DNA from: an uncultured Mycoplasmatota bacterium
Lineage (GTDB): Bacteria; Bacillota_I; Bacilli_A; RF39; UBA660
Direction of reading: 5' to 3'
DNA length: 64,000 bases
Assembly (NCBI GenBank): GCA_900547775.1
Contig: URHW01000002.1
Location: 13,041-77,040 of the forward strand
In this document: piece after piece, positions 1-64,000 of the stretch
Layout of the letters: every line of letters begins with the position of its first letter
Numbering within the stretch: the stretch's first letter is position 1
Notes under the pieces: generated by a model
Told to the model about the DNA's origin: nothing
Database searches by the model: none
Seen by the model: the letters and a program-made list of their open reading frames with translations, nothing else
Made by a program: the position numbers and the translations under genes

Positions 1-1
1 G

Positions 2-1054
2 CCACTTTTAAAAGAGAAAGAGGCTTTAGTACTTAATGCTGAAGAAAGAATTATTGACTTAGAATATAACTTATTTATGGAAGTTAAGGAAGCAATAAAG
101 AAGGAAGTACCACTAATGCAAAAGACAGCAAGTGGTATTGGGGTAATTGATGCGTTAGCTTCACTTAGTATAGTAAGTGAAGAACAGAAATTTGTAAGAC
201 CGGTATTTAATAATAAACATGTTATAGATATTAAAGATGGTTTTCATCCTGTAATAAATGCGCTTAATGAAAAAAATTATGTTAAAAATGGATGCATAAT
301 GGATGAAAATACAACAACTCTTCTAATTACTGGACCTAATATGAGTGGTAAAAGTACTTATATGAGGCAACTAGCAATTATTATAATACTTGCACAAATT
401 GGTTCATTTGTGCCAGCAAGTTACGCAAATCTTCCTTTATTTGATGCAATATATACAAGAATTGGGGCAAGTGACGACTTAGTTAGTGGTGAGTCAACAT
501 TTATGGTTGAGATGAAAGAAGCAAATAATGCGATTACGAATGCTACAGAAGACTCACTTATCTTGTTTGATGAACTTGGAAGAGGCACGGCAACATTTGA
601 TGGTATGAGTTTAGCGGCAGCAATTTTAAAGTATGCAACTAAACATATTAAATGTAAGACTTTATTTAGTACACATTATCATGAACTTACTAGTTTAGAA
701 GAAACGATTCCAAGTATTAGAAATATTCATGTTAGCGCTGAAGAAGATGATGGTAAGCTAGTGTTTTTGCATAAAATTAAAGAAGGTGCAGCAGATAAGA
801 GTTATGGTGTGCATGTAGCAGCACTTGCGGGCATGCCAGAAGAGATAATTAATGAGGCTAATTTAATTTTAAGTAAGTATGAAAATAAAGAAAAATCTCC
901 TAAGATAGAACATGCTGAGCAGATTACTTTTAATTTAACAGAAGAAAAGAATGAATTAAAAGAATATTTAAAAGATATTGATCCACTTAAACTTACACCA
1001 ATTGAGGCTTTGATTAAATTAAATGAGCTTAAAGAAATATCTAGAAAATCTTAA
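2..1054 (+). CDS. mutS: DNA mismatch repair protein MutS, C-terminal part (5' end upstream of window)
   Basis: Frame open from nt 2; Walker A GPNMSGKST, STFMVEM, DELGRGT, STHYHEL, KSYGVHVA motifs of MutS1. Confidence 0.9.
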   Translation, partial: PLLKEKEALVLNAEERIIDLEYNLFMEVKEAIKKEVPLMQKTASGIGVIDALASLSIVSEEQKFVRPVFNNKHVIDIKDGFHPVINALNEKNYVKNGCIMDENTTTLLITGPNMSGKSTYMRQLAIIIILAQIGSFVPASYANLPLFDAIYTRIGASDDLVSGESTFMVEMKEANNAITNATEDSLILFDELGRGTATFDGMSLAAAILKYATKHIKCKTLFSTHYHELTSLEETIPSIRNIHVSAEEDDGKLVFLHKIKEGAADKSYGVHVAALAGMPEEIINEANLILSKYENKEKSPKIEHAEQITFNLTEEKNELKEYLKDIDPLKLTPIEALIKLNELKEISRKS

Positions 1055-1140
1055 AAAATGTATATCAAAAGTCTTAAAAAATGTATATCAAAAGTCTTAA
1101 AAAATGTATATCAAAATCGTTAAAAAATGTATATCGTATT
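1049..1140. repeat. Four head-to-tail copies of a 23-bp unit (TCTTAAAAAATGTATATCAAAAG; 4th copy degenerate) overlapping the mutS stop codon
   Basis: Read directly: units at 1049-1071, 1072-1094, 1095-1117, 1118-1140. Confidence 0.9.
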
Positions 1141-1158
1141 GTTTGACATAATGAAACA

Positions 1159-1167
1159 TGATAAAAT
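1159..1167 (+). promoter_or_regulatory. Candidate extended -10 promoter (TGaTAAAAT) for nusB operon
   Basis: TG-n-TAAAAT about 40 nt upstream of nusB start; nearby TTGACA (1143-1148) is only 13 nt away so not a proper -35. Confidence 0.3.
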
Positions 1168-1204
1168 TATTTATAGAAAAGAACCGTAGAAAGAGGTAAT
1201 AAAA

Positions 1205-1597
1205 ATGACTAATAGAAGTAAATTAAGAGAAACCATAATGACTATTATTTACCAAATAACTTTATATAAAAAGAATAATATGGAGTATAACGTAGATGAT
1301 GTTATCAAAGAAAATTTAGAGATAGATAATGAATTTGTTAAAGATATTGTTTATGGAGTTGTAACAAGTTTTGATGAACTTACTGATGAAGCAAATAAAT
1401 ATCTTAAGGACTGGACGATAGATAGAATAGATGCTACTGGAGCAGCAATTCTTAGAATGGCTCTATATGAAATTAAATATACTGATACACCAAATGTAGT
1501 GGTAATTAATGAAGCAGTAGAGCTTGCTAAAAAGTATAGTGATGAAGAAGTTCGTAAGATGATTAATGCTGTTTTAGATAAGGTAATTTCTGAGTAA
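1205..1597 (+). CDS. nusB: Transcription antitermination factor NusB
   Basis: 130 aa; AAILRMALYEI and NEAVELAKKY segments typical of NusB; RBS AAGAGG upstream; followed by xseAB as in many Firmicutes. Confidence 0.85.
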   Translation: MTNRSKLRETIMTIIYQITLYKKNNMEYNVDDVIKENLEIDNEFVKDIVYGVVTSFDELTDEANKYLKDWTIDRIDATGAAILRMALYEIKYTDTPNVVVINEAVELAKKYSDEEVRKMINAVLDKVISE

Positions 1598-2862
1598 TGG
1601 AGAAAAGATATATTACTGTATCGACTTTAAATCGTTATTTAAAGAATAAGTTTGATACAGATCCAAATATACAGAGAGTATCTTTAAAGGGAGAAATATC
1701 TAATTTTAAGGGACATACGAGAGGCCATTTATATTTTACTTTAAAAGATGAAGAAGGAAGAATAAATGCGGTAATGTTTTCTTTTAATGCATGTAAGTTA
1801 ACCTTTGTTCCAGAAGATGGGATGAAAGTATTAGTAACTGGTAGAGTATCTGTTTATCCACCTACTGGGTCTTATCAAATATATGTTGAAGAGATGGAAA
1901 GTGATGGACTAGGTAATCTTTATTTAATGTATGAAGCTCTAAAAAAAGAACTTGCTGAAAAAGGTTTATTTGATGCAGGACATAAAAAACAAATACCTAA
2001 ATATCCTCATAGAATTGGTATAGTTACTGCACCTACTGGTGCTGCTATTAAAGATATATTAAGCACTATTAAAAGAAGATATCCTATATGTGAGACAATT
2101 ATCTTTCCATGTTTAGTACAAGGAGAACTTGCAAAAGATGATATTGTAAAAGCTATAAATGAAGCAGAGAAGTATGATTTAGATGTTCTTATTGTAGGCC
2201 GTGGTGGTGGTTCATATGAAGACTTATGGGCTTTTAATGAGAAAATTGTTGCTTATGCTATTTATAACTGCACAATTCCAGTAATAAGTGCAGTAGGGCA
2301 TGAAATAGACTTTACGATAGCAGACTTTGTTGCAGACTTAAGAGCACCAACACCAACGGGAGCAGCTGAAATGGCTGTACCTAATATGGCAGATTTATTT
2401 ACATTCTTAGAACAAATTAGGATTAGATGCACAAGCACTATATCTAATAAGATAAATATTAATAAGAAACATTTACTAGATTTAAAAGATAATTATGTTC
2501 TTAAAAACCCTCTAGCAGTTTATGAAATAAAAGAACAAAAACTATCTAATCTAATTGATACATTAAATAGTGTAATAACTAATAAACTAGCAAATGCTAA
2601 GTTAAGATATAATCATATAAAAGAAAACTATATTTTAAATAATCCTGAAGAGTTATTAAAAAAGAAAAAGCATGATTACACACTTATTTTAAATAAATTA
2701 GAAATACTTAATCCAATTAGTATATTATCTAAAGGATATTCAGTTGTATCGATAAATGATAAAACTATAAATAGTACTGATAATATATCTAAGGGAGATG
2801 TGTTAAATATTAAATTATATAAAGGAAGCTTAAAAGCAAAAGTAGAAAGTGTAGGTAAATAA
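1597..2862 (+). CDS. xseA: Exodeoxyribonuclease VII large subunit
   Basis: 421 aa; OB-fold N-terminus (VSLKGEISNFKGH..GHLYFTLKD), IGIVTAPTGAAIKD, GRGGGS.EDLW.FN, GHEIDFTIADFVAD motifs; start overlaps nusB stop (TAATG). Confidence 0.9.
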   Translation: MEKRYITVSTLNRYLKNKFDTDPNIQRVSLKGEISNFKGHTRGHLYFTLKDEEGRINAVMFSFNACKLTFVPEDGMKVLVTGRVSVYPPTGSYQIYVEEMESDGLGNLYLMYEALKKELAEKGLFDAGHKKQIPKYPHRIGIVTAPTGAAIKDILSTIKRRYPICETIIFPCLVQGELAKDDIVKAINEAEKYDLDVLIVGRGGGSYEDLWAFNEKIVAYAIYNCTIPVISAVGHEIDFTIADFVADLRAPTPTGAAEMAVPNMADLFTFLEQIRIRCTSTISNKININKKHLLDLKDNYVLKNPLAVYEIKEQKLSNLIDTLNSVITNKLANAKLRYNHIKENYILNNPEELLKKKKHDYTLILNKLEILNPISILSKGYSVVSINDKTINSTDNISKGDVLNIKLYKGSLKAKVESVGK

Positions 2863-3083
2863 TGAAAGATAAAAAGTTTGAAGATATGTTAAGTGAACTA
2901 GAAACACTTGTAAAAAAATTAGAAAATGGAGATACTGATCTAGATACATCTATTGAGACATATCAAAAAGCAATGAAATTAGCTAAAGAATGCGGTGATA
3001 AATTAAATAGTGCTGAAGAAGCAGTCAACAAAATTTTAAGCGAAGATGGAAGTTTAAAGGACTTTCATATTGAAAATGCTTGA
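2862..3083 (+). CDS. xseB: Exodeoxyribonuclease VII small subunit
   Basis: 73 aa; FE..L.ELE.LVKKLE.GD..LD.SI..Y pattern; translationally coupled to xseA (TAATG); the only TGA stop I checked in this part of the window. Confidence 0.85.
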   Translation: MKDKKFEDMLSELETLVKKLENGDTDLDTSIETYQKAMKLAKECGDKLNSAEEAVNKILSEDGSLKDFHIENA

Positions 3084-3133
3084 AGTTATAGTCTTAAATA
3101 GTATATAATATAAGAGAAAGATAGAGGTATGTT

Positions 3134-4753
3134 ATGAACAAAGTATTGCCACTTATTTCTCTTTTTATTATGAGCATAGTTAGTATAATGTATTGGACAT
3201 TTAAACCAAAGAATGAATTATATGATGCTAAATGGAATGCACCAGATACAACTTTAGCTATTACGATCAATGGTGAGATTAGTACAACATTTCCAACAAC
3301 AAATATGTATACAGGAACAGTAGAATGTACAAGTGGTACAGGCAAAGTAGATTGGAATGGAACAAAATGGATTCTTAATACAAGTGGAATAACTAAAGGA
3401 AGCACTAAGTGTAATGCAACATTTATAACAAAAAAGCTAACTCTATCTGAGGCAATTCTAGCAAATAATGAAGTTAAGACTCCAATAACTAAACCAGGAA
3501 AAGAAGTTAGTGCTCATACATTAGATGATGCGCCAAATCAAACAGCAAGTGTATCGTCAGGTTATCAAGCATATTATATAACTTATGGAACTGGCTGGAA
3601 AGCAAACGGTACAAACTTTGATTTAACTGGAGCTGCCGTAACAAGTGATACATATGCTAATTCTTATTCTAGTTTAGTTGGTAAATACATTTCAGATTCA
3701 AATTTCTATTTTTCTGGTTCAAGTACTGCTGGAACTATGAGGACAACAACTAATCTAAGTAGTGTATATTATGTGGTAAGTGCTACACAAAATAGTTTAA
3801 CATACAAACAAATAAGCTCTGTTAAAAACGTTAGTGAAGCACTTTTAGCAAGTACAGAAGATGATTATGGTACATCATACTACTTTAGAGGAGCAGTTAA
3901 AAATAACTATGTAGAATTTGCTAAGAAGTGCTGGAGAATAGTAAGAATAGTAGGAGATGGTTCAGTAAAACTTATCTTACATAATGATAATACTGCAAAA
4001 GCAACTAATCCTTGCTCATCTGCAAAAAATAGTGCTAAAGGTGCATTTGCAAGATACTCTGGTACAACGTACAAGAGTGCATTTAATGAAAATGGTGATG
4101 ACAATGCTTATGTAGGATTTATGTATGGAACACCAGGTTCTAGAACATATAAGGCTACCCATGCTAATAATAATAAGAGCACAATACTAACTAATTTAGA
4201 AACTTGGTATACAAATAATTTAGCAACATATGAAAGTGTACTTGCCGATACAATATGGTGTAATGATAAAAGTACTTTTACTACTTTCACAAATGGTTCA
4301 ACTTTTGGAACTGGGTTAGGATATGGAACGAACGAAACTGGATATGGATCATATAATAGAATTTATGGTGACAACGCTGCATCATATGCAAGGCCTAGTT
4401 TAATTTGTCCCAATGATAATAATGGAGGAAAGTTATCTAAATTTACAGTTAGTGATACTGCAAATGGAAATGGTAACTTAACATATAAAATAGGACTAAT
4501 AACAGAAGATGAACTGGCATTTGCAGGATATGTTTATGGTCAGCAAAATACTACAACATTTTTACAAGAAAATGCTATGGATACTTTATGGTGGTCCTTG
4601 TCGCCTACTGTGTTCGATGGTGCGTACGGTGCTTCCGTCGGCTGGGTTTATGCGAATGGCACCTGCGGGGTACGCCCTTCAATTAGTCTCGTTTCATCAA
4701 TTACAATTTCACGAGGTTCTGGCACCTCAGAGGATCCTTATGTAGTAAAATAG
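3134..4753 (+). CDS. Membrane-anchored/secreted protein of unknown function with C-terminal WW..SP...GVRP (DUF1566/C-type-lectin-like) module
   Basis: N-terminal hydrophobic anchor MNKVLPLISLFIMSIVSIMYW; central YYFRG..NNYVEF..WRIVRIVGDGSVKLI; C-terminal LWWSLSP..GVRPSISL..GSGTSEDPYVV. Confidence 0.75.
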   Translation: MNKVLPLISLFIMSIVSIMYWTFKPKNELYDAKWNAPDTTLAITINGEISTTFPTTNMYTGTVECTSGTGKVDWNGTKWILNTSGITKGSTKCNATFITKKLTLSEAILANNEVKTPITKPGKEVSAHTLDDAPNQTASVSSGYQAYYITYGTGWKANGTNFDLTGAAVTSDTYANSYSSLVGKYISDSNFYFSGSSTAGTMRTTTNLSSVYYVVSATQNSLTYKQISSVKNVSEALLASTEDDYGTSYYFRGAVKNNYVEFAKKCWRIVRIVGDGSVKLILHNDNTAKATNPCSSAKNSAKGAFARYSGTTYKSAFNENGDDNAYVGFMYGTPGSRTYKATHANNNKSTILTNLETWYTNNLATYESVLADTIWCNDKSTFTTFTNGSTFGTGLGYGTNETGYGSYNRIYGDNAASYARPSLICPNDNNGGKLSKFTVSDTANGNGNLTYKIGLITEDELAFAGYVYGQQNTTTFLQENAMDTLWWSLSPTVFDGAYGASVGWVYANGTCGVRPSISLVSSITISRGSGTSEDPYVVK

Positions 4754-4816
4754 AATCATAATTTGATAAAACTCCCTAAGTATGCTATAATTGTAGTAAT
4801 TAAGGGGGTTTTTATT

Positions 4817-5724
4817 ATGGAGGTTATTAATTTATCTAGTAGGTCTTTTAAAGGTTTAAGGACTCTTGAATTACCTAATACTGTATATAATACTGAGGGT
4901 AAGATATATATTTATGAGGATAAAGATAAGTGGGATAAGAGGATACATTTAGTTAAGAGGTTATATATTAATAGTGGCCCTATATTTAGTAACAAACTTG
5001 CTACTGTTAATTCTTTAGTTGATTATGAAGGACAGATTGGTATACCTGAGTTTGTTTATCCAGAAAAGTTGCTTACTGTAAATGGAGAAATTGTTGGGTT
5101 TACTATGCCTTATGTTCCATCTACTAATTTAAAAGAAATATTAACTAGTTCTAAGACTCCTGCTGAAGTTAAGATAAAGTATTTGAAAGATATTGGCACT
5201 ATTTTGGAGAAGATGGAAGAGGTCGTAAGTATGCTGATCTTGAGGATTTTTATTTAAATGATTTACATGAGGGTAATTTTATAGTAGATAAGGAAGGTAC
5301 TCTTAGAGTAATTGATTTAGATTCTTGTAAGATTGCTGGTAATATGCCATTTTGTTCTAAGTATTTATCTAGAATGAATCCTTCTATTAGTGATCTTCCT
5401 GGTAAATATAAGTTAAGCAATTTTAGATGTTCTGGAGATATTATTCCTAATAAAGATACTGATTTGTATTGTTATATAATTACAGTTTTAAATACGCTTT
5501 TTGGTAGAGAAACACATAGATTACCTCTTGAGACTTTTTATGATTATTTAGAGTATTTAAGAAAGATTGGTGTTTCTACTGAACTTATAGATATAATTTC
5601 TGATATTTATTCAAATAAACATAATACTAATCCAAGAGATTTGTTGGATGGATTAGAGCCGGTATTTTATAAGTGCCATGAAAGTGTATTTAAGAGTTTG
5701 ACGAAGCAAAGAAGATGCCAATAG
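4817..5724 (+). pseudogene. Protein-kinase-like (APH/choline-kinase fold) gene interrupted by a -1 frameshift near 5215-5225
   Basis: Frame 2 (ATG 4817, RBS AAGGGGG) ends at 5257. Frame 1 is open from 5173 and reads GRKYADLEDFYLNDLHEGNFIVDKEGTLRVIDLDSCKIAGN (HxGN catalytic loop and IDLD metal-binding motif), continuing into ORF 5344-5724. Confidence 0.65.
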
Positions 5725-5740
5725 TGGCATTTTTTATTTT
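5715..5740 (+). terminator. Rho-independent terminator overlapping the stop codon of the kinase-like gene
   Basis: ATGCCA(5715-5720)-ATAG-TGGCAT(5725-5730) followed by TTTTTATTTT. Confidence 0.6.
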
Positions 5741-5746
5741 GATTTA

Positions 5747-5775
5747 TTGAAAAAAGAATACTCTCGTGCTAAAAT
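5747..5775 (+). promoter_or_regulatory. Sigma-A-type promoter for hisS
   Basis: -35 TTGAAA (5747-5752), 17-nt spacer, -10 TAAAAT (5770-5775). Confidence 0.5.
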
Positions 5776-5798
5776 ACTGACAAGGGAAGAGTGATATT

Positions 5799-7118
5799 AT
5801 GAAAAATAAAGTTGAACCTAAAACATTATCTGGTTTTATGGAGTTAATGCCACAAGATCAAATACTTTTTAGTAATATTAAAAGAACTATTGAAGAGGTA
5901 TATGCTAGTTATGGTTATTATGAACTAGATACTCCTATTATTGAGTCTTCTGAAGTTTTACTTGCTAAAGCTGGAGGAGAAACGGAAAAACAAATTTATC
6001 GTTTTCAAAAGGGAGATAGTGATTTATCTTTAAGATTTGATTTAACAGTGCCACTTGCTAAGTATGTTGCTGCTAGATATAATGAGCTTACTTTTCCATT
6101 TAAGAGATATCAAATTGGAAAGGTATATCGTGGTGAGCGTGCTCAAAAGGGAAGATTTAGAGAGTTTTATCAGTGTGATATAGATGTTATTGGTAATGAG
6201 TCTTTATCACTTATGTATGATGTTGAAATACCAAGTATTATTTATGATATATTTAAGAAATTAAATTTTGGTAAATTTCAAATTCAAATTAATAATCGTA
6301 AACTTTTATCTGGATTTTTTGATGCTTTAGAGCTTAATGATTTAGTATCTGATATTTTAAGAGTTATTGATAAGATTGATAAGATTGGCTTAGATGCGGT
6401 TAAAGATGAGTTAAGATTACTTGATATTAGCGATGATAAGATTGAAAAAATAGCTGAGTTTATTTTAATTGAAGGAACTACTGAAGAAAAACTAGAAAAA
6501 TTAGAAAATTTAGGTATTCAAAATGATACATTTAAGGAAGGCTTAGAAGAATTAAAGTTTGTTATTGAAGGACTTAAGTGTATGAATGTTGATAGTGATT
6601 ATTATACTATTAATTTAACTATTGCTAGAGGTTTAGATTATTATACTGGAACAGTATATGAGACTAAACTAGTTGATTATCCATCTATTGGTAGTGTATG
6701 CTCTGGTGGTAGATATGAAGATTTAGCTGGTTACTATACAGAGCAAAAGCTTCCTGGCGTAGGTATTTCAATTGGGCTTACTAGATTATTTTATCAGTTA
6801 AAGGAAGCAGGTATTATTACAAGCAGTGAAGTATCAGCATCTGATGTAGCTATCCTACCAATGACGATGAATTATGCATATATTTGTAATGTTTTAAATA
6901 AAGTTAAGGGTGAAGGCTTAAAAGCCGAGGTAGTATACTTAAATAAGTTTAAACAATTAATGAGATTTGCTGATAAGAATAATATTCCTTATGTAATTAT
7001 TATTGGTGATGATGAGATTAATAATAATGAAATAGCAATAAAGGATATGGCTACAGGAGAGCAAACTAAACTTAAACTAGATGATATTTCTAAAATTAAA
7101 GAAATTGTTAAAAGATAG
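5799..7118 (+). CDS. hisS: Histidine--tRNA ligase
   Basis: 439 aa; class II motifs (LSLRFDLTVPLAKYV, FKRYQIGKVYRGERAQKGRFREFYQCD, GGRYEDL) and C-terminal HGTP anticodon-binding domain. Confidence 0.9.
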   Translation: MKNKVEPKTLSGFMELMPQDQILFSNIKRTIEEVYASYGYYELDTPIIESSEVLLAKAGGETEKQIYRFQKGDSDLSLRFDLTVPLAKYVAARYNELTFPFKRYQIGKVYRGERAQKGRFREFYQCDIDVIGNESLSLMYDVEIPSIIYDIFKKLNFGKFQIQINNRKLLSGFFDALELNDLVSDILRVIDKIDKIGLDAVKDELRLLDISDDKIEKIAEFILIEGTTEEKLEKLENLGIQNDTFKEGLEELKFVIEGLKCMNVDSDYYTINLTIARGLDYYTGTVYETKLVDYPSIGSVCSGGRYEDLAGYYTEQKLPGVGISIGLTRLFYQLKEAGIITSSEVSASDVAILPMTMNYAYICNVLNKVKGEGLKAEVVYLNKFKQLMRFADKNNIPYVIIIGDDEINNNEIAIKDMATGEQTKLKLDDISKIKEIVKR

Positions 7119-7119
7119 T

Positions 7120-7148
7120 TTGACATTATAAAAAAACTAACGTAAAAT
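7120..7148 (+). promoter_or_regulatory. Consensus-like promoter of the T-box leader
   Basis: -35 TTGACA (7120-7125), 17-nt spacer, -10 TAAAAT (7143-7148). Confidence 0.6.
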
Positions 7149-7149
7149 A

Positions 7150-7345
7150 TAAATAGATTTTTGTTAAAAGACTGTTATTACAAGGTTATATTTAAGAGAG
7201 GGCTAGATGATGTAAATGCCTAATATATAGTAATAATGGAACACTTTGTTAAATAACAAAACGCTAGGAAAGCGATAAAATTATAAGACTGCACTAAGTG
7301 AAGTAAGGTGGTACCGCGGATATGTTTCGCCCTTACGTAATTAGT
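7150..7345 (+). promoter_or_regulatory. T-box riboswitch leader (candidate Asn AAC specifier; His CAC overlaps it)
   Basis: AGAGA element at 7195-7199. GGAACAC at 7238-7244 (AAC 7240-7242 followed by A; CAC 7242-7244). Conserved T-box sequence AGTAAGGTGGTACCGCGG at 7302-7319. GTAAGG/CCTTAC helix (7304-7336), then a U-rich tract. Confidence 0.8.
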
Positions 7346-7371
7346 GTTTTTATTTTTTAGAAAGGATTGTT

Positions 7372-8091
7372 ATGAAAAATATTATAGTTGAAAATAAGAA
7401 GAGGGAGTATGTTGCAGATATTATTAAGTCTATCTGTGAAAAGTATAGATTTAATAAAGTTGATGGTAATGAAATAAGTAAAGTTAATGGTAAGGTTTAT
7501 TCTTTAAATAATAATGATTTATTTATAAAAGGTGATGCTACTTCTTTAACTAGAGATGCTGAAGTAATTAGTTTAGTGTATCAAATATTTAATCTTTTAA
7601 ATGTAGATGCACTCATTAAGATTAATATAAGCGATTCTAAATATGATAAGTTAAGAGAGTATCTTGATCTATTAGAGATTAACTTTGAAATTGATGATAA
7701 GATTAAGACTAATGGTTATGCTTATGAAGTATACTCTAATGATATTAAATTAGGTGAAGGTAATAGTAAGATAGAAGTTAAGATTGATTTAGAGAAAACT
7801 ATTAAAGAAATAGAAGATAATGGTACTAATATTCCAGTAGAAGAAAATATAGATGTTTTATTTACTGCAACAAGCGAAAATGAATTAGAAACGGCTTCTT
7901 ATTTAGCACAGAATTTAAGACTTAATGGATTTATTACCGAAATAGGCGATAAGTTAAATGCTAAATTTAATATTATTTTGAAAGATAAAGATTTAGAACA
8001 TAATGAAGTTATTATTAAGGATAATGTAACTGGAGAAGAGACTAAGTCTAATATAAATGATATAGCAGAATATCTAGAGATGAATATATAG
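7372..8091 (+). CDS. Truncated HisRS-like paralogue (HisZ-like; no recognisable motif 1/2, degenerate motif 3, intact HGTP anticodon-binding-type domain)
   Basis: 239 aa; DAEVISLVYQIFNLLNV..IKINI and LREYLDLLEINFEID resemble the second half of the HisRS catalytic domain; GGRYD position reads GEGNS; C-terminal NIILKDKDLEHNEVIIKDNVTGEE resembles the anticodon-binding domain. Confidence 0.6.
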   Translation: MKNIIVENKKREYVADIIKSICEKYRFNKVDGNEISKVNGKVYSLNNNDLFIKGDATSLTRDAEVISLVYQIFNLLNVDALIKINISDSKYDKLREYLDLLEINFEIDDKIKTNGYAYEVYSNDIKLGEGNSKIEVKIDLEKTIKEIEDNGTNIPVEENIDVLFTATSENELETASYLAQNLRLNGFITEIGDKLNAKFNIILKDKDLEHNEVIIKDNVTGEETKSNINDIAEYLEMNI

Positions 8092-8105
8092 AAAGAGGGA
8101 TAGAG

Positions 8106-9491
8106 ATGAAACTAGATGTAAAAGATTTATATGATGGTATAAAGGATTATATGGATAAGGAGGTAACACTTCAAGGATGGATTAAGAATCATCGTAAGCA
8201 AAAGGAATTTGGGTTTATTGATTTTTCAGATGGAACAAGTTTTAAGCATGTGCAGTTAGTTTATGATAATAGTTTAGAAGAGTTTGATGAGATTGCAAAA
8301 CTTCATATTGGATGTGCAATTACGGTTACTGGAACAATTATTAAATCAGAAGGTGCTGGACAAGATTTTGAGCTAAAGGTTAAAACTATTAAGTTAGAAG
8401 GAGATTGCCCAGAAGATTATCCAATACAGCCAAAGAGACACTCTAATGAGTTTTTAAGAGAGATGGCTTATTTAAGACCTAGAACAAATTTATTTAATGC
8501 GGTGTTTAGAGTTAGAAGTGTGGCAGCATATGCAATTCATAATTATTTTCAAAGTCGTAACTATATATATGTTCATACGCCACTACTTACTACTGCTGAC
8601 TGTGAGGGAAGCGATCAGATGTTTAAGGTAACAACACTTAATTTAAATAATTTACCACTTACTGAAGATAAACGTGTAGATATGTCTAAAGATTTATTTG
8701 GTAAGCTTGCATTTATTACTGGATCTGGTCAGTTACATGGTGAAGCATTTGCTATGGCTTATAAGAAGATTTATACTTTTGGGCCTACTTTTAGAACAGA
8801 GAACTCAAATACGAAAACACACGCTAATGAGTTCTGGATGATTGAACCAGAGATAGCGTTCTGTGATTTAGCTGGACTTATGGATATTGAAGAAGAAATG
8901 CTTAAGTATATTGTGTCTTATGTTTTAGAGAGATGCTCTGATGAGATTGATTTCTTTGATAAGTTTGTGAGTAAAGGTTTGAGAGAAAAACTAGAAAAGT
9001 TAGTGTCTTCACATTTTACAAGAATTACACATCATGAAGCTGTTGATATTTTACTTAAAGCCGATAAGAAATGGGAGTTTACTCCTTCATATGAGGATGA
9101 TATTGCTAAGGAACATGAGAAATATATTACTGAGTATTTTAATGGTCCAGTATTTATTACTGATTGGCCAAAAGACATTAAGGCTTGGTATATGAAAGTT
9201 AATGATGATGGAAAAACAGTTGCTGCTGTTGATTTAGAGGTTCCTGGTGCTGGTGAACTAATTGGTGGATCTCAAAGAGAAACTAATATTAATGTACTTG
9301 AAGAGAGAATGAGTGAGCTTGGTGTAGATAAGAGTGCTGTTGATTGGTATGTTAACTTGCGTAAGTTTGGTGGATGTTATCATTCTGGATTTGGTATGGG
9401 ATTTGAAAGATTAATTATTTATCTAACTGGGGTTGAGAATATTCGTGATGTTATACCATTTCCTAGAACACCTGGTAACTGTGAATTTTAA
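8106..9491 (+). CDS. asnS: Asparagine--tRNA ligase
   Basis: 461 aa, colinear with E. coli AsnRS as I recall it: PKRHS.EFLRE.A.LRPRTN, FGPTFRTENSNTKTHANEFWMIEPE, GGSQRE, HSGFGMGFERL, DVIPFPRTPGN. Confidence 0.9.
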   Translation: MKLDVKDLYDGIKDYMDKEVTLQGWIKNHRKQKEFGFIDFSDGTSFKHVQLVYDNSLEEFDEIAKLHIGCAITVTGTIIKSEGAGQDFELKVKTIKLEGDCPEDYPIQPKRHSNEFLREMAYLRPRTNLFNAVFRVRSVAAYAIHNYFQSRNYIYVHTPLLTTADCEGSDQMFKVTTLNLNNLPLTEDKRVDMSKDLFGKLAFITGSGQLHGEAFAMAYKKIYTFGPTFRTENSNTKTHANEFWMIEPEIAFCDLAGLMDIEEEMLKYIVSYVLERCSDEIDFFDKFVSKGLREKLEKLVSSHFTRITHHEAVDILLKADKKWEFTPSYEDDIAKEHEKYITEYFNGPVFITDWPKDIKAWYMKVNDDGKTVAAVDLEVPGAGELIGGSQRETNINVLEERMSELGVDKSAVDWYVNLRKFGGCYHSGFGMGFERLIIYLTGVENIRDVIPFPRTPGNCEF

Positions 9492-9499
9492 GGAGGATT

Positions 9500-9796
9500 A
9501 TGAAGGAGTTTACTGAAGAGGAGATAATTTCTTATGCTGATAAGTTACTTATTGGTTTATCCAGTGAGGAGAGTTTATCTATTAAGGAAGAGTTTAAGTT
9601 TATAGATAAGAATATTGATAAGATTAATGAGATACCTAATTTAGCTAGTATTAAGCCAGCTACTAGTCCTTTTAATTTATATGAAGGAACGCTTCGTGAG
9701 GATGTTGCAGAAGAAAGCGTAGATATCGATGACTTACTTAGAAATACTGGTGAAGTTGATGGAAGAGAAGTAAAGGTTCCAAAGGTGGTAGAGTAA
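9500..9796 (+). CDS. gatC: Asp/Glu-tRNA amidotransferase subunit C
   Basis: 98 aa, position directly upstream of and coupled to gatA; RBS AAGGAGG. Confidence 0.8.
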   Translation: MKEFTEEEIISYADKLLIGLSSEESLSIKEEFKFIDKNIDKINEIPNLASIKPATSPFNLYEGTLREDVAEESVDIDDLLRNTGEVDGREVKVPKVVE

Positions 9797-11214
9797 TGAT
9801 TGATGAATTAAAGAGTAAAAATAGTGAAGAGTTAGTTAGTGAAAGTATTAAGAAAGCTAAAGAGACTAATGTTGAGATCAATTCATTTGTAACTATAATT
9901 GATAATCCGGAGCATATTAATAATGAAGAAAGTCCTCTTAATGGAATACCTTATGCTGCTAAAGATTTGTTTAGTACTAAGGATATTTTAACTACTGGTT
10001 CGTCTAATATTTTAGCTAATTATGTACCATTTTATGATGCTACTGTTATTAAGAGATTAAAGGATGCTGGAGCTATTCTTATTGGTAAGACGGTATGTGA
10101 TGAGTTTGGTTTGGGTGGAACAGGTACTACTGGACATACTGGTGTTGTTAAGAATCCATGGGATACTATGAGAGGAGCCGGTGGTTCGTCATCTGGTTCT
10201 GCTACAAGTGTTGCTTTAGGTATTGTACCCTTTTCTCTAGGAACTGATACAGGGGATTCAGTTAGAAAGCCTGCATCATATTGTGGTGTTGTTGGGTATA
10301 AACCTACATATGGGCTTATTCCTAGGTATGGAGTATTACCTTTTGCATCATCACTTGATCATGTTGGTTTATTTACAACGTGCGTTAAGGATGCTGCAGT
10401 AGTTACTGATGTGATTAAAGGTTTTGATGGAAAGGATATGACTAGTTTAAGGACTAGTGAGAATCTTGCATCTGGTCTTAATGGTATTATTTCTGATAAA
10501 AAGTTATTTTATATTAAAGAACTTACTAATATTGAGTATTATGATAATCCTAGTGAAGAAGTTATTAATACTTTAAGTTTGTTTAAAGAAAATATTGCTA
10601 AAATAAAAGAGCTTGGGGTAGAAGTTTATGAAGAAAGCCTAGATGAAAAGATAATTGATGCACTAGGACCAGCTTATACTATTATTTCTTGTGCTGAAGC
10701 AACTAGTAATTTGTCTATGTATACTGGAATTAATTTTGGTATGCGTGGTGTTGGTAATAATATTAAAGATATGATTAAGGATCATCGTACTAAAGGATTT
10801 AGTTCTTTAATTAAGAGAAGACTTGTTATTGGTAGTTATGTTTTAGAAGAGAAAAATCAAGAAAGATATTATCTAAATGCATGTAGGGTAAGACAATTAG
10901 TAATTGATAAGATGAATGAGTTTTTAAGCAAGTATGATGCGTTAGTTATGCCAGCAAGTTTTAAAGCACCACTTTTAGATGCTGCCAATGATGTTATTAC
11001 TGAAAGTAAGAAAGATGTTGCTAGTACGCTTTTAATTGGTAATTTTGGAGGATATCCTTCTATTACTATTCCTTGCGGTTTTGTAGATAATATGCCAGTT
11101 GGTATTAATTTAACGGGAAGAGTTAAAGGGGATAAAGATTTATTAAATATTGCATATGGAGTAGAACAAAAACTAGGGTTTGCTGGACAAACTGTAGGAG
11201 GTAAACATGAGTAA
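9796..11214 (+). CDS. gatA: Glutamyl-tRNA(Gln) amidotransferase subunit A
   Basis: 472 aa amidase signature: GGSSSGSA, GTDTGDSVRKPAS.CGVVG.KPTYG. Confidence 0.9.
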   Translation: MIDELKSKNSEELVSESIKKAKETNVEINSFVTIIDNPEHINNEESPLNGIPYAAKDLFSTKDILTTGSSNILANYVPFYDATVIKRLKDAGAILIGKTVCDEFGLGGTGTTGHTGVVKNPWDTMRGAGGSSSGSATSVALGIVPFSLGTDTGDSVRKPASYCGVVGYKPTYGLIPRYGVLPFASSLDHVGLFTTCVKDAAVVTDVIKGFDGKDMTSLRTSENLASGLNGIISDKKLFYIKELTNIEYYDNPSEEVINTLSLFKENIAKIKELGVEVYEESLDEKIIDALGPAYTIISCAEATSNLSMYTGINFGMRGVGNNIKDMIKDHRTKGFSSLIKRRLVIGSYVLEEKNQERYYLNACRVRQLVIDKMNEFLSKYDALVMPASFKAPLLDAANDVITESKKDVASTLLIGNFGGYPSITIPCGFVDNMPVGINLTGRVKGDKDLLNIAYGVEQKLGFAGQTVGGKHE

Positions 11215-12646
11215 ATATAAAACAATTATTGGGTTAGAGCTGCACTGTGAGCTTATTACTAATTCTAAGGTTTTCTCTCCTAGCCGTAATAGTTACTGCG
11301 AAGTGCCTAATTCTAATGTTAATGAGATTGATATGTCTTTTCCAGGTATTATGCCTTATTTAAATAAAGAAGCAGTTAAGAAGGCTTTAAAGATGAGTAT
11401 GGTTTTAGGATGCATACAGCCTGATGAACTAGTATTTGATCGTAAGAATTATTTTTATCCGGATTTACCTAAAGGGTATCAAATTACTCAAGTTACGAAA
11501 CCGGTTGGTATTAATGGACATGTAGAACTTATTTCTAATGGAAAACCATTTGTAGCTGAGATTCATGATATTCATTTAGAAGAAGATACGGCATCACTTG
11601 ATCATTATGATTTCTTTTCATTAATAGATTATAATAGAGCAGGTGTTCCATTAATTGAGATAGTTACTACGCCTTGTTTTGAAGGTGCTGATGAAGTTGT
11701 TGAGTTCTTAGAATATTTAACAAATAGTCTTAAGTATTGTGGTATTTCAGAAGCTGATACTAAGAAAGGTCAAATTAGATGTGATGTTAATGTTAATCTT
11801 AAAAATGAAGCTGGTGAGTATGTAACACCTAAAGTAGAAATTAAGAATATTAACTCATTTAGTAATGTAGCAAGTGCGATTAAGTATGAAACGTATAGAC
11901 AAACTAAAGCATTAGAGGATGGCTTAACTGATGAGTTATGTCAGGAAACTAGAAGATATGATGAGACTACTAATACTACTATACGTATGCGTAAAAAAGA
12001 AGGAAGCATTGATTATAAGTATTTTGTTGAGCCTAATATTCCAAGAATTAAGATTGATCCAAATTGGCTAGAGGAGATAAAAAGTGAGATACCAACACTT
12101 CCTAATGAAAGACTTAAGACTTATATGGAAAAGTATGGATTAAGTGAGTATGATGGTAAGATTCTTGTTCGTAATAAAGATATTTCTGATTATTTTAATA
12201 AGTGTTTATTTTTAGGAATTAATCCTAAAATAGCGTCTAACTGGATTACTACGGAGATTATGTCTGTTATTAATAAAGAAAGCATTAATATTAAAGATTT
12301 ATTCTTAACTCCAGAAAAATTACTTCAAATAATTAAAGCACTTGAGAGTAATACAATATCTTCTAAACAAGCTAAAGAGTTGTTTGTTCTAACTTTAAAA
12401 GAAAATGAAGAGCCAAATATTTTAATTGAGAAGTATGGAATGAAACAATTAGATAATGATGATGAGCTAGAGTCTATTATTAAAAAGATTTTAGATAATA
12501 ATGCATCTCAGATAGAGGCATACTGGAATGGTAAAACTAATATGTTTGATTATTTTGTAGGTCAAACAATGAAAGAAACTAGAGGTAAAGCTAATCCAGT
12601 TAAAGCAAAAGAAATTATTTCAAGAGAGTTAGATGCAAGAAAGTAA
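11207..12646 (+). CDS. gatB: Asp/Glu-tRNA amidotransferase subunit B
   Basis: 479 aa; IGLE.H.EL, DRKNYFYPDLPKGYQITQ, HLEEDT, NRAGVPLIEIVT motifs; 8-nt overlap with gatA. Confidence 0.9.
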   Translation: MSKYKTIIGLELHCELITNSKVFSPSRNSYCEVPNSNVNEIDMSFPGIMPYLNKEAVKKALKMSMVLGCIQPDELVFDRKNYFYPDLPKGYQITQVTKPVGINGHVELISNGKPFVAEIHDIHLEEDTASLDHYDFFSLIDYNRAGVPLIEIVTTPCFEGADEVVEFLEYLTNSLKYCGISEADTKKGQIRCDVNVNLKNEAGEYVTPKVEIKNINSFSNVASAIKYETYRQTKALEDGLTDELCQETRRYDETTNTTIRMRKKEGSIDYKYFVEPNIPRIKIDPNWLEEIKSEIPTLPNERLKTYMEKYGLSEYDGKILVRNKDISDYFNKCLFLGINPKIASNWITTEIMSVINKESINIKDLFLTPEKLLQIIKALESNTISSKQAKELFVLTLKENEEPNILIEKYGMKQLDNDDELESIIKKILDNNASQIEAYWNGKTNMFDYFVGQTMKETRGKANPVKAKEIISRELDARK

Positions 12647-12662
12647 CTTAATATTTGACATA

Positions 12663-12690
12663 AAGCAACCACAAAATGGTTGTTTTTTGC
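12663..12690 (+). terminator. Rho-independent terminator after gatB
   Basis: AAGCAACCA(12663-12671)-CAAAA-TGGTTGTTT followed by T-run. Confidence 0.65.
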
Positions 12691-12727
12691 TTTTTCTTTA
12701 GTATAATTAAACTTGAAGGAGAGTATT

Positions 12728-14881
12728 ATGATCAAATTAAAAGATGTATCCAAGTATTATTATAATAAGGGTCTTATAACTTCAGGTATTACTAAGATTA
12801 ATGCTGAGTTTAATATAGGTGAGTTTATAGTAATTACTGGTGAGAGTGGTAGTGGTAAGTCAACTTTACTTAATGTTATATCGGGGCTAGATACTTATGA
12901 AGACGGTGAGATGTATATTGATGGCAAGGAAACTAGTCATTATGGAGATGAAGACTTCGAGGAGTATCGTAAGGAATATATTAGTAATATCTTTCAAAAT
13001 TTTAATTTAGTTGGAAGTTATACTGTATATCAAAATATTGAACTAGTTATGCTTATTAATGGATATACTAAAAAGGAAGCTAGACCTAAGATATTAAAGC
13101 TTATTAATGAGGTAGAACTTACTAGGTATAAGAATACAAGAGTGTCTAAACTATCTGGTGGGCAGAAACAGAGAGTTGCTATTGCTAGAGCACTTGCTAA
13201 GAATACACCAATTATTATTGCGGATGAGCCAACTGGTAATTTAGATAAAAGGGCTGCTGAAAGTGTACTTAAAACGCTTGCTCTTACTGCTAAAGATAAA
13301 TTAGTTATTGTTGTAACTCATAACTATGAACAGGTTGAAAAGTATGCGACAAGAAAAATAACAATGTTTGATGGAAAAATTTTAGAAGATAAGATTATTA
13401 CTAAGACAGATGAAGTGAAAACAGATGGTAATTTGGAAAGTAAGAAAATGAAACCATTATCTAAACTTAGGCTAGGTGTTAGAAATACGTTTAATATTGT
13501 TCCTAAATTCTTATTACTTCTTGCTGTGTTCTTGTTTATGTTTGCAGCTATTACTACTGAGATGGCTGGTCTTAGAGAAAATAAGTATGAGGAAGAACGT
13601 GTTGGTTATAATTCATATTTACAGAATAAGGACACAAGTAGAATTATAATTAATAAGAGTGATAAATCACCATTTACTGATGAGGATTATGAAAGAATCG
13701 AAGCACTAGGTAATATTTCCAGAATTCAGAAAGACGATTATTTGGAGGATTTAAGTGCTAGTTTATATTCGGATTATTATTATATAAGTGGTAGTGTTAT
13801 TAAAAGAACTAGTCAAAAACTTGATTTAGGTAGAAATATAGAGAAAGATAACGAAGTTGTTATCCAAATGAATAAAGAAAATAATACAATAGGTGATCCT
13901 GAAAAAATTCTTAATAAGGAGTTTATGTATAATTATCAAGATAATACTACTAAGTTAAAGGTTGTTGGGATTATCTTTAATGATGATTTGGATTACGAGT
14001 CTATTATAGAAGTATCTGATAATATGATTAATGAGTTTATTTTAAATTATGTTATTAGTCGTACTACACAAACTTTAACTGTTAATGGTGCGGATACTTA
14101 TTGTAATTTATTTTATATTGATAGTGTTAATGATAGTTCTATTTATGTTAATGAAAATTTAAATAATAATAGTTATCCTATTAAGATGGTCAGTTTATCT
14201 TTAAGTAATACGTATGTTAATAAAGTGTTTGATTTGAAGGTAGAACATGTGTTAAATAAGTATAATTCTAAAAGGTTAACTGGTTATTCCTATGAAGAAA
14301 ATACTTGTTATTTAAGTAAAAATTTAATTAGAAATACTTTAATAAGTGATAAGTATCAAACTAGTGTATTTGTTAAAGATGAAGTTAAGATAAATGATAC
14401 GATAAACGATTTAATGAATTTAGGATATAGTACTTATGCTGTTAAAGATATGCTAATTAATGAAAGTGCGACAATGACGTATATTTATAATATTATTAAT
14501 TTAGTTTTGATGATTATTATACTTGTGGCGATGTTCTTTATTTCATATTTAATTATTAAATTAATTTTAAAATCACGTAAGAATTATTATACAATTATTA
14601 GAATACTTGGTGGTAGTAAGAAAAATTGTAAGAGTATCTTAAAGATAGAGTTATATACTATTTTAAATATAGCATTCATTATTATTACTTTCCTTGTATA
14701 TATGATAGTTAATGGCATGATAGATATTTCTTTAAGAAGTAGTTTAAAATTATTAAATATAAAAGATTATGTTCTAATTTATATTTTGATATTTGCACTA
14801 ACTTATTTAATAAGTGTTCGTTTTGGTAGATTTATCTTTAAAGAAAGTGCGATTAAGACTTATAACGAGGAGGAAGAATAA
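12728..14881 (+). CDS. Fused ABC transporter: N-terminal ATPase + C-terminal FtsX/MacB-type permease
   Basis: Walker A GESGSGKST, signature LSGGQKQR, Walker B IIIADEPT; then TM, about 330-aa extracytoplasmic domain and 3 C-terminal TMs. ATG 12728 preferred over TTG 12713 (RBS AAGGAGAG). Confidence 0.85.
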   Translation: MIKLKDVSKYYYNKGLITSGITKINAEFNIGEFIVITGESGSGKSTLLNVISGLDTYEDGEMYIDGKETSHYGDEDFEEYRKEYISNIFQNFNLVGSYTVYQNIELVMLINGYTKKEARPKILKLINEVELTRYKNTRVSKLSGGQKQRVAIARALAKNTPIIIADEPTGNLDKRAAESVLKTLALTAKDKLVIVVTHNYEQVEKYATRKITMFDGKILEDKIITKTDEVKTDGNLESKKMKPLSKLRLGVRNTFNIVPKFLLLLAVFLFMFAAITTEMAGLRENKYEEERVGYNSYLQNKDTSRIIINKSDKSPFTDEDYERIEALGNISRIQKDDYLEDLSASLYSDYYYISGSVIKRTSQKLDLGRNIEKDNEVVIQMNKENNTIGDPEKILNKEFMYNYQDNTTKLKVVGIIFNDDLDYESIIEVSDNMINEFILNYVISRTTQTLTVNGADTYCNLFYIDSVNDSSIYVNENLNNNSYPIKMVSLSLSNTYVNKVFDLKVEHVLNKYNSKRLTGYSYEENTCYLSKNLIRNTLISDKYQTSVFVKDEVKINDTINDLMNLGYSTYAVKDMLINESATMTYIYNIINLVLMIIILVAMFFISYLIIKLILKSRKNYYTIIRILGGSKKNCKSILKIELYTILNIAFIIITFLVYMIVNGMIDISLRSSLKLLNIKDYVLIYILIFALTYLISVRFGRFIFKESAIKTYNEEEE

Positions 14882-17274
14882 TGATAAGGCTAGAAAAAGT
14901 AAATAAATATTACAATAAGGGTAAGAAAAATCAAATCCACGTTATAGATAATACTAGTTTAGAATTAGGGGAGAAAGGTTTAGTTGCTCTTTTAGGGCCA
15001 TCTGGATGTGGTAAAACAACTCTTTTGAATGTTATTGGTGGTTTAGATAAAATTAAAAAGGGAAAAATTTATGTAAATGGTCAGAAGATAAGTACAAGAA
15101 GTTCTTATAAGGTAGATAAGATACGTAATTTAAATATTGGATATATTTTTCAAGATTATAAGTTAATAGATAATTTGTCTGTATATGATAATGTTGCGAT
15201 TGTCTTAAAGATGATTGGTATTAAGGATAAAAATGAGATTAAAAAGAGAGTTGAATATATTTTAAATAGTCTTAATATTTATCGTTTTAAATCAAGACCA
15301 GCATCAATGCTTTCTGGTGGGCAAAGACAGAGAGTTGGAATTGCTAGAGCATTAGTAAAGGATCCAGATATTATTTTAGCAGATGAACCAACTGGTAATT
15401 TGGATTCTAAGAATTCTTTAGAGATTATGAATATTATTAAAGCAATTTCTAAAAATAGATTAGTTATTTTAGTTACACATGAGACGGAACTTGCACATTT
15501 CTATGCTGATCGTATTATTGAGATTGAAGATGGCAAGATTGAGAAAGATTATACTAATGATAATAAGAATGGTTTAGATTATCGTATTGAAAATAACATT
15601 TATTTAAAAGATTTAAAGCATCAAGAAGTTAATGATAAAAATTTAAAATTACAAATTTATGAAAATAAAGAAACTAATTTAAATATTACTTTAGTTGTTC
15701 AAAATGGTAATATTTATATAAAGAATGAAGGACCAGAAAAAGTAGAAGTTATTGGTACGGATTCAAATATTGAACTTATTGATGATCATTATAAGACAAT
15801 TGCTAAAGAGGATGCTGAAAAATATAATTTTGATTTTCAAAATATTATTAGTAAAGATTTTAAGAAGAGGTATTCTAGTATTTTTAATCCGATAACGTTT
15901 ATAAAAAGTGGCTTTAAAAAGATTATTAATTATAAACCACTTAAGAAGTTTTTACTTCTTGGGTATATGGCGGCAGCTATGTTTATCTTATTTAGTGTAA
16001 GCAGAATTGCAGCAACTTTAGTAGTAAAAGATAAAGATTTTATTAAGTACAATGATACATATATTCAAATTAGTACTAATAAGTTAAATGTTGCAGATTA
16101 TAATAAGGTAATCAATATAGATGATATTAATTATGCTATGCCAGGTGATTCTTTAGTTAGTCTACCTTTAGTGTATAATAATTTACTTCAAACTACTGGT
16201 GTAAAAGAATATGTTATGGGTTCTCTTGCTAGTGTTAAATTACTTAAAAATGAAGATATATTATATGGTATGATGCCAGTAAATAAGAATGAGATAGCAA
16301 TAAGTAAGATTGTTGCTGAAAAAGTTTTAAATAATGGTTATGCTAAGGAAGCAGGTATTAATACTATTAATGGATTTGTTGGTAAGATTATTAAGTTAGA
16401 TTATTCTAGTGATATGATAGTAACCGGTATAGTGGATACGTCTAATCCTTCAGTTTATGCTTTTGAAGAAGAGTTTACTAATATCTTATATAATAATGCT
16501 TTAAATGAGGATAAAGCTCTTGAACTTTCTAATATGGGAAGTGTAGAGTATACTTTAAAGGAAGGTAAGAATCCAGAAAATGTTTACGAGATTATAGTTC
16601 CTTATAGTCAAAGATATGCTTATCCATTAAATGAAAAAGTAGATGAGAAAATTAATGATAAGAAATTAAAAGTTGTTGGTTATTATTTATCTAGTAAGAC
16701 AAGTAAGTATATAACTAATGAAGAGACGATGAAAATGCAACTTATTAATAATTCTAGAAGTATTACAATTAGTTCTAATGATAAGGAAACTGTAATAGAA
16801 GAGTTAAAAAATAGAGAAATAAGTGCAAGAGATACTTATGAAATAGCAAGAAATGAATATGTTAGGGATAATGAGAGTGCGACGAATGCAATTTTAATAT
16901 TTTCAGCAGTTATTATAGTAATATCTTTAATTGAGGTATTCTTAATGATAAGATCATCATTCTTATCTAGAATTAGAGAAATTGGTATTTATAGAGCAAT
17001 TGGTGTTAAAAAGAAAGATATTTATAAGATGTTCTTAGGTGAGATTTTAGCAATATCATTTACTGCGTCTTTAGGTGGTATTATCTTAATGACTTATGTT
17101 TTATATAATATTACTCAGATTAAATTTTTAACAGATTTCTGTGTTCTTAATCCATTTACTATTGGTATTTCAGTTATTATTTGTTTTGGATTTAATATAA
17201 TTGTTGGACTTATTCCAGTAGCAAATACCATGCGTAAAAGACCGGCAGAGATTTTATCGAGAAAAGACATTTAG
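14881..17274 (+). CDS. Second fused ABC ATPase-FtsX/MacB-type permease
   Basis: [28 protein letters not shown]; C-terminal FtsX-type TM bundle; start overlaps upstream stop (TAATG). Confidence 0.85.
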
Positions 17275-17337
17275 GGTCTTTTTTTCTTGAAGTGAAATTA
17301 AATAAATGTTAAAATTAAAATAGAGAAGAGGTTAGAA

Positions 17338-17940
17338 ATGAAAAAAACTATTATAGGTATTTTGGTTGGTATATTATTATGCTTTGGTGTTTTTGGAGGA
17401 TTATATTTTGCTAACGTGATTTCGTTAAATAAGCATAATGAAAATTTGCCGAATAACAATGCAAATACTGAAAAAGAAACTTCAACTGTAAGATATAGCA
17501 ATTATTTAAAAAACAGAAAAAATGGGCTTAAAAAATTTTTTAGTTCATCTATGCCTAATGATCTACTTGAAAATTCCGGAAGATATACTGAAAAGGGAAC
17601 TAGTTTCTTATATGAAAAATCTTTTAGTGCTACTATTACGCCTGAATTTAAGCTAGTATTTGATGTTGACGGGCTTGAGAAGTATAGTGATTTTGTGGTT
17701 GATGAAGGTGTTATTGATTTATTTTTGGTTTATGCTGGGAATGGCGGATTTCAGTACTTTTATTATTTGAAAGATGATGGCTCTTTAAAGAGTTTTTGTG
17801 TAGATTGTGTATGGGACGATGAGTTGAAAATTAAAAATGAAAATATAAAAAATGTGGTTTCTATTGGACAAGTTTCTGATGAGTCATCATATGATGCTCT
17901 TGCAACTGATATCGATGGAAATGTCTATGTAATGCGATAA
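17338..17940 (+). CDS. Membrane-anchored hypothetical protein
   Basis: 200 aa, N-terminal TM (IIGILVGILLCFGVFGGLYF), RBS AGAGG; no motif recognised. Confidence 0.6.
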   Translation: MKKTIIGILVGILLCFGVFGGLYFANVISLNKHNENLPNNNANTEKETSTVRYSNYLKNRKNGLKKFFSSSMPNDLLENSGRYTEKGTSFLYEKSFSATITPEFKLVFDVDGLEKYSDFVVDEGVIDLFLVYAGNGGFQYFYYLKDDGSLKSFCVDCVWDDELKIKNENIKNVVSIGQVSDESSYDALATDIDGNVYVMR

Positions 17941-17974
17941 CTAAGTTAGTATTAAATTAGAAAGTAGGGATAAG

Positions 17975-18946
17975 ATGAAACATATTATGCCAGTAAAAGA
18001 TGATACAGATCCTATACTTAAAGCATATTTCAAAGTTGAAGAAGAAGTATTTCCTAGTAAAGTAGAAGAACTTTATATTAAACTTGCTAATTTAGTAAGT
18101 GATTATTTTGAGTATTATGGTATGCTTAATAAAAAACAAACTGATTATGATGCTAGTTTTAATATAATTACTAGTTATGGTTCGAAAATGATGACTTTAA
18201 AAGCTAAAATATTTGTTATAGAAGAGCAAATTAGAAGTATTGTTTCTGGACAGATGAGCAGTAGTGATGTTAATCTTTTACATAAGTTATCATCACAACT
18301 TTATCCATTAAAACGCAGTTTAGAGACAATGCAGAGACAAGATGATAATAATAGAAAAATAGTAAGTTCAAAGAATGATGAGATAAGTTCTGTTCATAGT
18401 TTACTTATGAGTATAATAGATAGTATTCGGGATATTTTAAAAGAGATTATTAGTTTGGATATAAATGGAGTTAGAAGATTAGATAGAATAAAAGTAACTA
18501 ATAAACATGAAAATGAGATAAGTGAAATTTTTAAATTTAGTAAAGATTATGGTGATATTTTTATTTCTTATTTACATTCTAGTGTAGATGCTAGAATTGC
18601 GGCTTTTAATATGATTGAAGCTATGGCAGATAAGATTATTTCTTTATATAATCATAATGTTTTAGGTGAAGGCTTTAGTATTGAAGAGACTGATAGGTAT
18701 AAGGTTGCTGATAATATTATTACTTCTGCTTCTTTGGATAATCTTATTAATGGTAGGGATGTTAATGATATCGAAAAGTTGCAGTCTGAAGATATTCCTA
18801 TTTTAAATGAAAGTATAAAGTTCTTAACTACTGGGTTAATTAATCCACAGCTTATTGAAAGGTATAAGACAGAAGTTGTTAGTTATAATAATAGAATGCT
18901 TTTAAAATCATTAGAAAATGGTGCTCTTAGAAGTTATTATATTTAA
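17975..18946 (+). CDS. Hypothetical protein, predicted all-helical/coiled-coil
   Basis: 323 aa, long ORF with typical codon usage; no motif recognised. Confidence 0.6.
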   Translation: MKHIMPVKDDTDPILKAYFKVEEEVFPSKVEELYIKLANLVSDYFEYYGMLNKKQTDYDASFNIITSYGSKMMTLKAKIFVIEEQIRSIVSGQMSSSDVNLLHKLSSQLYPLKRSLETMQRQDDNNRKIVSSKNDEISSVHSLLMSIIDSIRDILKEIISLDINGVRRLDRIKVTNKHENEISEIFKFSKDYGDIFISYLHSSVDARIAAFNMIEAMADKIISLYNHNVLGEGFSIEETDRYKVADNIITSASLDNLINGRDVNDIEKLQSEDIPILNESIKFLTTGLINPQLIERYKTEVVSYNNRMLLKSLENGALRSYYI

Positions 18947-18952
18947 AATTAA

Positions 18953-18978
18953 GGGAAATATCTAGATTTCCTTTTTTT
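18953..18978 (+). terminator. Rho-independent terminator
   Basis: GGAAAT(18954-18959)-ATCTAG-ATTTCC(18966-18971) followed by T7. Confidence 0.7.
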
Positions 18979-18982
18979 AGTG

Positions 18983-18991
18983 TGATATACT
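18983..18991 (+). promoter_or_regulatory. Candidate extended -10 promoter (TGaTATACT) for the HerA-like operon
   Basis: TG-n-TATACT 28 nt upstream of ATG 19019. Confidence 0.4.
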
Positions 18992-19018
18992 AATTTTATA
19001 GTAAAGAGGTTGGATAAA

Positions 19019-20779
19019 ATGTTTGGAAAGATAAAGTATATTAGTGATAATACTGCGGTTGTTGAAATTAATAAAGATGGTAATCTTGTTAGTAATTTAA
19101 TGAATTTACATGTTGTATTTGAATCTAATGGTGATAAACTTTTGGGTGAAGTTAAGAATGTTGATGAAAACTCTGTAAAGATAGAGTTATTAGGTGAGTT
19201 TGTTGGTACTCGTTTTATTGCAGGTACTATTAAGAAACCTACTTTAACAAGTACTCTTAGAGTAATTAATGAAGAAGAACTTGATATTATAATGGGTAAG
19301 GCTGATGAAAACTCATTATATATTGGTAAGAGTCCGATTTACAAAGATAGAAGTATTTATGCAAATATTAATGATTTATTTTCAAACCATTTAGCAATAT
19401 TTGGTAACTCTGGTTCAGGTAAATCTTGTTCAGTTTCAAGGATAGTACAAAATATATTTTTAAATCAAAACTTCTTAGCGCAAAATGCAAACCTTTTTAT
19501 TTTTGATGCTTATGGTGAGTATAAGAATGCTTTTAGAGATATAAATAAAATTAATCCAGCATATCAATATAAGTTTTTAACGACTAATCCAACAGAAGAA
19601 ACGGATATGTTATTTCAGTTACCTGTTTTCTTATTTACTAATGATGATGTAGCGCTTTTGCTTAATGCAGATAATCATGCACAGCTTACAATTATTGAAC
19701 GTATGATGAAACTCGCTAAATTATTTAGTCGTAATGATGCAGTTACTGAGAAACTTAAAAATCACTTAATTGCTAAAGCTATTCAGTCAGTATTATTTAG
19801 TAATCAAAATGCTTCTGGTAAGAAAAATGATATTTTTACAATTATTTCATCTTGTCAAACACCTGCATTTAATATGAATACGGAGATTCAAGGTATTGGT
19901 TATACAAGAAGATTTAGTGAGTGCTTTAAAATTGATAGCAAGGGCGAGTTTGGTGAAAGTGTTCTTATTAATGAATATATTGCTAAAAATCTTAATGAAG
20001 AGTTAGAAAGTACTATTGAGGTTCCTAGTCAGGCTTTCTTTACATTAAGGGATATGGAGAAGGCTTTAGAGTTTACTTTAATTGGTGAAGGGTTCTTAAA
20101 TAATAGATTAATGCAAGATTCAGCAATTATTTTAAAGGTTAGATTACACTCTATTATTAATAGTCGTAATGCTTTGTATTTTGACATTAAGCAGTATATT
20201 ACTTTAGAACAGTATATATCTAGTTTAATCGTATTAAATCATAGACGTAGTCAAATTATTAATATTAATTTAGAAGATGTTGATGATAATTTAGCGAAGG
20301 TTATTGTTAAGATTGTTAGTAAGATGATATTTGATTTTTCTAAGTCACGCAAGATTAGAGCATCTATTCCATTTCATTTAATTATAGAAGAAGCACATAG
20401 ATATGTAGTAGCAGATAATGATAAGTTCCTTCTTGGTTATAATATATTTGAACGTATTGCTAAAGAAGGCCGTAAGTATGGCGTACTTATTGATTTAATT
20501 AGTCAAAGACCTGTAGATATTTCAGAAACTGTTGTAGCCCAGATGAGTAATTTCTTAGTACTTAAAATGACACATCCAAAAGATTTAGAATATATTGAAA
20601 AGATGCTTCCAAATGTTTCAAGTGATATTATTGAAAAACTTAATTCTTTGCAGTCTGGTACGTTAGTATCATTTGGTAATGCCTTTAAGATACCATTACT
20701 TATTAAGATGGATTTACCGAACCCATTACCATACTCTAGTAACTGTGATGTTATTGCTAGATGGAAAGGAAATAACTAA
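19019..20779 (+). CDS. HerA/FtsK-type (DUF87-like) hexameric ATPase homologue
   Basis: N-terminal HAS-barrel-like segment (GKIKYISDNTAVVEI...LLGEVKNVDENSVKIELLGEF); Walker A FGNSGSGKS; Walker B HLIIEEAHRY; EGRKYGVLIDLISQRP. ATG 19019 with RBS AAAGAGG preferred over TTG 19010. Confidence 0.75.
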   Translation: MFGKIKYISDNTAVVEINKDGNLVSNLMNLHVVFESNGDKLLGEVKNVDENSVKIELLGEFVGTRFIAGTIKKPTLTSTLRVINEEELDIIMGKADENSLYIGKSPIYKDRSIYANINDLFSNHLAIFGNSGSGKSCSVSRIVQNIFLNQNFLAQNANLFIFDAYGEYKNAFRDINKINPAYQYKFLTTNPTEETDMLFQLPVFLFTNDDVALLLNADNHAQLTIIERMMKLAKLFSRNDAVTEKLKNHLIAKAIQSVLFSNQNASGKKNDIFTIISSCQTPAFNMNTEIQGIGYTRRFSECFKIDSKGEFGESVLINEYIAKNLNEELESTIEVPSQAFFTLRDMEKALEFTLIGEGFLNNRLMQDSAIILKVRLHSIINSRNALYFDIKQYITLEQYISSLIVLNHRRSQIININLEDVDDNLAKVIVKIVSKMIFDFSKSRKIRASIPFHLIIEEAHRYVVADNDKFLLGYNIFERIAKEGRKYGVLIDLISQRPVDISETVVAQMSNFLVLKMTHPKDLEYIEKMLPNVSSDIIEKLNSLQSGTLVSFGNAFKIPLLIKMDLPNPLPYSSNCDVIARWKGNN

Positions 20780-20796
20780 TTATAGTTAAAGTGATT

Positions 20797-23004
20797 ATGA
20801 AGAAAGAAATGAAAAGGGAAGTAGAGGATGCATTAGAGATATTAAATGGCTTAATTAGTAATTATAATGATTTCTTTATTAATGAAAGTAAGCCGATTCC
20901 AGATGAGATAAAAGATACTTATTTAAATGTTGCTAAAGCGTTTATGAACGATCTTAAAGAAGAAGATTTAAAGAAATACCAAAAGTCTTCTTCTTATGAA
21001 GATTTAGTAAGTAAATATAATACTCTTAAAAGTAATGTTAGTGAAGCAGAATCTAGAATAAAAGAGCATAATGATAAAGTAATAATGCTTGATAAAGAAA
21101 ATAAAATTAAAGATATGGGTGAGATTAGTAGTGATGCATCTATTCAAGATGATATTATTACTGTGCCTAGTGAAGAACTTCTTTTGGTAAGTAGTGCTGA
21201 TGATAAACTTAAATATGTTACTGATAAGATTAAGTATGTAACTTCTTTAGAAGGCACTTTAGAAGAAGAAATATTAATTCTTACTTATACTAATAAGGAT
21301 TCTAAGAGTTATATGAATGCTCTTAAAGATTATCCTAATGTTGGGGTTATGCCAATAAATAAGTTTATATATTCATTAAGTGATATTAAAACAACAGAGG
21401 TGTCACTTAATAAAGTGATAGATGAAGAATTATCTAATAACTTAAAGGATGATAATTATACTAGAAATTTAGTTTTATATTTATTACATTATCATCAAAA
21501 TACATATTCTTCTTTAGCGTTTAGTGATAAAAATTCTTATAATGATTATCTCGATAGTTTGAATTTAAAGACACTTAAGGGTGAAACAGTAAGTAGTCCA
21601 GCGATTTTAAATATTACTGATTTTCTTACCGAGAATAAAGTTAATTATAAGATTAAGAATATTTTAGAAGATAATGAGATATTTAATGTAATTAGTTTAG
21701 ATAATGATATAGATATTATTTATTTTGAGTTAGATGAAAAAGGTGAGAGGCCAGTATTTTTTAAAGATAGTTATATAGAGACAGTTGATAAGATTAGAAG
21801 CGATTATGAAAATAGTCATACTAAGTTAGTTGAGTGTTATGCTTACGAAAAGAAAAATGGTTCTATTATTAATAATTTATATACTAAGTTATATGATGCT
21901 GGTGTTAAGTTTGCTTTAGAGGATGCTAGTGTTCTTTTAGAATTATTAGAAAAGCAAAATCCTAACTTAATGCCTTCATTAAAAGAAACTATGTTAATTA
22001 CGATTAAGGCTTTAATAGAAGAGAATAAACCGTTAGAAGAATTTAACATGACATTAAGTGAACGTAAATTTGCGGAGCTTTTAAAACCTATATATGATAA
22101 GTATAATATTTCAAGTGATTTTAGTAATGAGACTTATAAAATAATAGATAATCTTAAAGATAATTTAAATTATAAATTTATAATTTTAGATAACTTTGAA
22201 GAAATAACTACTTCTAAGTTTAAGTTAATTCAAAAGATTAAAAATATAACGGGTGCTAATTTATTATTTTTAGGTGATGATTGGCAAAGCATTTATCTAA
22301 ATAGTGGGACTAATCCTAAGTATATTAAAAATATTAAGAAGTATTATCCTGATATTAAAATTTCTCTTCTTCCATATAAACCAGTTAATTTTAAACTTTA
22401 TGAAATTGCTAAGAAAGTTATTAGTATGACAAATAATTATTATGATAAGAAGGTAGAAGCAAGTGATAGTTTTTCTTCTATAGGTATTATACGAGTTAAA
22501 AATAAAGATGATATTAAAGATAAATTAATAAATATAGTTAAGAGTTTACCTGGTAGCATTACTATTGCAGGTAGATATTCTAGCGATAATGTTGATGTTC
22601 CTAATACAAAGTTTATTTTAATAAATGACACTAAGATATATAATTCAGATTATACTTTTATAATAAACACTGAAAAAGGATTATGTGGTTATCCAAATGA
22701 GCTAATCAATAATGTTATTTTAAATAAAATAATAGAGATAGAGCCAGCAATATATAATGAATACCGCACTTTAGCAAATATTATTAGAAATACTAATAAA
22801 AGAGTATATTTAGTTGTAACAGAAGAAAATACATCTAAAGTATTTAGAGATATTATTGATACTTATAAGGATGATATTTTAGCAGGGAAAAATGAATGTC
22901 CAATATGCGGGAGTAGTCTTATTATAAAACCAGCTGGTGATAAAGAAGAGCTTGAGTGTTCTAATGAAAAATGTAGTTATCATAGTGATATAAACGAGAA
23001 TTAA
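20797..23004 (+). CDS. Helicase IV/UvrD-like protein with eroded ATPase motifs, N-terminal coiled coil and C-terminal zinc ribbon
   Basis: Colinear with helicase IV: ILILTYTNKDSK (Ia), FIILDNFEE (II, DE to DN), LLFLGDDWQSIY (III), ITIAGRY, DYTFIINTEKGLCGYP, RTLANIIRNTNKRVYLV (VI). Walker A position reads SSADDKLK. CPICG...C..KC at the C-terminus. Start could be GTG 20791. Confidence 0.7.
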   Translation: MKKEMKREVEDALEILNGLISNYNDFFINESKPIPDEIKDTYLNVAKAFMNDLKEEDLKKYQKSSSYEDLVSKYNTLKSNVSEAESRIKEHNDKVIMLDKENKIKDMGEISSDASIQDDIITVPSEELLLVSSADDKLKYVTDKIKYVTSLEGTLEEEILILTYTNKDSKSYMNALKDYPNVGVMPINKFIYSLSDIKTTEVSLNKVIDEELSNNLKDDNYTRNLVLYLLHYHQNTYSSLAFSDKNSYNDYLDSLNLKTLKGETVSSPAILNITDFLTENKVNYKIKNILEDNEIFNVISLDNDIDIIYFELDEKGERPVFFKDSYIETVDKIRSDYENSHTKLVECYAYEKKNGSIINNLYTKLYDAGVKFALEDASVLLELLEKQNPNLMPSLKETMLITIKALIEENKPLEEFNMTLSERKFAELLKPIYDKYNISSDFSNETYKIIDNLKDNLNYKFIILDNFEEITTSKFKLIQKIKNITGANLLFLGDDWQSIYLNSGTNPKYIKNIKKYYPDIKISLLPYKPVNFKLYEIAKKVISMTNNYYDKKVEASDSFSSIGIIRVKNKDDIKDKLINIVKSLPGSITIAGRYSSDNVDVPNTKFILINDTKIYNSDYTFIINTEKGLCGYPNELINNVILNKIIEIEPAIYNEYRTLANIIRNTNKRVYLVVTEENTSKVFRDIIDTYKDDILAGKNECPICGSSLIIKPAGDKEELECSNEKCSYHSDINEN

Positions 23005-23015
23005 TTGTATAGGGC

Positions 23016-23044
23016 TTGAAATGTAAGTTAAATTGTGATAGACT
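23016..23044 (+). promoter_or_regulatory. Promoter of thrS T-box leader
   Basis: -35 TTGAAA (23016-23021), 17-nt spacer, TGaTAGACT extended -10 (23039-23044). Confidence 0.45.
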
Positions 23045-23049
23045 TGGAG

Positions 23050-23263
23050 TTAGTTAAAAAAGTTTTGATTAGGACATGGCATTATTCTTAATCTTATTAA
23101 GCGAAGTTATGATGGTGAAAGATAACTTAAGAAAGAGTATTTGTTACTACCTATGAACTGGTCTTGAAAAAGAACCCCGGTGATGAGCCGTTACTTAAAT
23201 AAAGGTAAAAATGGATGGTACCGTGTTTATGCACTCCTGCTAATTGTGGCAGGAGTTTTTTTT
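23050..23263 (+). promoter_or_regulatory. T-box riboswitch leader, threonine specifier (ACU/ACC)
   Basis: Distal-loop GGTGAAA at 23114-23120; ACT ACC at 23146-23151; T-box sequence AATGGATGGTACCGTG about 23210-23225; terminator CTCCTGC(23234-23240)/GCAGGAG(23249-23255)+T8. Confidence 0.85.
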
Positions 23264-23282
23264 AACTAAGAAGGAGGATTTT

Positions 23283-25046
23283 ATGATAAATATTAAAGAA
23301 AATGAAGAACTTCACGTATTAAACCATAGCTGTGCTCATTTACTAGCACAAGCTGTAAAGCATTTATATCCAAATGCTAAATTCTGGGTAGGACCTGTAA
23401 CTACAGAAGGATTCTACTATGACATTGACTTAGGAGATGTTACTTTAACAAATGATGACTTACCTAAGATTGAAAAAGAAATGAAAAAAATTAGTAAAGA
23501 TGGTAAGAGAATTGTTCGTGAAGAAATATCTAAAGAGGAGGCTTTAGAAAAGTTTAAAGATGACCCATATAAAATTGATTTGATAAGCCGTATGGATGAA
23601 AATAATACTGTTATTTCAATGTATACTCAAGGTGACTTTACTGATCTTTGCCGTGGACCACATGTAGCAACGGTTAAAGAACTTAAGCATTTTAAACTTT
23701 TAAAAGTAAGCGGTGCTTACTGGAAGGGTGATGTTAAAAATAAGATGCTTCAAAGGATCTATGGTGTTTGCTTTACTAATGAAGAAGATTTAAATAATTG
23801 TCTTGCTGAAATAGAAGAGGCTAAACAAAGAGACCATCGTAAGATTGGTAAAGATATGGAAATATTCATGACTGATGAATTAGTTGGTGCTGGTATGCCT
23901 TTATGGCTTCCAAATGGAGCAATTATTAGAAAACAACTAGAAAATTATATCTATGATAAGGAACAAAAGTTAGGATATAATCATGTATATACTCCATGTG
24001 TTGGTACAGTTAACCTATATAAGACTAGCGGACACTGGGATCATTATAAAGAAAATATGTTTCCAATGATGAAAGTTGATGATGAAGAATTTGTTTTAAG
24101 ACCAATGAATTGTCCTCATCATATGCTTGTTTATAAAAATAAATTACATTCTTATAGAGATTTACCTATTAGAATTGGTGAATTTGCAACCGACTTTAGA
24201 TATGAGGCAAGTGGCGCTGTTAAAGGACTTGAAAGAGTTAGATGCATGTGTCAAAATGATGCGCATTTATTTGTAACACCTGAACAAATTGGTGATGAAT
24301 TTAAAAAAGTTGTAAGTCTAATCTTAGACGTATATAAAGATTTTGGTATTAAAAATTATAAATTTAGATTATCTTTAAGGGATAAAGAAGATAAAGAAAA
24401 ATACTTTGATGATGATGAAATGTGGGATATGGCTGAAAATAAGCTTAGAGAAGTACTTAATGACTTAGGTGTTGAGTATTTTGAAGCTAAAGGCGAAGCA
24501 GCGTTCTATGGGCCTAAATTAGATGTTGAGGTTAAACCTGCCGTTGGGCCTGAGGTTACATTATCAACTTGTCAGTTAGACTTCTTACTTCCTAGAAGAT
24601 TTGAATTATCTTACATTGATAATAAGGGTGAGAAACAAATACCAGTAGTTCTTCATAGAGCTATCTTTGGAACTTTTGATAGATTTACTGCATTTATAAT
24701 TGAAGAAACTAAAGGTGCATTTCCTCTATGGCTTGCTCCTTTACAAATTAATATTATTCCAGTTAATACTGACTTACATTTAGAATATGCCGATAAAATA
24801 TGCAAACTTTTAAAGGATAACAACGTAAGAGTAGAGGTAGATGATCGTAATGAAAAGATTGGTTATAAGATGAGAGAAAGTCAAACTAAAAAAGTACCTC
24901 TAACACTTGTTCTTGGTGATAATGAAAAAGATAATAATCAAATAAGTTATAGAGAATATGGTAAACAAGAAACAATTACTTGCTCTATAGATGAGTTTAT
25001 TAGTAAGGTAAATGATTGTATTAAGAATAAGGAACAAAACTTATAA
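23283..25046 (+). CDS. thrS: Threonine--tRNA ligase (no N-terminal TGS domain)
   Basis: ATG 23283 with RBS AAGGAGG. Protein begins at the editing-domain [10 protein letters not shown] motif. Class II core [20 protein letters not shown]...QDDAH; anticodon-binding domain at the C-terminus. Confidence 0.9.
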
Positions 25047-25091
25047 AATATGTCAAAAATACAAAAATAACTTTTAATAATACAATAATAA

Positions 25092-25100
25092 TGATATAAT
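25092..25100 (+). promoter_or_regulatory. Extended -10 promoter (TGaTATAAT) of the sRNA
   Basis: TG-n-TATAAT ending 6-7 nt before the first base of the closing helix. Confidence 0.5.
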
Positions 25101-25106
25101 TAAAGT

Positions 25107-25268
25107 ACCTAGAAGATGGTCAAATATAAAACCGACTAATGGTGAATATAGGGAATCTAATTAGCAGTGGTGTTGAAAACTAGCTAGCCTAGGCTCCTAA
25201 AGCTGTCTATGTGATGCCCACCTTGCGTGCGCGCGGGTTTTTATCACTGCGGCTGTCTTCTAGGTTTT
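25107..25268 (+). ncRNA. Structured small RNA of about 160 nt, class unresolved (6S RNA is the best guess from synteny with tcdA/yrvM)
   Basis: 15-bp closing helix, 25107-25121 with 25251-25265 (10 Watson-Crick pairs ACCTAGAAGA/TCTTCTAGGT plus G-U/G-C extension). Second helix GCAGTGGT 25164-25171 with ATCACTGC 25243-25250. Locally GC-rich core; ends in TTT; own promoter; no ORF. Confidence 0.45.
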
Positions 25269-25291
25269 ATTATATATATAAAGGAGAATAT

Positions 25292-25960
25292 ATGTTCGAG
25301 AGATTAATAACATTAATTGGTGAAGATGATGTAAATAAATTAAAGAAAGCAAATGTTTTAATTGTTGGTTTAGGAGGAGTAGGAGGCTATGCTTTAGAAA
25401 CATTGGTTAGATCAGGCATTTATAACTTAACAATTGTGGATGGTGATATAGTAGAGCTTAGCAATTTAAATAGACAGATAATATCTAAGAGGGATGTTAT
25501 AGGAAGACCTAAAGCTTTAGTAGCACAAGCAAGAACTCTAGAGATAAATCCGGATGTTAACTTAAAGGTTATTAATCAGTTTATTAGTGAGGATAATTTT
25601 TCTTTACTTAATATAGATAGTTTTGATTACGTTATTGATGCATGTGATGATTTGAATTTAAAAATGCTTCTTATAAAGAATGCAGAAAAATATAAGTTAA
25701 TTTCTTCTATGGGTACAGCTAATAAGATGGATATGACCAGATTTAAAATAACGACAATTGATAAGACTTCATATGATCCTCTAGCTAAAATAATCCGTAA
25801 GAAGATAAAAGAAGAAAAGATACGAACTAAATTTAAAGTGGTATCAAGTGATGAAAAAGTAATGAAAAATGGGACTAAATTAGGCACTATAGCATATATG
25901 CCAGCAGTATCTGGTTTACTTTGTGCATCATATGTAATTAATGATATTATAAATAAATAA
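25292..25960 (+). CDS. tcdA: tRNA threonylcarbamoyladenosine dehydratase (ThiF/YgdL family)
   Basis: ATG 25292 with RBS AAAGGAG; VLIVGLGGVGGYALETLVRSGI Rossmann motif, DGD.V..SNLNRQ; the longer ORF-track start (25211) lies inside the sRNA. Confidence 0.8.
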   Translation: MFERLITLIGEDDVNKLKKANVLIVGLGGVGGYALETLVRSGIYNLTIVDGDIVELSNLNRQIISKRDVIGRPKALVAQARTLEINPDVNLKVINQFISEDNFSLLNIDSFDYVIDACDDLNLKMLLIKNAEKYKLISSMGTANKMDMTRFKITTIDKTSYDPLAKIIRKKIKEEKIRTKFKVVSSDEKVMKNGTKLGTIAYMPAVSGLLCASYVINDIINK

Positions 25961-25989
25961 AAGATAAGTATATGAATATATCTATCATT

Positions 25990-26190
25990 AAATTCGAATA
26001 CATTATTTGGTAAAGACGGAGAAATATATAATTTAAATAACAAAAGTGTATTAATAATAGGTGGAGCTTATTCTGTGGATAAAGAATATAGAATAAAATA
26101 TGGGTATTGTTGATATGAAACTGAACAACCAGATGATGATATAAAACAATATGTTTTTAACCGATTTCGGCAGAAAAATTTGTTAGATTA
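25990..26190 (+). pseudogene. Remnant of a metallophosphoesterase-type gene
   Basis: Reads GKDGEIYNLNNKSVLIIGGAYSVDKEYRIKYGYC*YETEQPDDDIKQYV, with stops at 26028-26030 and 26111-26113 and no start; the family assignment is from memory of similar GGAYS.DK...EQP proteins. Confidence 0.35.
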
Positions 26191-26191
26191 A

Positions 26192-26220
26192 TTGACAAAA
26201 ATCAAAAAAAATAATATAAT
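26192..26220 (+). promoter_or_regulatory. Consensus sigma-A promoter of the ABC islet
   Basis: TTGACA (26192-26197), 17-nt spacer, TATAAT (26215-26220). Confidence 0.6.
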
Positions 26221-26335
26221 TATTCTGGTTATCTACATTTTTAAATAAAAAATAAAAGATATGGCTTATATTATAAAAAAAGTTTTGTCATATCTTTTTT
26301 TAAACAAAAAATCTAAAGATAAGGAGGTTGATAAA

Positions 26336-27613
26336 ATGCTAAAAAATGCTATAGCATATATTTTAAGAAAAAGAAATAGAACAATTATAGTATTTATTAT
26401 TTTAACATTAATTCTCTCTTGTTTGTATTCATGTTTGAATATAACAAAATCAACAAATAATTTAGAAAAAAACTTATACAAGATTTCAAATACATCATTA
26501 TCAATAACTAAAAATAATGGTGATACTTTTGAAACTAATCAGTTTAAAGAATTAGATAATATAAAAGAAATAAAAGAAATTATCACTAAGTATGATGGAC
26601 TTGCTAGAACTGCAAACATCAAAGCTGTAGATGGAACACAATTAGTAGAACGAGATGATTTATCAGATGAGTTCAAAAATATGCTTTCAGTAGAAGCTAC
26701 TAATAATAGTGAAAAGGATAATTTATTTAATAGTGGTATTTTTACTATTATAAAAGGCAGACATATTAATAATAATGATAGAGGAAAAATTCTTATTCAC
26801 AAGGAACTTGCTGAAAAAAATAACCTAAAACTCAACGATAAAATCAAACTTCAATTAATTGATTTTAATAACAGTGAAAAGAAAAAGGAATATGAGTTTG
26901 AGATAATTGGAATTTTTTCAGGTAAAAAACAAGAAAGATATACTGGCTTATCATCAGATTTTAGTGAAAACATGGTGTTTATTGATTATGAATCAAGTCA
27001 AAAAGCATTAAATAAAACTGAAAATAACAAAATTGTTAATAAACTTGCAATATTTTCAGACAGTTCAGAAAATACAAAGGAAGCACTAAATAAAATTAAA
27101 AAAATTAAAATTGATTGGTCACAATTCAATATTTCAAGTGATAACCATGTATTCGAAGAAATACTAGAGTCTATAGATGGAATAAAACATATTATTGAAA
27201 TCATGACATATTCAATTATGATAGGTGGAATAACAGTTTTGTCATTAATATTGATACTATGGTTAAGAGAAAGAATATATGAAATAGGAATATTATTATC
27301 TATTGGTATAAGTAAAATAAAAATAATAATTCAATTTATACTTGAATTATTATTTATATCACTACCTTCTTTGGTATTATCATTATTTATAGGAAATGTA
27401 ATATTAAATATTATAGTCGGTGGATTTATGAATTCTGATGATTCAACAATAATGGTTGATAGCTTACTTAAAAACAATAATTTTATTTCAAATCTTATAA
27501 CTTTCCTACAAAGTTACGGAATATTAATTGGAATTATAGTTCTATCAGTTATTATTGCAAGTTTAATGATATTAATTAAAAAACCAAAAGAAATATTGTC
27601 AAAAATAAGTTAG
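26336..27613 (+). CDS. FtsX/MacB-type ABC permease
   Basis: N-terminal TM, about 250-aa extracytoplasmic domain, 3 C-terminal TMs; ATG 26336 with RBS AAGGAGG preferred over 26261. Confidence 0.8.
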   Translation: MLKNAIAYILRKRNRTIIVFIILTLILSCLYSCLNITKSTNNLEKNLYKISNTSLSITKNNGDTFETNQFKELDNIKEIKEIITKYDGLARTANIKAVDGTQLVERDDLSDEFKNMLSVEATNNSEKDNLFNSGIFTIIKGRHINNNDRGKILIHKELAEKNNLKLNDKIKLQLIDFNNSEKKKEYEFEIIGIFSGKKQERYTGLSSDFSENMVFIDYESSQKALNKTENNKIVNKLAIFSDSSENTKEALNKIKKIKIDWSQFNISSDNHVFEEILESIDGIKHIIEIMTYSIMIGGITVLSLILILWLRERIYEIGILLSIGISKIKIIIQFILELLFISLPSLVLSLFIGNVILNIIVGGFMNSDDSTIMVDSLLKNNNFISNLITFLQSYGILIGIIVLSVIIASLMILIKKPKEILSKIS

Positions 27614-27623
27614 GAGATTAAAA

Positions 27624-28268
27624 ATGGATATATTAGAAATAAAAAATGTAACATATAATTATTCAAATTCAAATGAGAAAGTATTATCTTCAGTAAATCA
27701 AAAATTTGAAATTGGAAATTTTTATGCAATAATAGGAAAATCAGGTGCAGGAAAGTCAACATTACTTTCTCTATTAGCAGGTTTAGATAAACCACAAAAA
27801 GGTCAAATCTTATTTAAAGGAAATGATATAGAGAAAGATGGCTATAGTAATCATAGAAAAAATAACATATCGTTAGTTTTTCAAAACTATAATTTAATTG
27901 ATTATTTAACGCCTTTAGAAAATGTTAGATTAGTAAATAAAAATGCATCTGAAACAATCTTATTTGAATTAGGGCTTGATAAAAGTCAAATAAATAGAAA
28001 TGTAATGAAATTATCAGGAGGGCAACAACAAAGAGTGGCGTTTGCAAGAGCTTTAGTTTCAGAAGCTCCAATAATTTTAGCAGATGAACCTACTGGAAAC
28101 TTAGATGTTGATACTGCTGGTGAAATAATTGAAATACTTAAAAAGCTAGCAAAAGAAAGAAATAAGTGTGTAATCGTAGTAACACATAGTAAAGAAGTTG
28201 CAAATTCTGCTGACATTATTTTAGAATTAAGAGATAGAAAACTTAAGAAAATAAATAAAAATAATTAG
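27624..28268 (+). CDS. ABC transporter ATP-binding protein
   Basis: [29 protein letters not shown]-loop VTHS. Confidence 0.9.
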   Translation: MDILEIKNVTYNYSNSNEKVLSSVNQKFEIGNFYAIIGKSGAGKSTLLSLLAGLDKPQKGQILFKGNDIEKDGYSNHRKNNISLVFQNYNLIDYLTPLENVRLVNKNASETILFELGLDKSQINRNVMKLSGGQQQRVAFARALVSEAPIILADEPTGNLDVDTAGEIIEILKKLAKERNKCVIVVTHSKEVANSADIILELRDRKLKKINKNN

Positions 28269-28279
28269 GAGGTACAATA

Positions 28280-29656
28280 ATGATTAAAAATGCATTTGCA
28301 TATGTAACTAGAAAAAGTCTAAAATCAATAATTATATTGTTAGTTATAACAGCTATGTCAACGCTTTGTCTTATTAGTTTATCAATTAAAGACGCTACGA
28401 ACAGAGCTTCAAAAGAAACTTTCGGAAATATAACAAATAGTTTCTCTATGGAAATAAACCGAAGAGTTAATTTTGGAACACCAAGAGGTGGTGGCAATAT
28501 AAAAGGACAAGATATTAAAAAAATTGCTGAATCCAAAGATATTGATTCATATGTAAAAAGAATTAATAGTGTTGCTGATTTAGTAGATAATGATATAATA
28601 GAAACTCAAAAAACTCTTTCAGGTCAATCACCTGAAAGAGCAAAAAAATTTAAAAGAGCAGTTATGTTAACAGGCGTTAATGATTCATCAAAAGAAAATA
28701 AGTTTGTCTCAGGAGCTTACAAATTATCTAGTGGTGAACACTTAAATGAAAATGATAAAAACAAGATTTTAATGCATAAAGACTTAGCAGAAAAAAATAA
28801 TTTAAAAATTGGAGATAAAATAAAAATAAAATCTAATTTATTTGATGCTGATAATGAAAAAAGAGCAAATGAAAAAGTAGAAGTTGAGATAAAAGGTCTT
28901 TTTGATGGTCATAATGAAGGTGGCGTTACTGTAGCCCAAGAACTTTACGAAAATACTTTGATAACTGATTTAGATACGGCTGCAAAAGTATATGGAAATA
29001 CAGAGGATACTGCAGTATATCAAGATGCCACATTTTTTGTAAAAGGTGATAAAAATTTAGATAAGGTTATTAAAAATATTGAAAAACTCGATATAGATTG
29101 GAAACAATATAATTTGATTAAAAGTTCAAATAATTACCCAGCACTACAACAGTCTATATCAGGTATATATAAAATAGCTAACAAATTATTTGCAGGATCA
29201 TTATTATTTGCAGGCGTTACAGTTTCATTACTATTGTTTTTATGGATGAATGCTAGAAAAAAAGAAATTGCAATTTTGCTTTCATTAGGAATTTCAAAAG
29301 CCAAATTATTCGGACAATTTGTTATTGAAATAGTATTTGTATCAATTCCAGCATTTATAGGATCATACTTTCTAGCTGTTTATACAGCAAGTATGATTGG
29401 AAATAACATATTAAGTAAAGTCACTGGTACAATAGCAAAACAGATTGCTAAACAGTCAGCATCTAGCCAACTTGGAGGTGGAGCTGAAGTAGATGGATTT
29501 AATAAAACACTAACAAGTTTAGAAATTAATATATCTCCAAAATTAATGATATATGTAGTTTTATTTATGTCAATAGTTCTTATAATTTCTTTACTAATAT
29601 CTTCATCAAGCAATTTAAAGAAAAGTCCAAAAGAATTATTAATTGATACAAAATAG
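28280..29656 (+). CDS. FtsX/MacB-type ABC permease (second)
   Basis: Same architecture as 26336-27613; RBS AGGAGG. Confidence 0.8.
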   Translation: MIKNAFAYVTRKSLKSIIILLVITAMSTLCLISLSIKDATNRASKETFGNITNSFSMEINRRVNFGTPRGGGNIKGQDIKKIAESKDIDSYVKRINSVADLVDNDIIETQKTLSGQSPERAKKFKRAVMLTGVNDSSKENKFVSGAYKLSSGEHLNENDKNKILMHKDLAEKNNLKIGDKIKIKSNLFDADNEKRANEKVEVEIKGLFDGHNEGGVTVAQELYENTLITDLDTAAKVYGNTEDTAVYQDATFFVKGDKNLDKVIKNIEKLDIDWKQYNLIKSSNNYPALQQSISGIYKIANKLFAGSLLFAGVTVSLLLFLWMNARKKEIAILLSLGISKAKLFGQFVIEIVFVSIPAFIGSYFLAVYTASMIGNNILSKVTGTIAKQIAKQSASSQLGGGAEVDGFNKTLTSLEINISPKLMIYVVLFMSIVLIISLLISSSSNLKKSPKELLIDTK

Positions 29657-29689
29657 TAATAAATATTTAGAATTTATCAAAGTAAATCA

Positions 29690-30012
29690 GAAATGAACTG
29701 ACCACCAAAAGAGGATTGTAACCTGTATTTTACAGGAGACAGTCCTTTTAATTTCACTTTAATTTTATCATTATTATAATAATTAATATAGTCATCAATT
29801 GTTTTGTAATTATTTTCTTGGTCATAAAACATTTGGTTTTAAGAAGTCCAAAGAAATTTTCCATCATTTTCTAGACATACTTTATTTTATTCCTTTATTC
29901 TTTACCATTTGTTGATATGATTCGTGTTGATATTGTCATCCTTGATTCGAATGTAGGATTAATCCTTCTAAATTTTTATTATCTAATGCTTTATTGAGCA
30001 TGCCGTATTTAC
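29690..30012 (-). mobile_element. Degenerate C-terminal fragment of an IS3-family transposase
   Basis: Reverse strand reads LILHSNQG*QYQHESY..GIK*SMSRK, then (frameshifted) MENFFGLLK and DDYINYYNNDKIKVKLKGLSPVKYR; several stops and frameshifts; no N-terminal part, no inverted repeats seen. Confidence 0.6.
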
Positions 30013-30023
30013 TTATATAAAAA

Positions 30024-30051
30024 CCTCGTTTCTATGTTCAAAAAACGAGGC
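30024..30051 (-). terminator. Terminator downstream of gpsA
   Basis: CCTCGTTT/AAACGAGG 8-bp stem; on the - strand the hairpin is followed by TTTTTA. Confidence 0.65.
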
Positions 30052-30075
30052 TCATATCATTATTGGTTATTTTTT

Positions 30076-31041
30076 TTAGTCTTTATTAATTAAGAATGTT
30101 GCTAGTTTTTCTGGGTCGTCATTATTCATAACTATACTATATATTAAATCAACTACTGGCATTTTAATTTTTTTACGGTTAAGTAGGGTATAGATACTTT
30201 TTAGGGTATAATATCCTTCAACTGTAGTGGTTTCTAAATATTTTTTAGCTCCATCAAAGTCTTTCTTACCTAAAAGAATACCATAAGAATAGTTTCTACT
30301 TTTAACACTTGTACAAGTAAGAAGTAAATCTCCAATACCAGCAAAACTAAGTATTGTTTTCTTTCTGCCACCTAAAACTTTTATAAGCCATTTAATATCA
30401 TGCATTGATTCAACTATTAAGAAACTTCTAGTTGATTCATTATAACCAAGTCCGGTAATAATACCAGATGCTACTGCAATAACGTTTTTAATTGAACCGC
30501 AAAGTTCAACGCCTATCATATCAGAACTCTTTCTTAATTTAACACTATTACTTGATAGAGTTTCAATTATTAATTTAGAAGTTCTTCTATTAGATGCTGC
30601 TAAACTAAAGCCAATTGGTTCGCCACTTGCTAAATCTACGGCAAAGCTTGGGCCTGATATAACTGCATAATTGCTATTATTAGAGTTCTTCTTAAATACT
30701 TCATGAACAAATTCACAACTTCCTTGTTCAATGCCTTTACTACCAATACAATATACTGCATCTTTTTTAGCATATTTATTAATTTTTTTTGTTACATCAC
30801 CAATATATTTAGCACTTGTCATTAGATAAATAACATCAGCATCTATTACAGCATCTTTGATACTATCAGTAAATTTCATTTCCGTAGGTGTTTTAATACC
30901 AGGAATAATTTCTTTACCACTTTGTATTTCATTTAATTTATCTTTACTACTGCACCATACTGTTACATCATTACCATTTTTAAGCAAATTAACAGCGATA
31001 GCAAAGCCAAATGCCCCTGAACCTATAACTACACATCTCAT
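30076..31041 (-). CDS. gpsA: NAD(P)H-dependent glycerol-3-phosphate dehydrogenase
   Basis: VIGSGAFG, GPSFA, GSIKNVIAVASGI, GIGDLLLTCTS..SRN motifs. Confidence 0.9.
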   Translation of the reverse strand: MRCVVIGSGAFGFAIAVNLLKNGNDVTVWCSSKDKLNEIQSGKEIIPGIKTPTEMKFTDSIKDAVIDADVIYLMTSAKYIGDVTKKINKYAKKDAVYCIGSKGIEQGSCEFVHEVFKKNSNNSNYAVISGPSFAVDLASGEPIGFSLAASNRRTSKLIIETLSSNSVKLRKSSDMIGVELCGSIKNVIAVASGIITGLGYNESTRSFLIVESMHDIKWLIKVLGGRKKTILSFAGIGDLLLTCTSVKSRNYSYGILLGKKDFDGAKKYLETTTVEGYYTLKSIYTLLNRKKIKMPVVDLIYSIVMNNDDPEKLATFLINKD

Positions 31042-32249
31042 TACTTTTTCATCTCCTCATTGACCTTATTTAGGCCATTTTCATATTTATTAAAGTGTGG
31101 ACTATAAAATTTTGTATTAACTAGATTATCTGGTAAGTATTGTTGTTTAACATAATATTTAGGATAGTCGTGTGGATATTTATATTGTGGACTATTTGTT
31201 CTAATATGGCTAGGAACTTTACCAGCACCACCTTTACGTACTACATTAATAGCTTTATCTAGTGCTATATGTGCAGTATTACTTTTAGGAGATAGAGCCA
31301 TTTCAGTTACAACAACACTTAATGGAATTCTTCCTTCTGGCATACCAAGTAGCTTGACAGCCTCAATTGCAGCATGCACTTTAGGCCCGATTCCTGGATT
31401 TGCTAGGCCAATATCTTCATAAGCAATAACGCTCATTCTTCTAAAAATGATATCAAGATCTCCCGCTTCTAAAAGGACTGCTAAATAGTATAGGGCAGCA
31501 TCTACATCACTACCACGTATGGATTTTTGAAAGGCACTAATTGTATCATAATAACCAGAATCATTTTTGTCAGCAAATAGGGGAACTTTACCATTAACAG
31601 AAGTTACAACTTCTTTAGTAACTTTTTTATCACTAGTACTATAATAACAAACTTCTAGAAGGTTTAGTGCACTTCTTAAATCACCATTTGAATAACTTGC
31701 TATAGCTTTAATTGTGTCATCATCTATTGTAATATCTTCTAGTTTTTGAATTCCTTTTTTAAGTCCTATAATTATATCATCGGTACTTAATGGAAGTAAT
31801 TCAAATATCTGACATCTACTGCGAATTGCTGGATTAATTGAGTGATATGGATTAGATGTTGTAAGACCAATAATAGTAATTAAACCACTCTCTAAATATG
31901 GAAGTAATATATCTTGTTTATCTTTATTCATTCTATGTATCTCATCTATAACTAAGATCATTGAGCCATTCATTTTAGCTTCTTCAATAACAATATCAAA
32001 ATCTTCCTTTTTGTTTACTACGGCATTAAGTGTTCTATAGGTCATATTAAGTTCATGAACTATGGCACTAGCAATACTCGTTTTACCTGTTCCAGGAGGT
32101 CCATATAAAATCACTGAAAAAAGAACCTTATTATGAATGAGATTGCTTATAACTTTACCATCACCAACAAGATGACTTTGCCCAATAACGTCGCTTAACT
32201 TTTCTGGTCTTAAAATATTTGCAAGTAGTTCCATAAGTTTTTCCTCCAA
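31041..32249 (-). CDS. rarA: Replication-associated recombination protein A (AAA+ ATPase)
   Basis: GQSHLVG, Walker A GPPGTGKTS, Walker B VIDEIHR, C-terminal MgsA domain (FQKSIRGSD.DAALYYL). Confidence 0.9.
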   Translation of the reverse strand: MEEKLMELLANILRPEKLSDVIGQSHLVGDGKVISNLIHNKVLFSVILYGPPGTGKTSIASAIVHELNMTYRTLNAVVNKKEDFDIVIEEAKMNGSMILVIDEIHRMNKDKQDILLPYLESGLITIIGLTTSNPYHSINPAIRSRCQIFELLPLSTDDIIIGLKKGIQKLEDITIDDDTIKAIASYSNGDLRSALNLLEVCYYSTSDKKVTKEVVTSVNGKVPLFADKNDSGYYDTISAFQKSIRGSDVDAALYYLAVLLEAGDLDIIFRRMSVIAYEDIGLANPGIGPKVHAAIEAVKLLGMPEGRIPLSVVVTEMALSPKSNTAHIALDKAINVVRKGGAGKVPSHIRTNSPQYKYPHDYPKYYVKQQYLPDNLVNTKFYSPHFNKYENGLNKVNEEMKK

Positions 32250-32313
32250 CTAATATTATATATTATATTTGAAAAAAACTAAAGACAAATGTATAATTAA
32301 ATTGTGATGATAT

Positions 32314-33177
32314 ATGAATGAAAATCTAGAAAACTATCGTAACTATTTAAAATATGAACGAGCCTATAGTGATAATACGGTAGGTGCTTATATGAACGAT
32401 CTAAATAAATATGAAGAGTTTTTAAAGAAAGATATTTTAGAATCGGATACTGAAGATTTAGAAAAGTATTTAAAATATATTAAAAACTTGGAAAGTACTA
32501 CTGTAGCTCATAAAATAACGTCGATTAAGTCATATTTTAATTATAATATTAAAAGAGGAATAACAAGTGTGAATCCGGCTGATAAGGTATCTAGACCTAA
32601 ACTTACTAAACACTTGCCAGAATATTTAACTGAGGAAGAAGTAGGTAAGTTATTAGATGTTGAGGTTAAATCACCTTATGATTATCGCAATAAGACTATT
32701 TTAGAACTTTTATATTCTTCTGGGATTAGAATTAGTGAATTAGTTAACATAAAAACTCCTAATTATGACAGTGAAGAATGTCTAATTAGAATTATGGGAA
32801 AAGGTAGTAAAGAAAGAATTGTTCCTCTAGGAGATTATGCTGTAAATATTATGAATGATTACATGAACAATTATAGACCATTAATTAATAAGAAACATAC
32901 GGATTATGTTTTTATAAATAACAGGGGAGATAAGATAAGTAGGCAGTTTATTTTTAAAGTTATAAAAAAAGAAGCACTAAAAAAAGGTATAAAGAAAGAC
33001 ATCTCTCCTCATACCTTACGACACACATTTGCAACTCATTTATTAAAAAATGGTGCGGACCTAAGAATTATTCAAGAACTTCTTGGTCATGAAAATATAA
33101 GTACCACTCAAATTTATACACATGTGACTAATAATAAATTAAAGAGTGACTATGAAACATATTTCCCTAAAGATTAA
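32314..33177 (+). CDS. xerD: Tyrosine recombinase, XerD/XerC family
   Basis: 287 aa; SGIRISEL, HTLRHTFATHLL..GADLR.IQELLGHE.ISTTQIYTH catalytic region; XerC versus XerD cannot be decided from sequence alone. Confidence 0.7.
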   Translation: MNENLENYRNYLKYERAYSDNTVGAYMNDLNKYEEFLKKDILESDTEDLEKYLKYIKNLESTTVAHKITSIKSYFNYNIKRGITSVNPADKVSRPKLTKHLPEYLTEEEVGKLLDVEVKSPYDYRNKTILELLYSSGIRISELVNIKTPNYDSEECLIRIMGKGSKERIVPLGDYAVNIMNDYMNNYRPLINKKHTDYVFINNRGDKISRQFIFKVIKKEALKKGIKKDISPHTLRHTFATHLLKNGADLRIIQELLGHENISTTQIYTHVTNNKLKSDYETYFPKD

Positions 33178-33281
33178 CGTGCGTTGTTTTCATTATGACA
33201 TCCAGAGTTTTTACTTCCAGAGTTGTTTTTTGCTGATTCTCTAGCTGAATTTCTAGATTTAGCTTTGTTTTTGCTTTTCAT
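33174..33281 (-). CDS. Candidate 35-aa highly basic small protein (MKSKNKAKSRNSARESAKNNSGSKNSGCHNENNAR)
   Basis: Strong RBS AGGAGG 6 nt before ATG 33281; below the ORF-track size cut-off; stop overlaps the xerD-like stop (convergent). Confidence 0.4.
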   Translation of the reverse strand: MKSKNKAKSRNSARESAKNNSGSKNSGCHNENNAR

Positions 33282-33373
33282 ATCTTACCTCCTATACTTA
33301 TTATGTACTAAATTAGTTTTATAATTCGTTTAATAAATGGAAAATAATGGTATAAGAGGGCATATATTTTATT

Positions 33374-34123
33374 ATGAAAGAAATATTTTTACCATTTATA
33401 ATATCTTTAATTGCTGGTTTATCTACGCTTATTGGATATTTGTTCATTTATATTAAGCCGTCTAAAACAAGTGATTTTATTGGGGCATCGCTTGCATTTT
33501 CGATGACAATAATGATGATAATATCTATTACTGATTTGATTCCAGAAGGTTTCTTTTATTTAAAAAAAGAGTATAATATTTTCCTTGCTATTTTAATTTT
33601 AATTATTGCAATGTTTCTGGGATACATTTTAAATAGTTTGATAGGTAAGCAAATTAGTAAATCTAAAAAAGAGAAGGGGAGCTTGTATAAATTAGGTATA
33701 CTTTCAATGATAGCTTTAATGCTTCATAACTTGCCAGAGGGAATTTTAACTTTTTTAAGTTCAAGTTTAGATATTAAAATAGGACTTAAGTATAGTATTG
33801 CAATTATGCTTCATAATATTCCTGAAGGTATAGCAATAGCAATTCCAATATATTATAGTACTAGGTCTAAAGGTAAAGCACTATTTAATACTCTGGTAAG
33901 TGGTTTATCTGAGCCGCTTGGAGCGATTCTTGCTTATATATTTTTATATAGATATATGTCTAATACATTAATTAGTATTATTTTACTTATGACTGCTAGT
34001 ATCATGATAAGTATATCTATTAATGATATATTTAAAGAAACTGAGAAATATAATAAGTCATCAGTAATTAAAGGAATTATTTTAGGTATTGTTATTGGTT
34101 TTATAACTTTTATCCTTACCTAA
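33374..34123 (+). CDS. zupT: ZIP-family zinc transporter
   Basis: 249 aa, 8 TM; HNLPEGI and HNIPEGIA metal-binding motifs. Confidence 0.8.
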   Translation: MKEIFLPFIISLIAGLSTLIGYLFIYIKPSKTSDFIGASLAFSMTIMMIISITDLIPEGFFYLKKEYNIFLAILILIIAMFLGYILNSLIGKQISKSKKEKGSLYKLGILSMIALMLHNLPEGILTFLSSSLDIKIGLKYSIAIMLHNIPEGIAIAIPIYYSTRSKGKALFNTLVSGLSEPLGAILAYIFLYRYMSNTLISIILLMTASIMISISINDIFKETEKYNKSSVIKGIILGIVIGFITFILT

Positions 34124-34698
34124 CCTATATGTAAAGTAACTGTATACATATATGGAGAAGGGGAAAAGAGTAGTAAAATATAAAATATTATATGCCCGAG
34201 TACATATGTGCGTACATTAATATAATAACTAATAATCAAAAATAATAAATATATACCAGGAATCAAGAAGTTAATATATATAAAGAATAATAAATTAAAA
34301 ATTATGAAATGAATTTAGAAATAAAAAAAATAACTTAGTTAAAAGTTATTAATAATTAGTTTATAAAGATTAATGATTTACTAATTAGGGATTATATTAT
34401 AAACTATCCAAAATTATTATCTGAAGTAAGAGTTAACATAACATACATTATAGGAAGTTATACTAAAACTTAAAAAAGCTTATAAATTGTATACCTTAAC
34501 GATTTAACTATAAATCATTAAATTCATTTATAAGATATTTATGACTAAATTTTATTAAATTATAAATATATAACTTTGTAATCTATCATACTCTTATTAA
34601 TTATTATCTTTTAAAAATATGTTTATAACTATATTATTAGTTATGTTATAATTAATTTTTTGCTAATAAGTTAATAGATATAAAGATTGTTTTATTAA

Positions 34699-34753
34699 AA
34701 CCACTCCCCTTTTTATGTGAAAATTTAAAGTAGGGGAAGTGGTTATTTTTTTT
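34699..34753. terminator. Long hairpin terminator (potentially bidirectional) at the 3' end of the HTH gene
   Basis: AACCACTCCCCT (34699-34710) pairs with AGGGGAAGTGGTT (34732-44); T8 on the + side, TTTTAAT on the - side. Confidence 0.55.
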
Positions 34754-35555
34754 AATTCTTTTTTCGAGATTCAATTTCGTAAATCTTTTCGTAAACTTCA
34801 GCTGCATTTTCTGTGTTAATCTCAGTATAACCGAGTTCGCGTAGAGCTTGAACCTTAACAGTATTAAGTTGCTGAGTACGAGATAATTTTTCTTCTTTAC
34901 GAGTTTCAATTTCTTGAACGAATCTATTGTGAGACTCAATTACCCTATTCTTACTTGCATTTCCACTATTGTAAAGGGTAAAGGCAGAATGGACAATTCC
35001 TTCAAACATAAATTGTTTATCTTCGTTAAATTTAAATTCATTTGGATTAGTAAACCCAGCTGCCTTACTCATGTAAGCAAGCATATATTTAATTTCTGGA
35101 ATGTTTTCAATAGATTGAAGTAAACGATACATATAAAGTAGTGCATAATAACTTTCTTCATGATCATCTGTATCTAAAAGTTTTTCTTTAATTAAGAAAG
35201 AAATATCACTTACTAGTTGTTGTTCTTCTTTCTTTAATCCTTTTAAATCAAGGTACTCCCCTTGCATGTTATCTTTTAATCCTTTACTTAACCTATCCTC
35301 TACTTCCATTAGGTATTCTGTAGTAACTTTAATATTTTTAATAGTTTCTTCATCACCATCTTCAATATCTAATAGTTTAAGTAAAGATATCTTTTTCTCC
35401 TTTGGCCATTTGCTTAAATTAGGTAGTTCTAAATAGTTATAAACCATTTGTCTACTAACTCCTAAATATTTGGCAAGTCTAACTTTAGAGATGCCTAATT
35501 CTTGTAATATATCATTTAAATATTTCATAATATTTTTAATTTCTCTCCTATTCAT
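34752..35555 (-). CDS. XRE-type helix-turn-helix protein with uncharacterised C-terminal domain
   Basis: N-terminal LGISKVRLAKYLGVSRQMVYNYL HTH; 267 aa. Confidence 0.7.
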   Translation of the reverse strand: MNRREIKNIMKYLNDILQELGISKVRLAKYLGVSRQMVYNYLELPNLSKWPKEKKISLLKLLDIEDGDEETIKNIKVTTEYLMEVEDRLSKGLKDNMQGEYLDLKGLKKEEQQLVSDISFLIKEKLLDTDDHEESYYALLYMYRLLQSIENIPEIKYMLAYMSKAAGFTNPNEFKFNEDKQFMFEGIVHSAFTLYNSGNASKNRVIESHNRFVQEIETRKEEKLSRTQQLNTVKVQALRELGYTEINTENAAEVYEKIYEIESRKKN

Positions 35556-35571
35556 TATTGTTTACATTATT

Positions 35572-35600
35572 ATTGTACCCAGTTTACGTTCACTTGTCAA
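35572..35600 (-). promoter_or_regulatory. Promoter of the HTH gene
   Basis: Reverse strand TTGACA (35600-35595), 17-nt spacer, TACAAT (35577-35572). Confidence 0.55.
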
Positions 35601-35658
35601 GTGAGTTGGCATTAAAAAAGCCTAAAATTAAAGGCAATATTTTTATTTAATTGATTAT

Positions 35659-36765
35659 TTATAAATACCAAAGGTTTTCACCATTTTTCATTACTGTCTT
35701 AATTATTCCTGAACCTAGACATTGTTCTCCTAAATAGAATACACATGCTTGACCAGGGGTAACTGATTTAACTTTTTCAGGGTATTTTACAAGGATTTCA
35801 TTATTTTCTAAATACTCAAGGATTACTTCGTAATCGTTACCACGATATCTAAATTTTGCAGTGCAGAATGTTGGTCTTGATGGTGAGATGAAGTTTACGT
35901 TATCTACTAAGCAAGCATCTGAATAAAGTTCTTCTGGATCATCACCGAATGAAATGTATAGAATGTTTTTCTCGACGTCTTTACCAACGACAAAGTGTTT
36001 TTCTAGGTTACCAGATACACCAACATTTCTTCTTTGACCAATTGTATAGTTCATAAGACCTTGATGAGTACCGATAACATCACCTGTTTTAATATCAATA
36101 ATATCCCCTGGATTAGGTTTTAAGAAGTTAGAGATAAACTTTTGATAGTTACGTTCTCCAATGAAACATATACCAGTAGAGTCTTTCTTTTTAGCGGTTG
36201 GTATACCGGCTTCTTCAGCTATTTTTCTTACTTCTGGTTTAGTTAAGTGTCCAATTGGAAATAATACATCCTTAAATTGTCCGACAGGGACTTGTGCTAG
36301 GAAGTAGGTTTGATCTTTGTTTAGGTCAGCAGCTCTACATAATCTATTACCAATAATTCTCGCATAGTGACCAGTAGCAATTTTATCTGCACCTAGTTTT
36401 TTAGCTTCTTTAATAAATAAATCAAATTTAATATATTTATTACACATTAAGTCTGGATTAGGTGTTCTTCCAAGTTTTAACTCATTTAAAAAATATTCAA
36501 ATACGTTATCCCAATATTCTTTAACAAAATCTATACGATGAAGAGGAATATCTAGTTTATTACATACTTCTAAGGCATCATTATAGTCCTGTTCTTGAGG
36601 ACAAATATTATCATTAAGGGTTGGGTTACCACTAACGTCTCCATTAACCATGGCATCCCAGTTACGCATAAATAAACCGATTACTTCATATCCTTCTTTT
36701 TTTAGTAGGTAGGCCGCTACTGATGAGTCGACTCCCCCACTCATTCCAATTACAACTTTTTCCAT
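35659..36765 (-). CDS. mnmA: tRNA-specific 2-thiouridylase
   Basis: PP-loop GMSGGVDSSV, ATGHYAR, DQTYFL, KKDSTGICFIG motifs; ATG 36765 preferred (ORF extends to GTG 36774). Confidence 0.9.
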   Translation of the reverse strand: MEKVVIGMSGGVDSSVAAYLLKKEGYEVIGLFMRNWDAMVNGDVSGNPTLNDNICPQEQDYNDALEVCNKLDIPLHRIDFVKEYWDNVFEYFLNELKLGRTPNPDLMCNKYIKFDLFIKEAKKLGADKIATGHYARIIGNRLCRAADLNKDQTYFLAQVPVGQFKDVLFPIGHLTKPEVRKIAEEAGIPTAKKKDSTGICFIGERNYQKFISNFLKPNPGDIIDIKTGDVIGTHQGLMNYTIGQRRNVGVSGNLEKHFVVGKDVEKNILYISFGDDPEELYSDACLVDNVNFISPSRPTFCTAKFRYRGNDYEVILEYLENNEILVKYPEKVKSVTPGQACVFYLGEQCLGSGIIKTVMKNGENLWYL

Positions 36766-36791
36766 AAATATCACATATATATAATAGCAAA

Positions 36792-37361
36792 TTATAGAAG
36801 AAAAAGCAAAAGGCTTAGGATTTTATTGCTTAGAAAATAGATTAGTATTTCACTTATGATTGTTATACCTAAAAGGATACTTAATCTTTTGATGTGTTTA
36901 ATGATTAACATACTTTTGTCAGTGTGAAGTTTTTGGATGAATGATATACTATAAGTTATGCTTATAATACATAAATAACTGATTATTAGAAGCCAAACTA
37001 GTTTATTACATATAAATACACCTGTACCAAATAAAAGACCGGAAATGCCCTTATATTTAATCATAGAAGCGATAAAGAAACCGAGAGATGCTATTTCATA
37101 GAAGTTATAGAATATTACTAGTATGCTGCCAAAGACAGATAATGATAATACGAATAAGACACATAGAATTATGATGTGGTTGATTATGAAGTTTTGGGGC
37201 TCTAAGATAGATGTTTTTATATCACTTAAACTAGTGATGATTCCTTCTTTAATATTTGTATCTAGATTTAGAAAGATGTAGATACCAAATAGAAATGCGA
37301 TTACTAGAAGGCCAAATAAAAACTTAATTAGAAAGGTACTGCTATTATCTTTTAATTTCAT
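36792..37361 (-). CDS. Polytopic membrane protein (SpoIIM/DUF95-like by topology only)
   Basis: 189 aa, about 5-6 hydrophobic helices; no catalytic motif. Confidence 0.55.
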   Translation of the reverse strand: MKLKDNSSTFLIKFLFGLLVIAFLFGIYIFLNLDTNIKEGIITSLSDIKTSILEPQNFIINHIIILCVLFVLSLSVFGSILVIFYNFYEIASLGFFIASMIKYKGISGLLFGTGVFICNKLVWLLIISYLCIISITYSISFIQKLHTDKSMLIIKHIKRLSILLGITIISEILIYFLSNKILSLLLFLL

Positions 37362-37398
37362 AGCGTTCTCCTAATTAAGTATATAATTTTTATTTTGT

Positions 37399-38751
37399 TT
37401 AAGACCACATATTTGTTAGGTTACCATCTTTTTCGTAATATTTATCCATTAATACTACATGAGTAAAGGTATTTCTAATGTTTGTTTTGGAATATCTTTT
37501 AGCAACGGCACCGCCAAGATTTGGTAGGCTTTCAGCAACATAGATATTGTCTTCATCAATACCAATTATCATACCGATGTGTCCCCAGTAATTTATTAAA
37601 TCACCAGTTCTGATTTTCCCTGATTTAATTAGTTCTGGTGTTAGGCTTACGAATTCTCCTAATTTGGTCATTTGATATGGATATGCACTATCCCCTGCTC
37701 CAATGTCTCCCGGATCAAATCCGGCATTTTTAAGAGCCCATGAGATAAATCCTGAACAGTCTAAGCCATTAGGCTTTTTTGCTCCGACGATGTAACCATA
37801 TTCTGGTGCTGGCTCTAGGTTTGTTAAAGGGCATCCCCAAATAACAGGTCCTCTATATGAGGCGATGATATCATCTTTTTTAGAATCGTCTAGGTATAAG
37901 CCAACTTTGTAGTAACGGCCTTCACCATCGGCAAAGTGAACGCCACTTGGATGAACTCTACCATTTTCATAGAAGTATGGTATTCTGTATTTGAATTCTA
38001 ATGTTAGGAATCTTGCTGCTTCGACGGCACCTGCTCTTGTTTGATAACCACTTTCATTTATTTTAAAGGCTAGTAGTTTATCAAGGAGTTCGGCTTCACT
38101 TTTATTATACTGGTTACATGGAACAATTTCTTTCTTCTGTTCATGGTACGTTGGTTTTTCAATTATGTCGGTAACGATTATTTTAATGCTTTTATTTCCG
38201 GTTTTTATTTCACATTCACCTGATGAGTTTGCTTTCATTGTTCCATCAGATATGCTTACTATGTTTTCGTTACTTGAGGTAATTTTACTTAGTTTTTTGT
38301 TTTTATCAATAACTAGTTCATCGTATTTTAAACTTTTTTCGTCACCGAGAACCATATAAATGATGTCTTCTTCAAAGTTGAATGATAGGATGTTATCTAC
38401 ATAATCAGTTAGGTTTACTTCTTTGGTTTTTCGGTGATCATTTTTAAGATATATTTTATAGTCTTTATTTATATTTAATGTAAGTGTGCAAGAATCATTA
38501 TTTGAAGAGTCTTCAACATTCGATATATCATTATAAGCAATGCATTTAAAGGTTTCATTACTATTGCCTTTAATATTGATATTAAAACTTGTTTTATCAT
38601 CGTTTACTTTTACTACGGTGATGTCGCTGATATTTAAAAATAAATTACTTTTATAATATAGTGCATAAGAAATTATAAGTAATACTAGTATTAATAAACT
38701 AATCAAAACCAACATGATAATACGTTTAAAATCCTTCATATTATTCAACAA
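37399..38751 (-). CDS. Membrane-anchored cell-wall hydrolase with C-terminal NlpC/P60 (C40) domain
   Basis: N-terminal TM; GLDCSGFISWALKNAGF (catalytic Cys) and GHIGMIIG (His) near the C-terminus. Confidence 0.8.
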   Translation of the reverse strand: MLNNMKDFKRIIMLVLISLLILVLLIISYALYYKSNLFLNISDITVVKVNDDKTSFNINIKGNSNETFKCIAYNDISNVEDSSNNDSCTLTLNINKDYKIYLKNDHRKTKEVNLTDYVDNILSFNFEEDIIYMVLGDEKSLKYDELVIDKNKKLSKITSSNENIVSISDGTMKANSSGECEIKTGNKSIKIIVTDIIEKPTYHEQKKEIVPCNQYNKSEAELLDKLLAFKINESGYQTRAGAVEAARFLTLEFKYRIPYFYENGRVHPSGVHFADGEGRYYKVGLYLDDSKKDDIIASYRGPVIWGCPLTNLEPAPEYGYIVGAKKPNGLDCSGFISWALKNAGFDPGDIGAGDSAYPYQMTKLGEFVSLTPELIKSGKIRTGDLINYWGHIGMIIGIDEDNIYVAESLPNLGGAVAKRYSKTNIRNTFTHVVLMDKYYEKDGNLTNMWS

Positions 38752-38849
38752 CCCTTTTACTAATAAAATAAGTATAGCATAATAAAAATAAATAATAAAT
38801 ACTTTAATTTTAAGTTTTTTTTTAGTATAATTGATTCATGAGGTGAAGC

Positions 38850-38963
38850 ATGGCATATAAATCAAAAAAGAAGAGCCTAGGAATGAAGATATTCATTTGG
38901 ATAATGTTACTATCAATGGTTGGTAGTGTACTAGGCACTGTAATATATTATATTTTTGCATAA
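38850..38963 (+). CDS. Candidate 37-aa small membrane protein (DUF4044-like: MAYKSKKKSLGMKIFIWIMLLSMVGSVLGTVIYYIFA)
   Basis: RBS GAGGTG, TATAAT at 38826-38831, basic N-terminus + one TM, followed by a terminator. Confidence 0.45.
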   Translation: MAYKSKKKSLGMKIFIWIMLLSMVGSVLGTVIYYIFA

Positions 38964-38964
38964 G

Positions 38965-38988
38965 AAAAGAGCAGTTATTTGCTCTTTT
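38965..38988. terminator. Hairpin between convergent genes
   Basis: AAAAGAGC(38965-72)/GCTCTTTT(38981-88); overlaps the stop of the sugar transferase gene. Confidence 0.5.
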
Positions 38989-39538
38989 TAAAGTATCCGA
39001 ATATTTCTGTTATTACTTCATATATGCTTAGAAAGAATAGTTTAACGTCTACTTTAAAGCTTTCAATTTTAACGTATTCTAAATCATATTTTAGTTTAGC
39101 ATCGTTGGTGATGTCTCTTCTTCCATGATATTGAGCAAGGCCAAATACGCCAGGTTTAACTTTATATCTTTCGGGATTTAAAAATTCTTTTGGCATTGTA
39201 TCGTCATGAGCCATAAGTGCTCTTGGTCCTACAAAAGACATATCTCCTTTTATAATATTAAAGATGTTTGGTAATTCATCTAATCCACTTCGCCTAAGCC
39301 AGAAACTAACTTTAGTGATTCTTTCATTATGAGAAAGTGTTGTATCATCTTTCATAGATTTAAATTTATATATAATAAATGGTTTCATGTTAAGACCTAG
39401 TCTTTCTTGCTTAAAGATTATTTTGCCGCCTAAGTCAATTTTTAAAATAATATAAACAATGATGATAATTGGCCAAATTAGAGCAAGAATAATAAGACCT
39501 AGAAAGAAATCAATTAATCTTTTAATTTTCTTATACAT
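38975..39538 (-). CDS. Small bacterial sugar transferase (polyprenyl-phosphate hexose-1-phosphate transferase family)
   Basis: 187 aa; N-terminal TM, KFKSM, GLDELPN..N...G.MS.VGPR motifs. Confidence 0.8.
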   Translation of the reverse strand: MYKKIKRLIDFFLGLIILALIWPIIIIVYIILKIDLGGKIIFKQERLGLNMKPFIIYKFKSMKDDTTLSHNERITKVSFWLRRSGLDELPNIFNIIKGDMSFVGPRALMAHDDTMPKEFLNPERYKVKPGVFGLAQYHGRRDITNDAKLKYDLEYVKIESFKVDVKLFFLSIYEVITEIFGYFKKSK

Positions 39539-40187
39539 TGGTATTACCTAGTCTTTTTAAAAAGAAGACTTTCTTTCGCATTTTCATTCTTGTAAATATT
39601 CGATATTTAGGAACGTTTTCTAGGATGCCAGTCTGTTTTTTTAGTAGGTAATTAAAATATTCTTTATTGGAATCAATAAGGATTGGTCCATAGATAAGTT
39701 CTTTTTTACTATATTTTTTAAAGCCTCTTTGGAACATTATATTAATATAGTATTTGCCATTATCATATATAACTGCTTCATGGGCAATGTAAAAACCTTT
39801 ATTAGTTAGAAATCTACGTAATAAGTAGTGGTCGTTATTTGACTGGATGATAAGTTTTTTTATTTGATTTAGTTTACTACTAGATAATATTTTTATTATA
39901 GTAGAAGCACCCATTCCAGAGATAATAACTGTGTCTATATCGTTATTTATCACATCTAGACCATTACCGCATTTAGCAGTAATTTTATCTTCTAGGTGAT
40001 ATTTTTTAACGTTTTTAATACCATTTTCTAAAGCATTTTCTGATACATCTGCGATAAGTACTTTTTCTGTAATATTATTTTTAACCATATATATATCTAG
40101 AAGAGCATGATCACAACCAATATCTGCAACTTTATCATCTAAAGTTATTAGTCCTGCAAGAGATTTTAATCGTTTACTAATTTTCAT
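39531..40187 (-). CDS. trmK: tRNA (adenine22-N1)-methyltransferase
   Basis: VADIGCDHALL SAM motif; conserved position downstream of rpoD as in Bacillus (yqfN). Confidence 0.75.
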   Translation of the reverse strand: MKISKRLKSLAGLITLDDKVADIGCDHALLDIYMVKNNITEKVLIADVSENALENGIKNVKKYHLEDKITAKCGNGLDVINNDIDTVIISGMGASTIIKILSSSKLNQIKKLIIQSNNDHYLLRRFLTNKGFYIAHEAVIYDNGKYYINIMFQRGFKKYSKKELIYGPILIDSNKEYFNYLLKKQTGILENVPKYRIFTRMKMRKKVFFLKRLGNTNV

Positions 40188-40188
40188 A

Positions 40189-41310
40189 TTAATCCACCAT
40201 GAAGTCTTTAAGTTTCTTAGCTCTAGAAGGATGTCTAAGTTTTCTTAAAGCTTTTGCTTCTATTTGACGAATTCTTTCGCGAGTAACGTTAAATCTTTTT
40301 CCAACTTCTTCTAAGGTATAACTTGTTCCATCAATAAGACCGAAACGAAGTTCTAATACTTGTTGTTCACGAGGTTGTAAGGTTGATAATACACTTTTAA
40401 TTTCTTCTTTTAAGATTTCATTAGTCGTATATTCTTCTGGACTTAAACTTCTTTCATCAGGAACAAAATCACCTAAATGAGAGTCTTCTTCTTCACCAAT
40501 TGGGGTTTCTAAGCTTACTGGATCTTGGCTTATTTTCATAACTTCGCGCACTTTATCTGGACTAATTCCCATTTTTTTAGCAAGTTCTTCGTCAGTTGGT
40601 TCACGGTTAAGTTCTAAAGTTAGTTGTCTTTGAATTCTAGCCATTTTATTAATAGTTTCAACCATATGAACAGGAACTCTAATTGTTCTTGCTTGATCGG
40701 CTAGGGCTCTTGTTATTGCTTGTCTAATCCACCAAGTAGCATAAGTACTAAATTTATACCCTTTGTCATAATCGAATTTTTCAACTGCTTTCATTAAACC
40801 GATGTTACCTTCTTGAATTAAATCTAAGAATAATAAGCCTCTACCTACATAACGCTTTGCGATTGATACAACTAGACGTAGGTTAGATTCTGCTAAAATG
40901 TTTTTTGCTTCTTCATCACCATTAGCAACACGAATAGATAGTTCTGCTTCTTCTTCTGGACTAAGCAAACTAATACGACCAATTTCTTTTAGGTACATTC
41001 TTACTGGGTCATTAATGTTAATGTCTTTAGTTAAGTCTTCATCTGTTAGTAATTCAACTTCTTCCTCCTTAACATTTTCTGGACCTGTGGCTTCTGCACC
41101 GCTATTTTCTTCTCCAGATACTACAGTAATGCCATTTTCGATAAAGAGATTATATAATTCGTCTAATGCATCGCTATCAATATCTAATCCTTTTAAGGCT
41201 TCAGCAAGTTGTTCAAAAGTAATAAATCCTTCTTTTTTCCCTAATACAAGTAATTCTTCCTTTCTTTCGTCAAATGTTTTGACTTCTTTAATTTTCTTCA
41301 TAATCTTCAC
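40189..41310 (-). CDS. rpoD: RNA polymerase primary sigma factor
   Basis: Regions 1.2-4.2: [69 protein letters not shown]. Confidence 0.95.
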
Positions 41311-43015
41311 TCCCTCGTTTTATTTTGATTATTAAATCATTAATTCTTTCTTTCTCATTGATATCTGTTATTTTTTTTATTTCCTCTTTTAATTCTTTGA
41401 TTTTTTCTTCATTATCCCACTTTTTAATATATTTGATAAGCATTTCGAAGTCATCCGGATCATAATCTTCAATACTTAGTATTTTTAAGATTAAGTCACT
41501 ATAAGGATAACTTTCAGTATATGATATAAAATCGGCTACATTAAATGCATTATGTAATTTATAGTACGCTAGAATGTCATTAGCAATAAGCCGATAAGTT
41601 TTATCTGGAATGTAGCCAAGCCTTTTTTCGTATAGTTTAATATATTTTGAATCACTCATCATAATGTTGATAAGGGCTTCGGCACTCTTCTCGTTACGGC
41701 TGAGTTTTCTTTTATTTATTTTGACCGGTGCTAATTTGACAGGTTCTTTTTTAATAAGTTTACTTTCTAATAATTTCTTATCTAAATTGTACTCACTTGC
41801 TAGTTTACTAATGGTTACACTCTTTAAAATATCGTCATCACTTTTATTAAGTTCTTCAATAACGGAGTTAATGTAATTTGCTAGTTCATCAGCTTTGTTT
41901 AAATTGCTTTCACTTTTAAGCAAGTTCATTTTAAAGTCAAAGTATGTTATAGCACTATTAATCGCATCTTTATAAGTGTCCACTCCATATTTTAAGATGT
42001 AACTATCAGGGTCCTTTTCACCGGATAATCTTACTACGAGAACTTCCAAATTGTTTTTGGTAAGTGCTTCACCATTTGCTAGGGTGCTTTTTTCACCTGC
42101 TTTGTCATTATCCATACATAGGATGATTTTGGCATTAAGTCTTTTAAGTAATTTGATGTGTTCATCAGTTAAAGCAGTTCCAAGTGATGCACAAACGTAT
42201 TTTATTCCAGATGAGTAAACTCTAATTGCATCCATCTGGCCTTCGACTAATATAACTTTTTTCTCTTTAGATGCTTCTGTTTTGCATTTATCATAGTTAA
42301 ACAAGATATTGCCTTTTTTAAAGATGATGTTTTCTCTTGAGTTTATGTATTTGCTATCTGATTCGCCATTAAAAATTCTTGCTGAGAAAGCAACAGGTTC
42401 ACCTTTATCATTATTTATTGGAAAAGTTATTCTTCCTCTAAATAAATCTAGTAAGCCAGTGCTTCCGAAACTTGCCAGTGAAGCATCGATTATTTCTTTG
42501 TCACTATATCCCTTATTTTTTAATAGTTTACTTAGGTTGTTATTGTTAGAAGCAAGACCTATATTAAACTCCTCGATGGTTTTTTCATCTAGGTGTCGCT
42601 CATTAATTAGGTATTTTCTCGCGGCATCACCGCCTGAACCATTTAAATTATTAACGAAGTACTTACTTGCAAGACTTACCATGTCATAGTACTTTTGATT
42701 TGCTCTATTTTCATTTATATTTATATTAATATTATAGCCAATTTTATCAGCAATTATTTTAACTGCTTCAATAAAGGAAACGTTTTCATAATTTTGAACG
42801 AAACTAAAGACATTTCCACTTGCTCCACATACAAAGCATGTATATATTTGTTTATCTGGTGATACACTCATACTAGGGTTGTGATCGTTATGAAATGGAC
42901 ATATCCCAAAATAATTTTTACCTTTAGCCTCTAATTTAATATAAGAACCAATTATAGAGACAATATCAGCATTACTTCTAATATTATTTATATCTTCTTC
43001 TGCAATCCTTGCCAC
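41288..43015 (-). CDS. dnaG: DNA primase
   Basis: Zinc-binding [14 protein letters not shown]...CFVCG, TOPRIM EGQMDA / DNDKAG. GTG 43015 (RBS AAGGTG 6 nt upstream) preferred; the ORF extends to 43024. Confidence 0.9.
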
Positions 43016-43118
43016 ATATATCACCTTAAATAAACCCTCTATATATTATTTATTACCCATAACATGCCTATTTCCTTTATTTTTTTGACAAAAATTGCAA
43101 ATTTTCGCATTTTTTCAT

Positions 43119-43140
43119 AAAAAAACTACCATTTAGGTAG
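43119..43140 (-). terminator. Terminator after the RnfD-like gene
   Basis: Reverse strand CTACC-TAAAT-GGTAG followed by T7. Confidence 0.55.
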
Positions 43141-43149
43141 AATTTTACT

Positions 43150-43995
43150 TTATTTTAATAGTTTATCAATATATTTATGCATGATACTTACTAAGAATAT
43201 TGCACTAATTACTGCAAGTGATGGGAAGCTAAATGATAAAATAAACATTAAGATTCCTAAAATTAATGCATAACATATTCTTCCTCTTTTAGTATATGAA
43301 CTAGTACTTCCCATTGTGCTTACAAACACTAAACTAAAGATAGTTCCATTAGAAAGTAATCTAACAAACAAGCTATTAATATCACCAATAAAACTTAAAT
43401 AAATAACCATTAAGATGCTGTAAGTAAGAAAACTATATAAAGGTATTTCTCTTTTATAAAAGGCTTTAGTAGATAAATAAAGATAACTTGCAAGAGATAG
43501 AAGTGTACATGATGCATTAAGTCCTGCACTACCCTTTCCAAGTAAGTAATCTAGTCCATCTAAATTGGTATTGCTATTTATAACTAAATTTAAATAACTG
43601 GTTTCATAAAAATTGCTTATTAAAATAACAATTAAAGCTATGACACATACTATATTTACATTATTCTTATTAATCTTCTTATAAATAAATAATGATATAA
43701 AACATATAAAACCAAAAACAATTATACTTGTGTTTGGAAATACTAGTGAAGCACTAAGAAGCCCATAAAATGGATAAAAACTTGTTAATGGTTTTTTCTT
43801 TTCTAAGATAATACTTACAAGAGCTCCAGAGGCAAAACCGACTAAATCTAATATTAGTGGATGAAGTATAAATATGCCATCATAACCTTTAATTCCATTC
43901 TTATAAAATCCAAATATTAAAAGAGGAATAATACTTATATAAAGATAACTAATTATTTTTTTTATGTTTGTCTCTTCTCTTACAAAAGTACTCAT
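43150..43995 (-). CDS. RnfD/NqrB-like integral membrane protein (divergent)
   Basis: 281 aa polytopic; LLGKGSAGLNASCTLLSLASYLYL and STSSYTKRGRICYALILG align by eye with the RnfD G..GE.S and DP.T.P..GR..YG regions; FMN-attachment SGAT motif not found. Confidence 0.55.
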   Translation of the reverse strand: MSTFVREETNIKKIISYLYISIIPLLIFGFYKNGIKGYDGIFILHPLILDLVGFASGALVSIILEKKKPLTSFYPFYGLLSASLVFPNTSIIVFGFICFISLFIYKKINKNNVNIVCVIALIVILISNFYETSYLNLVINSNTNLDGLDYLLGKGSAGLNASCTLLSLASYLYLSTKAFYKREIPLYSFLTYSILMVIYLSFIGDINSLFVRLLSNGTIFSLVFVSTMGSTSSYTKRGRICYALILGILMFILSFSFPSLAVISAIFLVSIMHKYIDKLLK

Positions 43996-45098
43996 TTTAC
44001 TACCTCTCTTTTACTAGGACACATGTATGTACATAAACCACATTTAATACATTTATCCATTTTATAATTAAGTAAAGGATCACACCCCATCGGACAGACC
44101 ATATTACATAAGCCACAGTTAATGCAATCTTCTTCTTTAATAATAGTTTTATCTATTAAAAAGATACTTCTTACTTTTGGTGTTACAACACCATCAAGGC
44201 TCTTTATTTCATATCCACTCATTAAGCCATTAATTATAACTTTTTTATCATCAAACATACCATAATATCTATTAATAATATCTTTAAAAGAAGAACTGTT
44301 TTTAACGTGAAAACTTTTTCCCTTAGCCCCAGGAACTTTAATATAGATATAAGTCTTATCACTGGGTCTTCTTTTCTTAAGAGCATGATATATTTCCATA
44401 ATTTCACTTACGCTTAAAAAGCAAATACCCTTATCCATCTTATTATTACTTACAAGTTCTTTAACTAAAATATCTTTAAAACCTAATGGATACTCTGAAG
44501 GCATGAGCCTTAAATCAATATTAGGATAAGTACCAATATAATTAACTAAAGAGCTTACTACGTCTGAATCACCACTATTTACAGTTAAAAAACACTTATG
44601 AAAATCAAAAATACTAACTAAAGCATCAATACACTCAAGTAAATTATCCGTATTCTCACAAATAATACTAGAACAAACATGTTCAAAAGGGTCTTTATCA
44701 AAACCACTAATTATGAGTGTTTCTCCATTGATAGATTCACTTATATCAGTATAACTTTTAATTAAGCTAGATGCTTCTAATTTATCATAAAGTCTTAAAT
44801 TACGTTTACTATATGTAATATTTCTTTTTCTTTCTTCAAAATCGTTTTCAATAACAATACAAGGCCTATATTCACCATCACATATCATCCTAGTAGCACC
44901 TTTAATTTCTCCACTAACTGGACTATAAATAGTATTACTATCACTTTTTAAAATAGCATCATTAAAGCACACTTTATCTCCATCTTTTATACATAGCCTA
45001 TAACTCTTATCATATGGAACATATACTAAATCAGGATCTAAAAATTCACATAAAGTACTTTCATAATCATTATCTTTTATATTAACAAACTTTCCCAA
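43992..45098 (-). CDS. RnfC-like iron-sulfur protein (divergent; nucleotide-binding motif missing)
   Basis: N-terminal barrel-sandwich (SPVSGEIKG), SLBB-like segment (VIINGLMSG), two 4Fe-4S motifs CINCGLCNMVCP and CIKCGLCTYMCP; the GLGGAGFP motif is absent. Confidence 0.65.
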   Translation of the reverse strand: MGKFVNIKDNDYESTLCEFLDPDLVYVPYDKSYRLCIKDGDKVCFNDAILKSDSNTIYSPVSGEIKGATRMICDGEYRPCIVIENDFEERKRNITYSKRNLRLYDKLEASSLIKSYTDISESINGETLIISGFDKDPFEHVCSSIICENTDNLLECIDALVSIFDFHKCFLTVNSGDSDVVSSLVNYIGTYPNIDLRLMPSEYPLGFKDILVKELVSNNKMDKGICFLSVSEIMEIYHALKKRRPSDKTYIYIKVPGAKGKSFHVKNSSSFKDIINRYYGMFDDKKVIINGLMSGYEIKSLDGVVTPKVRSIFLIDKTIIKEEDCINCGLCNMVCPMGCDPLLNYKMDKCIKCGLCTYMCPSKREVVK

Positions 45099-45175
45099 GC
45101 TTATTCACCTCTAATATAATATTATTTTACTAGAATTATAAAGAAAAGTCTATCTATAAAAATTAGGTTTAAAAT

Positions 45176-45200
45176 AAAAAAATTAGGCACTTAACCTAAT
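45176..45200 (-). terminator. Terminator overlapping the topA stop codon
   Basis: Reverse strand ATTAGG-TTAAGTG-CCTAAT followed by T7. Confidence 0.55.
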
Positions 45201-47217
45201 TTTCTGTGTATGAACAACTAGAACATTTAATCTTTTTATTCTTTTCTGTAAGCATTGCTCCACATTCTGGACAAGTTTCACCAGTTGGTTTGTCCCAGTA
45301 AGCCATTTTGCATTTTGGATAGTTATCACAGCCATAGAAGATTTTCCCTCTTTTAGAATGTTTTTCAACTATATTACCACCGCATGATGGACATTTACAT
45401 ACTACACTTGTTTCTTTTGGTTTAATGTATTTACATGTTGGATAGTTAGAGCATGCAGTAAATTCTCCATATTTACCAGTTCTTATTACAAGTGGTGCTC
45501 CACATTCTGGGCATATTTCACCAGTTTCTTCGGCTTCCTTTTTTTCCATTTCACTGAAGGCTTTTTTTACTAAAGGTTCAAATTCATTATAGAATGTTTT
45601 AAGTACTTTGATGTTATCTTCTTTAGCATTAGCTATTTCATCTAAATCATTTTCCATGTTTGCAGTATATTTAACATTTATAATATTTGAGAAGAACTCT
45701 TGTAATTTATCTGTAGTTTCAATACCAATATCTGTTGGATAGAATTTTTTATCTTGAACTTTAACATAGCTTCTTTCTTTGATTGTTTCCATTATTTTTG
45801 CATATGTTGATGGTCTACCGATTCCTAGAGCTTCTAGTTCTTTAATAAGAGTGCTTTCGGTAAATCTTGGTGCTGGTTTAGTAAAATGCTGTTCTTTTAC
45901 AATATCTTCTGAGACGATTACTTTTGTTTTGTAATCACTAAAGTCTGGCAAGATAACTTCTTCACTATCCATATATTTATTATATGCTTTTAAAAATCCG
46001 TCAAAGGTTATTACTTGACCTGTTGCTTTAAATAGATAGCCATTGTTTTCTAAATTTATAACTGTTGCTAGAACTTTAGCATTTGCCATTAAACTTGCTA
46101 AGGCTCTATAGTAGATAATTGAGTATACTTTAAGCTCATCTGGTGTTAGGTATTCTTTTATAGAGTCTGGTGTTCTGGTAATAGATGTAGGTCTAATTGC
46201 TTCGTGGGCATCTTGCACGTTTTCTTTGACTTTACTAACCTTTACGTGGCCTACATAGTCATCACCATAAGTTTTTCTAATGTATGAGTATGTATCTTTA
46301 ACAAACACATCTGATAATCTTGTACTATCTGTTCTCATGTAAGTGATTAAACCGACAGTTTCTGTTCCGATATCAACACTTTCGTATAGTTTTTGAGCTA
46401 TTTTCATAGTTTTACTAGCACCAAAGTTATATTTATTAGCACATGCCTGCTGAAGCGTACTTGTTGTAAAAGGCATTACACCTTTCTTTTCTTTTTCTTT
46501 TTTATCGATGCTTTCAATATTAAAACTTTTTGATAGTTTAGCTAGAATTTCATCAGCTTCAACTTCACTTTTAACATCTATTTTTTTACCATGATATTTT
46601 TCAAGGTCTGCTTTAAAATCTTTAAAATCTGCGGTAACAGTCCAATATTCTTCTGGAATAAATGCTTCAATTTCTCTTTCTCTATCTACAATAAGTTTAA
46701 GTGCTACACTTTGAACACGGCCTGCACTTTTTCCTCCTGTTTTAGACTGCATAAGTTTAGATAATCTAAAACCAATAATTCGATCAAGCATTCTTCTAGT
46801 TTCTTGAGATTTAACTAGGTTATAATCTATTTTTCTAGGTCTTTTAAAGGCGTTTACAACAGCATCTTTAGTTATTTCATTGAAGACTACTCTTTCATAT
46901 TTATCATCTTTAATTCCTAGAGCATCTTTAATATGCCAGCTTATTGCTTCTCCTTCTCTATCGGGGTCGGTTGCTAGATATACCATATCACTTTTTTTAG
47001 CATCACTTTTAAGTTCCTTAATAACGTTTGCTTTGCCTTTAATAGTAGTATAGTTAGGTTCAAAGTTATTATCTACATCTATACCTAAACCATATTTACC
47101 AGTAGTTGCTAGGTCTCTAATGTGTCCTTTGCTGGAAACTACTTTATAATTACTGCCTAAATATTTACCAATTGTTTTTGTTTTACTTGGGGACTCCACT
47201 ATAACTAAATTACTCAT
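45196..47217 (-). CDS. topA: DNA topoisomerase I
   Basis: TOPRIM (LVIVESPSK), DPDREGE, catalytic GLITYMRTDS, three C-terminal C4 zinc ribbons. Confidence 0.95.
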   Translation of the reverse strand: MSNLVIVESPSKTKTIGKYLGSNYKVVSSKGHIRDLATTGKYGLGIDVDNNFEPNYTTIKGKANVIKELKSDAKKSDMVYLATDPDREGEAISWHIKDALGIKDDKYERVVFNEITKDAVVNAFKRPRKIDYNLVKSQETRRMLDRIIGFRLSKLMQSKTGGKSAGRVQSVALKLIVDREREIEAFIPEEYWTVTADFKDFKADLEKYHGKKIDVKSEVEADEILAKLSKSFNIESIDKKEKEKKGVMPFTTSTLQQACANKYNFGASKTMKIAQKLYESVDIGTETVGLITYMRTDSTRLSDVFVKDTYSYIRKTYGDDYVGHVKVSKVKENVQDAHEAIRPTSITRTPDSIKEYLTPDELKVYSIIYYRALASLMANAKVLATVINLENNGYLFKATGQVITFDGFLKAYNKYMDSEEVILPDFSDYKTKVIVSEDIVKEQHFTKPAPRFTESTLIKELEALGIGRPSTYAKIMETIKERSYVKVQDKKFYPTDIGIETTDKLQEFFSNIINVKYTANMENDLDEIANAKEDNIKVLKTFYNEFEPLVKKAFSEMEKKEAEETGEICPECGAPLVIRTGKYGEFTACSNYPTCKYIKPKETSVVCKCPSCGGNIVEKHSKRGKIFYGCDNYPKCKMAYWDKPTGETCPECGAMLTEKNKKIKCSSCSYTEN

Positions 47218-49288
47218 CTGTTTCCTCCTTACTTGTTATATTAACATATTTACTTCTTTCTTTAAATAAATAATTAAAATAATCATTTTTAATTGCTAGG
47301 GCACTCATTTTTTGTCTAGTGTTAATTTCACTGTTGATTGCTAGTAGTTCTTCAGATGTGTAGGTATTTTCGCTATCTTTTGGAATAAAATTTCCTTTTG
47401 TAGCACTGAAGTATCCTTTATCATCTTGCCATGAGCCATCAGCAAAGACTGTTCTACCATGATTATTACTAAAGATATCTGTTCCTAAATATAATCTTGG
47501 ATCATAATCCATATTAAACATATTAAGTAGTGTTGGAAGTAAATCAATGATACTTGTATATTTAGTAATTGCTTTACCAGGAGTTGCACTATTATATATT
47601 ACCATTGGTGTTCTATCTACTTCATTATTAACCGTAACATCATAAGGAAGTACCTGATTAATTTGTTTAGTAGTAAGTCCGTATGGATAGTGATCTGCAA
47701 ATATAGCAATAACGGTATTGTCTAATTTACCTGCTGCTTCTAGTTTTTCTAAAAGAAGTTTTAAGGCAGCATCTAATTCTTTTAATTTAGACATATATCT
47801 TTTCGTATTAATACTATAGTCATAATCACTAAATTCTTCTAGGTGTTTGTTTCCCATTTCACTTGATACTGTATAAGGTTGATGTGGAGTTACAGTTGTA
47901 AGATATGCCATAAAGTGTTCTTCATTTATAAAGTAAGGTGTTGCTTTTTCAACAAGTTCTGTATCACTAGGCCACTCTTCATAAACACTACTCCATGGTA
48001 TTTTAAGTTCTGTAACGTTTCTATAAGCCATACTACCCATGTTAGGATGGATCGTTCTTCTTGCATAGTAATACTCTGCGTAATCATGATAACTACTTGT
48101 AGTATAACCTTTATTATTAAATATATTAAAGATTGCTTCTGGATAAACATTCTTTTTATAAGTATTTGCTGTGCATGTATTATTAATTGTAAATAAACTT
48201 GTCATACTGGTCATTTCGTTATTACCGGTACTACAGTTATTTCTAGGACTATAGTTATTTCTAAAGCTAAATCCTTCAGTATATAGTTTATAAAGTGTTG
48301 GATATTCTTTTTCATTAATAAAGATTTCGTTAGTTGATTCCATTAGTATTACAATTAGATTCTTACCTTCAAAAATACCAGTATATTCATTTTTAGGTGT
48401 AATATTTCTATTTATAAAGTAATTATTAAGCTTATTATATGTTTTATTAACTTCGTTTTCAATTAAAGCTTTCCAGGCTGTATCGTCAATAGTTCTTGTA
48501 TAGTCGGCATTTACATTTGAATTACCTATTTGATTACTAAATGCAGAATTACTTGATAAGTCTTCACTTACTTCAATGTGGAATATATTACAAATAATAT
48601 CACTAAAGCCATATGTAAAGATACCGAACTGACTAACTGATAAGTTAGAGTTATCACTTGAAAATAATAAAACTCTGTTAGGAACTGCCTGGCTTTTATT
48701 TTGCATAAATGAAAGTGTTAGTGAACTATAATATAGGCATGACATTATAACTAGAGCAAGTGCTGTATATAGAAGGGCTAAAGTCTTAGTTAAAGCACTT
48801 TCTCTTTTAAAGATAAAATAAATAGTTTTCTCTAACTTCTTTAATCTATAAGTTTTAAATAGATACCAAACTAGGACTAATAAAATAATAAACGGAATAA
48901 TTACTAAGTAACTTTTAAGTGGGGCTGCTCCAACAAAATCTTTAACATAGTCTGTTATCTTAGTACCTTGTTCTGCATTACCTACTCCCATAAAGAACCC
49001 CATGTATGAATATAAATTAATTTCTATCCATGCATAAATCATTAAAAGAAAAGCAATAATGCTAGTTACAATGTTTTTACCGCGATAACTAAAACTGCTT
49101 ATGATAAGGCTTATAAGTGTACCAAATATTACTGATGAGATAAATATTCTAATCAGTGAGACACTAAAAAAATGACTACTAGTATTAAGTCTAACAATCA
49201 TTTCCAAAGTAAATATATATAAACTCATAAGAGTTGCGTTTTTAAATATGCGTTTTCCTAATTTGTCTTTCACTAAAATCACCATCAT
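47210..49288 (-). CDS. ltaS: Lipoteichoic acid synthase-type sulfatase-domain membrane protein
   Basis: 5 N-terminal TMs + extracellular sulfatase domain (LIVILMES, NNEMTSMTSL, ADHYPYG). A start at ATG 49228 would avoid the overlap with rnhB. Confidence 0.8.
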   Translation of the reverse strand: MMVILVKDKLGKRIFKNATLMSLYIFTLEMIVRLNTSSHFFSVSLIRIFISSVIFGTLISLIISSFSYRGKNIVTSIIAFLLMIYAWIEINLYSYMGFFMGVGNAEQGTKITDYVKDFVGAAPLKSYLVIIPFIILLVLVWYLFKTYRLKKLEKTIYFIFKRESALTKTLALLYTALALVIMSCLYYSSLTLSFMQNKSQAVPNRVLLFSSDNSNLSVSQFGIFTYGFSDIICNIFHIEVSEDLSSNSAFSNQIGNSNVNADYTRTIDDTAWKALIENEVNKTYNKLNNYFINRNITPKNEYTGIFEGKNLIVILMESTNEIFINEKEYPTLYKLYTEGFSFRNNYSPRNNCSTGNNEMTSMTSLFTINNTCTANTYKKNVYPEAIFNIFNNKGYTTSSYHDYAEYYYARRTIHPNMGSMAYRNVTELKIPWSSVYEEWPSDTELVEKATPYFINEEHFMAYLTTVTPHQPYTVSSEMGNKHLEEFSDYDYSINTKRYMSKLKELDAALKLLLEKLEAAGKLDNTVIAIFADHYPYGLTTKQINQVLPYDVTVNNEVDRTPMVIYNSATPGKAITKYTSIIDLLPTLLNMFNMDYDPRLYLGTDIFSNNHGRTVFADGSWQDDKGYFSATKGNFIPKDSENTYTSEELLAINSEINTRQKMSALAIKNDYFNYLFKERSKYVNITSKEETDE

Positions 49289-49907
49289 TTATTAAAACAC
49301 TAATTGGTTTAAATGTAAACCTGTAATTATCAAGTAGGCCATACTGCTTTACATTGTTTATGTGTTCTTTTGTTGGATAGCCTTTATGTTTAGCAAATCC
49401 ATATTCAGGATATTCTTTGTCTAGTTCATACATCATTCGATCTCTGGTAACTTTAGCAATTACGCTGGCTGCGGCAATACTTTCACTTAGGGCATCACCT
49501 TTAATAATACTGGTTGTAGGAATATCTAGTTCTAATGGCATAGCATCTATCAAAACATGTTCTGGCTTTACAGATAAATTATTAATAGCGTCTTTCATTG
49601 CAAGTTTAGTTGCCTCGTAAATATTAACTTCGTCTATAATTTTATTACTTTTGATTCCTACTCCAATTGCTATAGCATCTTTCATAAGAATATCATAAAA
49701 AGTATTACGTTTTTTTTCCGATAATTTTTTAGAATCAGTTAGTCCTTCTAATTTATATCCTTTAGGTAATATAACTGCAGCTGCAACTACTGGACCAACT
49801 AGTGGACCACGCCCTACTTCGTCTACACCTGCAATATAATTTATGCCACTACTATATAAATTATTTTCATAACTTAATAGGTCCACTGTCTCGATTACTT
49901 TTTTCAT
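49242..49907 (-). CDS. rnhB: Ribonuclease HII
   Basis: GVDEVGRGPL.GPVV.AAV, DSKKLS, ASVIAKV.RD motifs. Confidence 0.9.
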   Translation of the reverse strand: MKKVIETVDLLSYENNLYSSGINYIAGVDEVGRGPLVGPVVAAAVILPKGYKLEGLTDSKKLSEKKRNTFYDILMKDAIAIGVGIKSNKIIDEVNIYEATKLAMKDAINNLSVKPEHVLIDAMPLELDIPTTSIIKGDALSESIAAASVIAKVTRDRMMYELDKEYPEYGFAKHKGYPTKEHINNVKQYGLLDNYRFTFKPISVLINDGDFSERQIRKTHI

Positions 49908-50538
49908 TTACTTCTTTACTCCTTAAACTTGAAACAAACTCTCTATCATATGGAAACATTCTTAAAAGATTATCCCTTGTGAGATCATCTGGGCTACTAA
50001 AAATTTTATAAGGTTTATTATATCCACCATCTTTTTTAACAAATATCTTGGCAAATTCTTTCTCACTAGCATGAACCATATTACTCCAATTAATACTAGG
50101 ATAATCTAAAGTTTTCATAAGCATATATCTAGCATAAATAAGTTCATTACTAACTCTATAATCATCTGGACATAAAATAAGTTTAGTCTTTCTTAAATGA
50201 TAACTGTGATCATCAATTAATCCCATTAATGCATATTTGTCTCTTAAAGATTCAATAGATACATTTAAAATAGATGGGCTCATTCTAAGAATATGAATAA
50301 CATCCATTAGAGTAAACCCCAGTTCAAAGCAAAAGTCTTTAAATGTCCTAATATTGTTTCTTAAACTTTCTGGAGTCCTACCCTTAATTTCTTCTGAACG
50401 GTTATGTTGTAAATATTTCATAAAATCTTTAAAAAATGCAAGTCTGCCTTCTATGGTTAAGGCGTTATTTAAATCTAATTCTTCAAATAAAACATGTTCT
50501 AAAGCAAGAGAATCCTCTTCTTTCCATTTTACTCCCAT
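49867..50538 (-). CDS. Hypothetical protein (helical repeat; weak mTERF-like impression)
   Basis: 223 aa between rbgA and rnhB; 41-nt overlap with rnhB start; no solid motif. Confidence 0.5.
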   Translation of the reverse strand: MGVKWKEEDSLALEHVLFEELDLNNALTIEGRLAFFKDFMKYLQHNRSEEIKGRTPESLRNNIRTFKDFCFELGFTLMDVIHILRMSPSILNVSIESLRDKYALMGLIDDHSYHLRKTKLILCPDDYRVSNELIYARYMLMKTLDYPSINWSNMVHASEKEFAKIFVKKDGGYNKPYKIFSSPDDLTRDNLLRMFPYDREFVSSLRSKEVNEKSNRDSGPIKL

Positions 50539-51404
50539 TAATTATCATTCCTATCTAAAGTTATTCCTTTTATATATTCCATTCTAACATCATCAATTAT
50601 GGTTTTACTAATATTGTTAAATGATGCTTCCCCTTTTATATTAAGTTTATTTTTAATAATATCATAATCACTTAAAATATCATCAGTTAGTTTATCTAAT
50701 CCATATCTTTCTTTTAATTTATTAGGATAATATTTATTTAAGCACTCTAGGATGTGATATGCAACGTCGTTTATTGGTAGTACTTCTAAACGAATTGCTC
50801 CAGTAGCTGCAAGGTTATAAGCAACAAGTTTATCATCCATCTTAGGCCATAATACGCCTGGTGTATCTAAGATGACCATATTATATTTTGTTTTAAGCCA
50901 TGTATTACTTTTAGTTACGCCTGGTTTGTTTCCTGTGCTTGCAACCTTTTTATGAGCTAGTTTATTAATAAATGTACTTTTACCTACGTTAGGAACTCCC
51001 ATTACTAAGGCTTTAATTTCTTTAGGCTTTAAGCCTTTTTCTTTTCTAATATCATTTATCTTATTAATAACTTCACTTGTTGCATTAAGCACATCCTTAT
51101 AATCATCGCCACTACTTAAATTAGTTAAAACTACTTTATATCCTAAATTCTCATAATAATTAATCCACTTATTAGTAACTGATATATCACATAAATCTTT
51201 CTTAGTCATAACTAAAACTCTAAATTTATTTTTAATAATATCATCAATATCTCTCATCTTTGATGAATAAGGTATTCTAGCATCTATAAGTTCAAATACT
51301 ACATCAATTAAAGGCATTATCTTCTTTACTTCATTTTTTGTTTTAGCCATATGTCCTGGATACCAGTTTATATTTGTTTTATTTTCATTATTCATTATTT
51401 TCAC
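50538..51404 (-). CDS. rbgA: Ribosome biogenesis GTPase A (YlqF)
   Basis: INWYPGHMAK start, circularly permuted GTPase: TKKDL (G4), GVPNVGKST (G1), DTPG (G3). Confidence 0.9.
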   Translation of the reverse strand: MKIMNNENKTNINWYPGHMAKTKNEVKKIMPLIDVVFELIDARIPYSSKMRDIDDIIKNKFRVLVMTKKDLCDISVTNKWINYYENLGYKVVLTNLSSGDDYKDVLNATSEVINKINDIRKEKGLKPKEIKALVMGVPNVGKSTFINKLAHKKVASTGNKPGVTKSNTWLKTKYNMVILDTPGVLWPKMDDKLVAYNLAATGAIRLEVLPINDVAYHILECLNKYYPNKLKERYGLDKLTDDILSDYDIIKNKLNIKGEASFNNISKTIIDDVRMEYIKGITLDRNDN

Positions 51405-51422
51405 TTCTCTCTATAATTATTG

Positions 51423-51692
51423 CTTCATTTTAAAAATTATCAAAGTCTGATTTATATAATTTATCCTGTTTAACTTTAAATTATCATATTCTTTATAAAC
51501 TAATTTTTTTGCAACACTAGCCGATATTTTTCCAGCATTATGTAATATTTCTTTACCATTAAATTGCAAAAAAGCATTCAATTTTTCTACTCAATTTTTC
51601 ATAGACATTGCATTATGATTTTCTGCTTGGAATTCTGCATAGTCTAAATACATAGTTTCAATTCTATTCAAATCTTTTAATTCTTTTTCATT
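51423..51692. repeat. Repeat B copy 1 (about 270 bp, about 85-90% identical by eye to 62118-62390)
   Basis: Manual alignment of the two stretches. Confidence 0.8.
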
Positions 51693-51743
51693 ACTATATT
51701 CTTCTTTTGATAAACGAAGATACGCTGCTACCTTATATGTCAT
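51423..51743 (-). pseudogene. Chimeric remnant: first about 15 codons of a serine recombinase fused to a frameshifted RhuM C-terminal fragment
   Basis: MTYKVAAYLRLSKEE (typical resolvase/large serine recombinase N-terminus), then KELKDLNRIETMYLDYAEFQAENHNAMSMK matching RhuM 62086-63108; the rest (51423-51590) matches 62118-62280 with indels. Confidence 0.65.
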
Positions 51744-51760
51744 CTTAATATTACAACTTT

Positions 51761-52495
51761 CTATAAAATTTTGCAAAGAAGATTTGGTTCTTCTTTTTTT
51801 ATTTCATTTTCAATTATCCATTTTATATCTTCTATCGATTTATCAATATTAAATATGCCATTACCTACCGGATAATAAACAGGATAAACTTTATATTCGT
51901 TTTTATTAATTTGTATTTTGTGACATTTTTTTCTATTTTCAGATACAGATATCTTTTTATTTAAAATAATAGAACTAACTTGGTTTCCAAAAGTAATAAT
52001 TATTTTTGGTTTAATTATGTTTATTTCTTTGAATAATAAATCAAGATATTTTTTCAACACTTCATCAGGCAATGGTCTTGCATCTATTTGTGTACATTTA
52101 CCTAAATTAGTAATGAACAATTTATTTTTTTTAATTTCTTCGTAAACATAGTCGCAAAACTCATAATCCCATTCTTTTGGCTTTTTTTCTTGAATTTTAT
52201 TAAATATTTCTTCACTTAATAAATCAACTTTATAGAACAACTTCCATATGTTTTTAGTTCCTAACCATGGAGACTTTCTACCTTTCCAAGATTTATCACT
52301 GGCAATATTTTTTCCTGTAGGATTCATAAAAACAAAACATATATCAGGATTTTTTTCACATCCACCATTATATATAGAATCTAATTCCTTAGCACCATAT
52401 TTAACTTGTAATTCATCATAATCTTTTCTTAAATCTTCTATCTTCAAAATATTCACCTTCTTATAAAAAAGTTTCTTTAAGTAGTTCTTACCCAA
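51761..52495 (-). CDS. Uracil-DNA glycosylase superfamily protein (family 4/5-like, no Fe-S cysteines seen)
   Basis: ICFVFMNPTG (motif A position), FITNLGKCT, YYPVGNG (motif B position); true start uncertain (TTG 52495 or an internal TTG about 52448 after AAGGTG). Confidence 0.6.
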   Translation of the reverse strand: MGKNYLKKLFYKKVNILKIEDLRKDYDELQVKYGAKELDSIYNGGCEKNPDICFVFMNPTGKNIASDKSWKGRKSPWLGTKNIWKLFYKVDLLSEEIFNKIQEKKPKEWDYEFCDYVYEEIKKNKLFITNLGKCTQIDARPLPDEVLKKYLDLLFKEINIIKPKIIITFGNQVSSIILNKKISVSENRKKCHKIQINKNEYKVYPVYYPVGNGIFNIDKSIEDIKWIIENEIKKEEPNLLCKIL

Positions 52496-52705
52496 TTTTC
52501 CTTATAATTTTTGTTAATTTTTTATTAAAAATTGTAAAAAGAAATTTAATTAAAAGCCTTATAAAATAAGGGTTTTAAAGAGAGTTTATATAAGTCGTAC
52601 TTTACCAGTTAATTCCGACTGATGGAAAACTTTTTGGACTATCTTCTTTTTTCTTTTCTGCTCTAATTTTTCTTTTTTGATACATATCCATTTTAATCAC
52701 TTCTT
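52492..52705. repeat. Repeat A copy 1 (214 bp, near-identical to 63504-63717)
   Basis: Manual alignment; only a handful of mismatches. Confidence 0.85.
52602..52691 (-). CDS. Candidate 29-aa basic peptide MDMYQKRKIRAEKKKEDSPKSFPSVGINW (repeat-encoded, copy 1)
   Basis: Intact ORF conserved in 3 copies (also 63614-63703 and 61937-62086); below the ORF-track cut-off. Confidence 0.35.
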   Translation of the reverse strand: MDMYQKRKIRAEKKKEDSPKSFPSVGINW

Positions 52706-52973
52706 TCTATTCTATCATTTAAAAAAATACTTAAAAGTATTTGTTTTTCGTTTTTAACTTGAAAGTATTATATCATATTTTTGTTTATTTATAAAGTCAA
52801 GAGCCTCAAAATATTTATCTTCATATTTGAATATTACTTTTATATTACCATCAACTTTAAGAATACTTGAATTATGTAACAAATATAATTACACTCCAAA
52901 TAAACTTGCTGAATTATCTGCTATTGCACCATCAACATTAAGGGCATTATTGGCAAACTTGGAGTATTAAAAT

Positions 52974-52995
52974 AAGAGGCTTGTAATAGCCTCTT
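52974..52995. terminator. Hairpin terminator downstream of the BceB-like gene
   Basis: AAGAGGCT-TGTAAT-AGCCTCTT; T-rich on both sides. Confidence 0.6.
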
Positions 52996-53015
52996 TTATC
53001 GTTTTATCAGATATA

Positions 53016-55061
53016 TTATTTTTCCTTAATTATATTTTTACTGCAAATATAAGTTACTAAGAAGTATCCTCCATAAATCGCAACAATAAATATTGCAATA
53101 CCAATTATTGATGATACTAAATTAGCGGCTCCAAAGGCACTTAACAAAAAATTACAAAATTTAATTCCAAATACAGAATGTATAATTGCAACTAATAACG
53201 GAAACATAAAAAATATACCAATTTGTCTAAACAATGCTTTATTAATCATTTTTTCATCTACGCCTATTTTTCTTAGCATATTAAACTTTTCTACATTATC
53301 ACTTGATTCCGATAATTCTTTAAGTGCTAGAATTGCAGCACAAGAAATTAAGAATATAATACCTAAGTATAATCCTATAAAGGTAACCATTGCACCTAGT
53401 CCAATACTATTTTCTTTAATTGTCATTTTAGAATTAAAATCAATAACAGTATTATTAGAATTTTCTTTGCAAATTTCACTTAATTCTTTTTCCGAAAGAT
53501 TTTTCTCATTTATATCTGTAACATTATAATTAGCAGTTAAATATTCATATTTTTTCATTGAATCATTTACTGCATTATCAGGAACAACAAAAACTCCCAT
53601 ATTTGAATATGTTGAATTCATTGCAATAAAACCTTCTACACAACTATCATATTTTGGTTTTAATTCCTTTTCATTTATATTAAGTATTGTATGTGCCTTA
53701 AGTCCCTCATTCCTGAATTCTACATATTCTGAATAATTAGCAACAATAGAATATTCATCATCATTTAATGTATATTCTTTTAGTCCAAACAATTTTGCAA
53801 TTTTGTTGTAATCACTTATCTTTACAATACTTTCCTTCTTATTGTATGGCATTAAAGGATATTTATCCTTTGCAATATCATAGTAAGATCCAATACTGGT
53901 TTTTAAGTCAATATTATCAAAGTTATAAACATCAAGTTTTACTATATCTTTAAGTTTGTTATCTACATCATAGCCTAATTTTTCAAGTGTATCATATATT
54001 GAAATTTTTGAATCTTCTATTTGTTTTTCAGAATAATGCTCATAATCAGTTACATTTATAAGCTTACCAATTTGAACATCTGCTGGAGCCAATTTTTTCA
54101 AATTATTTGTCATAGATATTTTCATAGACATTGCACTCGATAGCACGCAAATCGTTATAAATAACATCAAACATATTATTGTCATCGAAAAAGTCATAGT
54201 ATTTATTTTACTTGAAAACTGTCTAAGGGTGAAACTATTTAACCCTTTATAATAAGTGTTCTTCATACTTATAAATATTTTTAAAAGCAATCCCGATAAA
54301 GACCAAAACACAAAGAAAGTTGAAACAGCACCTATTCCTATAGGAACAAAAATACTATTTGCATTAGCCATTTTCTCAATACCACCAGTAACCTGATAAT
54401 AAGCAAATCCTAATGCTATACAAGAAATAATAAACACTATTGTACAAAACAATGGATTTTTTAATTTTATTTTTTCAGATTTTTTGTTAGAATGCATTAA
54501 ATCTATCAATTTACATTTACTAATATTTATAGTATTAAATATCATAACTACAAAATACATAATACTAAAATAAATCAAAGTTTTAATACAAGCATTTGTT
54601 GAAAATACGAATTGAAATCTAGTTAAATCTGCTTCAAACATATTAGCAACCAAAATACTCATCAATTGTGATAATAAAAAACCTATTCCTAAACCAACTA
54701 CCAATGAAACTATACCTATTATTAATGTTTCAATAAATAATATTAAGGATATTTTCTTTTTGCTCATTCCAAGCGTTAAATAAACTCCAAATTCTTTATT
54801 TCTTCTTTTTATTAAGAATCTACTTGCATAAACAATTAAAAACGCTAATATTATAGATACAAACACGCTAACACCAGAAAGAATATTGGTCATAAGTTTT
54901 ATTATTTCTGCTGTTGTTGATGATACCTTCATCATAACTGACTGATCATCTATTGCATTGAACACATAAAAAATTGCAACACCTAGTATCAGAGTAAAGA
55001 AATAGATGGCATAATCCTTTATACTCTTACTAATATTTTTTAATGATAACTTAAAGAGCAT
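53016..55061 (-). CDS. BceB-type ABC permease (10 TM, large extracellular domain)
   Basis: 681 aa, two FtsX modules separated by an about 220-aa loop; paired with a BceA-like ATPase and BceRS-like TCS. Confidence 0.8.
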   Translation of the reverse strand: MLFKLSLKNISKSIKDYAIYFFTLILGVAIFYVFNAIDDQSVMMKVSSTTAEIIKLMTNILSGVSVFVSIILAFLIVYASRFLIKRRNKEFGVYLTLGMSKKKISLILFIETLIIGIVSLVVGLGIGFLLSQLMSILVANMFEADLTRFQFVFSTNACIKTLIYFSIMYFVVMIFNTINISKCKLIDLMHSNKKSEKIKLKNPLFCTIVFIISCIALGFAYYQVTGGIEKMANANSIFVPIGIGAVSTFFVFWSLSGLLLKIFISMKNTYYKGLNSFTLRQFSSKINTMTFSMTIICLMLFITICVLSSAMSMKISMTNNLKKLAPADVQIGKLINVTDYEHYSEKQIEDSKISIYDTLEKLGYDVDNKLKDIVKLDVYNFDNIDLKTSIGSYYDIAKDKYPLMPYNKKESIVKISDYNKIAKLFGLKEYTLNDDEYSIVANYSEYVEFRNEGLKAHTILNINEKELKPKYDSCVEGFIAMNSTYSNMGVFVVPDNAVNDSMKKYEYLTANYNVTDINEKNLSEKELSEICKENSNNTVIDFNSKMTIKENSIGLGAMVTFIGLYLGIIFLISCAAILALKELSESSDNVEKFNMLRKIGVDEKMINKALFRQIGIFFMFPLLVAIIHSVFGIKFCNFLLSAFGAANLVSSIIGIAIFIVAIYGGYFLVTYICSKNIIKEK

Positions 55062-55818
55062 CGTTTAAGTCACCACCAAGTAATGTTACAACATCTATTA
55101 TTTTATCAAAAAATTCTTTTCTAGAATTTGTTCCTTTAATTATTTCATTAAAAATTTTGCCATCTTTGATAAATATGACTCTTGAAGAATAACTTGCAGT
55201 AAACGCATCATGTGTCACCATAAGAATTGTTGCTTGTAATTCTTTATTCAAATAATCAAATTTTTCTAAAAGCATTTTAGCTGACTTTGAATCCAATGCA
55301 CCTGTTGGTTCATCTGCAAGAATTAACTTTGGATTATTAATTATTGCTCTTGCACTAGCGACTCTTTGCTTTTGACCTCCACTCATTTGATATGGATATT
55401 TATTAAGTACATCAACAATATCCAGTTCTTTTGCAACTTTTTTAATTCTTGTATCAATTTCTCTGAAATTCACATTTTGAATAGAAAGTGCCAAAGCAAT
55501 ATTTTCATAAGCAGTTAAAGTATCAAGTAAATTAAAATCTTGAAATATAAAACCTAACTCTTCCCTTCTAAACTTATTTAGACTATTTCCTCTTAATTTT
55601 GTGATATCATTACCTGCTACATAAATATGTCCAGATGTAACTTTATCAATTGTAGATATACAATTTAAAAGAGTAGTCTTTCCGGATCCACTTGCTCCCA
55701 TTATTGCAACAAATTCTCCCTTTTCAACATCAAATGATAGGTTATCAATTGCTTTTGTAAGACTAGATTTATTGCCATAATATTTTTCAATTTTATCAAT
55801 TTTTAAGATATTTTCCAT
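55051..55818 (-). CDS. BceA-type ABC ATPase
   Basis: [28 protein letters not shown]. Confidence 0.9.
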   Translation of the reverse strand: MENILKIDKIEKYYGNKSSLTKAIDNLSFDVEKGEFVAIMGASGSGKTTLLNCISTIDKVTSGHIYVAGNDITKLRGNSLNKFRREELGFIFQDFNLLDTLTAYENIALALSIQNVNFREIDTRIKKVAKELDIVDVLNKYPYQMSGGQKQRVASARAIINNPKLILADEPTGALDSKSAKMLLEKFDYLNKELQATILMVTHDAFTASYSSRVIFIKDGKIFNEIIKGTNSRKEFFDKIIDVVTLLGGDLNDAL

Positions 55819-55871
55819 AATCTTTCTCCTTTCTGATTACATTGTAATATAAAAGATAGGATTAGTCGTTA

Positions 55872-55907
55872 TTCTAATATTACAGAATATTACAATTTTG
55901 TAATATT
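55872..55907. promoter_or_regulatory. Candidate response-regulator operator: perfect inverted repeat AATATTACAA-TT-TTGTAATATT plus an extra upstream half-site
   Basis: Palindrome 55886-55907; extra AATATTACA at 55876-55884; lies about 70-90 nt upstream of the BceA-like start. Confidence 0.55.
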
Positions 55908-55936
55908 TATTTTTAGTATCCAAATCTGCATAAACT

Positions 55937-56953
55937 TTAATCAACTTTATAAAAATCATTTTTATAAAAGATAATTGTAATTTTTGTATATTTATGTATT
56001 TCAGATTCAATAATTATCTTATGTCCTAATTTATCGCATAATTTCTTGACAATATAAAGTCCCATACCTGTTGATTTTGCCATTATTCTACCGTTTTCAC
56101 CAGTGAAAGATTTATCAAATACTCTTTTTATATCATTTTTAGGTATTCCTATTCCATTATCCCAAATAGTTAGATATACTTTATCTTTTTCATCTTTTAC
56201 ACTGATTTTTATTATTGGATCGTTATTATTTTTTTTATATTTAATACTATTGTTTATAATCTGATTTAATACGAACTCTAACCATTTTGAATCCGTTAAA
56301 ACTTTTTCATTATGAATATCAACTTCAAGATTAACTTTGTTTTCTAATAAGTCATCTTTATTTTTTAAAGCAACATCTTTGATAATCTTCTGCAATTCAA
56401 TTTCTTTGATAAGATAATCTTTCTCGGCATTTTCGCTTCGAACGAAATATAAAATTTGATCTATATAGTTATCTAACTTTCTAATTTGTTCTATATATCT
56501 CTTATCAAACATATTTTTGTTGTTATGAATTAATAAAGTTAAACTTGCTACTGGAATCTTTACTTCATGAATCCACATTTCTACATATTCCTTGAAATCG
56601 GTAATACTTAAATTATATTCTTTTACATTTTCAATCATTGACTTGTTTATATCATAAAGAATTTGATAAAAAATTTCGCCATCATAAAAGTTCGGCTTAT
56701 TTAATATTTCTAAAATTAAATATTTTTTATCTAACTTATCAAGCGTATTTAATAATTTTTTGTAAAATTTGTATTTCCTGAAATAATCAAAAATAATATT
56801 AAATGTTGCAACTAAAAAAAATAATATTGTCAATGCTATTTTCAAATCATTTTCCACTTTAAATGCGTTTAACATAAGAATAGCAATTATGAATCCAACA
56901 ATTGACGCAGTTATCTGTACTGTTTTATCTAATAAATATTTTTTAAAACTCAT
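55937..56953 (-). CDS. Intramembrane-sensing histidine kinase (BceS-like)
   Basis: Two N-terminal TMs with a minimal loop, H-box HEVKIPVAS, N/G boxes (DNGIGIP, GMGLYIV). Confidence 0.85.
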   Translation of the reverse strand: MSFKKYLLDKTVQITASIVGFIIAILMLNAFKVENDLKIALTILFFLVATFNIIFDYFRKYKFYKKLLNTLDKLDKKYLILEILNKPNFYDGEIFYQILYDINKSMIENVKEYNLSITDFKEYVEMWIHEVKIPVASLTLLIHNNKNMFDKRYIEQIRKLDNYIDQILYFVRSENAEKDYLIKEIELQKIIKDVALKNKDDLLENKVNLEVDIHNEKVLTDSKWLEFVLNQIINNSIKYKKNNNDPIIKISVKDEKDKVYLTIWDNGIGIPKNDIKRVFDKSFTGENGRIMAKSTGMGLYIVKKLCDKLGHKIIIESEIHKYTKITIIFYKNDFYKVD

Positions 56954-57612
56954 AATAATTTATACCCTTGTCCTTTTCTTGTTTCAATTCTATTTTCAAG
57001 TCCAAAATTTTGTAATTTATTTCTCAATCTACTAATATTTACTGTTAGAGCGTTGTCATTGATAAACTCATCATTGTTCCATAAATCTGTCATTAAATCA
57101 TCACGAGATACTATTCTACCACGATTACTTAAAAGATATGTAAAGATAATCATTTCATTTTTAGTTAGTTCTAATACCTTTTCACCTTGTTTCAATATTC
57201 CTTTTTGTGGATTAACACTAATATTATCATAAAATAAGTCGTCCATATTATTATCCATTCGTTTAAATATATTTTGTATTCTCAATAATAAGATTGTTGG
57301 ATTATATGGCTTAGTAATATAATCGTCTGCACCATAAGATATAGATAAAACTTCATCTACTTCTCCTACCCTGCTCGTAACCATAATAATGGGAATATTA
57401 GATTCTTTTCTAATTTCTTTTAATAAAATTTCACCATTTTTATTAGGTAAATTAATATCCATTAAAATTAAATCAAATTTCATATTTTTTATATTTTCTT
57501 TAACATTATCAAACTTTTCTATAATTAATACTTCATACCCTGAATTTTCTAACAAAGATTTTAACTCATTTCTTATGATTTTTTCATCTTCTATAATTAA
57601 TATTTTTTTCAT
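56950..57612 (-). CDS. OmpR-family response regulator (BceR-like)
   Basis: Receiver (ILIIEDE, DLILMDINLP) + winged-helix output (TRKGQGYKL). Confidence 0.9.
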   Translation of the reverse strand: MKKILIIEDEKIIRNELKSLLENSGYEVLIIEKFDNVKENIKNMKFDLILMDINLPNKNGEILLKEIRKESNIPIIMVTSRVGEVDEVLSISYGADDYITKPYNPTILLLRIQNIFKRMDNNMDDLFYDNISVNPQKGILKQGEKVLELTKNEMIIFTYLLSNRGRIVSRDDLMTDLWNNDEFINDNALTVNISRLRNKLQNFGLENRIETRKGQGYKLL

Positions 57613-57703
57613 AGTTTGTCTCCTTTCATAATTTGCTTTTTAATCATTCATATTATATCACTTTATTTTTCTGAATTATTATAATTTATAAAATTAAATA
57701 TAA

Positions 57704-58393
57704 TTATTTTATAATTTTTTCTGCTTCAACTTTATCTAGGTTACCATATTTAATCATTTTGTTTATAACTTGCCTCTGTCTTTCAATTGCTAAATTTTTA
57801 TTTTGAATTGGATTATATAAAGACGGAGCATTTGGGATTCCTGCTAGCATAATTGATTCACTATCATTCATATCTTTTGGTAATTTATTAAAATAACCTA
57901 AACTTGCTGACTTAACAGAATAAAATCCATTGCCAAAATATGAAGTATTCAAATATAATTCTAATATTTCATCCTTATTATAGTTACTTTCTATGCTAAA
58001 TGCCATAAAAATTTCTGCAACTTTCCTTACTATCTTCTTATCTTGTGTAAAATAGATATTCTTGGCTAGTTGTTGGGTAATTGTGCTTCCTCCCTCTACA
58101 AATTTCATTTTTTTTATATCATTTACAAATGCTCTTCCAATAGAAATGACATCTATCCCAAAATGTTTGTAAAATCTATGATCTTCAACTGAGACAACTG
58201 CTTTTAAATATATTTGAGGCATATCATCAATTTTTGTATAATCTTCTTTTTGCCTAATTGTTGTAATTTTATCCTTTAATGGCATTTTATTTATGGCATT
58301 CTTATACATTTGATAACCACAACAAATGAAATAACTTCCTATACAAATAAATATTAATAAAACTGTTATTGTAATCTTTTTAACTAATTTCAT
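57704..58393 (-). CDS. Monofunctional peptidoglycan glycosyltransferase (GT51)
   Basis: N-terminal TM, EDHRFYKHFGID, GGSTITQQLAKN, RKV.E motifs; no transpeptidase domain. Confidence 0.85.
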   Translation of the reverse strand: MKLVKKITITVLLIFICIGSYFICCGYQMYKNAINKMPLKDKITTIRQKEDYTKIDDMPQIYLKAVVSVEDHRFYKHFGIDVISIGRAFVNDIKKMKFVEGGSTITQQLAKNIYFTQDKKIVRKVAEIFMAFSIESNYNKDEILELYLNTSYFGNGFYSVKSASLGYFNKLPKDMNDSESIMLAGIPNAPSLYNPIQNKNLAIERQRQVINKMIKYGNLDKVEAEKIIK

Positions 58394-58470
58394 ATAATGC
58401 TAATCCCTTCTTTACTAAAAAGTAATTTATTGCAATAATATTATCATTTTTTATCATATAAGTCGCCATT

Positions 58471-58504
58471 CTAATATTACTCAATATTACAATTTTGTAA
58501 TATA
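58471..58504. promoter_or_regulatory. Second copy of the AATATTACAATTTTGTAATAT operator, upstream of the GT51 gene
   Basis: 58483-58503 identical core to 55886-55906, again with an upstream CTAATATTAC half-site (58471-58480). Confidence 0.55.
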
Positions 58505-58611
58505 ATTTAATTATGTATCAAGGCTATTTCTTAATTTCAGAAATAACCTTTTTATTTTAGTATATAGAATTAGTATTTCTATACTTAATTTTAAAATTGC
58601 AATTAGCATAC

Positions 58612-58737
58612 TTACTCAGCCTTAAAGTAGTTAAATTACTCTGAGGATCAACATCTACAACTAACACTCTTTTTCCTTGTTTAGCCAATGCTACACCAAG
58701 ATTAAAGGTTGTTGTTGTTTTACCAACTCCTCCTTTC
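58612..58737 (-). pseudogene. 5'-truncated ParA/Soj ATPase fragment
   Basis: Reverse strand reads [37 protein letters not shown], preceded by an in-frame stop and followed by unrelated sequence. Confidence 0.7.
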
Positions 58738-59042
58738 TTTTAATTTAGCCACCTTAATTTAATAAGATGGCTATGTATTCCATTTCTGGCATAAAAAAAG
58801 AACTGACCATTTTTAATCAGTTCAAATATGTTTAATAAATTTTATTTAATTTTAAAATTAGTTCATCAATAGGTTTTGTATATATACCCTGTTTTAATTT
58901 ATCATTTTTAAATTGTATTAAGGCATTTAAAACTATGTTAGTTTCTATGTTCTTAATAGGTAGTTTTATTTTTTTTCATTATAATCACACTCCGATTAAT
59001 TTTTTTATTTAATTTAATTATAATATAAAACAATTAAAAATA

Positions 59043-59135
59043 TTAAATGTGTGAATTATATACCGGTTTTCCATAAGGTGGTACATACCAATTGATAACC
59101 GTATTAGAAAACACTTTTTCATTTTTTTCAGCCAT
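59043..59135 (-). CDS. Candidate 30-aa peptide MAEKNEKVFSNTVINWYVPPYGKPVYNSHI directly downstream of the PrrC-like gene
   Basis: RBS GGAG 8 nt upstream; starts 30 nt after the stop of 59166-61109; shares an INW motif with the repeat-encoded peptides. Confidence 0.3.
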   Translation of the reverse strand: MAEKNEKVFSNTVINWYVPPYGKPVYNSHI

Positions 59136-59165
59136 TTAAATCACTCCTTAACACATTTTTTATAA

Positions 59166-61109
59166 TTATAGTATATTATCATATACACTTTCAGAATATA
59201 CATCAAACTTATAAGGATTTAAAGAAACAAAATATCTATTGTTAAGATGAATTATGTCGTCAAATTCCTTTTCTATAAAGTTTTTAACTTTTTTATTTCC
59301 TCTTTTTCTTCGATATTCTTCTCTCTTATAAGCTATTTTTTCAAAATTTGTTAATTTGTCATAATCAAAATCATAATAAATATCATCTGGAATAGCTGAC
59401 AAAATAATTTTATATTTATTTTCTATTAACTCTAACACTTTAGATTCATTTACAGTCTCTTCAGCTAACTGATTTAAAATTTCAGTTTTATTTGTATTAT
59501 GTAAAATAGCTGACAGATATGAATATATTAATTGATCATTTTTTCTATTACTTTTATTTAATTCGGCTAGAATACGTAAATTAATAATTTTTCTATAATA
59601 TGATAAATCAGTATTTTTCATAAAAGAAATTACTTGATTCTGCAAATTATCGAAATCTACTTCAGTAATATCCTTTGTATTGCATTCTCCTTTAATATTT
59701 TCTAAGCAAACTATTTTTCCAGTTTTATCTAAATATTTTTTTGTTGAAAGCCCAAGTAATGCATATTTAATAAAAACCTGATCATGAGATAAAATAATAT
59801 ATGTTTGATTATCATGAAATTCATATAGTAATTCATATATAATTTTTCTTCTATTATCATCATAAGATGAAGCAGGATCATCAATAATAATTAGTTGTTT
59901 TTTTGCACTTACTAAAAAAAGTAATAAGGCAATAATGTTTTTTTCACCATATGACAAATTATCTGTCCTATCTTCATGCTTTTTTTCTTTTTTACTTACT
60001 AAGAATACAGTTGCTGTCTTACTCATAGTATTATAATTATCTATTTCAAATTCATAAGGAATTGAAAATTTTGATAAATAGTCATTTAATTTTTTTAGAT
60101 TTCTACCAATAAATTTAGATGTTTTTAATTTAATATTGCATAATTTTTTCTTTAATTCCACAATATTTTCATTAAACTCATCAACAACTAATCTTATTTC
60201 TGGAAATAATTCAGTTAATGTTTGTGAAAAAGTTATTTTCTTAATTTCTTTAATATCCAATGAATCTAAGTTATACGAATCAACCATATTATATATATTT
60301 TCGATTATTTTTTTATTTTCTATTGCATCATATAAATCTTTTTCAAGCTTCAATACTTCTCTCTTATAAGAAAAATTAGGAACATTTATACCAATCTTAT
60401 TTAAAACATCTTGGGAATCCGAAATAATACTATATTGTTCTGGACTAATTTTAATAATTTCTTCTATCTTATCAATTCTAAACTTACTCATTTTCTTTGT
60501 ACAAAAAGGACATTTTCCTTCATGAAAAGCACTAAAACTTGTCCCACTTTCAATCCATTTTACATAATCTAATCCCTTATCATGAATAAAATTTGAATAC
60601 TTTTTATATTTAGGATTATCTATTTCACCCTTTAATTTTTCCAATGAGGAGCCAGAGGAAAATTTTCCTGATGATGGTAGTTTTCTTTTATTAATTATTT
60701 TTATCATTTGATCAACATTCTGTACATAGTTAAATAATTCTTGTCTTTTTGAATTAATATTAGCTAATAATATAGATATATCTTTTCTAATTATTTCTAA
60801 ACTATTGTCATTTTCAAATAAAATTGAATATACTTCCTCATTATTATTTTTATTTAATATAAGTTTTTGATGTGTCTGCTCGTTAAAAATCAAATAGTTC
60901 CCATTTGATAATTCTGGTTCTACTGTTAATTTCATCTCTTCAATTTTCTTACCATATGAAATGTTTTTTTCAGATTTATCACCAATTACAGCACTTACTA
61001 TAGAAGATTTACCAGATCCACTTATACCAAAAATATAATTAATCTTTTCGCTCTCTATACTTAAGTCCAATTTAGTTATATTTTTATAATTTTTTACTTC
61101 TAACCTCAT
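59166..61109 (-). CDS. ABC-type ATPase of the PrrC/RloC (AAA_13-like) clade, possible anticodon-nuclease-type abortive-infection protein
   Basis: Walker A GISGSGKSS; CPFC pair; signature-like LSYGEKNIIALLLFL; Walker B LIIIDDPASSYDD; C-terminal LRILAE...H (R-x3-E...H). ATG 61109 preferred (GGGAGG RBS lies inside the longer ORF). Confidence 0.65.
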   Translation of the reverse strand: MRLEVKNYKNITKLDLSIESEKINYIFGISGSGKSSIVSAVIGDKSEKNISYGKKIEEMKLTVEPELSNGNYLIFNEQTHQKLILNKNNNEEVYSILFENDNSLEIIRKDISILLANINSKRQELFNYVQNVDQMIKIINKRKLPSSGKFSSGSSLEKLKGEIDNPKYKKYSNFIHDKGLDYVKWIESGTSFSAFHEGKCPFCTKKMSKFRIDKIEEIIKISPEQYSIISDSQDVLNKIGINVPNFSYKREVLKLEKDLYDAIENKKIIENIYNMVDSYNLDSLDIKEIKKITFSQTLTELFPEIRLVVDEFNENIVELKKKLCNIKLKTSKFIGRNLKKLNDYLSKFSIPYEFEIDNYNTMSKTATVFLVSKKEKKHEDRTDNLSYGEKNIIALLLFLVSAKKQLIIIDDPASSYDDNRRKIIYELLYEFHDNQTYIILSHDQVFIKYALLGLSTKKYLDKTGKIVCLENIKGECNTKDITEVDFDNLQNQVISFMKNTDLSYYRKIINLRILAELNKSNRKNDQLIYSYLSAILHNTNKTEILNQLAEETVNESKVLELIENKYKIILSAIPDDIYYDFDYDKLTNFEKIAYKREEYRRKRGNKKVKNFIEKEFDDIIHLNNRYFVSLNPYKFDVYSESVYDNIL

Positions 61110-61193
61110 GCTACCTCCCATAAATAAATTTTTATAATATTATAACATATAAGAACAGGATTTAATCCCGTCTATATTGTTAATAAAACAAAA

Positions 61194-61800
61194 TTATTTC
61201 TTATCTTTTTTTACTAACATTTTAATACCAAAGAATATTATTAATAATCCAACTATTATATTTAATACATTTGATACTGATTCAGGTATAAAGCCAGATA
61301 AAACTGTACCAAGTAAAGCAACAAATGATAAAAATAAAAGTGTTGCTGAAATTAATCCAATAGAAAATATAACTAATTCTTTTTACTTTAATCCATCATC
61401 AATTATTTTTGTTGTTAAAACACTTCCCCAGAAAACAATAGTTATTGGATTAGATAATGTTAATATCAATCCCTGTATAAAGATATTAGCAGTATTAGGG
61501 TTCAAATTTAATCCTGGTATTAAGTTACATTAAGTATTATATTTAAGCCAAATATAACTAACACTAGTGAACCTACTATTTTAAAAATAGCTTTTACGTT
61601 TTTCTTTTCAATTAATTCACTTACTCCTAATCCAGCAAGAAGGATATAAAATGCATCCACTAAAGCAATTGCTAAGACAAGTGATAATGCTACTAAAAAA
61701 CTAACATTCTTAGCAGTATTAAATACCATTAAACACATTGGTCCTACTGCTAACTGCAAAGCATACCAAATTTTAATCCATCAAAATATTTTTTTATCAT
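61194..61800 (-). pseudogene. LysE/RhtB-family exporter gene with a frameshift (about 61760) and an in-frame TAA
   Basis: MIKKYFDGLKFGML/ (shift) QLAVGPMCLMVFN...; downstream reads ...DDGLK*KELVIFSIGLISATLL...; total length about 202 codons as expected for LysE. Confidence 0.65.
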
Positions 61801-61936
61801 TATTACTGCTCCCTTTTTAGAGGGGTTAAAAGGTGTAATCACCTTACCAATTCCTACTATATTTTTCATTAAAAATAGTCATTTTTTACTATTTTTTATC
61901 TATTTTAACATATTTTTATATAAAACATGCAAGATG

Positions 61937-62086
61937 TCAATTCCCACAAAGCCTTGCAAATAAATGATTTCTTAAAGGGGTTAAATAAATCGTAATCAAC
62001 CAGTTGATACTCGTTGATGGTAAACTTTTTGTATCTTCGTTCATTTTTTTGTTTTTTCTCATTTCTCTTTTTTGGTACATATCCAT
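61937..62086 (-). CDS. Candidate 49-aa variant of the MDMYQKR... peptide, start overlapping the RhuM stop (TAATG)
   Basis: MDMYQKREMRKNKKMNEDTKSLPSTSINWLITIY...; the stop after INW present in the other copies is absent here. Confidence 0.3.
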   Translation of the reverse strand: MDMYQKREMRKNKKMNEDTKSLPSTSINWLITIYLTPLRNHLFARLCGN

Positions 62087-63108
62087 TATTTATCACTTCC
62101 ATTCTCTATTATTCTTACTTCATTTAAAAAATTATCAAAATCTGATTTATATAATTTATCTTGTTTAACTTTAAATTTATCATACTCTTTATAAGCTAAT
62201 TCTTGTGCTACTTTTGCAGATATTTTCCCAGCATTGCGTAATATCTCTTTACCATTAAATTGCAAAAATGCATTCAATTTTTCTACCCAATCTTTCATAG
62301 TCATAGCATTATGATTTTCTGCTTGTAATTCTGCATAATCTAAATACATTGTTACTATTCTATTCAAATCTTTTAATTCCTTTTCATTTAAATAGTTTTT
62401 TGCAATGTCCACGTCATATTTATATATTGGTCCATCAGGAGAATTTTTCCAATTGGTTAGTCCCATATTTTCTTTTTCTGAATCAACTCTGTTATATATT
62501 ATTTCAGCTGCAGTATTACCAGTTATTGCATAATGTAATTTATTTTGAACTGTTTTAAAAAATTCTTTTGTTATTTCTGAATCTTTATCATAATCAACAC
62601 TACAAGAAGAATATATATCTGTTATTTTTTGATAAAATCTTCTCTCACTTGAACGAATATTCCTAATTCTTTCAAGTATTTCTTCAAAATAATCCTCGCC
62701 AAATATGTAATTAGGATTTTTTAATCTTTCATCATCCATAACTACACCTTTTATCATATATTCTTTTAATATTTTAGTAGCCCAAATTCTAAAGTTGGTT
62801 GCTTTTTTTGAATTTACTCTATATCCAACTGCAATAATCATATCAAGGTTATATATCTTTACAGGTTTTTTAGAATTATCAACGTCGGTTTTTCCGACGG
62901 TGTTATTTTCATCAAGTTCACCACTATTTAATATATTATTAATATGTTCTGTTATTGTGCTTCTTCCTACGTCAAACAATTCTGCAATCAAATTTTGAGT
63001 AAGCCATATGTCATTATTTATTAACATTACACTAACCTTAATATCATTGTTTGAATCTCTATATATTAAAAAGTCATGATTAGTTATTTGCAAGTTTTTA
63101 TTGTCCAT
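62086..63108 (-). CDS. RhuM-family protein (intact copy)
   Basis: 340 aa; N-terminal winged-helix-like WLTQ..IAELF.V.RSTITEHI, IIAVGYRVNS..AT.FRIWAT..L.EY..KG, DDERLK; RBS AAAGGAG. Confidence 0.75.
   Translation of the reverse strand: MDNKNLQITNHDFLIYRDSNNDIKVSVMLINNDIWLTQNLIAELFDVGRSTITEHINNILNSGELDENNTVGKTDVDNSKKPVKIYNLDMIIAVGYRVNSKKATNFRIWATKILKEYMIKGVVMDDERLKNPNYIFGEDYFEEILERIRNIRSSERRFYQKITDIYSSCSVDYDKDSEITKEFFKTVQNKLHYAITGNTAAEIIYNRVDSEKENMGLTNWKNSPDGPIYKYDVDIAKNYLNEKELKDLNRIVTMYLDYAELQAENHNAMTMKDWVEKLNAFLQFNGKEILRNAGKISAKVAQELAYKEYDKFKVKQDKLYKSDFDNFLNEVRIIENGSDK
62118..62390. repeat. Repeat B copy 2 (3' end of the intact RhuM gene)
   Basis: See 51423-51692. Confidence 0.8.
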
Positions 63109-63135
63109 ATGTTATTCTCCTTTCTATTAATTTTT

Positions 63136-63510
63136 TTATTTAATATCAATTTTAACATTTTTATTCTTATCAATATAAATACATTTTACTTTATTTTCTA
63201 GTTCTAATCTAGTAATATTAGATAAATTTAATTTTTCATTTATAATTTCAATTAGCTTATTTTCACTAATAAATTCATTATTTTCACAAGTTTTATTTCT
63301 ATAGTAGTTAGAGCAATAGTAATAAACTTTTCCTTTTGAAGTTTGTTTACAATATTACCGCCACAACAATTGCACTTTAAAAATCAAGATAAAATATCTA
63401 TACTTCCATCTTTATTTGCTTTAGCATGCCTATCTAAAATATATTGTACTTTATCAAATTTTTCTTTACTTATAATTGCTTCGTGATGATTAGGAGTTAT
63501 AATCCAATTT
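63136..63510 (-). pseudogene. Frameshifted C-terminal fragment of a large serine recombinase (zinc-ribbon/coiled-coil part)
   Basis: ENWIITPNHHEAIISKEKFDKVQYILDRHAKANKDGSIDILS*, then (shifted) CNCCGGNIV and YYCSNYYRNKTCENNEFISENKLIEIINEKL; no catalytic N-terminal domain. Confidence 0.65.
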
Positions 63511-63717
63511 TCCTTATAATTTTTGTTAATTATTTATTAAAAATTGTAAAAAGAAATTTAATTAAAAGCCTTATAAAATAAGGGCTTTAAAGAGAGTTTA
63601 TATAAGTTGTTTTTTACCAGTTAATTCCGACTGATGGAAAACTTTTTGGACTATCTTCTTTTTTCTTTTCTGCTCTTATTTTTCTTTTTTGATACATATC
63701 CATTTAAAACACTTCCT
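63504..63717. repeat. Repeat A copy 2
   Basis: See 52492-52705. Confidence 0.85.
63614..63703 (-). CDS. Candidate 29-aa basic peptide (repeat-encoded, copy 2)
   Basis: Near-identical to 52602-52691. Confidence 0.35.
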   Translation of the reverse strand: MDMYQKRKIRAEKKKEDSPKSFPSVGINW

Positions 63718-64000
63718 TATTTATTATCATTACTTTCTTTTAAATATTTATTGTAAAATTCATCCATTGAAGAAATATATTTTTGATCTTGTATAACCCT
63801 AAATTTTTCATATTCTTTTTCTGCTTTTTCTACTGCTTCTTTATGAGATATACTGCCACTATTATTTAATATTTCTTTTCTTCTAAATTTTAATAAATCA
63901 TCAGTTGCATCTATCCAATCCTTCATTGTCATTACATGCCTTTGTTTTGCTTCATCCTCTGCAAATACCAAAAATAAATTCGTTAAATCTTTCAAATTAT
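63717..64000 (-). CDS. Divergent RhuM-family paralogue, C-terminal part (5' end beyond window)
   Basis: Frame open to the window edge; LKDLTNLFLVFAEDEAKQRHVMTMKDW... parallels LKDLNRIVTMYLDYAELQAENHNAMTMKDW of 62086-63108. Confidence 0.6.
   Translation of the reverse strand, partial: NLKDLTNLFLVFAEDEAKQRHVMTMKDWIDATDDLLKFRRKEILNNSGSISHKEAVEKAEKEYEKFRVIQDQKYISSMDEFYNKYLKESNDNK

Follow-up and report, generated by a model that had tools for sequence, protein, structure and literature searches.

The gene at positions 3134-4753 (+) of the DNA analysed here, a 64,000-nt stretch of a contig from an uncultured Mycoplasmatota bacterium (hereafter the window), encodes a 539-aa protein in AT-rich sequence, and close to its 3' end it carries a short patch that is rich in G+C and poor in adenine. 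This patch raises the question of whether it is a variable region (VR) of a diversity-generating retroelement (DGR), as an earlier note on this DNA had supposed, and if so, whether it is still being rewritten. We consider it probable that the patch is a frozen relic VR of a DGR. The relic VR is placed at 4589-4678 (+), from TGGTGG to CGCCCT, by its composition, by the VR slot of the family alignment, by its homology to template repeats (TRs) and by its invariance among strains.

To describe the composition, we counted 31 G, 24 C, 27 T and 8 A between positions 4591 and 4680, which reproduces exactly the 55/90 G+C and 8/90 A first given for this interval. Among all 90-nt stretches of the 64-kb window, this one has the highest G+C and the lowest A content. 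Its G+C is ~5.5 SD higher than the window mean (25.0/90, SD 5.5), and the window overall has 27.8% G+C. The limits of the patch itself, 4589 (TGGTGG...) and 4678 (...CGCCCT), were defined through homology to the template repeats. The patch lies in the last fifth of the ORF, and ends ~73 nt upstream of the stop codon at 4751-4753, close to the ~70 nt given before. It encodes WWSLSP TVFDGAYGASVGWVYANGTC GVRP, and the codon list and the coding of this segment in the earlier note were correct. The sequence on either side of the patch, inside the same C-terminal module, is AT-rich and host-like.

The stretch of the window that ranks second for G+C is a probable 6S RNA (RF00013) located at 25103-25270 (+), with a full-length model match of 42.2 bits, against a gathering score of 46.4, and E = 2.4e-7. 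This candidate overlaps the called GTG start of a ThiF-family ORF at 25211, and the true start of that ORF is probably located further downstream.

The ORF with its translation and its homologues place the gene in a large multi-copy family that includes DGR-target paralogues. The gene is located between xseB and hisS, and the same locus was found in the same species. We found more than 6,900 relatives of the 539-aa protein in gut metagenomes, with several copies of the family per genome, and the window's member is 61-68% identical to the targets that adjoin DGR cassettes. The N-terminus of the protein has a hydrophobic segment, a putative anchor. Directly downstream of the gene is a pseudogene at 4817-5724 (+), in which a 1-nt deletion near 5222 leaves ORFs of 146 and 126 aa. 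This downstream gene looks kinase-like; it has 302 aa where intact, as in L001 and L002, and a 231-nt internal deletion in L004.

The C-terminal module had been labelled DUF1566, but neither the window protein nor 26 relatives have a Pfam match to that domain at E <= 1. The relatives point to DUF6273 (PF19789) instead, which was matched by 6/26 of them (best E = 7e-6) and, among precomputed matches, by P0088, P0111 and the L097 target. The WW.L.P ... G.RP frame common to the family is also that of the DUF6273 modules of Firmicutes surface proteins. The window protein differs from these members in having no match at E <= 1 in either Pfam or NCBIfam, and its C-terminal module appears DUF6273-like. 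Two AlphaFold2 models had mean pLDDT values of 44 and 43, too low to establish a C-type lectin fold, and a profile search of PDB sequences found no relative of the protein.

To locate the variable part of the module, we examined its alignment with 120 relatives, and found that the flanks LLTADEIAFAGS...YLQENTG...WWSLSP and G(L/V)RPAISLISS...GTSEDPYVV are nearly invariant. The ~27-30 residues between WWSLSP and G(L/V)RP are scrambled in this alignment and rich in N, S, Y, G, D and F, within the fixed frame xxFxGxxAxVWxVxSGxLxxxxVxxxx. The hypervariability of the family is restricted to this slot, and the patch aligns there.

At least two further paralogues are found in the same species, a few tens of kb past the window (L101/L103 17-1615; L008 15730-17547; L006 10001-11635). 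Both have scrambled VR slots, and one of them, P0043, is identical in 175 collection blocks. A gene of 182 aa with an FGE-sulfatase domain (L006 14171-14719) is located near the P0043 paralogue. The FGE-sulfatase domain type is a frequent DGR target elsewhere.

The link between this family and DGRs came from a scan of 80 related loci, in which a repeat of each C-terminal module was sought. In 7/80 loci there is a repeat on the same strand, ~460 nt downstream of the VR. These repeats are identical to the module at 92-100 of 123 positions, with 19-26 mismatches located at adenines of the repeat and 4-5 others near its 3' end. The template is rich in AAC (TGGTGGTCTTTGTCGCCT AAC AAC TTC AAT GGC ... 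AAC GTG AAC ...), and the aligned VRs differ from it at its adenines only. The cassettes at these paralogues have the order target, TR, MutS-like ORF, Avd-like ORF and reverse transcriptase (RT). The 139-aa ORF of the cassette has a MutS_I domain (E = 5e-7), the 115-aa ORF is weakly bAvd-like, and the 369-aa ORF is an RVT_1 reverse transcriptase (E = 2.7e-14). The RTs of the clade form many clusters at 50-62% identity.

We identified two template types, type 1 of 111 nt and type 2 of 117 nt, the latter from a scan of species-representative genomes. In the representative genomes of 185,579 species, a pattern for the 5' end of the TR matched 4 sites only, all of them type-1 or type-2 TRs and none in the window's organism, and in viral contigs it had no match. 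The 16 templated VRs were changed at 304/536 TR-A sites but at only 9/1,264 other sites, and had no gaps. Between samples, the cassette-adjacent targets differ at 20-22 of 123 VR positions (~17%), compared to 2-5% in the rest of the gene. Three other members of the family (L064, L086, L087) have no cassette within 10 kb, yet show 1-2 non-A mismatches to the template, and they are candidate remote targets.

The cassettes at L044, L095, L097 and other paralogues have exactly the gene content and order of the MSL-type cassettes, described as 'Architecture D' (target, TR, MutS-like, avd, RT; Wu et al. 2018, PMC5758913). The window differs in holding the paralogous target gene only, and none of the cassette genes. 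One Hadza gut contig (147,838 bp), from another species than the window's, carries two MSL-type cassettes ~40 kb apart in chromosomal contexts (L095 6785-11098 and L097 6920-11098). Their RTs are ~59% identical, and each has its own template type. Downstream of both Hadza cassettes are AbiE-family genes, which follow a RhuM or Mbeg1-like gene.

A search for template and machinery near the patch confirmed the reported absence of RT, Avd and template from the window. Within the 64 kb, we found no repeat of the patch and no TR-compatible copy; the best candidate, compatible at 77/96 positions with 21 identical, is A-rich noise. The type-1 and type-2 RT, Avd-like and MutS-like proteins gave no tblastn match in the window. 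The same holds for ~17 kb more of the same 555-kb scaffold (L003, L102) and for the P0043 paralogue locus of the same species, where neither a TR nor an RT, Avd-like or MutS-like gene was found. In the window's organism, this search covers ~80 kb of scaffold. Genes flanking the cassettes have no orthologue in the window.

The window does contain a RhuM-family gene at 62086-63108 (-). We considered synteny between it and the RhuM gene downstream of the type-1 RT, and rejected this, because the two proteins are only 52% identical and the neighbourhood instead contains a second RhuM copy, located just past the window edge (L102 8388-9392), and a recombinase remnant. Partial duplicated copies are located at ~51.4-52.7 kb (51408-51703 and 52480-52719), along with an apparent broken serine-recombinase remnant, and the region also takes in 63200-63731. 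This RhuM and recombinase region may be an eroded mobile-element junction.

The proposal of a DGR variable region holds as an account of origin: the patch is a VR by descent, since the gene's paralogues are canonical DGR targets and the patch fills exactly the VR slot. Its conserved 5' boundary, TGGTGGTCCTTGTCGCCT at 4589-4606 (+), matches without a difference the opening 18 nt of the type-1 TR variants found at L026, L038, L043, L092 and L095. The G+C and A contents of the patch (0.61 and 0.09) are close to the means of the templated VRs (0.58 and 0.13), and the third-position C content is 0.40, compared to 0.63-0.72 in the templated VRs. However, the patch fails collinearity with both known TR types, having a length of 90 nt against 111 or 117 nt, that is, 21-27 nt shorter. 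The best gapped alignment to 7 TR variants of the two types gave 12-15 A-site mismatches, 16-21 (about 19) non-A mismatches and 18-27 gap columns, the non-A counts being dependent on the gapped alignment. Of the TR-A sites, 12-15 of 19-22 are changed, compared to 16-21 of 68-71 non-A sites (P ~0.001-0.006), an enrichment that fits VR ancestry. The non-A mismatch rate of the patch is 30-40x that of templated VRs.

The 3' boundary was also compared with that of the templated VRs. In VRs with 0-2 non-A mismatches, ATTTCTCTT stands one codon past Arg-Pro, where template-target homology ends. This motif is present in 16/16 templated VRs, compared to 15/45 of the scrambled or length-changed ones (Fisher P = 2e-6, among sequences that are related). 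From this correlation among related sequences, we infer that ATTTCTCTT is probably the homing signal, that is, a functional IMH. At the position of this IMH-like motif (4679-4693, +), the window reads TCAATTAGTCTCGTT where templated VRs have NNN ATTTCTCTT, with ATTAGTCTC in place of the motif. A functional GC-rich IMH, which had been expected at the 3' end of the patch, is absent. L012 (11408-11545), an allele of the window's locus, carries a near-perfect type-1 templated VR, the 3' flank of which is ATTAGTCTT and not ATTTCTCTT. Either this VR arrived via recombination, or the motif is not strictly required.

The small hairpin GAGGT-N6-ACCTC, reported after the patch at 4712-4727, does exist but is located one base further on, at 4713-4728 (+). 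It falls in the codons of the conserved RGSGTSE segment, and its sequence is unconserved in other alleles. Its folding energy is -2.7 kcal/mol (z = -0.8), and 51/200 shuffles fold equally well or better. As its stability is no higher than that of shuffled sequence, we judged it incidental. Both the hairpin and the terminator readings were rejected.

To assess whether the patch varies among strains, we compared copies of the gene from different samples. Eleven or more contigs, each from a different sample set, encode the exact 539-aa protein. In a sample partly selected by the exact-protein contig look-up and by a 90% identity cluster, 14 protein variants on ~65 contigs differ at 6-24 residues, with no difference within residues 486-516; a VR differing at 10-12 residues would still fall inside the cluster. 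The differing residues belong to the N-terminus and to a few internal blocks, with a further one at residue 533. On the DNA level, the gene is identical in 4 other samples despite 2-3% differences in the flanks, and a fifth has a single-base difference that falls outside the patch. The hypervariability limited to the patch that had been suggested for strain comparison was not observed: the patch is invariant on ~65 contigs, against the ~17% difference of cassette-adjacent VRs. Invariance among strains was part of what the earlier note had counted against its own proposal, and this is what we found.

Other alleles at the site are far more different. Five loci of the same species (L009, L012, L030, L036, L100) have the same xseB-hisS site with flanks that are 95-100% identical, and their genes are only 60-85% identical to the window gene. 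The VR slot of L012 fits the type-1 template except at positions varying among template variants. The slot of L100 is as long as type 2 and has 6-7 non-A mismatches, and its motif is intact; L009 has 16 scattered non-A changes, mostly third-position C-to-T or C-to-A. The slots of L030 and L036 are unrecognisable. Within this series, from templated to decayed to unrecognisable, the slot of the window allele looks rearranged.

A block of 930 nt at 3296-4225 (+) is 100% identical to the L100/P0002 allele of the same locus, and divergence at both of its ends marks recombination breakpoints. Outside this block, the window and L100 are unrelated on both sides, and the VR-bearing C-terminal module begins after 4225. 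Thus, the alleles are recombination mosaics, in which the VR-bearing module moves as a block. A comparison of window 3001-5000 with L001 showed that the whole gene is 100% identical while the flanks are 2-6% different, which suggests a recent allele transfer or sweep.

Taken together, these data can be explained by the following sequence of events. In related gut bacteria, an error-prone reverse transcriptase would copy the AAC-rich template repeat, and the cDNA, randomised at the template adenines, would overwrite the last ~111-117 nt of the ligand-binding module. The result, in a genome that otherwise has 28% G+C, would be a GC-rich, adenine-poor stretch with many NNC codons, and such an origin by DGR mutagenesis would explain the composition switch at the patch. 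Since then, the slot would have changed its length by indels, gained non-adenine substitutions and lost the ATTTCTCTT boundary, so that the element could no longer overwrite it and it would be inherited as a fixed sequence. The missing motif would be the cause of the homing block, and the window's genome would hold no matching template elsewhere. Diversity at the locus would now come from homologous recombination, which would exchange whole alleles or the C-terminal module between strains.

One observation runs counter to the relic reading: the patch has no A at third positions, and its G+C is above that of the visibly decayed allele L009. This is unlike long AT-ward drift in a 28% G+C genome, and the patch looks rearranged rather than old. 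Since it looks rearranged and not drifted, there is some room for an unseen 90-nt template elsewhere in the genome. The patch would then be a live remote VR, written from a third template of ~90 nt that belongs to a DGR elsewhere in the genome, and stable in the sampled populations. We regard this as unlikely, although the VR-like G+C and A content, the absence of third-position A and the concentration of changes at TR-A positions would agree with it. It would also be in line with the non-adjacent candidates in the family (L064, L086, L087), with the remote targets documented for other DGRs (PMC5758913) and with the large RT diversity of the clade (clusters at 50-62% identity), and the template search in the organism spans only ~80 kb. 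However, the patch is invariant where cassette-adjacent VRs are not, and the pattern for the 5' end of such a template gave only type-1 and type-2 TRs among the 185,579 species' representatives and 0 in viral contigs. Moreover, the codons GTG, GCG (twice) and GGG would need AAG-type template codons, which are absent from known TRs, and the 3' boundary motif is missing. The suggestion of a remote or orphan VR is therefore borne out in that there is no local template or RT, but not in the sense of a live remote VR, given the non-collinearity, the many non-A differences, the lack of the 3' motif and the invariance.

Two explanations that dispense with a DGR were also weighed. It is very improbable that the patch came from a GC-rich foreign donor by recombination or HGT, with no link to DGR activity, which is close to the gene-conversion or HGT alternative raised earlier. 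In its favour, recombination has clearly made mosaics of the alleles at this locus, between which the C-terminal module moves in one piece. However, a GC-rich donor is unnecessary, because the templates have 47-50% G+C and the templated VRs average 58%. The limits of the patch coincide with the VR and TR limits of the family, and dozens of paralogues show the same local rise in G+C, which is explained by the TR sequence. It also speaks against such a donor that the parts of the module flanking the patch are AT-rich and host-like, and that, past its constant first 32-40 nt, the patch core is without a close match in ~100 related loci. Nor do we give much credence to an embedded structured RNA or DNA signal, or to the encoded amino acids (G, A, V, W, P, R), as the source of the composition, an explanation that seems hardly tenable here. 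It is true that a structured RNA, the probable 6S RNA, ranks second in the window for G+C, and that Gly, Ala and Val codons are frequent in the patch. But neither strand of the patch folds unusually (z = +0.78 and -0.19), and the patch has no Rfam match. Between its conserved flanks, G and C make up 60% of the third positions and A is absent from them, in a window with 28% G+C overall. The composition anomaly is found at synonymous sites, and so the amino-acid content cannot explain the patch.

Descriptions already exist of DGRs, of MSL-type cassettes, of remote targets and of inactive DGRs (PMC5758913, PMC8144416). The relic VR resembles remote DGR targets, such as those of Treponema denticola and Legionella (Wu et al. 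2018, PMC5758913), in its position in the C-terminal slot of a putative surface protein, its adenine-poor and NNC-rich composition, the homology of its gene to genes adjoining TR-RT cassettes, and a locus distant from the cassette. Remote targets are defined through A-to-N-only differences from the TR (PMC5758913), whereas the patch has ~19 non-A differences and indels, is without the boundary motif and shows no strain-to-strain variation. It also resembles the DGRs scored as 'inactive' by Roux et al. 2021 (PMC8144416), in that a VR locus is without population-level variability. The window VR differs from these in being orphaned and structurally degenerate, and is more than quiescent. In that survey, VRs adjoining the RT were scored, and remote targets were stated to be undetectable (PMC8144416).

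The patch alone is an ordinary by-product of a known mechanism. As an A-poor, NNC-rich island in an AT-rich genome, it indicates that such islands can flag a DGR target even without the retroelement, and remote or orphan targets of this kind are missed by large metagenome surveys, by their own statement (PMC8144416). The locus provides a natural series, at one site in one species, for the fate of a hypervariable site after mutagenic homing stops, and the same allele series could show how recombination redistributes DGR-made diversity.

We tentatively put forward, as a possible extension, that DGR-written modules pass by homologous recombination to paralogous or allelic loci which the retroelement cannot rewrite, and that the frozen variants are kept as divergent alleles that sweep between strains. 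The identity of the window and L100 over 930 nt followed by unrelated C-terminal modules, the templated VR of L012 without ATTTCTCTT, and the window allele that is identical across flank-divergent strains suggest, rather than demonstrate, such a spread. If this is true, one cassette, possibly present in some strains or sister species only, would supply ready-made binding-site diversity to a multi-locus surface-protein family.

Follow-up and report, generated by a model that had tools for sequence, protein, structure and literature searches.

The herA locus and its signals

The window analysed here, a stretch of 64,000 nucleotides from a genome of 27% GC, carries three intact open reading frames in a row on the forward strand, to which all coordinates below refer: orf323 (17975..18946), herA (19019..20779), and helL (20797..23004), as the first-pass annotation had placed them. 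Database copies of the latter two start at the ATG codons at 19019 and 20797—yielding proteins of 586 and 735 amino acids—and the spacing between herA and helL amounts to 17 nt in the window and to 3 nt in lineages L090 and L096.

The herA product is an intact ATPase of the HerA/FtsK superfamily, an assignment read earlier from the letters and now confirmed by profiles, structures and motifs alike. It matches Pfam PF01935 (DUF87/HerA) at 1e-20 with 75 bits (cutoff 23), its best PADLOC model is HerA PDLC04102 (2e-103, 345 bits), and the NCBIfam HerA models match as well, but below their equivalog cutoffs. Solved HerA structures are matched at e-42 to e-20, Sulfolobus HerA (4d2i) at 1e-32, and the top matches (e-42 to e-36) are chains of HerA or of HerA-type 'ATP-binding proteins'. 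Walker A (FGNSGSGKS, 19400..19426), Walker B (HLIIEEAH, 20375..20398), and the stretch from EGRKYGV to ISQRP (20465..20512)—which we take to be the arginine-finger and sensor segments, as in HerA/FtsK ATPases in general—are conserved in the clade apart from one exception each in two distant relatives. The N-terminus has no Pfam HAS-barrel match; it can be aligned over its whole length with SIR2-associated HerAs but lacks two insert segments that those carry. HerA would be an active hexameric DNA translocase of the HerA/FtsK type, encoded by a housekeeping gene of low-GC, small-genome gut Bacilli.

The upstream neighbor orf323 is a lineage-specific coiled-coil orphan. No Pfam, PADLOC, NCBIfam, or PHROG family matches it at E <0.01; the weak Pfam match to Pkip-1 (E 0.017) stays under the cutoff of that family. 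Its database homologues comprise 16 clusters only, each at least 65% identical, and L096 adds an orthologue of 35% identity. An AF2 model places helices 28–90 and 96–170 in an antiparallel coiled-coil hairpin (pLDDT 65–90, the rest at low confidence), in support of the all-helical nature proposed before, and shows no significant fold match in the PDB.

Between orf323 and herA lies an AU-rich, terminator-like hairpin followed by a T-run (18951..18979). The first-pass annotation had called it a strong terminator. Its strength did not hold, as the predicted fold is modest (−8.2 kcal/mol, z = −1.2 versus shuffles) and was not called in a terminator scan; however, the hairpin is kept 5′ of herA in L005, L003, and L007 as well as in the window. 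It is followed by an extended −10 element (TGaTATACT, 18983..18991), read from the sequence as the putative promoter of herA and helL, and by the herA ribosome-binding site AAAGAGG (19003..19009). The form TGTG(A/T)TATACT is common to all five lineages aligned 5′ of herA, L096 included, and the ribosome-binding site is invariant in the same alignment. The element proposed earlier as promoter of the pair is hence conserved, and its function is likely that of a promoter. This block of promoter and ribosome-binding site was found upstream of herA only, and in L003 and L007 a different gene precedes the conserved hairpin, −10 element, and ribosome-binding site. The terminator scan detected nothing between herA and helL. 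We infer that helL is co-transcribed with herA from the herA promoter, and orf323 is probably a separate transcription unit.

HelL as an eroded helicase and nuclease

The 735-residue product of helL was compared in alignment A1 with 11 active homologues of about 25% identity, all of which bear UvrD-helicase and UvrD_C domains and 9 of which also bear Zn_ribbon_Top1. PcrA, UvrD, and Rep are matched by profile at e-51 to e-42 with a colinear order of motifs, and the A1 profile weakly picks up AddA and RecB. This alignment confirms the colinearity with helicase IV/UvrD and the motif assignment made at first reading. HelL itself scores only 23 bits against Pfam UvrD-helicase and gives a partial match of 52 bits to the NCBIfam helicase IV model, whose cutoff is 543. 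In comparison with helicase IV (HelD) and those UvrD-PcrA-Rep proteins with a Top1-type ribbon, HelL is colinear over ~600 residues and has kept motif Ia, motif III, the GRY segment, the zinc ribbon, and a portion of motif VI, whereas it has no Walker A, no motif II Glu, no motif IV Arg, and no motif V.

Going from the N- to the C-terminus, residues 1–110 (20797..21126) form a coiled-coil region of predicted helices (pLDDT 50–79), which is also found in active relatives and resembles that of P0146, an orthologue at 30% identity. In the former Walker A LLLVSSADDKLKYV (21178..21219), the P-loop is destroyed: AGAGTGKTT of the active homologues reads VSSADDKLK in HelL, where the Lys is kept and the glycines and the Thr are lost. 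Motif Ia ILILTYTNKDSK (21271..21306) is retained. Motif II, VDEYQD in the active homologues, reads LDNFEE within FIILDNFEE (22177..22203), which turns DE into DN. Motif III LLFLGDDWQSIY (22261..22296) is invariant—HelL and the active homologues share GDDWQSIY, with GDDWQS.Y invariant and the I nearly so among 14 sequences. TTYRF of motif IV is replaced by LPYKP with loss of the Arg, and HKSKGLQADY of motif V by NDTKIYNSDY; in motif VI, EERRLxYVALTRAKKKV corresponds to NEYRTLANIIRNTNKRV, which keeps one Arg. These degraded motifs V/Va and VI (LINDTKIYNSDYTFIINT ... YRTLANIIRNTNKRVYLV) span 22618..22815. Close to the C-terminus, residues 701–726 (22897..22974) form a C4 zinc ribbon, CPICG-x15-C-x4-C, which is conserved in the genus; Zn_ribbon_Top1 of Pfam is significant only in the homologues, and HelL of the window matches DNA_ligase_ZBD instead (E 0.011).

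An insert at 21574..21861 resembles T7 endonuclease I, a PD-(D/E)xK-like fold, and has lost its catalytic acidic residues. A profile of this insert from active relatives (A7) matches PDB entries 3cae, 2pfj, and 1m0d at E 1e-3 to 5e-3 (3cae at 1.4e-3), and Pfam Phage_endo_I matches it in 7 of 10 active relatives, below the gathering score. The insert of the active relatives thus appears weakly but consistently T7-endonuclease-I-like at the profile level. It bears acidic positions in the order E, PD, E and no Lys of an ExK motif; in HelL all three are replaced, with GE..IANFL changed to SPAILNITDFL, PDFYLP to -NVISL, and IYIEYFG to DIIYFEL. Both the PD-(D/E)XK-like insert and the zinc ribbon of the earlier description are thereby supported.

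The erosion of Walker A, motif II, and motif VI noted before is real and reaches beyond the window: SSADDKL and LDNFEE occur in all genus-level orthologues, P0146/L096 are eroded too, and the orthologues of L090 and L096 additionally miss motif III and the zinc ribbon. With Walker A and motif V gone, the Glu of motif II and the Arg of motif IV missing, and the family scores well short of their cutoffs, HelL cannot work as a helicase of this family; judged by its residues, it is catalytically dead both as helicase and as nuclease.

Age, neighborhood, and constraint of the genes

Relatives of HerA form a graded series of 40 to 100% identity across a broad clade of gut Bacilli. The exact protein sequence is present on 425 contigs, the gene looks ubiquitous within the species, and its dN/dS of 0.02–0.04 equals that of thrS. 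Its context is housekeeping in all lineages (gatCAB, ABC transporters, thrS, thiF, rarA, xer, dif), with the rarA-xer-dif group nearby in many of them, and the order herA-thiF-(gpsA)-rarA-xer-ZIP-dif is maintained from 58% to 100% HerA identity. The housekeeping neighbors vary by lineage—PyNP, SepF, DivIVA, ThiF, GatB, and FtsY/YlxM are the identifiable recurrent ones in the clade—and no integrase, transposase, or defence gene was found near the herA locus. A defence-island context, as had been considered, does not apply. Likewise, no recurrent partner of the NurA, SIR2, or DUF4297 type adjoins herA in the clade; a phmmer search with a plasmid SIR2 as query gave no match among 80 loci of this clade, and neither orf323 nor HelL matches SIR2 or DUF4297 (Pfam, PADLOC) or NurA. 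Across most of the clade herA stands alone; it is a single core gene of ancestral origin and vertical inheritance.

The slot 3′ of herA is occupied in other lineages by unrelated genes (SDR, transporters, pilin-like, HTH, glycosyltransferase), often equally close, with gaps <25 nt or overlaps, and the slot 5′ of herA is likewise variable. Close gene spacing is the norm in these compact genomes.

helL and orf323, on the other side, are confined to the sub-clade whose HerA is ≥92% identical, which corresponds to one genus-level lineage, and evolve about 10 times faster than herA (dN/dS 0.15–0.31; orf323 0.15–0.28, helL 0.23–0.31 overall). Polymorphism within the species is at least four times higher in HelL than in HerA. 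The helL frame is open in every lineage (588–735 codons) and its 90% cluster holds >600 intact alleles. Selection on HelL is uneven: the N-terminus is its best-conserved part (conservation 0.84–0.93, dN/dS 0.0–0.26), values of 0.09–0.2 surround motif III, several domains stay <0.2, and the former P-loop stretch is near-neutral at 0.5–1.16, with no region clearly >1 in the sliding analysis except this dead P-loop linker. The regions of HelL under purifying selection are its coiled coil at the N-terminus, motif Ia, motif III, the C-terminal portion of domain 2A, and the zinc ribbon of the window lineage. On the branch where HelL was gained, HerA changed neither in a burst nor in a patch; its diagnostic substitutions number only 10 and are scattered.

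Active relatives of HelL are stand-alone genes scattered over phyla, archaea, and plasmids, and none of 79 such loci has herA as a neighbor, with the sole exception of an unrelated recombinase–HerA fusion. A self-contained HerA–HelL module was considered and rejected, given that herA stands alone at 40–100% identity and the active HelL relatives occur without herA. Of the novel defence or DNA-processing module proposed at first, the eroded partner therefore stands and the self-contained pair does not—herA is ancestral and helL a later addition. The two do co-occur outside the window genome, where their adjacency is found in at least five distinct lineages.

Possible roles of HelL beside HerA

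What emerges is an ancient, conserved HerA motor accompanied in one genus only by a dead helicase–nuclease relic, with which it is apparently co-transcribed. Two lineage-specific genes would have been gained around herA in one genus-level lineage, orf323 upstream and helL downstream, the latter probably descending from a horizontally mobile, UvrD/helicase-IV-like SF1 family whose members bear a Top1-type zinc ribbon and a T7-endonuclease-I-like insert. HelL would then have lost NTP binding and hydrolysis together with the acidic triad of the nuclease and kept its DNA-contacting elements; motifs Ia and III have this role in UvrD/PcrA. Our preferred reading, which we hold tentatively and with somewhat less than even confidence, is that HelL has been exapted as an ATP-independent, DNA-binding pseudo-helicase driven by the herA promoter and possibly serving as a HerA adaptor. 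Such a pseudoenzyme, co-expressed with HerA, might recognize a DNA structure—an end, a fork, or a junction—and present it to the HerA motor or modulate the latter; RecC for RecB, AddB for AddA, and NurA for archaeal HerA play comparable roles. DNA binding by HelL and a physical or functional contact with HerA are both putative, with co-location and the selection regime as their support, and a DNA-processing role of herA-helL is plausible.

In favor of a partnership, the HerA–HelL adjacency is unbroken in the window, L003, L005, L007, L090, and L096, and persists although HelL diverges down to 30% identity and the downstream neighbor changes. However, since the post-herA slot is variable and often equally close-spaced, this adjacency is weak evidence. 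HerA also functions without HelL in most lineages and was unchanged when HelL was gained, and the further motif loss in L090 and L096 is as compatible with weak constraint as with an adaptor. The two genes might therefore be incidental neighbors, a reading that we consider doubtful yet weighty: helL would be the domesticated remnant of a mobile helicase–nuclease that settled in a variable slot, is driven by the herA promoter, and bears at most a residual non-catalytic function independent of HerA, while orf323 would be a second, unrelated insertion. The unrelated genes on both sides of herA elsewhere, the unaltered HerA, the stand-alone life of the active relatives, and the fast evolution of HelL with continuing motif loss all point this way. 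Nevertheless, the adjacency has outlasted both the divergence of HelL and the change of other neighbors, orf323 and HelL are identical in phyletic pattern and tempo, and HerA and HelL are both DNA-related. If helL were instead a functionless gene on its way to a pseudogene, its fast evolution, low GC content, and progressive motif loss across lineages would be expected; the dN/dS below 1 (<0.2 in several domains) and the integrity of the frame, kept open over >600 alleles in a genome this poor in GC, largely refute this very improbable reading, as does GDDWQSIY, which is invariant within the genus.

An anti-phage or other conflict system is a minority reading and unlikely, though less so than mere decay. 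Hereby, a motor related to the SIR2-HerA type would be served by orf323 and HelL as fast-evolving sensors or adaptors for invader DNA or proteins, in the manner of a domesticated 'HerA capture' system. The constant motor with fast-evolving, polymorphic neighbors would suit this, the best PADLOC HerA model comes from a block beside SIR2 models, SIR2-HerA pairs of Firmicute plasmids contain the nearest HerA relatives with an annotation, and a defence role has been proposed for HerA/FtsK systems that include inactive helicases (PMC10853773). Against it, the locus has no active effector, since orf323 forms a coiled coil and HelL is dead at its nuclease site as well as at its ATPase site; it is core, sits in a fixed housekeeping position away from mobile and defence genes, and its herA is constrained like an aminoacyl-tRNA synthetase and older than the flanking genes, while selection clearly above neutrality appears nowhere outside the dead linker. 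In PADLOC, orf323 has no match, HerA meets generic HerA models alone, and HelL gives weak GajB matches, in line with the earlier view that the pair is absent from described systems.

Several known systems allow for comparison. SIR2-HerA and DUF4297-HerA (Gao_19/'Nezha'; HerA-DUF) likewise combine a conserved hexameric HerA ATPase with an adjoining gene, and among annotated HerA proteins those of SIR2-HerA are closest in sequence (31% identity). In contrast to these accessory, patchy, island- or MGE-associated systems, whose partner lies upstream and overlaps, herA of the window is core with fixed synteny, has no effector, and has its catalytically dead neighbor downstream. NurA-HerA of archaea and Deinococcus/Thermus resembles the locus in its HerA motor, its adjacent DNA-handling partner (a putative one here), and its housekeeping rather than mobile nature, whereas the window has no NurA-like gene beside herA and no mre11/rad50 nearby, and HelL is predicted to have no nuclease activity. 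RecC of RecBCD and AddB of AddAB share with HelL an SF1A-helicase fold without catalysis, and RecC carries a dead PD-(D/E)xK-like domain; their scanning and scaffold role within a motor complex is only proposed for HelL. HelL is not their orthologue, as its closest relatives are helicase-IV/PcrA/UvrD-like, and its putative motor is the ring translocase HerA instead of another SF1 helicase, so the likeness would be functional only, an unproven analogy. In 'HerA/FtsK capture' systems, a HerA/FtsK ATPase is linked to an inactive D5-type SF3 helicase (PMC10853773). The genetic coupling of a HerA-type ATPase to an inactive helicase module is common to both; unlike the HelL locus, these systems use an SF3 instead of an SF1 module, are mobile, bear active restriction-endonuclease domains and recombinases, and differ in their fusion and linkage.

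HerA and its changing neighbors

The three same-strand genes under study are orf323 (17975–18946, called as an ORF on the plus strand), herA (19019–20779, plus strand, 586 aa), and helL (20797–23004, plus strand, 735 aa). In-frame TTG and GTG codons lie ahead of the latter two at 19010 and 20791, respectively; the database copies of both use the ATG starts. The window has a GC content of ~27%. Identical proteins carry the database labels 'Clostridium sp. CAG:533' and 'Clostridiaceae bacterium DBY43', and the closest relative in genome collections is an 'uncultured Bacilli bacterium'.

HerA is a new member of a known family. It matches Pfam DUF87/HerA (1e-20), solved HerA structures (e-42 to e-20), and eleven PADLOC HerA models (best 2e-103)—which are numbered beside SIR2 models—as well as the NCBIfam HerA models, there far under the equivalog cutoffs. 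Walker A, Walker B, EGRKYG, and SQRP motifs are intact, and the nearest annotated plasmid relatives (31% identity) are HerA subunits of SIR2–HerA pairs in Lactobacillus, Enterococcus, and Listeria. Direct homologue searches with HerA and HelL are dominated by near-identical same-species sequences; distant relatives come from a search of cluster representatives and from contig scans.

In a metagenome scan with the HerA alignment, relatives form a graded series from 100% down to 40% identity, and the herA neighbors at these loci were typed by ORF calling and phmmer. Only at loci with a HerA identity of 92% or more is herA flanked by helL and orf323 (L001–L007, L090, L091–L096, L106, and L138, and likewise L112 as far as its contig extends), and both are missing in every lineage with HerA at or below 83%. 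There, the neighbors are housekeeping genes that vary by lineage: gatCAB on the 5' side with thiF-gpsA-rarA-xer on the 3' side in some lineages, a pyrimidine-nucleoside phosphorylase (18 loci) or ftsY-ylxM on the 5' side, and sepF on the 3' side (14 loci, in 10 of which divIVA is also present). In distant lineages (HerA 42–44%), herA is followed by sepF and divIVA. The first gene 3' of herA can encode an SDR, a PP-loop ATPase, an AI-2E transporter, a Na/Pi cotransporter, a pilin-like protein, an HTH protein, a GT8 glycosyltransferase, or an orphan, and in lineages without helL it frequently follows herA by less than 25 nt or overlaps it. Across the scanned HerA-clade loci, a SIR2-, DUF4297-, or NurA-type partner was not found as a recurrent neighbor of herA. 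Hence, herA belongs to the ancestral core genes of a broad clade of gut Bacilli and stands alone there, and helL and orf323 joined it later, at the genus level, in a slot whose occupants vary. The first-pass annotation had regarded HerA and HelL as a candidate novel defense or DNA-processing module; the pair occurs in a single genus-level lineage, with herA alone elsewhere, which limits its reach, and its functional role is putative.

Erosion and origin of HelL, and the orphan orf323

Family models hardly recognize HelL: it scores 23 bits against Pfam UvrD-helicase, 52 bits against NCBIfam helicase IV (cutoff 543), and at most 36 bits against PADLOC GajB. Searched against 1.84 billion cluster representatives, it finds one 65%-identical cluster, after which identity drops to ~27%, barring a few same-species fragments. 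These ~27%-identical relatives are proteins of 800 to 1000 aa; all nine distant relatives scanned against Pfam carry UvrD-helicase and UvrD_C, and seven of them Zn_ribbon_Top1. A reading of HelL as a HelD-like RNA-polymerase factor finds no support, the best profile matches being PcrA/UvrD/Rep. A single-sequence AF2 model of HelL (pLDDT 39) is unusable.

An alignment with eleven distant relatives bears out both the motif map and the erosion described in the first-pass annotation. Where active relatives read AGAGTGKTT in motif I, VDEYQD in motif II, and HKSKGLQ in motif V, HelL reads VSSADDKLK, LDNFEE, and NDTKIYN; motif IV (YRF in active relatives) is lost, and motif VI, intact in these, is half-kept. 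Motif Ia, the GRY segment, and the C4 ribbon are retained as in active relatives, and motif III (GDDWQSIY) is invariant. The domain 1A insert of active relatives bears a weak but reproducible likeness to T7 endonuclease I (profile against PDB 3cae, E 1.4e-3; Pfam Phage_endo_I matched by seven of ten members), and all three of its conserved acidic positions are replaced in HelL. By these losses, HelL is both a pseudo-helicase and a pseudo-nuclease. The HelL orthologues of the deeper sister lineage (L090, 1009–2775, 588 aa; L096, 7765–9696, 643 aa), 30% identical and starting 3 nt after herA, additionally lack the zinc ribbon and motif III, where GDDWQSIY has become G(K/R)VEECIY. In the representative database, an 837-aa member of the active helicase-IV/zinc-ribbon family (P0157) is part-eroded, with DDYQE in motif II and GNDWQG in motif III, which suggests that activity was lost repeatedly within this family. 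Three short or chimeric entries (P0246, P0163, and P0147) join HelL pieces of 60 to 80 residues to unrelated sequence and seem to be artifacts of assembly, not genuine fusions.

With the HelL-family alignment as query, a scan of a single genome for each species gives 80 loci in Firmicutes, Bacteroidota, Chloroflexota, Proteobacteria, Patescibacteria, and several archaeal orders, and erosion marks only one of them (L007, 65% identity). Within 7 kb of the other 79, no HerA-like ORF is found, with one exception: in a Dehalococcoidia locus (L064, 10437–13610), a 1057-aa protein fuses a serine recombinase (Resolvase, Recombinase, and Zn ribbon) to a HerA ATPase. Because its HerA is part of this fusion, we rejected it as a true pairing with the nearby active helicase-IV-like gene. 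Active relatives are also found on plasmids. The absence of HerA beside them and this plasmid occurrence indicate that HelL descends from a gene that stood alone, moved horizontally, and had no link to HerA.

For orf323, no significant family match is obtained in four libraries, and only 16 database clusters exist. Its AF2 model, from a shallow alignment, displays a long antiparallel coiled-coil hairpin with little else resolved; Foldseek against the PDB returns generic coiled coils and nothing at E < 0.05. The earlier description as an all-helical orphan hence stands, and a diverged SIR2, DUF4297, or NurA protein is rejected by this fold and by the lack of a significant profile match.

Transcription, selection, and a possible coupling of HelL to HerA

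The trio is preceded by gatCAB, two ABC/FtsX transporter genes, and a 200-aa orphan, and followed by thrS, which has a promoter-like site of its own plus a T-box leader (23056–23241, plus strand; 69.6 bits, E 3e-15, Rfam gathering score 93) with a terminator hairpin at 23233–23256. At the gathering threshold, Rfam gives zero matches within the window, and this T-box surfaces only at an E-value threshold. The 75 nt 5' of herA hold a hairpin with a T-run, TGTG(A/T)TATACT, and AAAGAGG. This block is kept in the window and in the sister lineages L003, L005, and L007—in L003 and L007 behind a different ORF—and L096 keeps its -10 and RBS, so herA is equipped with regulatory elements of its own. At -8.2 kcal/mol and z = -1.2, the hairpin is weak, and calling it a strong terminator was an overstatement. 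A terminator scan makes no call in the 17-nt herA–helL gap or across most of herA, the sole same-strand call inside herA/helL being a weak 5-bp match at 20469–20482, within herA. Hence, herA and helL are likely co-transcribed.

Between orf323 and herA, L003 carries a 347-aa orphan ORF (11073–12116) of no family; a gap at the same place in L007 (3895–5184) matches its size, and a paralogy to orf323 was rejected for want of similarity. The 200-aa orphan of the window (17338–17940) is missing from L003 and L005. Together with the extra ORF of L003, this marks the herA flanks as insertion-prone. Two sets of ABC ATPase and FtsX/MacB-type permease genes lie at 12713–17274 and 26261–29656, the first of which is 83% to 99% identical between sister lineages whose housekeeping genes are 94–98% identical.

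Selection was assessed as dN/dS between the window and three sister lineages with housekeeping proteins 94–98% identical. HerA and thrS are indistinguishable (each 97–98% amino acid identity, dN/dS 0.02–0.04), gatA/gatB follow (94–95%, 0.04–0.08), and orf323 (67–78%, 0.15–0.28) and helL (64–87%, 0.23–0.31) diverge far more. Against L090/L096, HerA is 92–94%, HelL 30%, and orf323 35% identical. The exact window sequence occurs on 425 contigs for HerA, 60 for thrS, 26 for HelL, and 19 for orf323, and HelL polymorphism is at least four times that of HerA among the best-scoring database variants. Along HelL, dN/dS is 0.0–0.26 in the N-terminal coiled coil, 0.5–1.16 in the former P-loop, 0.09–0.2 around motifs II–III, and 0.04–0.2 near the C-terminus; no segment in the sliding profile is clearly positively selected, and only the dead P-loop linker nears 1. 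By this profile, HelL is under selection, apart from its former nucleotide-binding loop, which can drift freely. That helL is in pure decay is highly improbable, even with its erosion continuing.

Three points are solid: HerA is an intact, highly constrained motor and a core gene of its clade; HelL, which derives from a mobile helicase–nuclease, is catalytically dead yet maintained, and is co-located with HerA in one lineage; and the locus lies outside the SIR2–HerA, DUF4297–HerA, and NurA–HerA systems. A coupling of HelL, and of orf323, to HerA is tentative. The favored reading, in which HelL would serve HerA as an ATP-independent, DNA-binding adaptor, stands somewhat short of an even chance. 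For coupling, the adjacency is never broken despite extreme divergence and turnover of other neighbors, co-transcription is probable, both proteins are DNA-related, and orf323 and HelL share an identical phyletic pattern. Against it, HerA is self-sufficient in other lineages, the slot 3' of herA is promiscuous, HelL continues to erode, and HerA bears no co-evolution signal: only 10 scattered substitutions are diagnostic of HelL-bearing lineages, and no HerA-side signature of HelL acquisition was found. That herA and helL are incidental neighbors, as the promiscuous slot would allow, is plausible, if on the doubtful side, given the unbroken adjacency. A conflict or defense system would fit the PADLOC matches and the SIR2-paired plasmid relatives; a HerA with strong defense-HMM matches can, however, be a core housekeeping gene, and hence PADLOC-style HerA matches alone are not evidence of immunity. 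We regard a defense role as quite unlikely.

As the first-pass annotation had supposed, no described system with this pairing was found: a HerA paired with a dead SF1A helicase/nuclease is absent from the PADLOC models, and no report of a pairing with a UvrD-like or inactive SF1 protein was found in the literature searched. By analogy with what is established for RecC and AddB, these might be the closest functional counterparts of HelL. Should HelL truly act together with HerA, a dead SF1 helicase/nuclease would for the first time be seen to serve a HerA ring motor—a mobile helicase–nuclease turned pseudoenzyme adaptor, in parallel to RecC and AddB. The closest printed concept comes from mobile 'capture' systems, where HerA/FtsK is linked to SF3 helicases that are inactive (PMC10853773).

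HerA and the replication terminus

At ~29.5–30 kb, gene orientation flips from plus to minus and the GC skew switches, with the cumulative skew peaking near 29.5 kb; the window hence appears to span the replication terminus. Beyond this point lie rarA/mgsA (31041–32249, minus strand), an adjoining Xer-like tyrosine recombinase gene (32314–33177), and a dif-like site, ACTTCCTATAATGTATGTTATGTTAACT (34431–34458, minus strand), which shares 24 of 28 positions with B. subtilis dif. Sites nearly identical to it lie 4 to 4.7 kb 3' of herA in four lineages (L105, L108, L109, and L141), and 847 kb of related loci hold no other dif-like match at five or fewer mismatches.

To our knowledge, the cellular role of stand-alone bacterial HerA is largely unknown, and the large uncultured clade of gut Bacilli that keeps it, under selection matching that on an aminoacyl-tRNA synthetase, offers a lead. 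A terminus-tied housekeeping ring translocase that, in the CAG:533-like genus, recruited the RecC-like dead SF1 helicase/nuclease HelL and perhaps orf323 as DNA-structure adaptors would make an undescribed HerA–pseudo-helicase machine for terminus, dimer, or break processing; taken as a whole, this scenario is unlikely. The nearness of herA and dif may be no more than inherited synteny; in an FtsK–HerA superfamily member it is nonetheless a lead, which may outweigh the original claim: in many lineages of the clade, xer and dif lie within a few kilobases of herA. The order herA-thiF-(gpsA)-rarA-xer-ZIP-dif is kept in lineages with HerA 58–100% identical (metagenome loci L097–L141) and, together with herA-sepF-divIVA in the distant lineages, marks stand-alone herA as a core gene across this clade.
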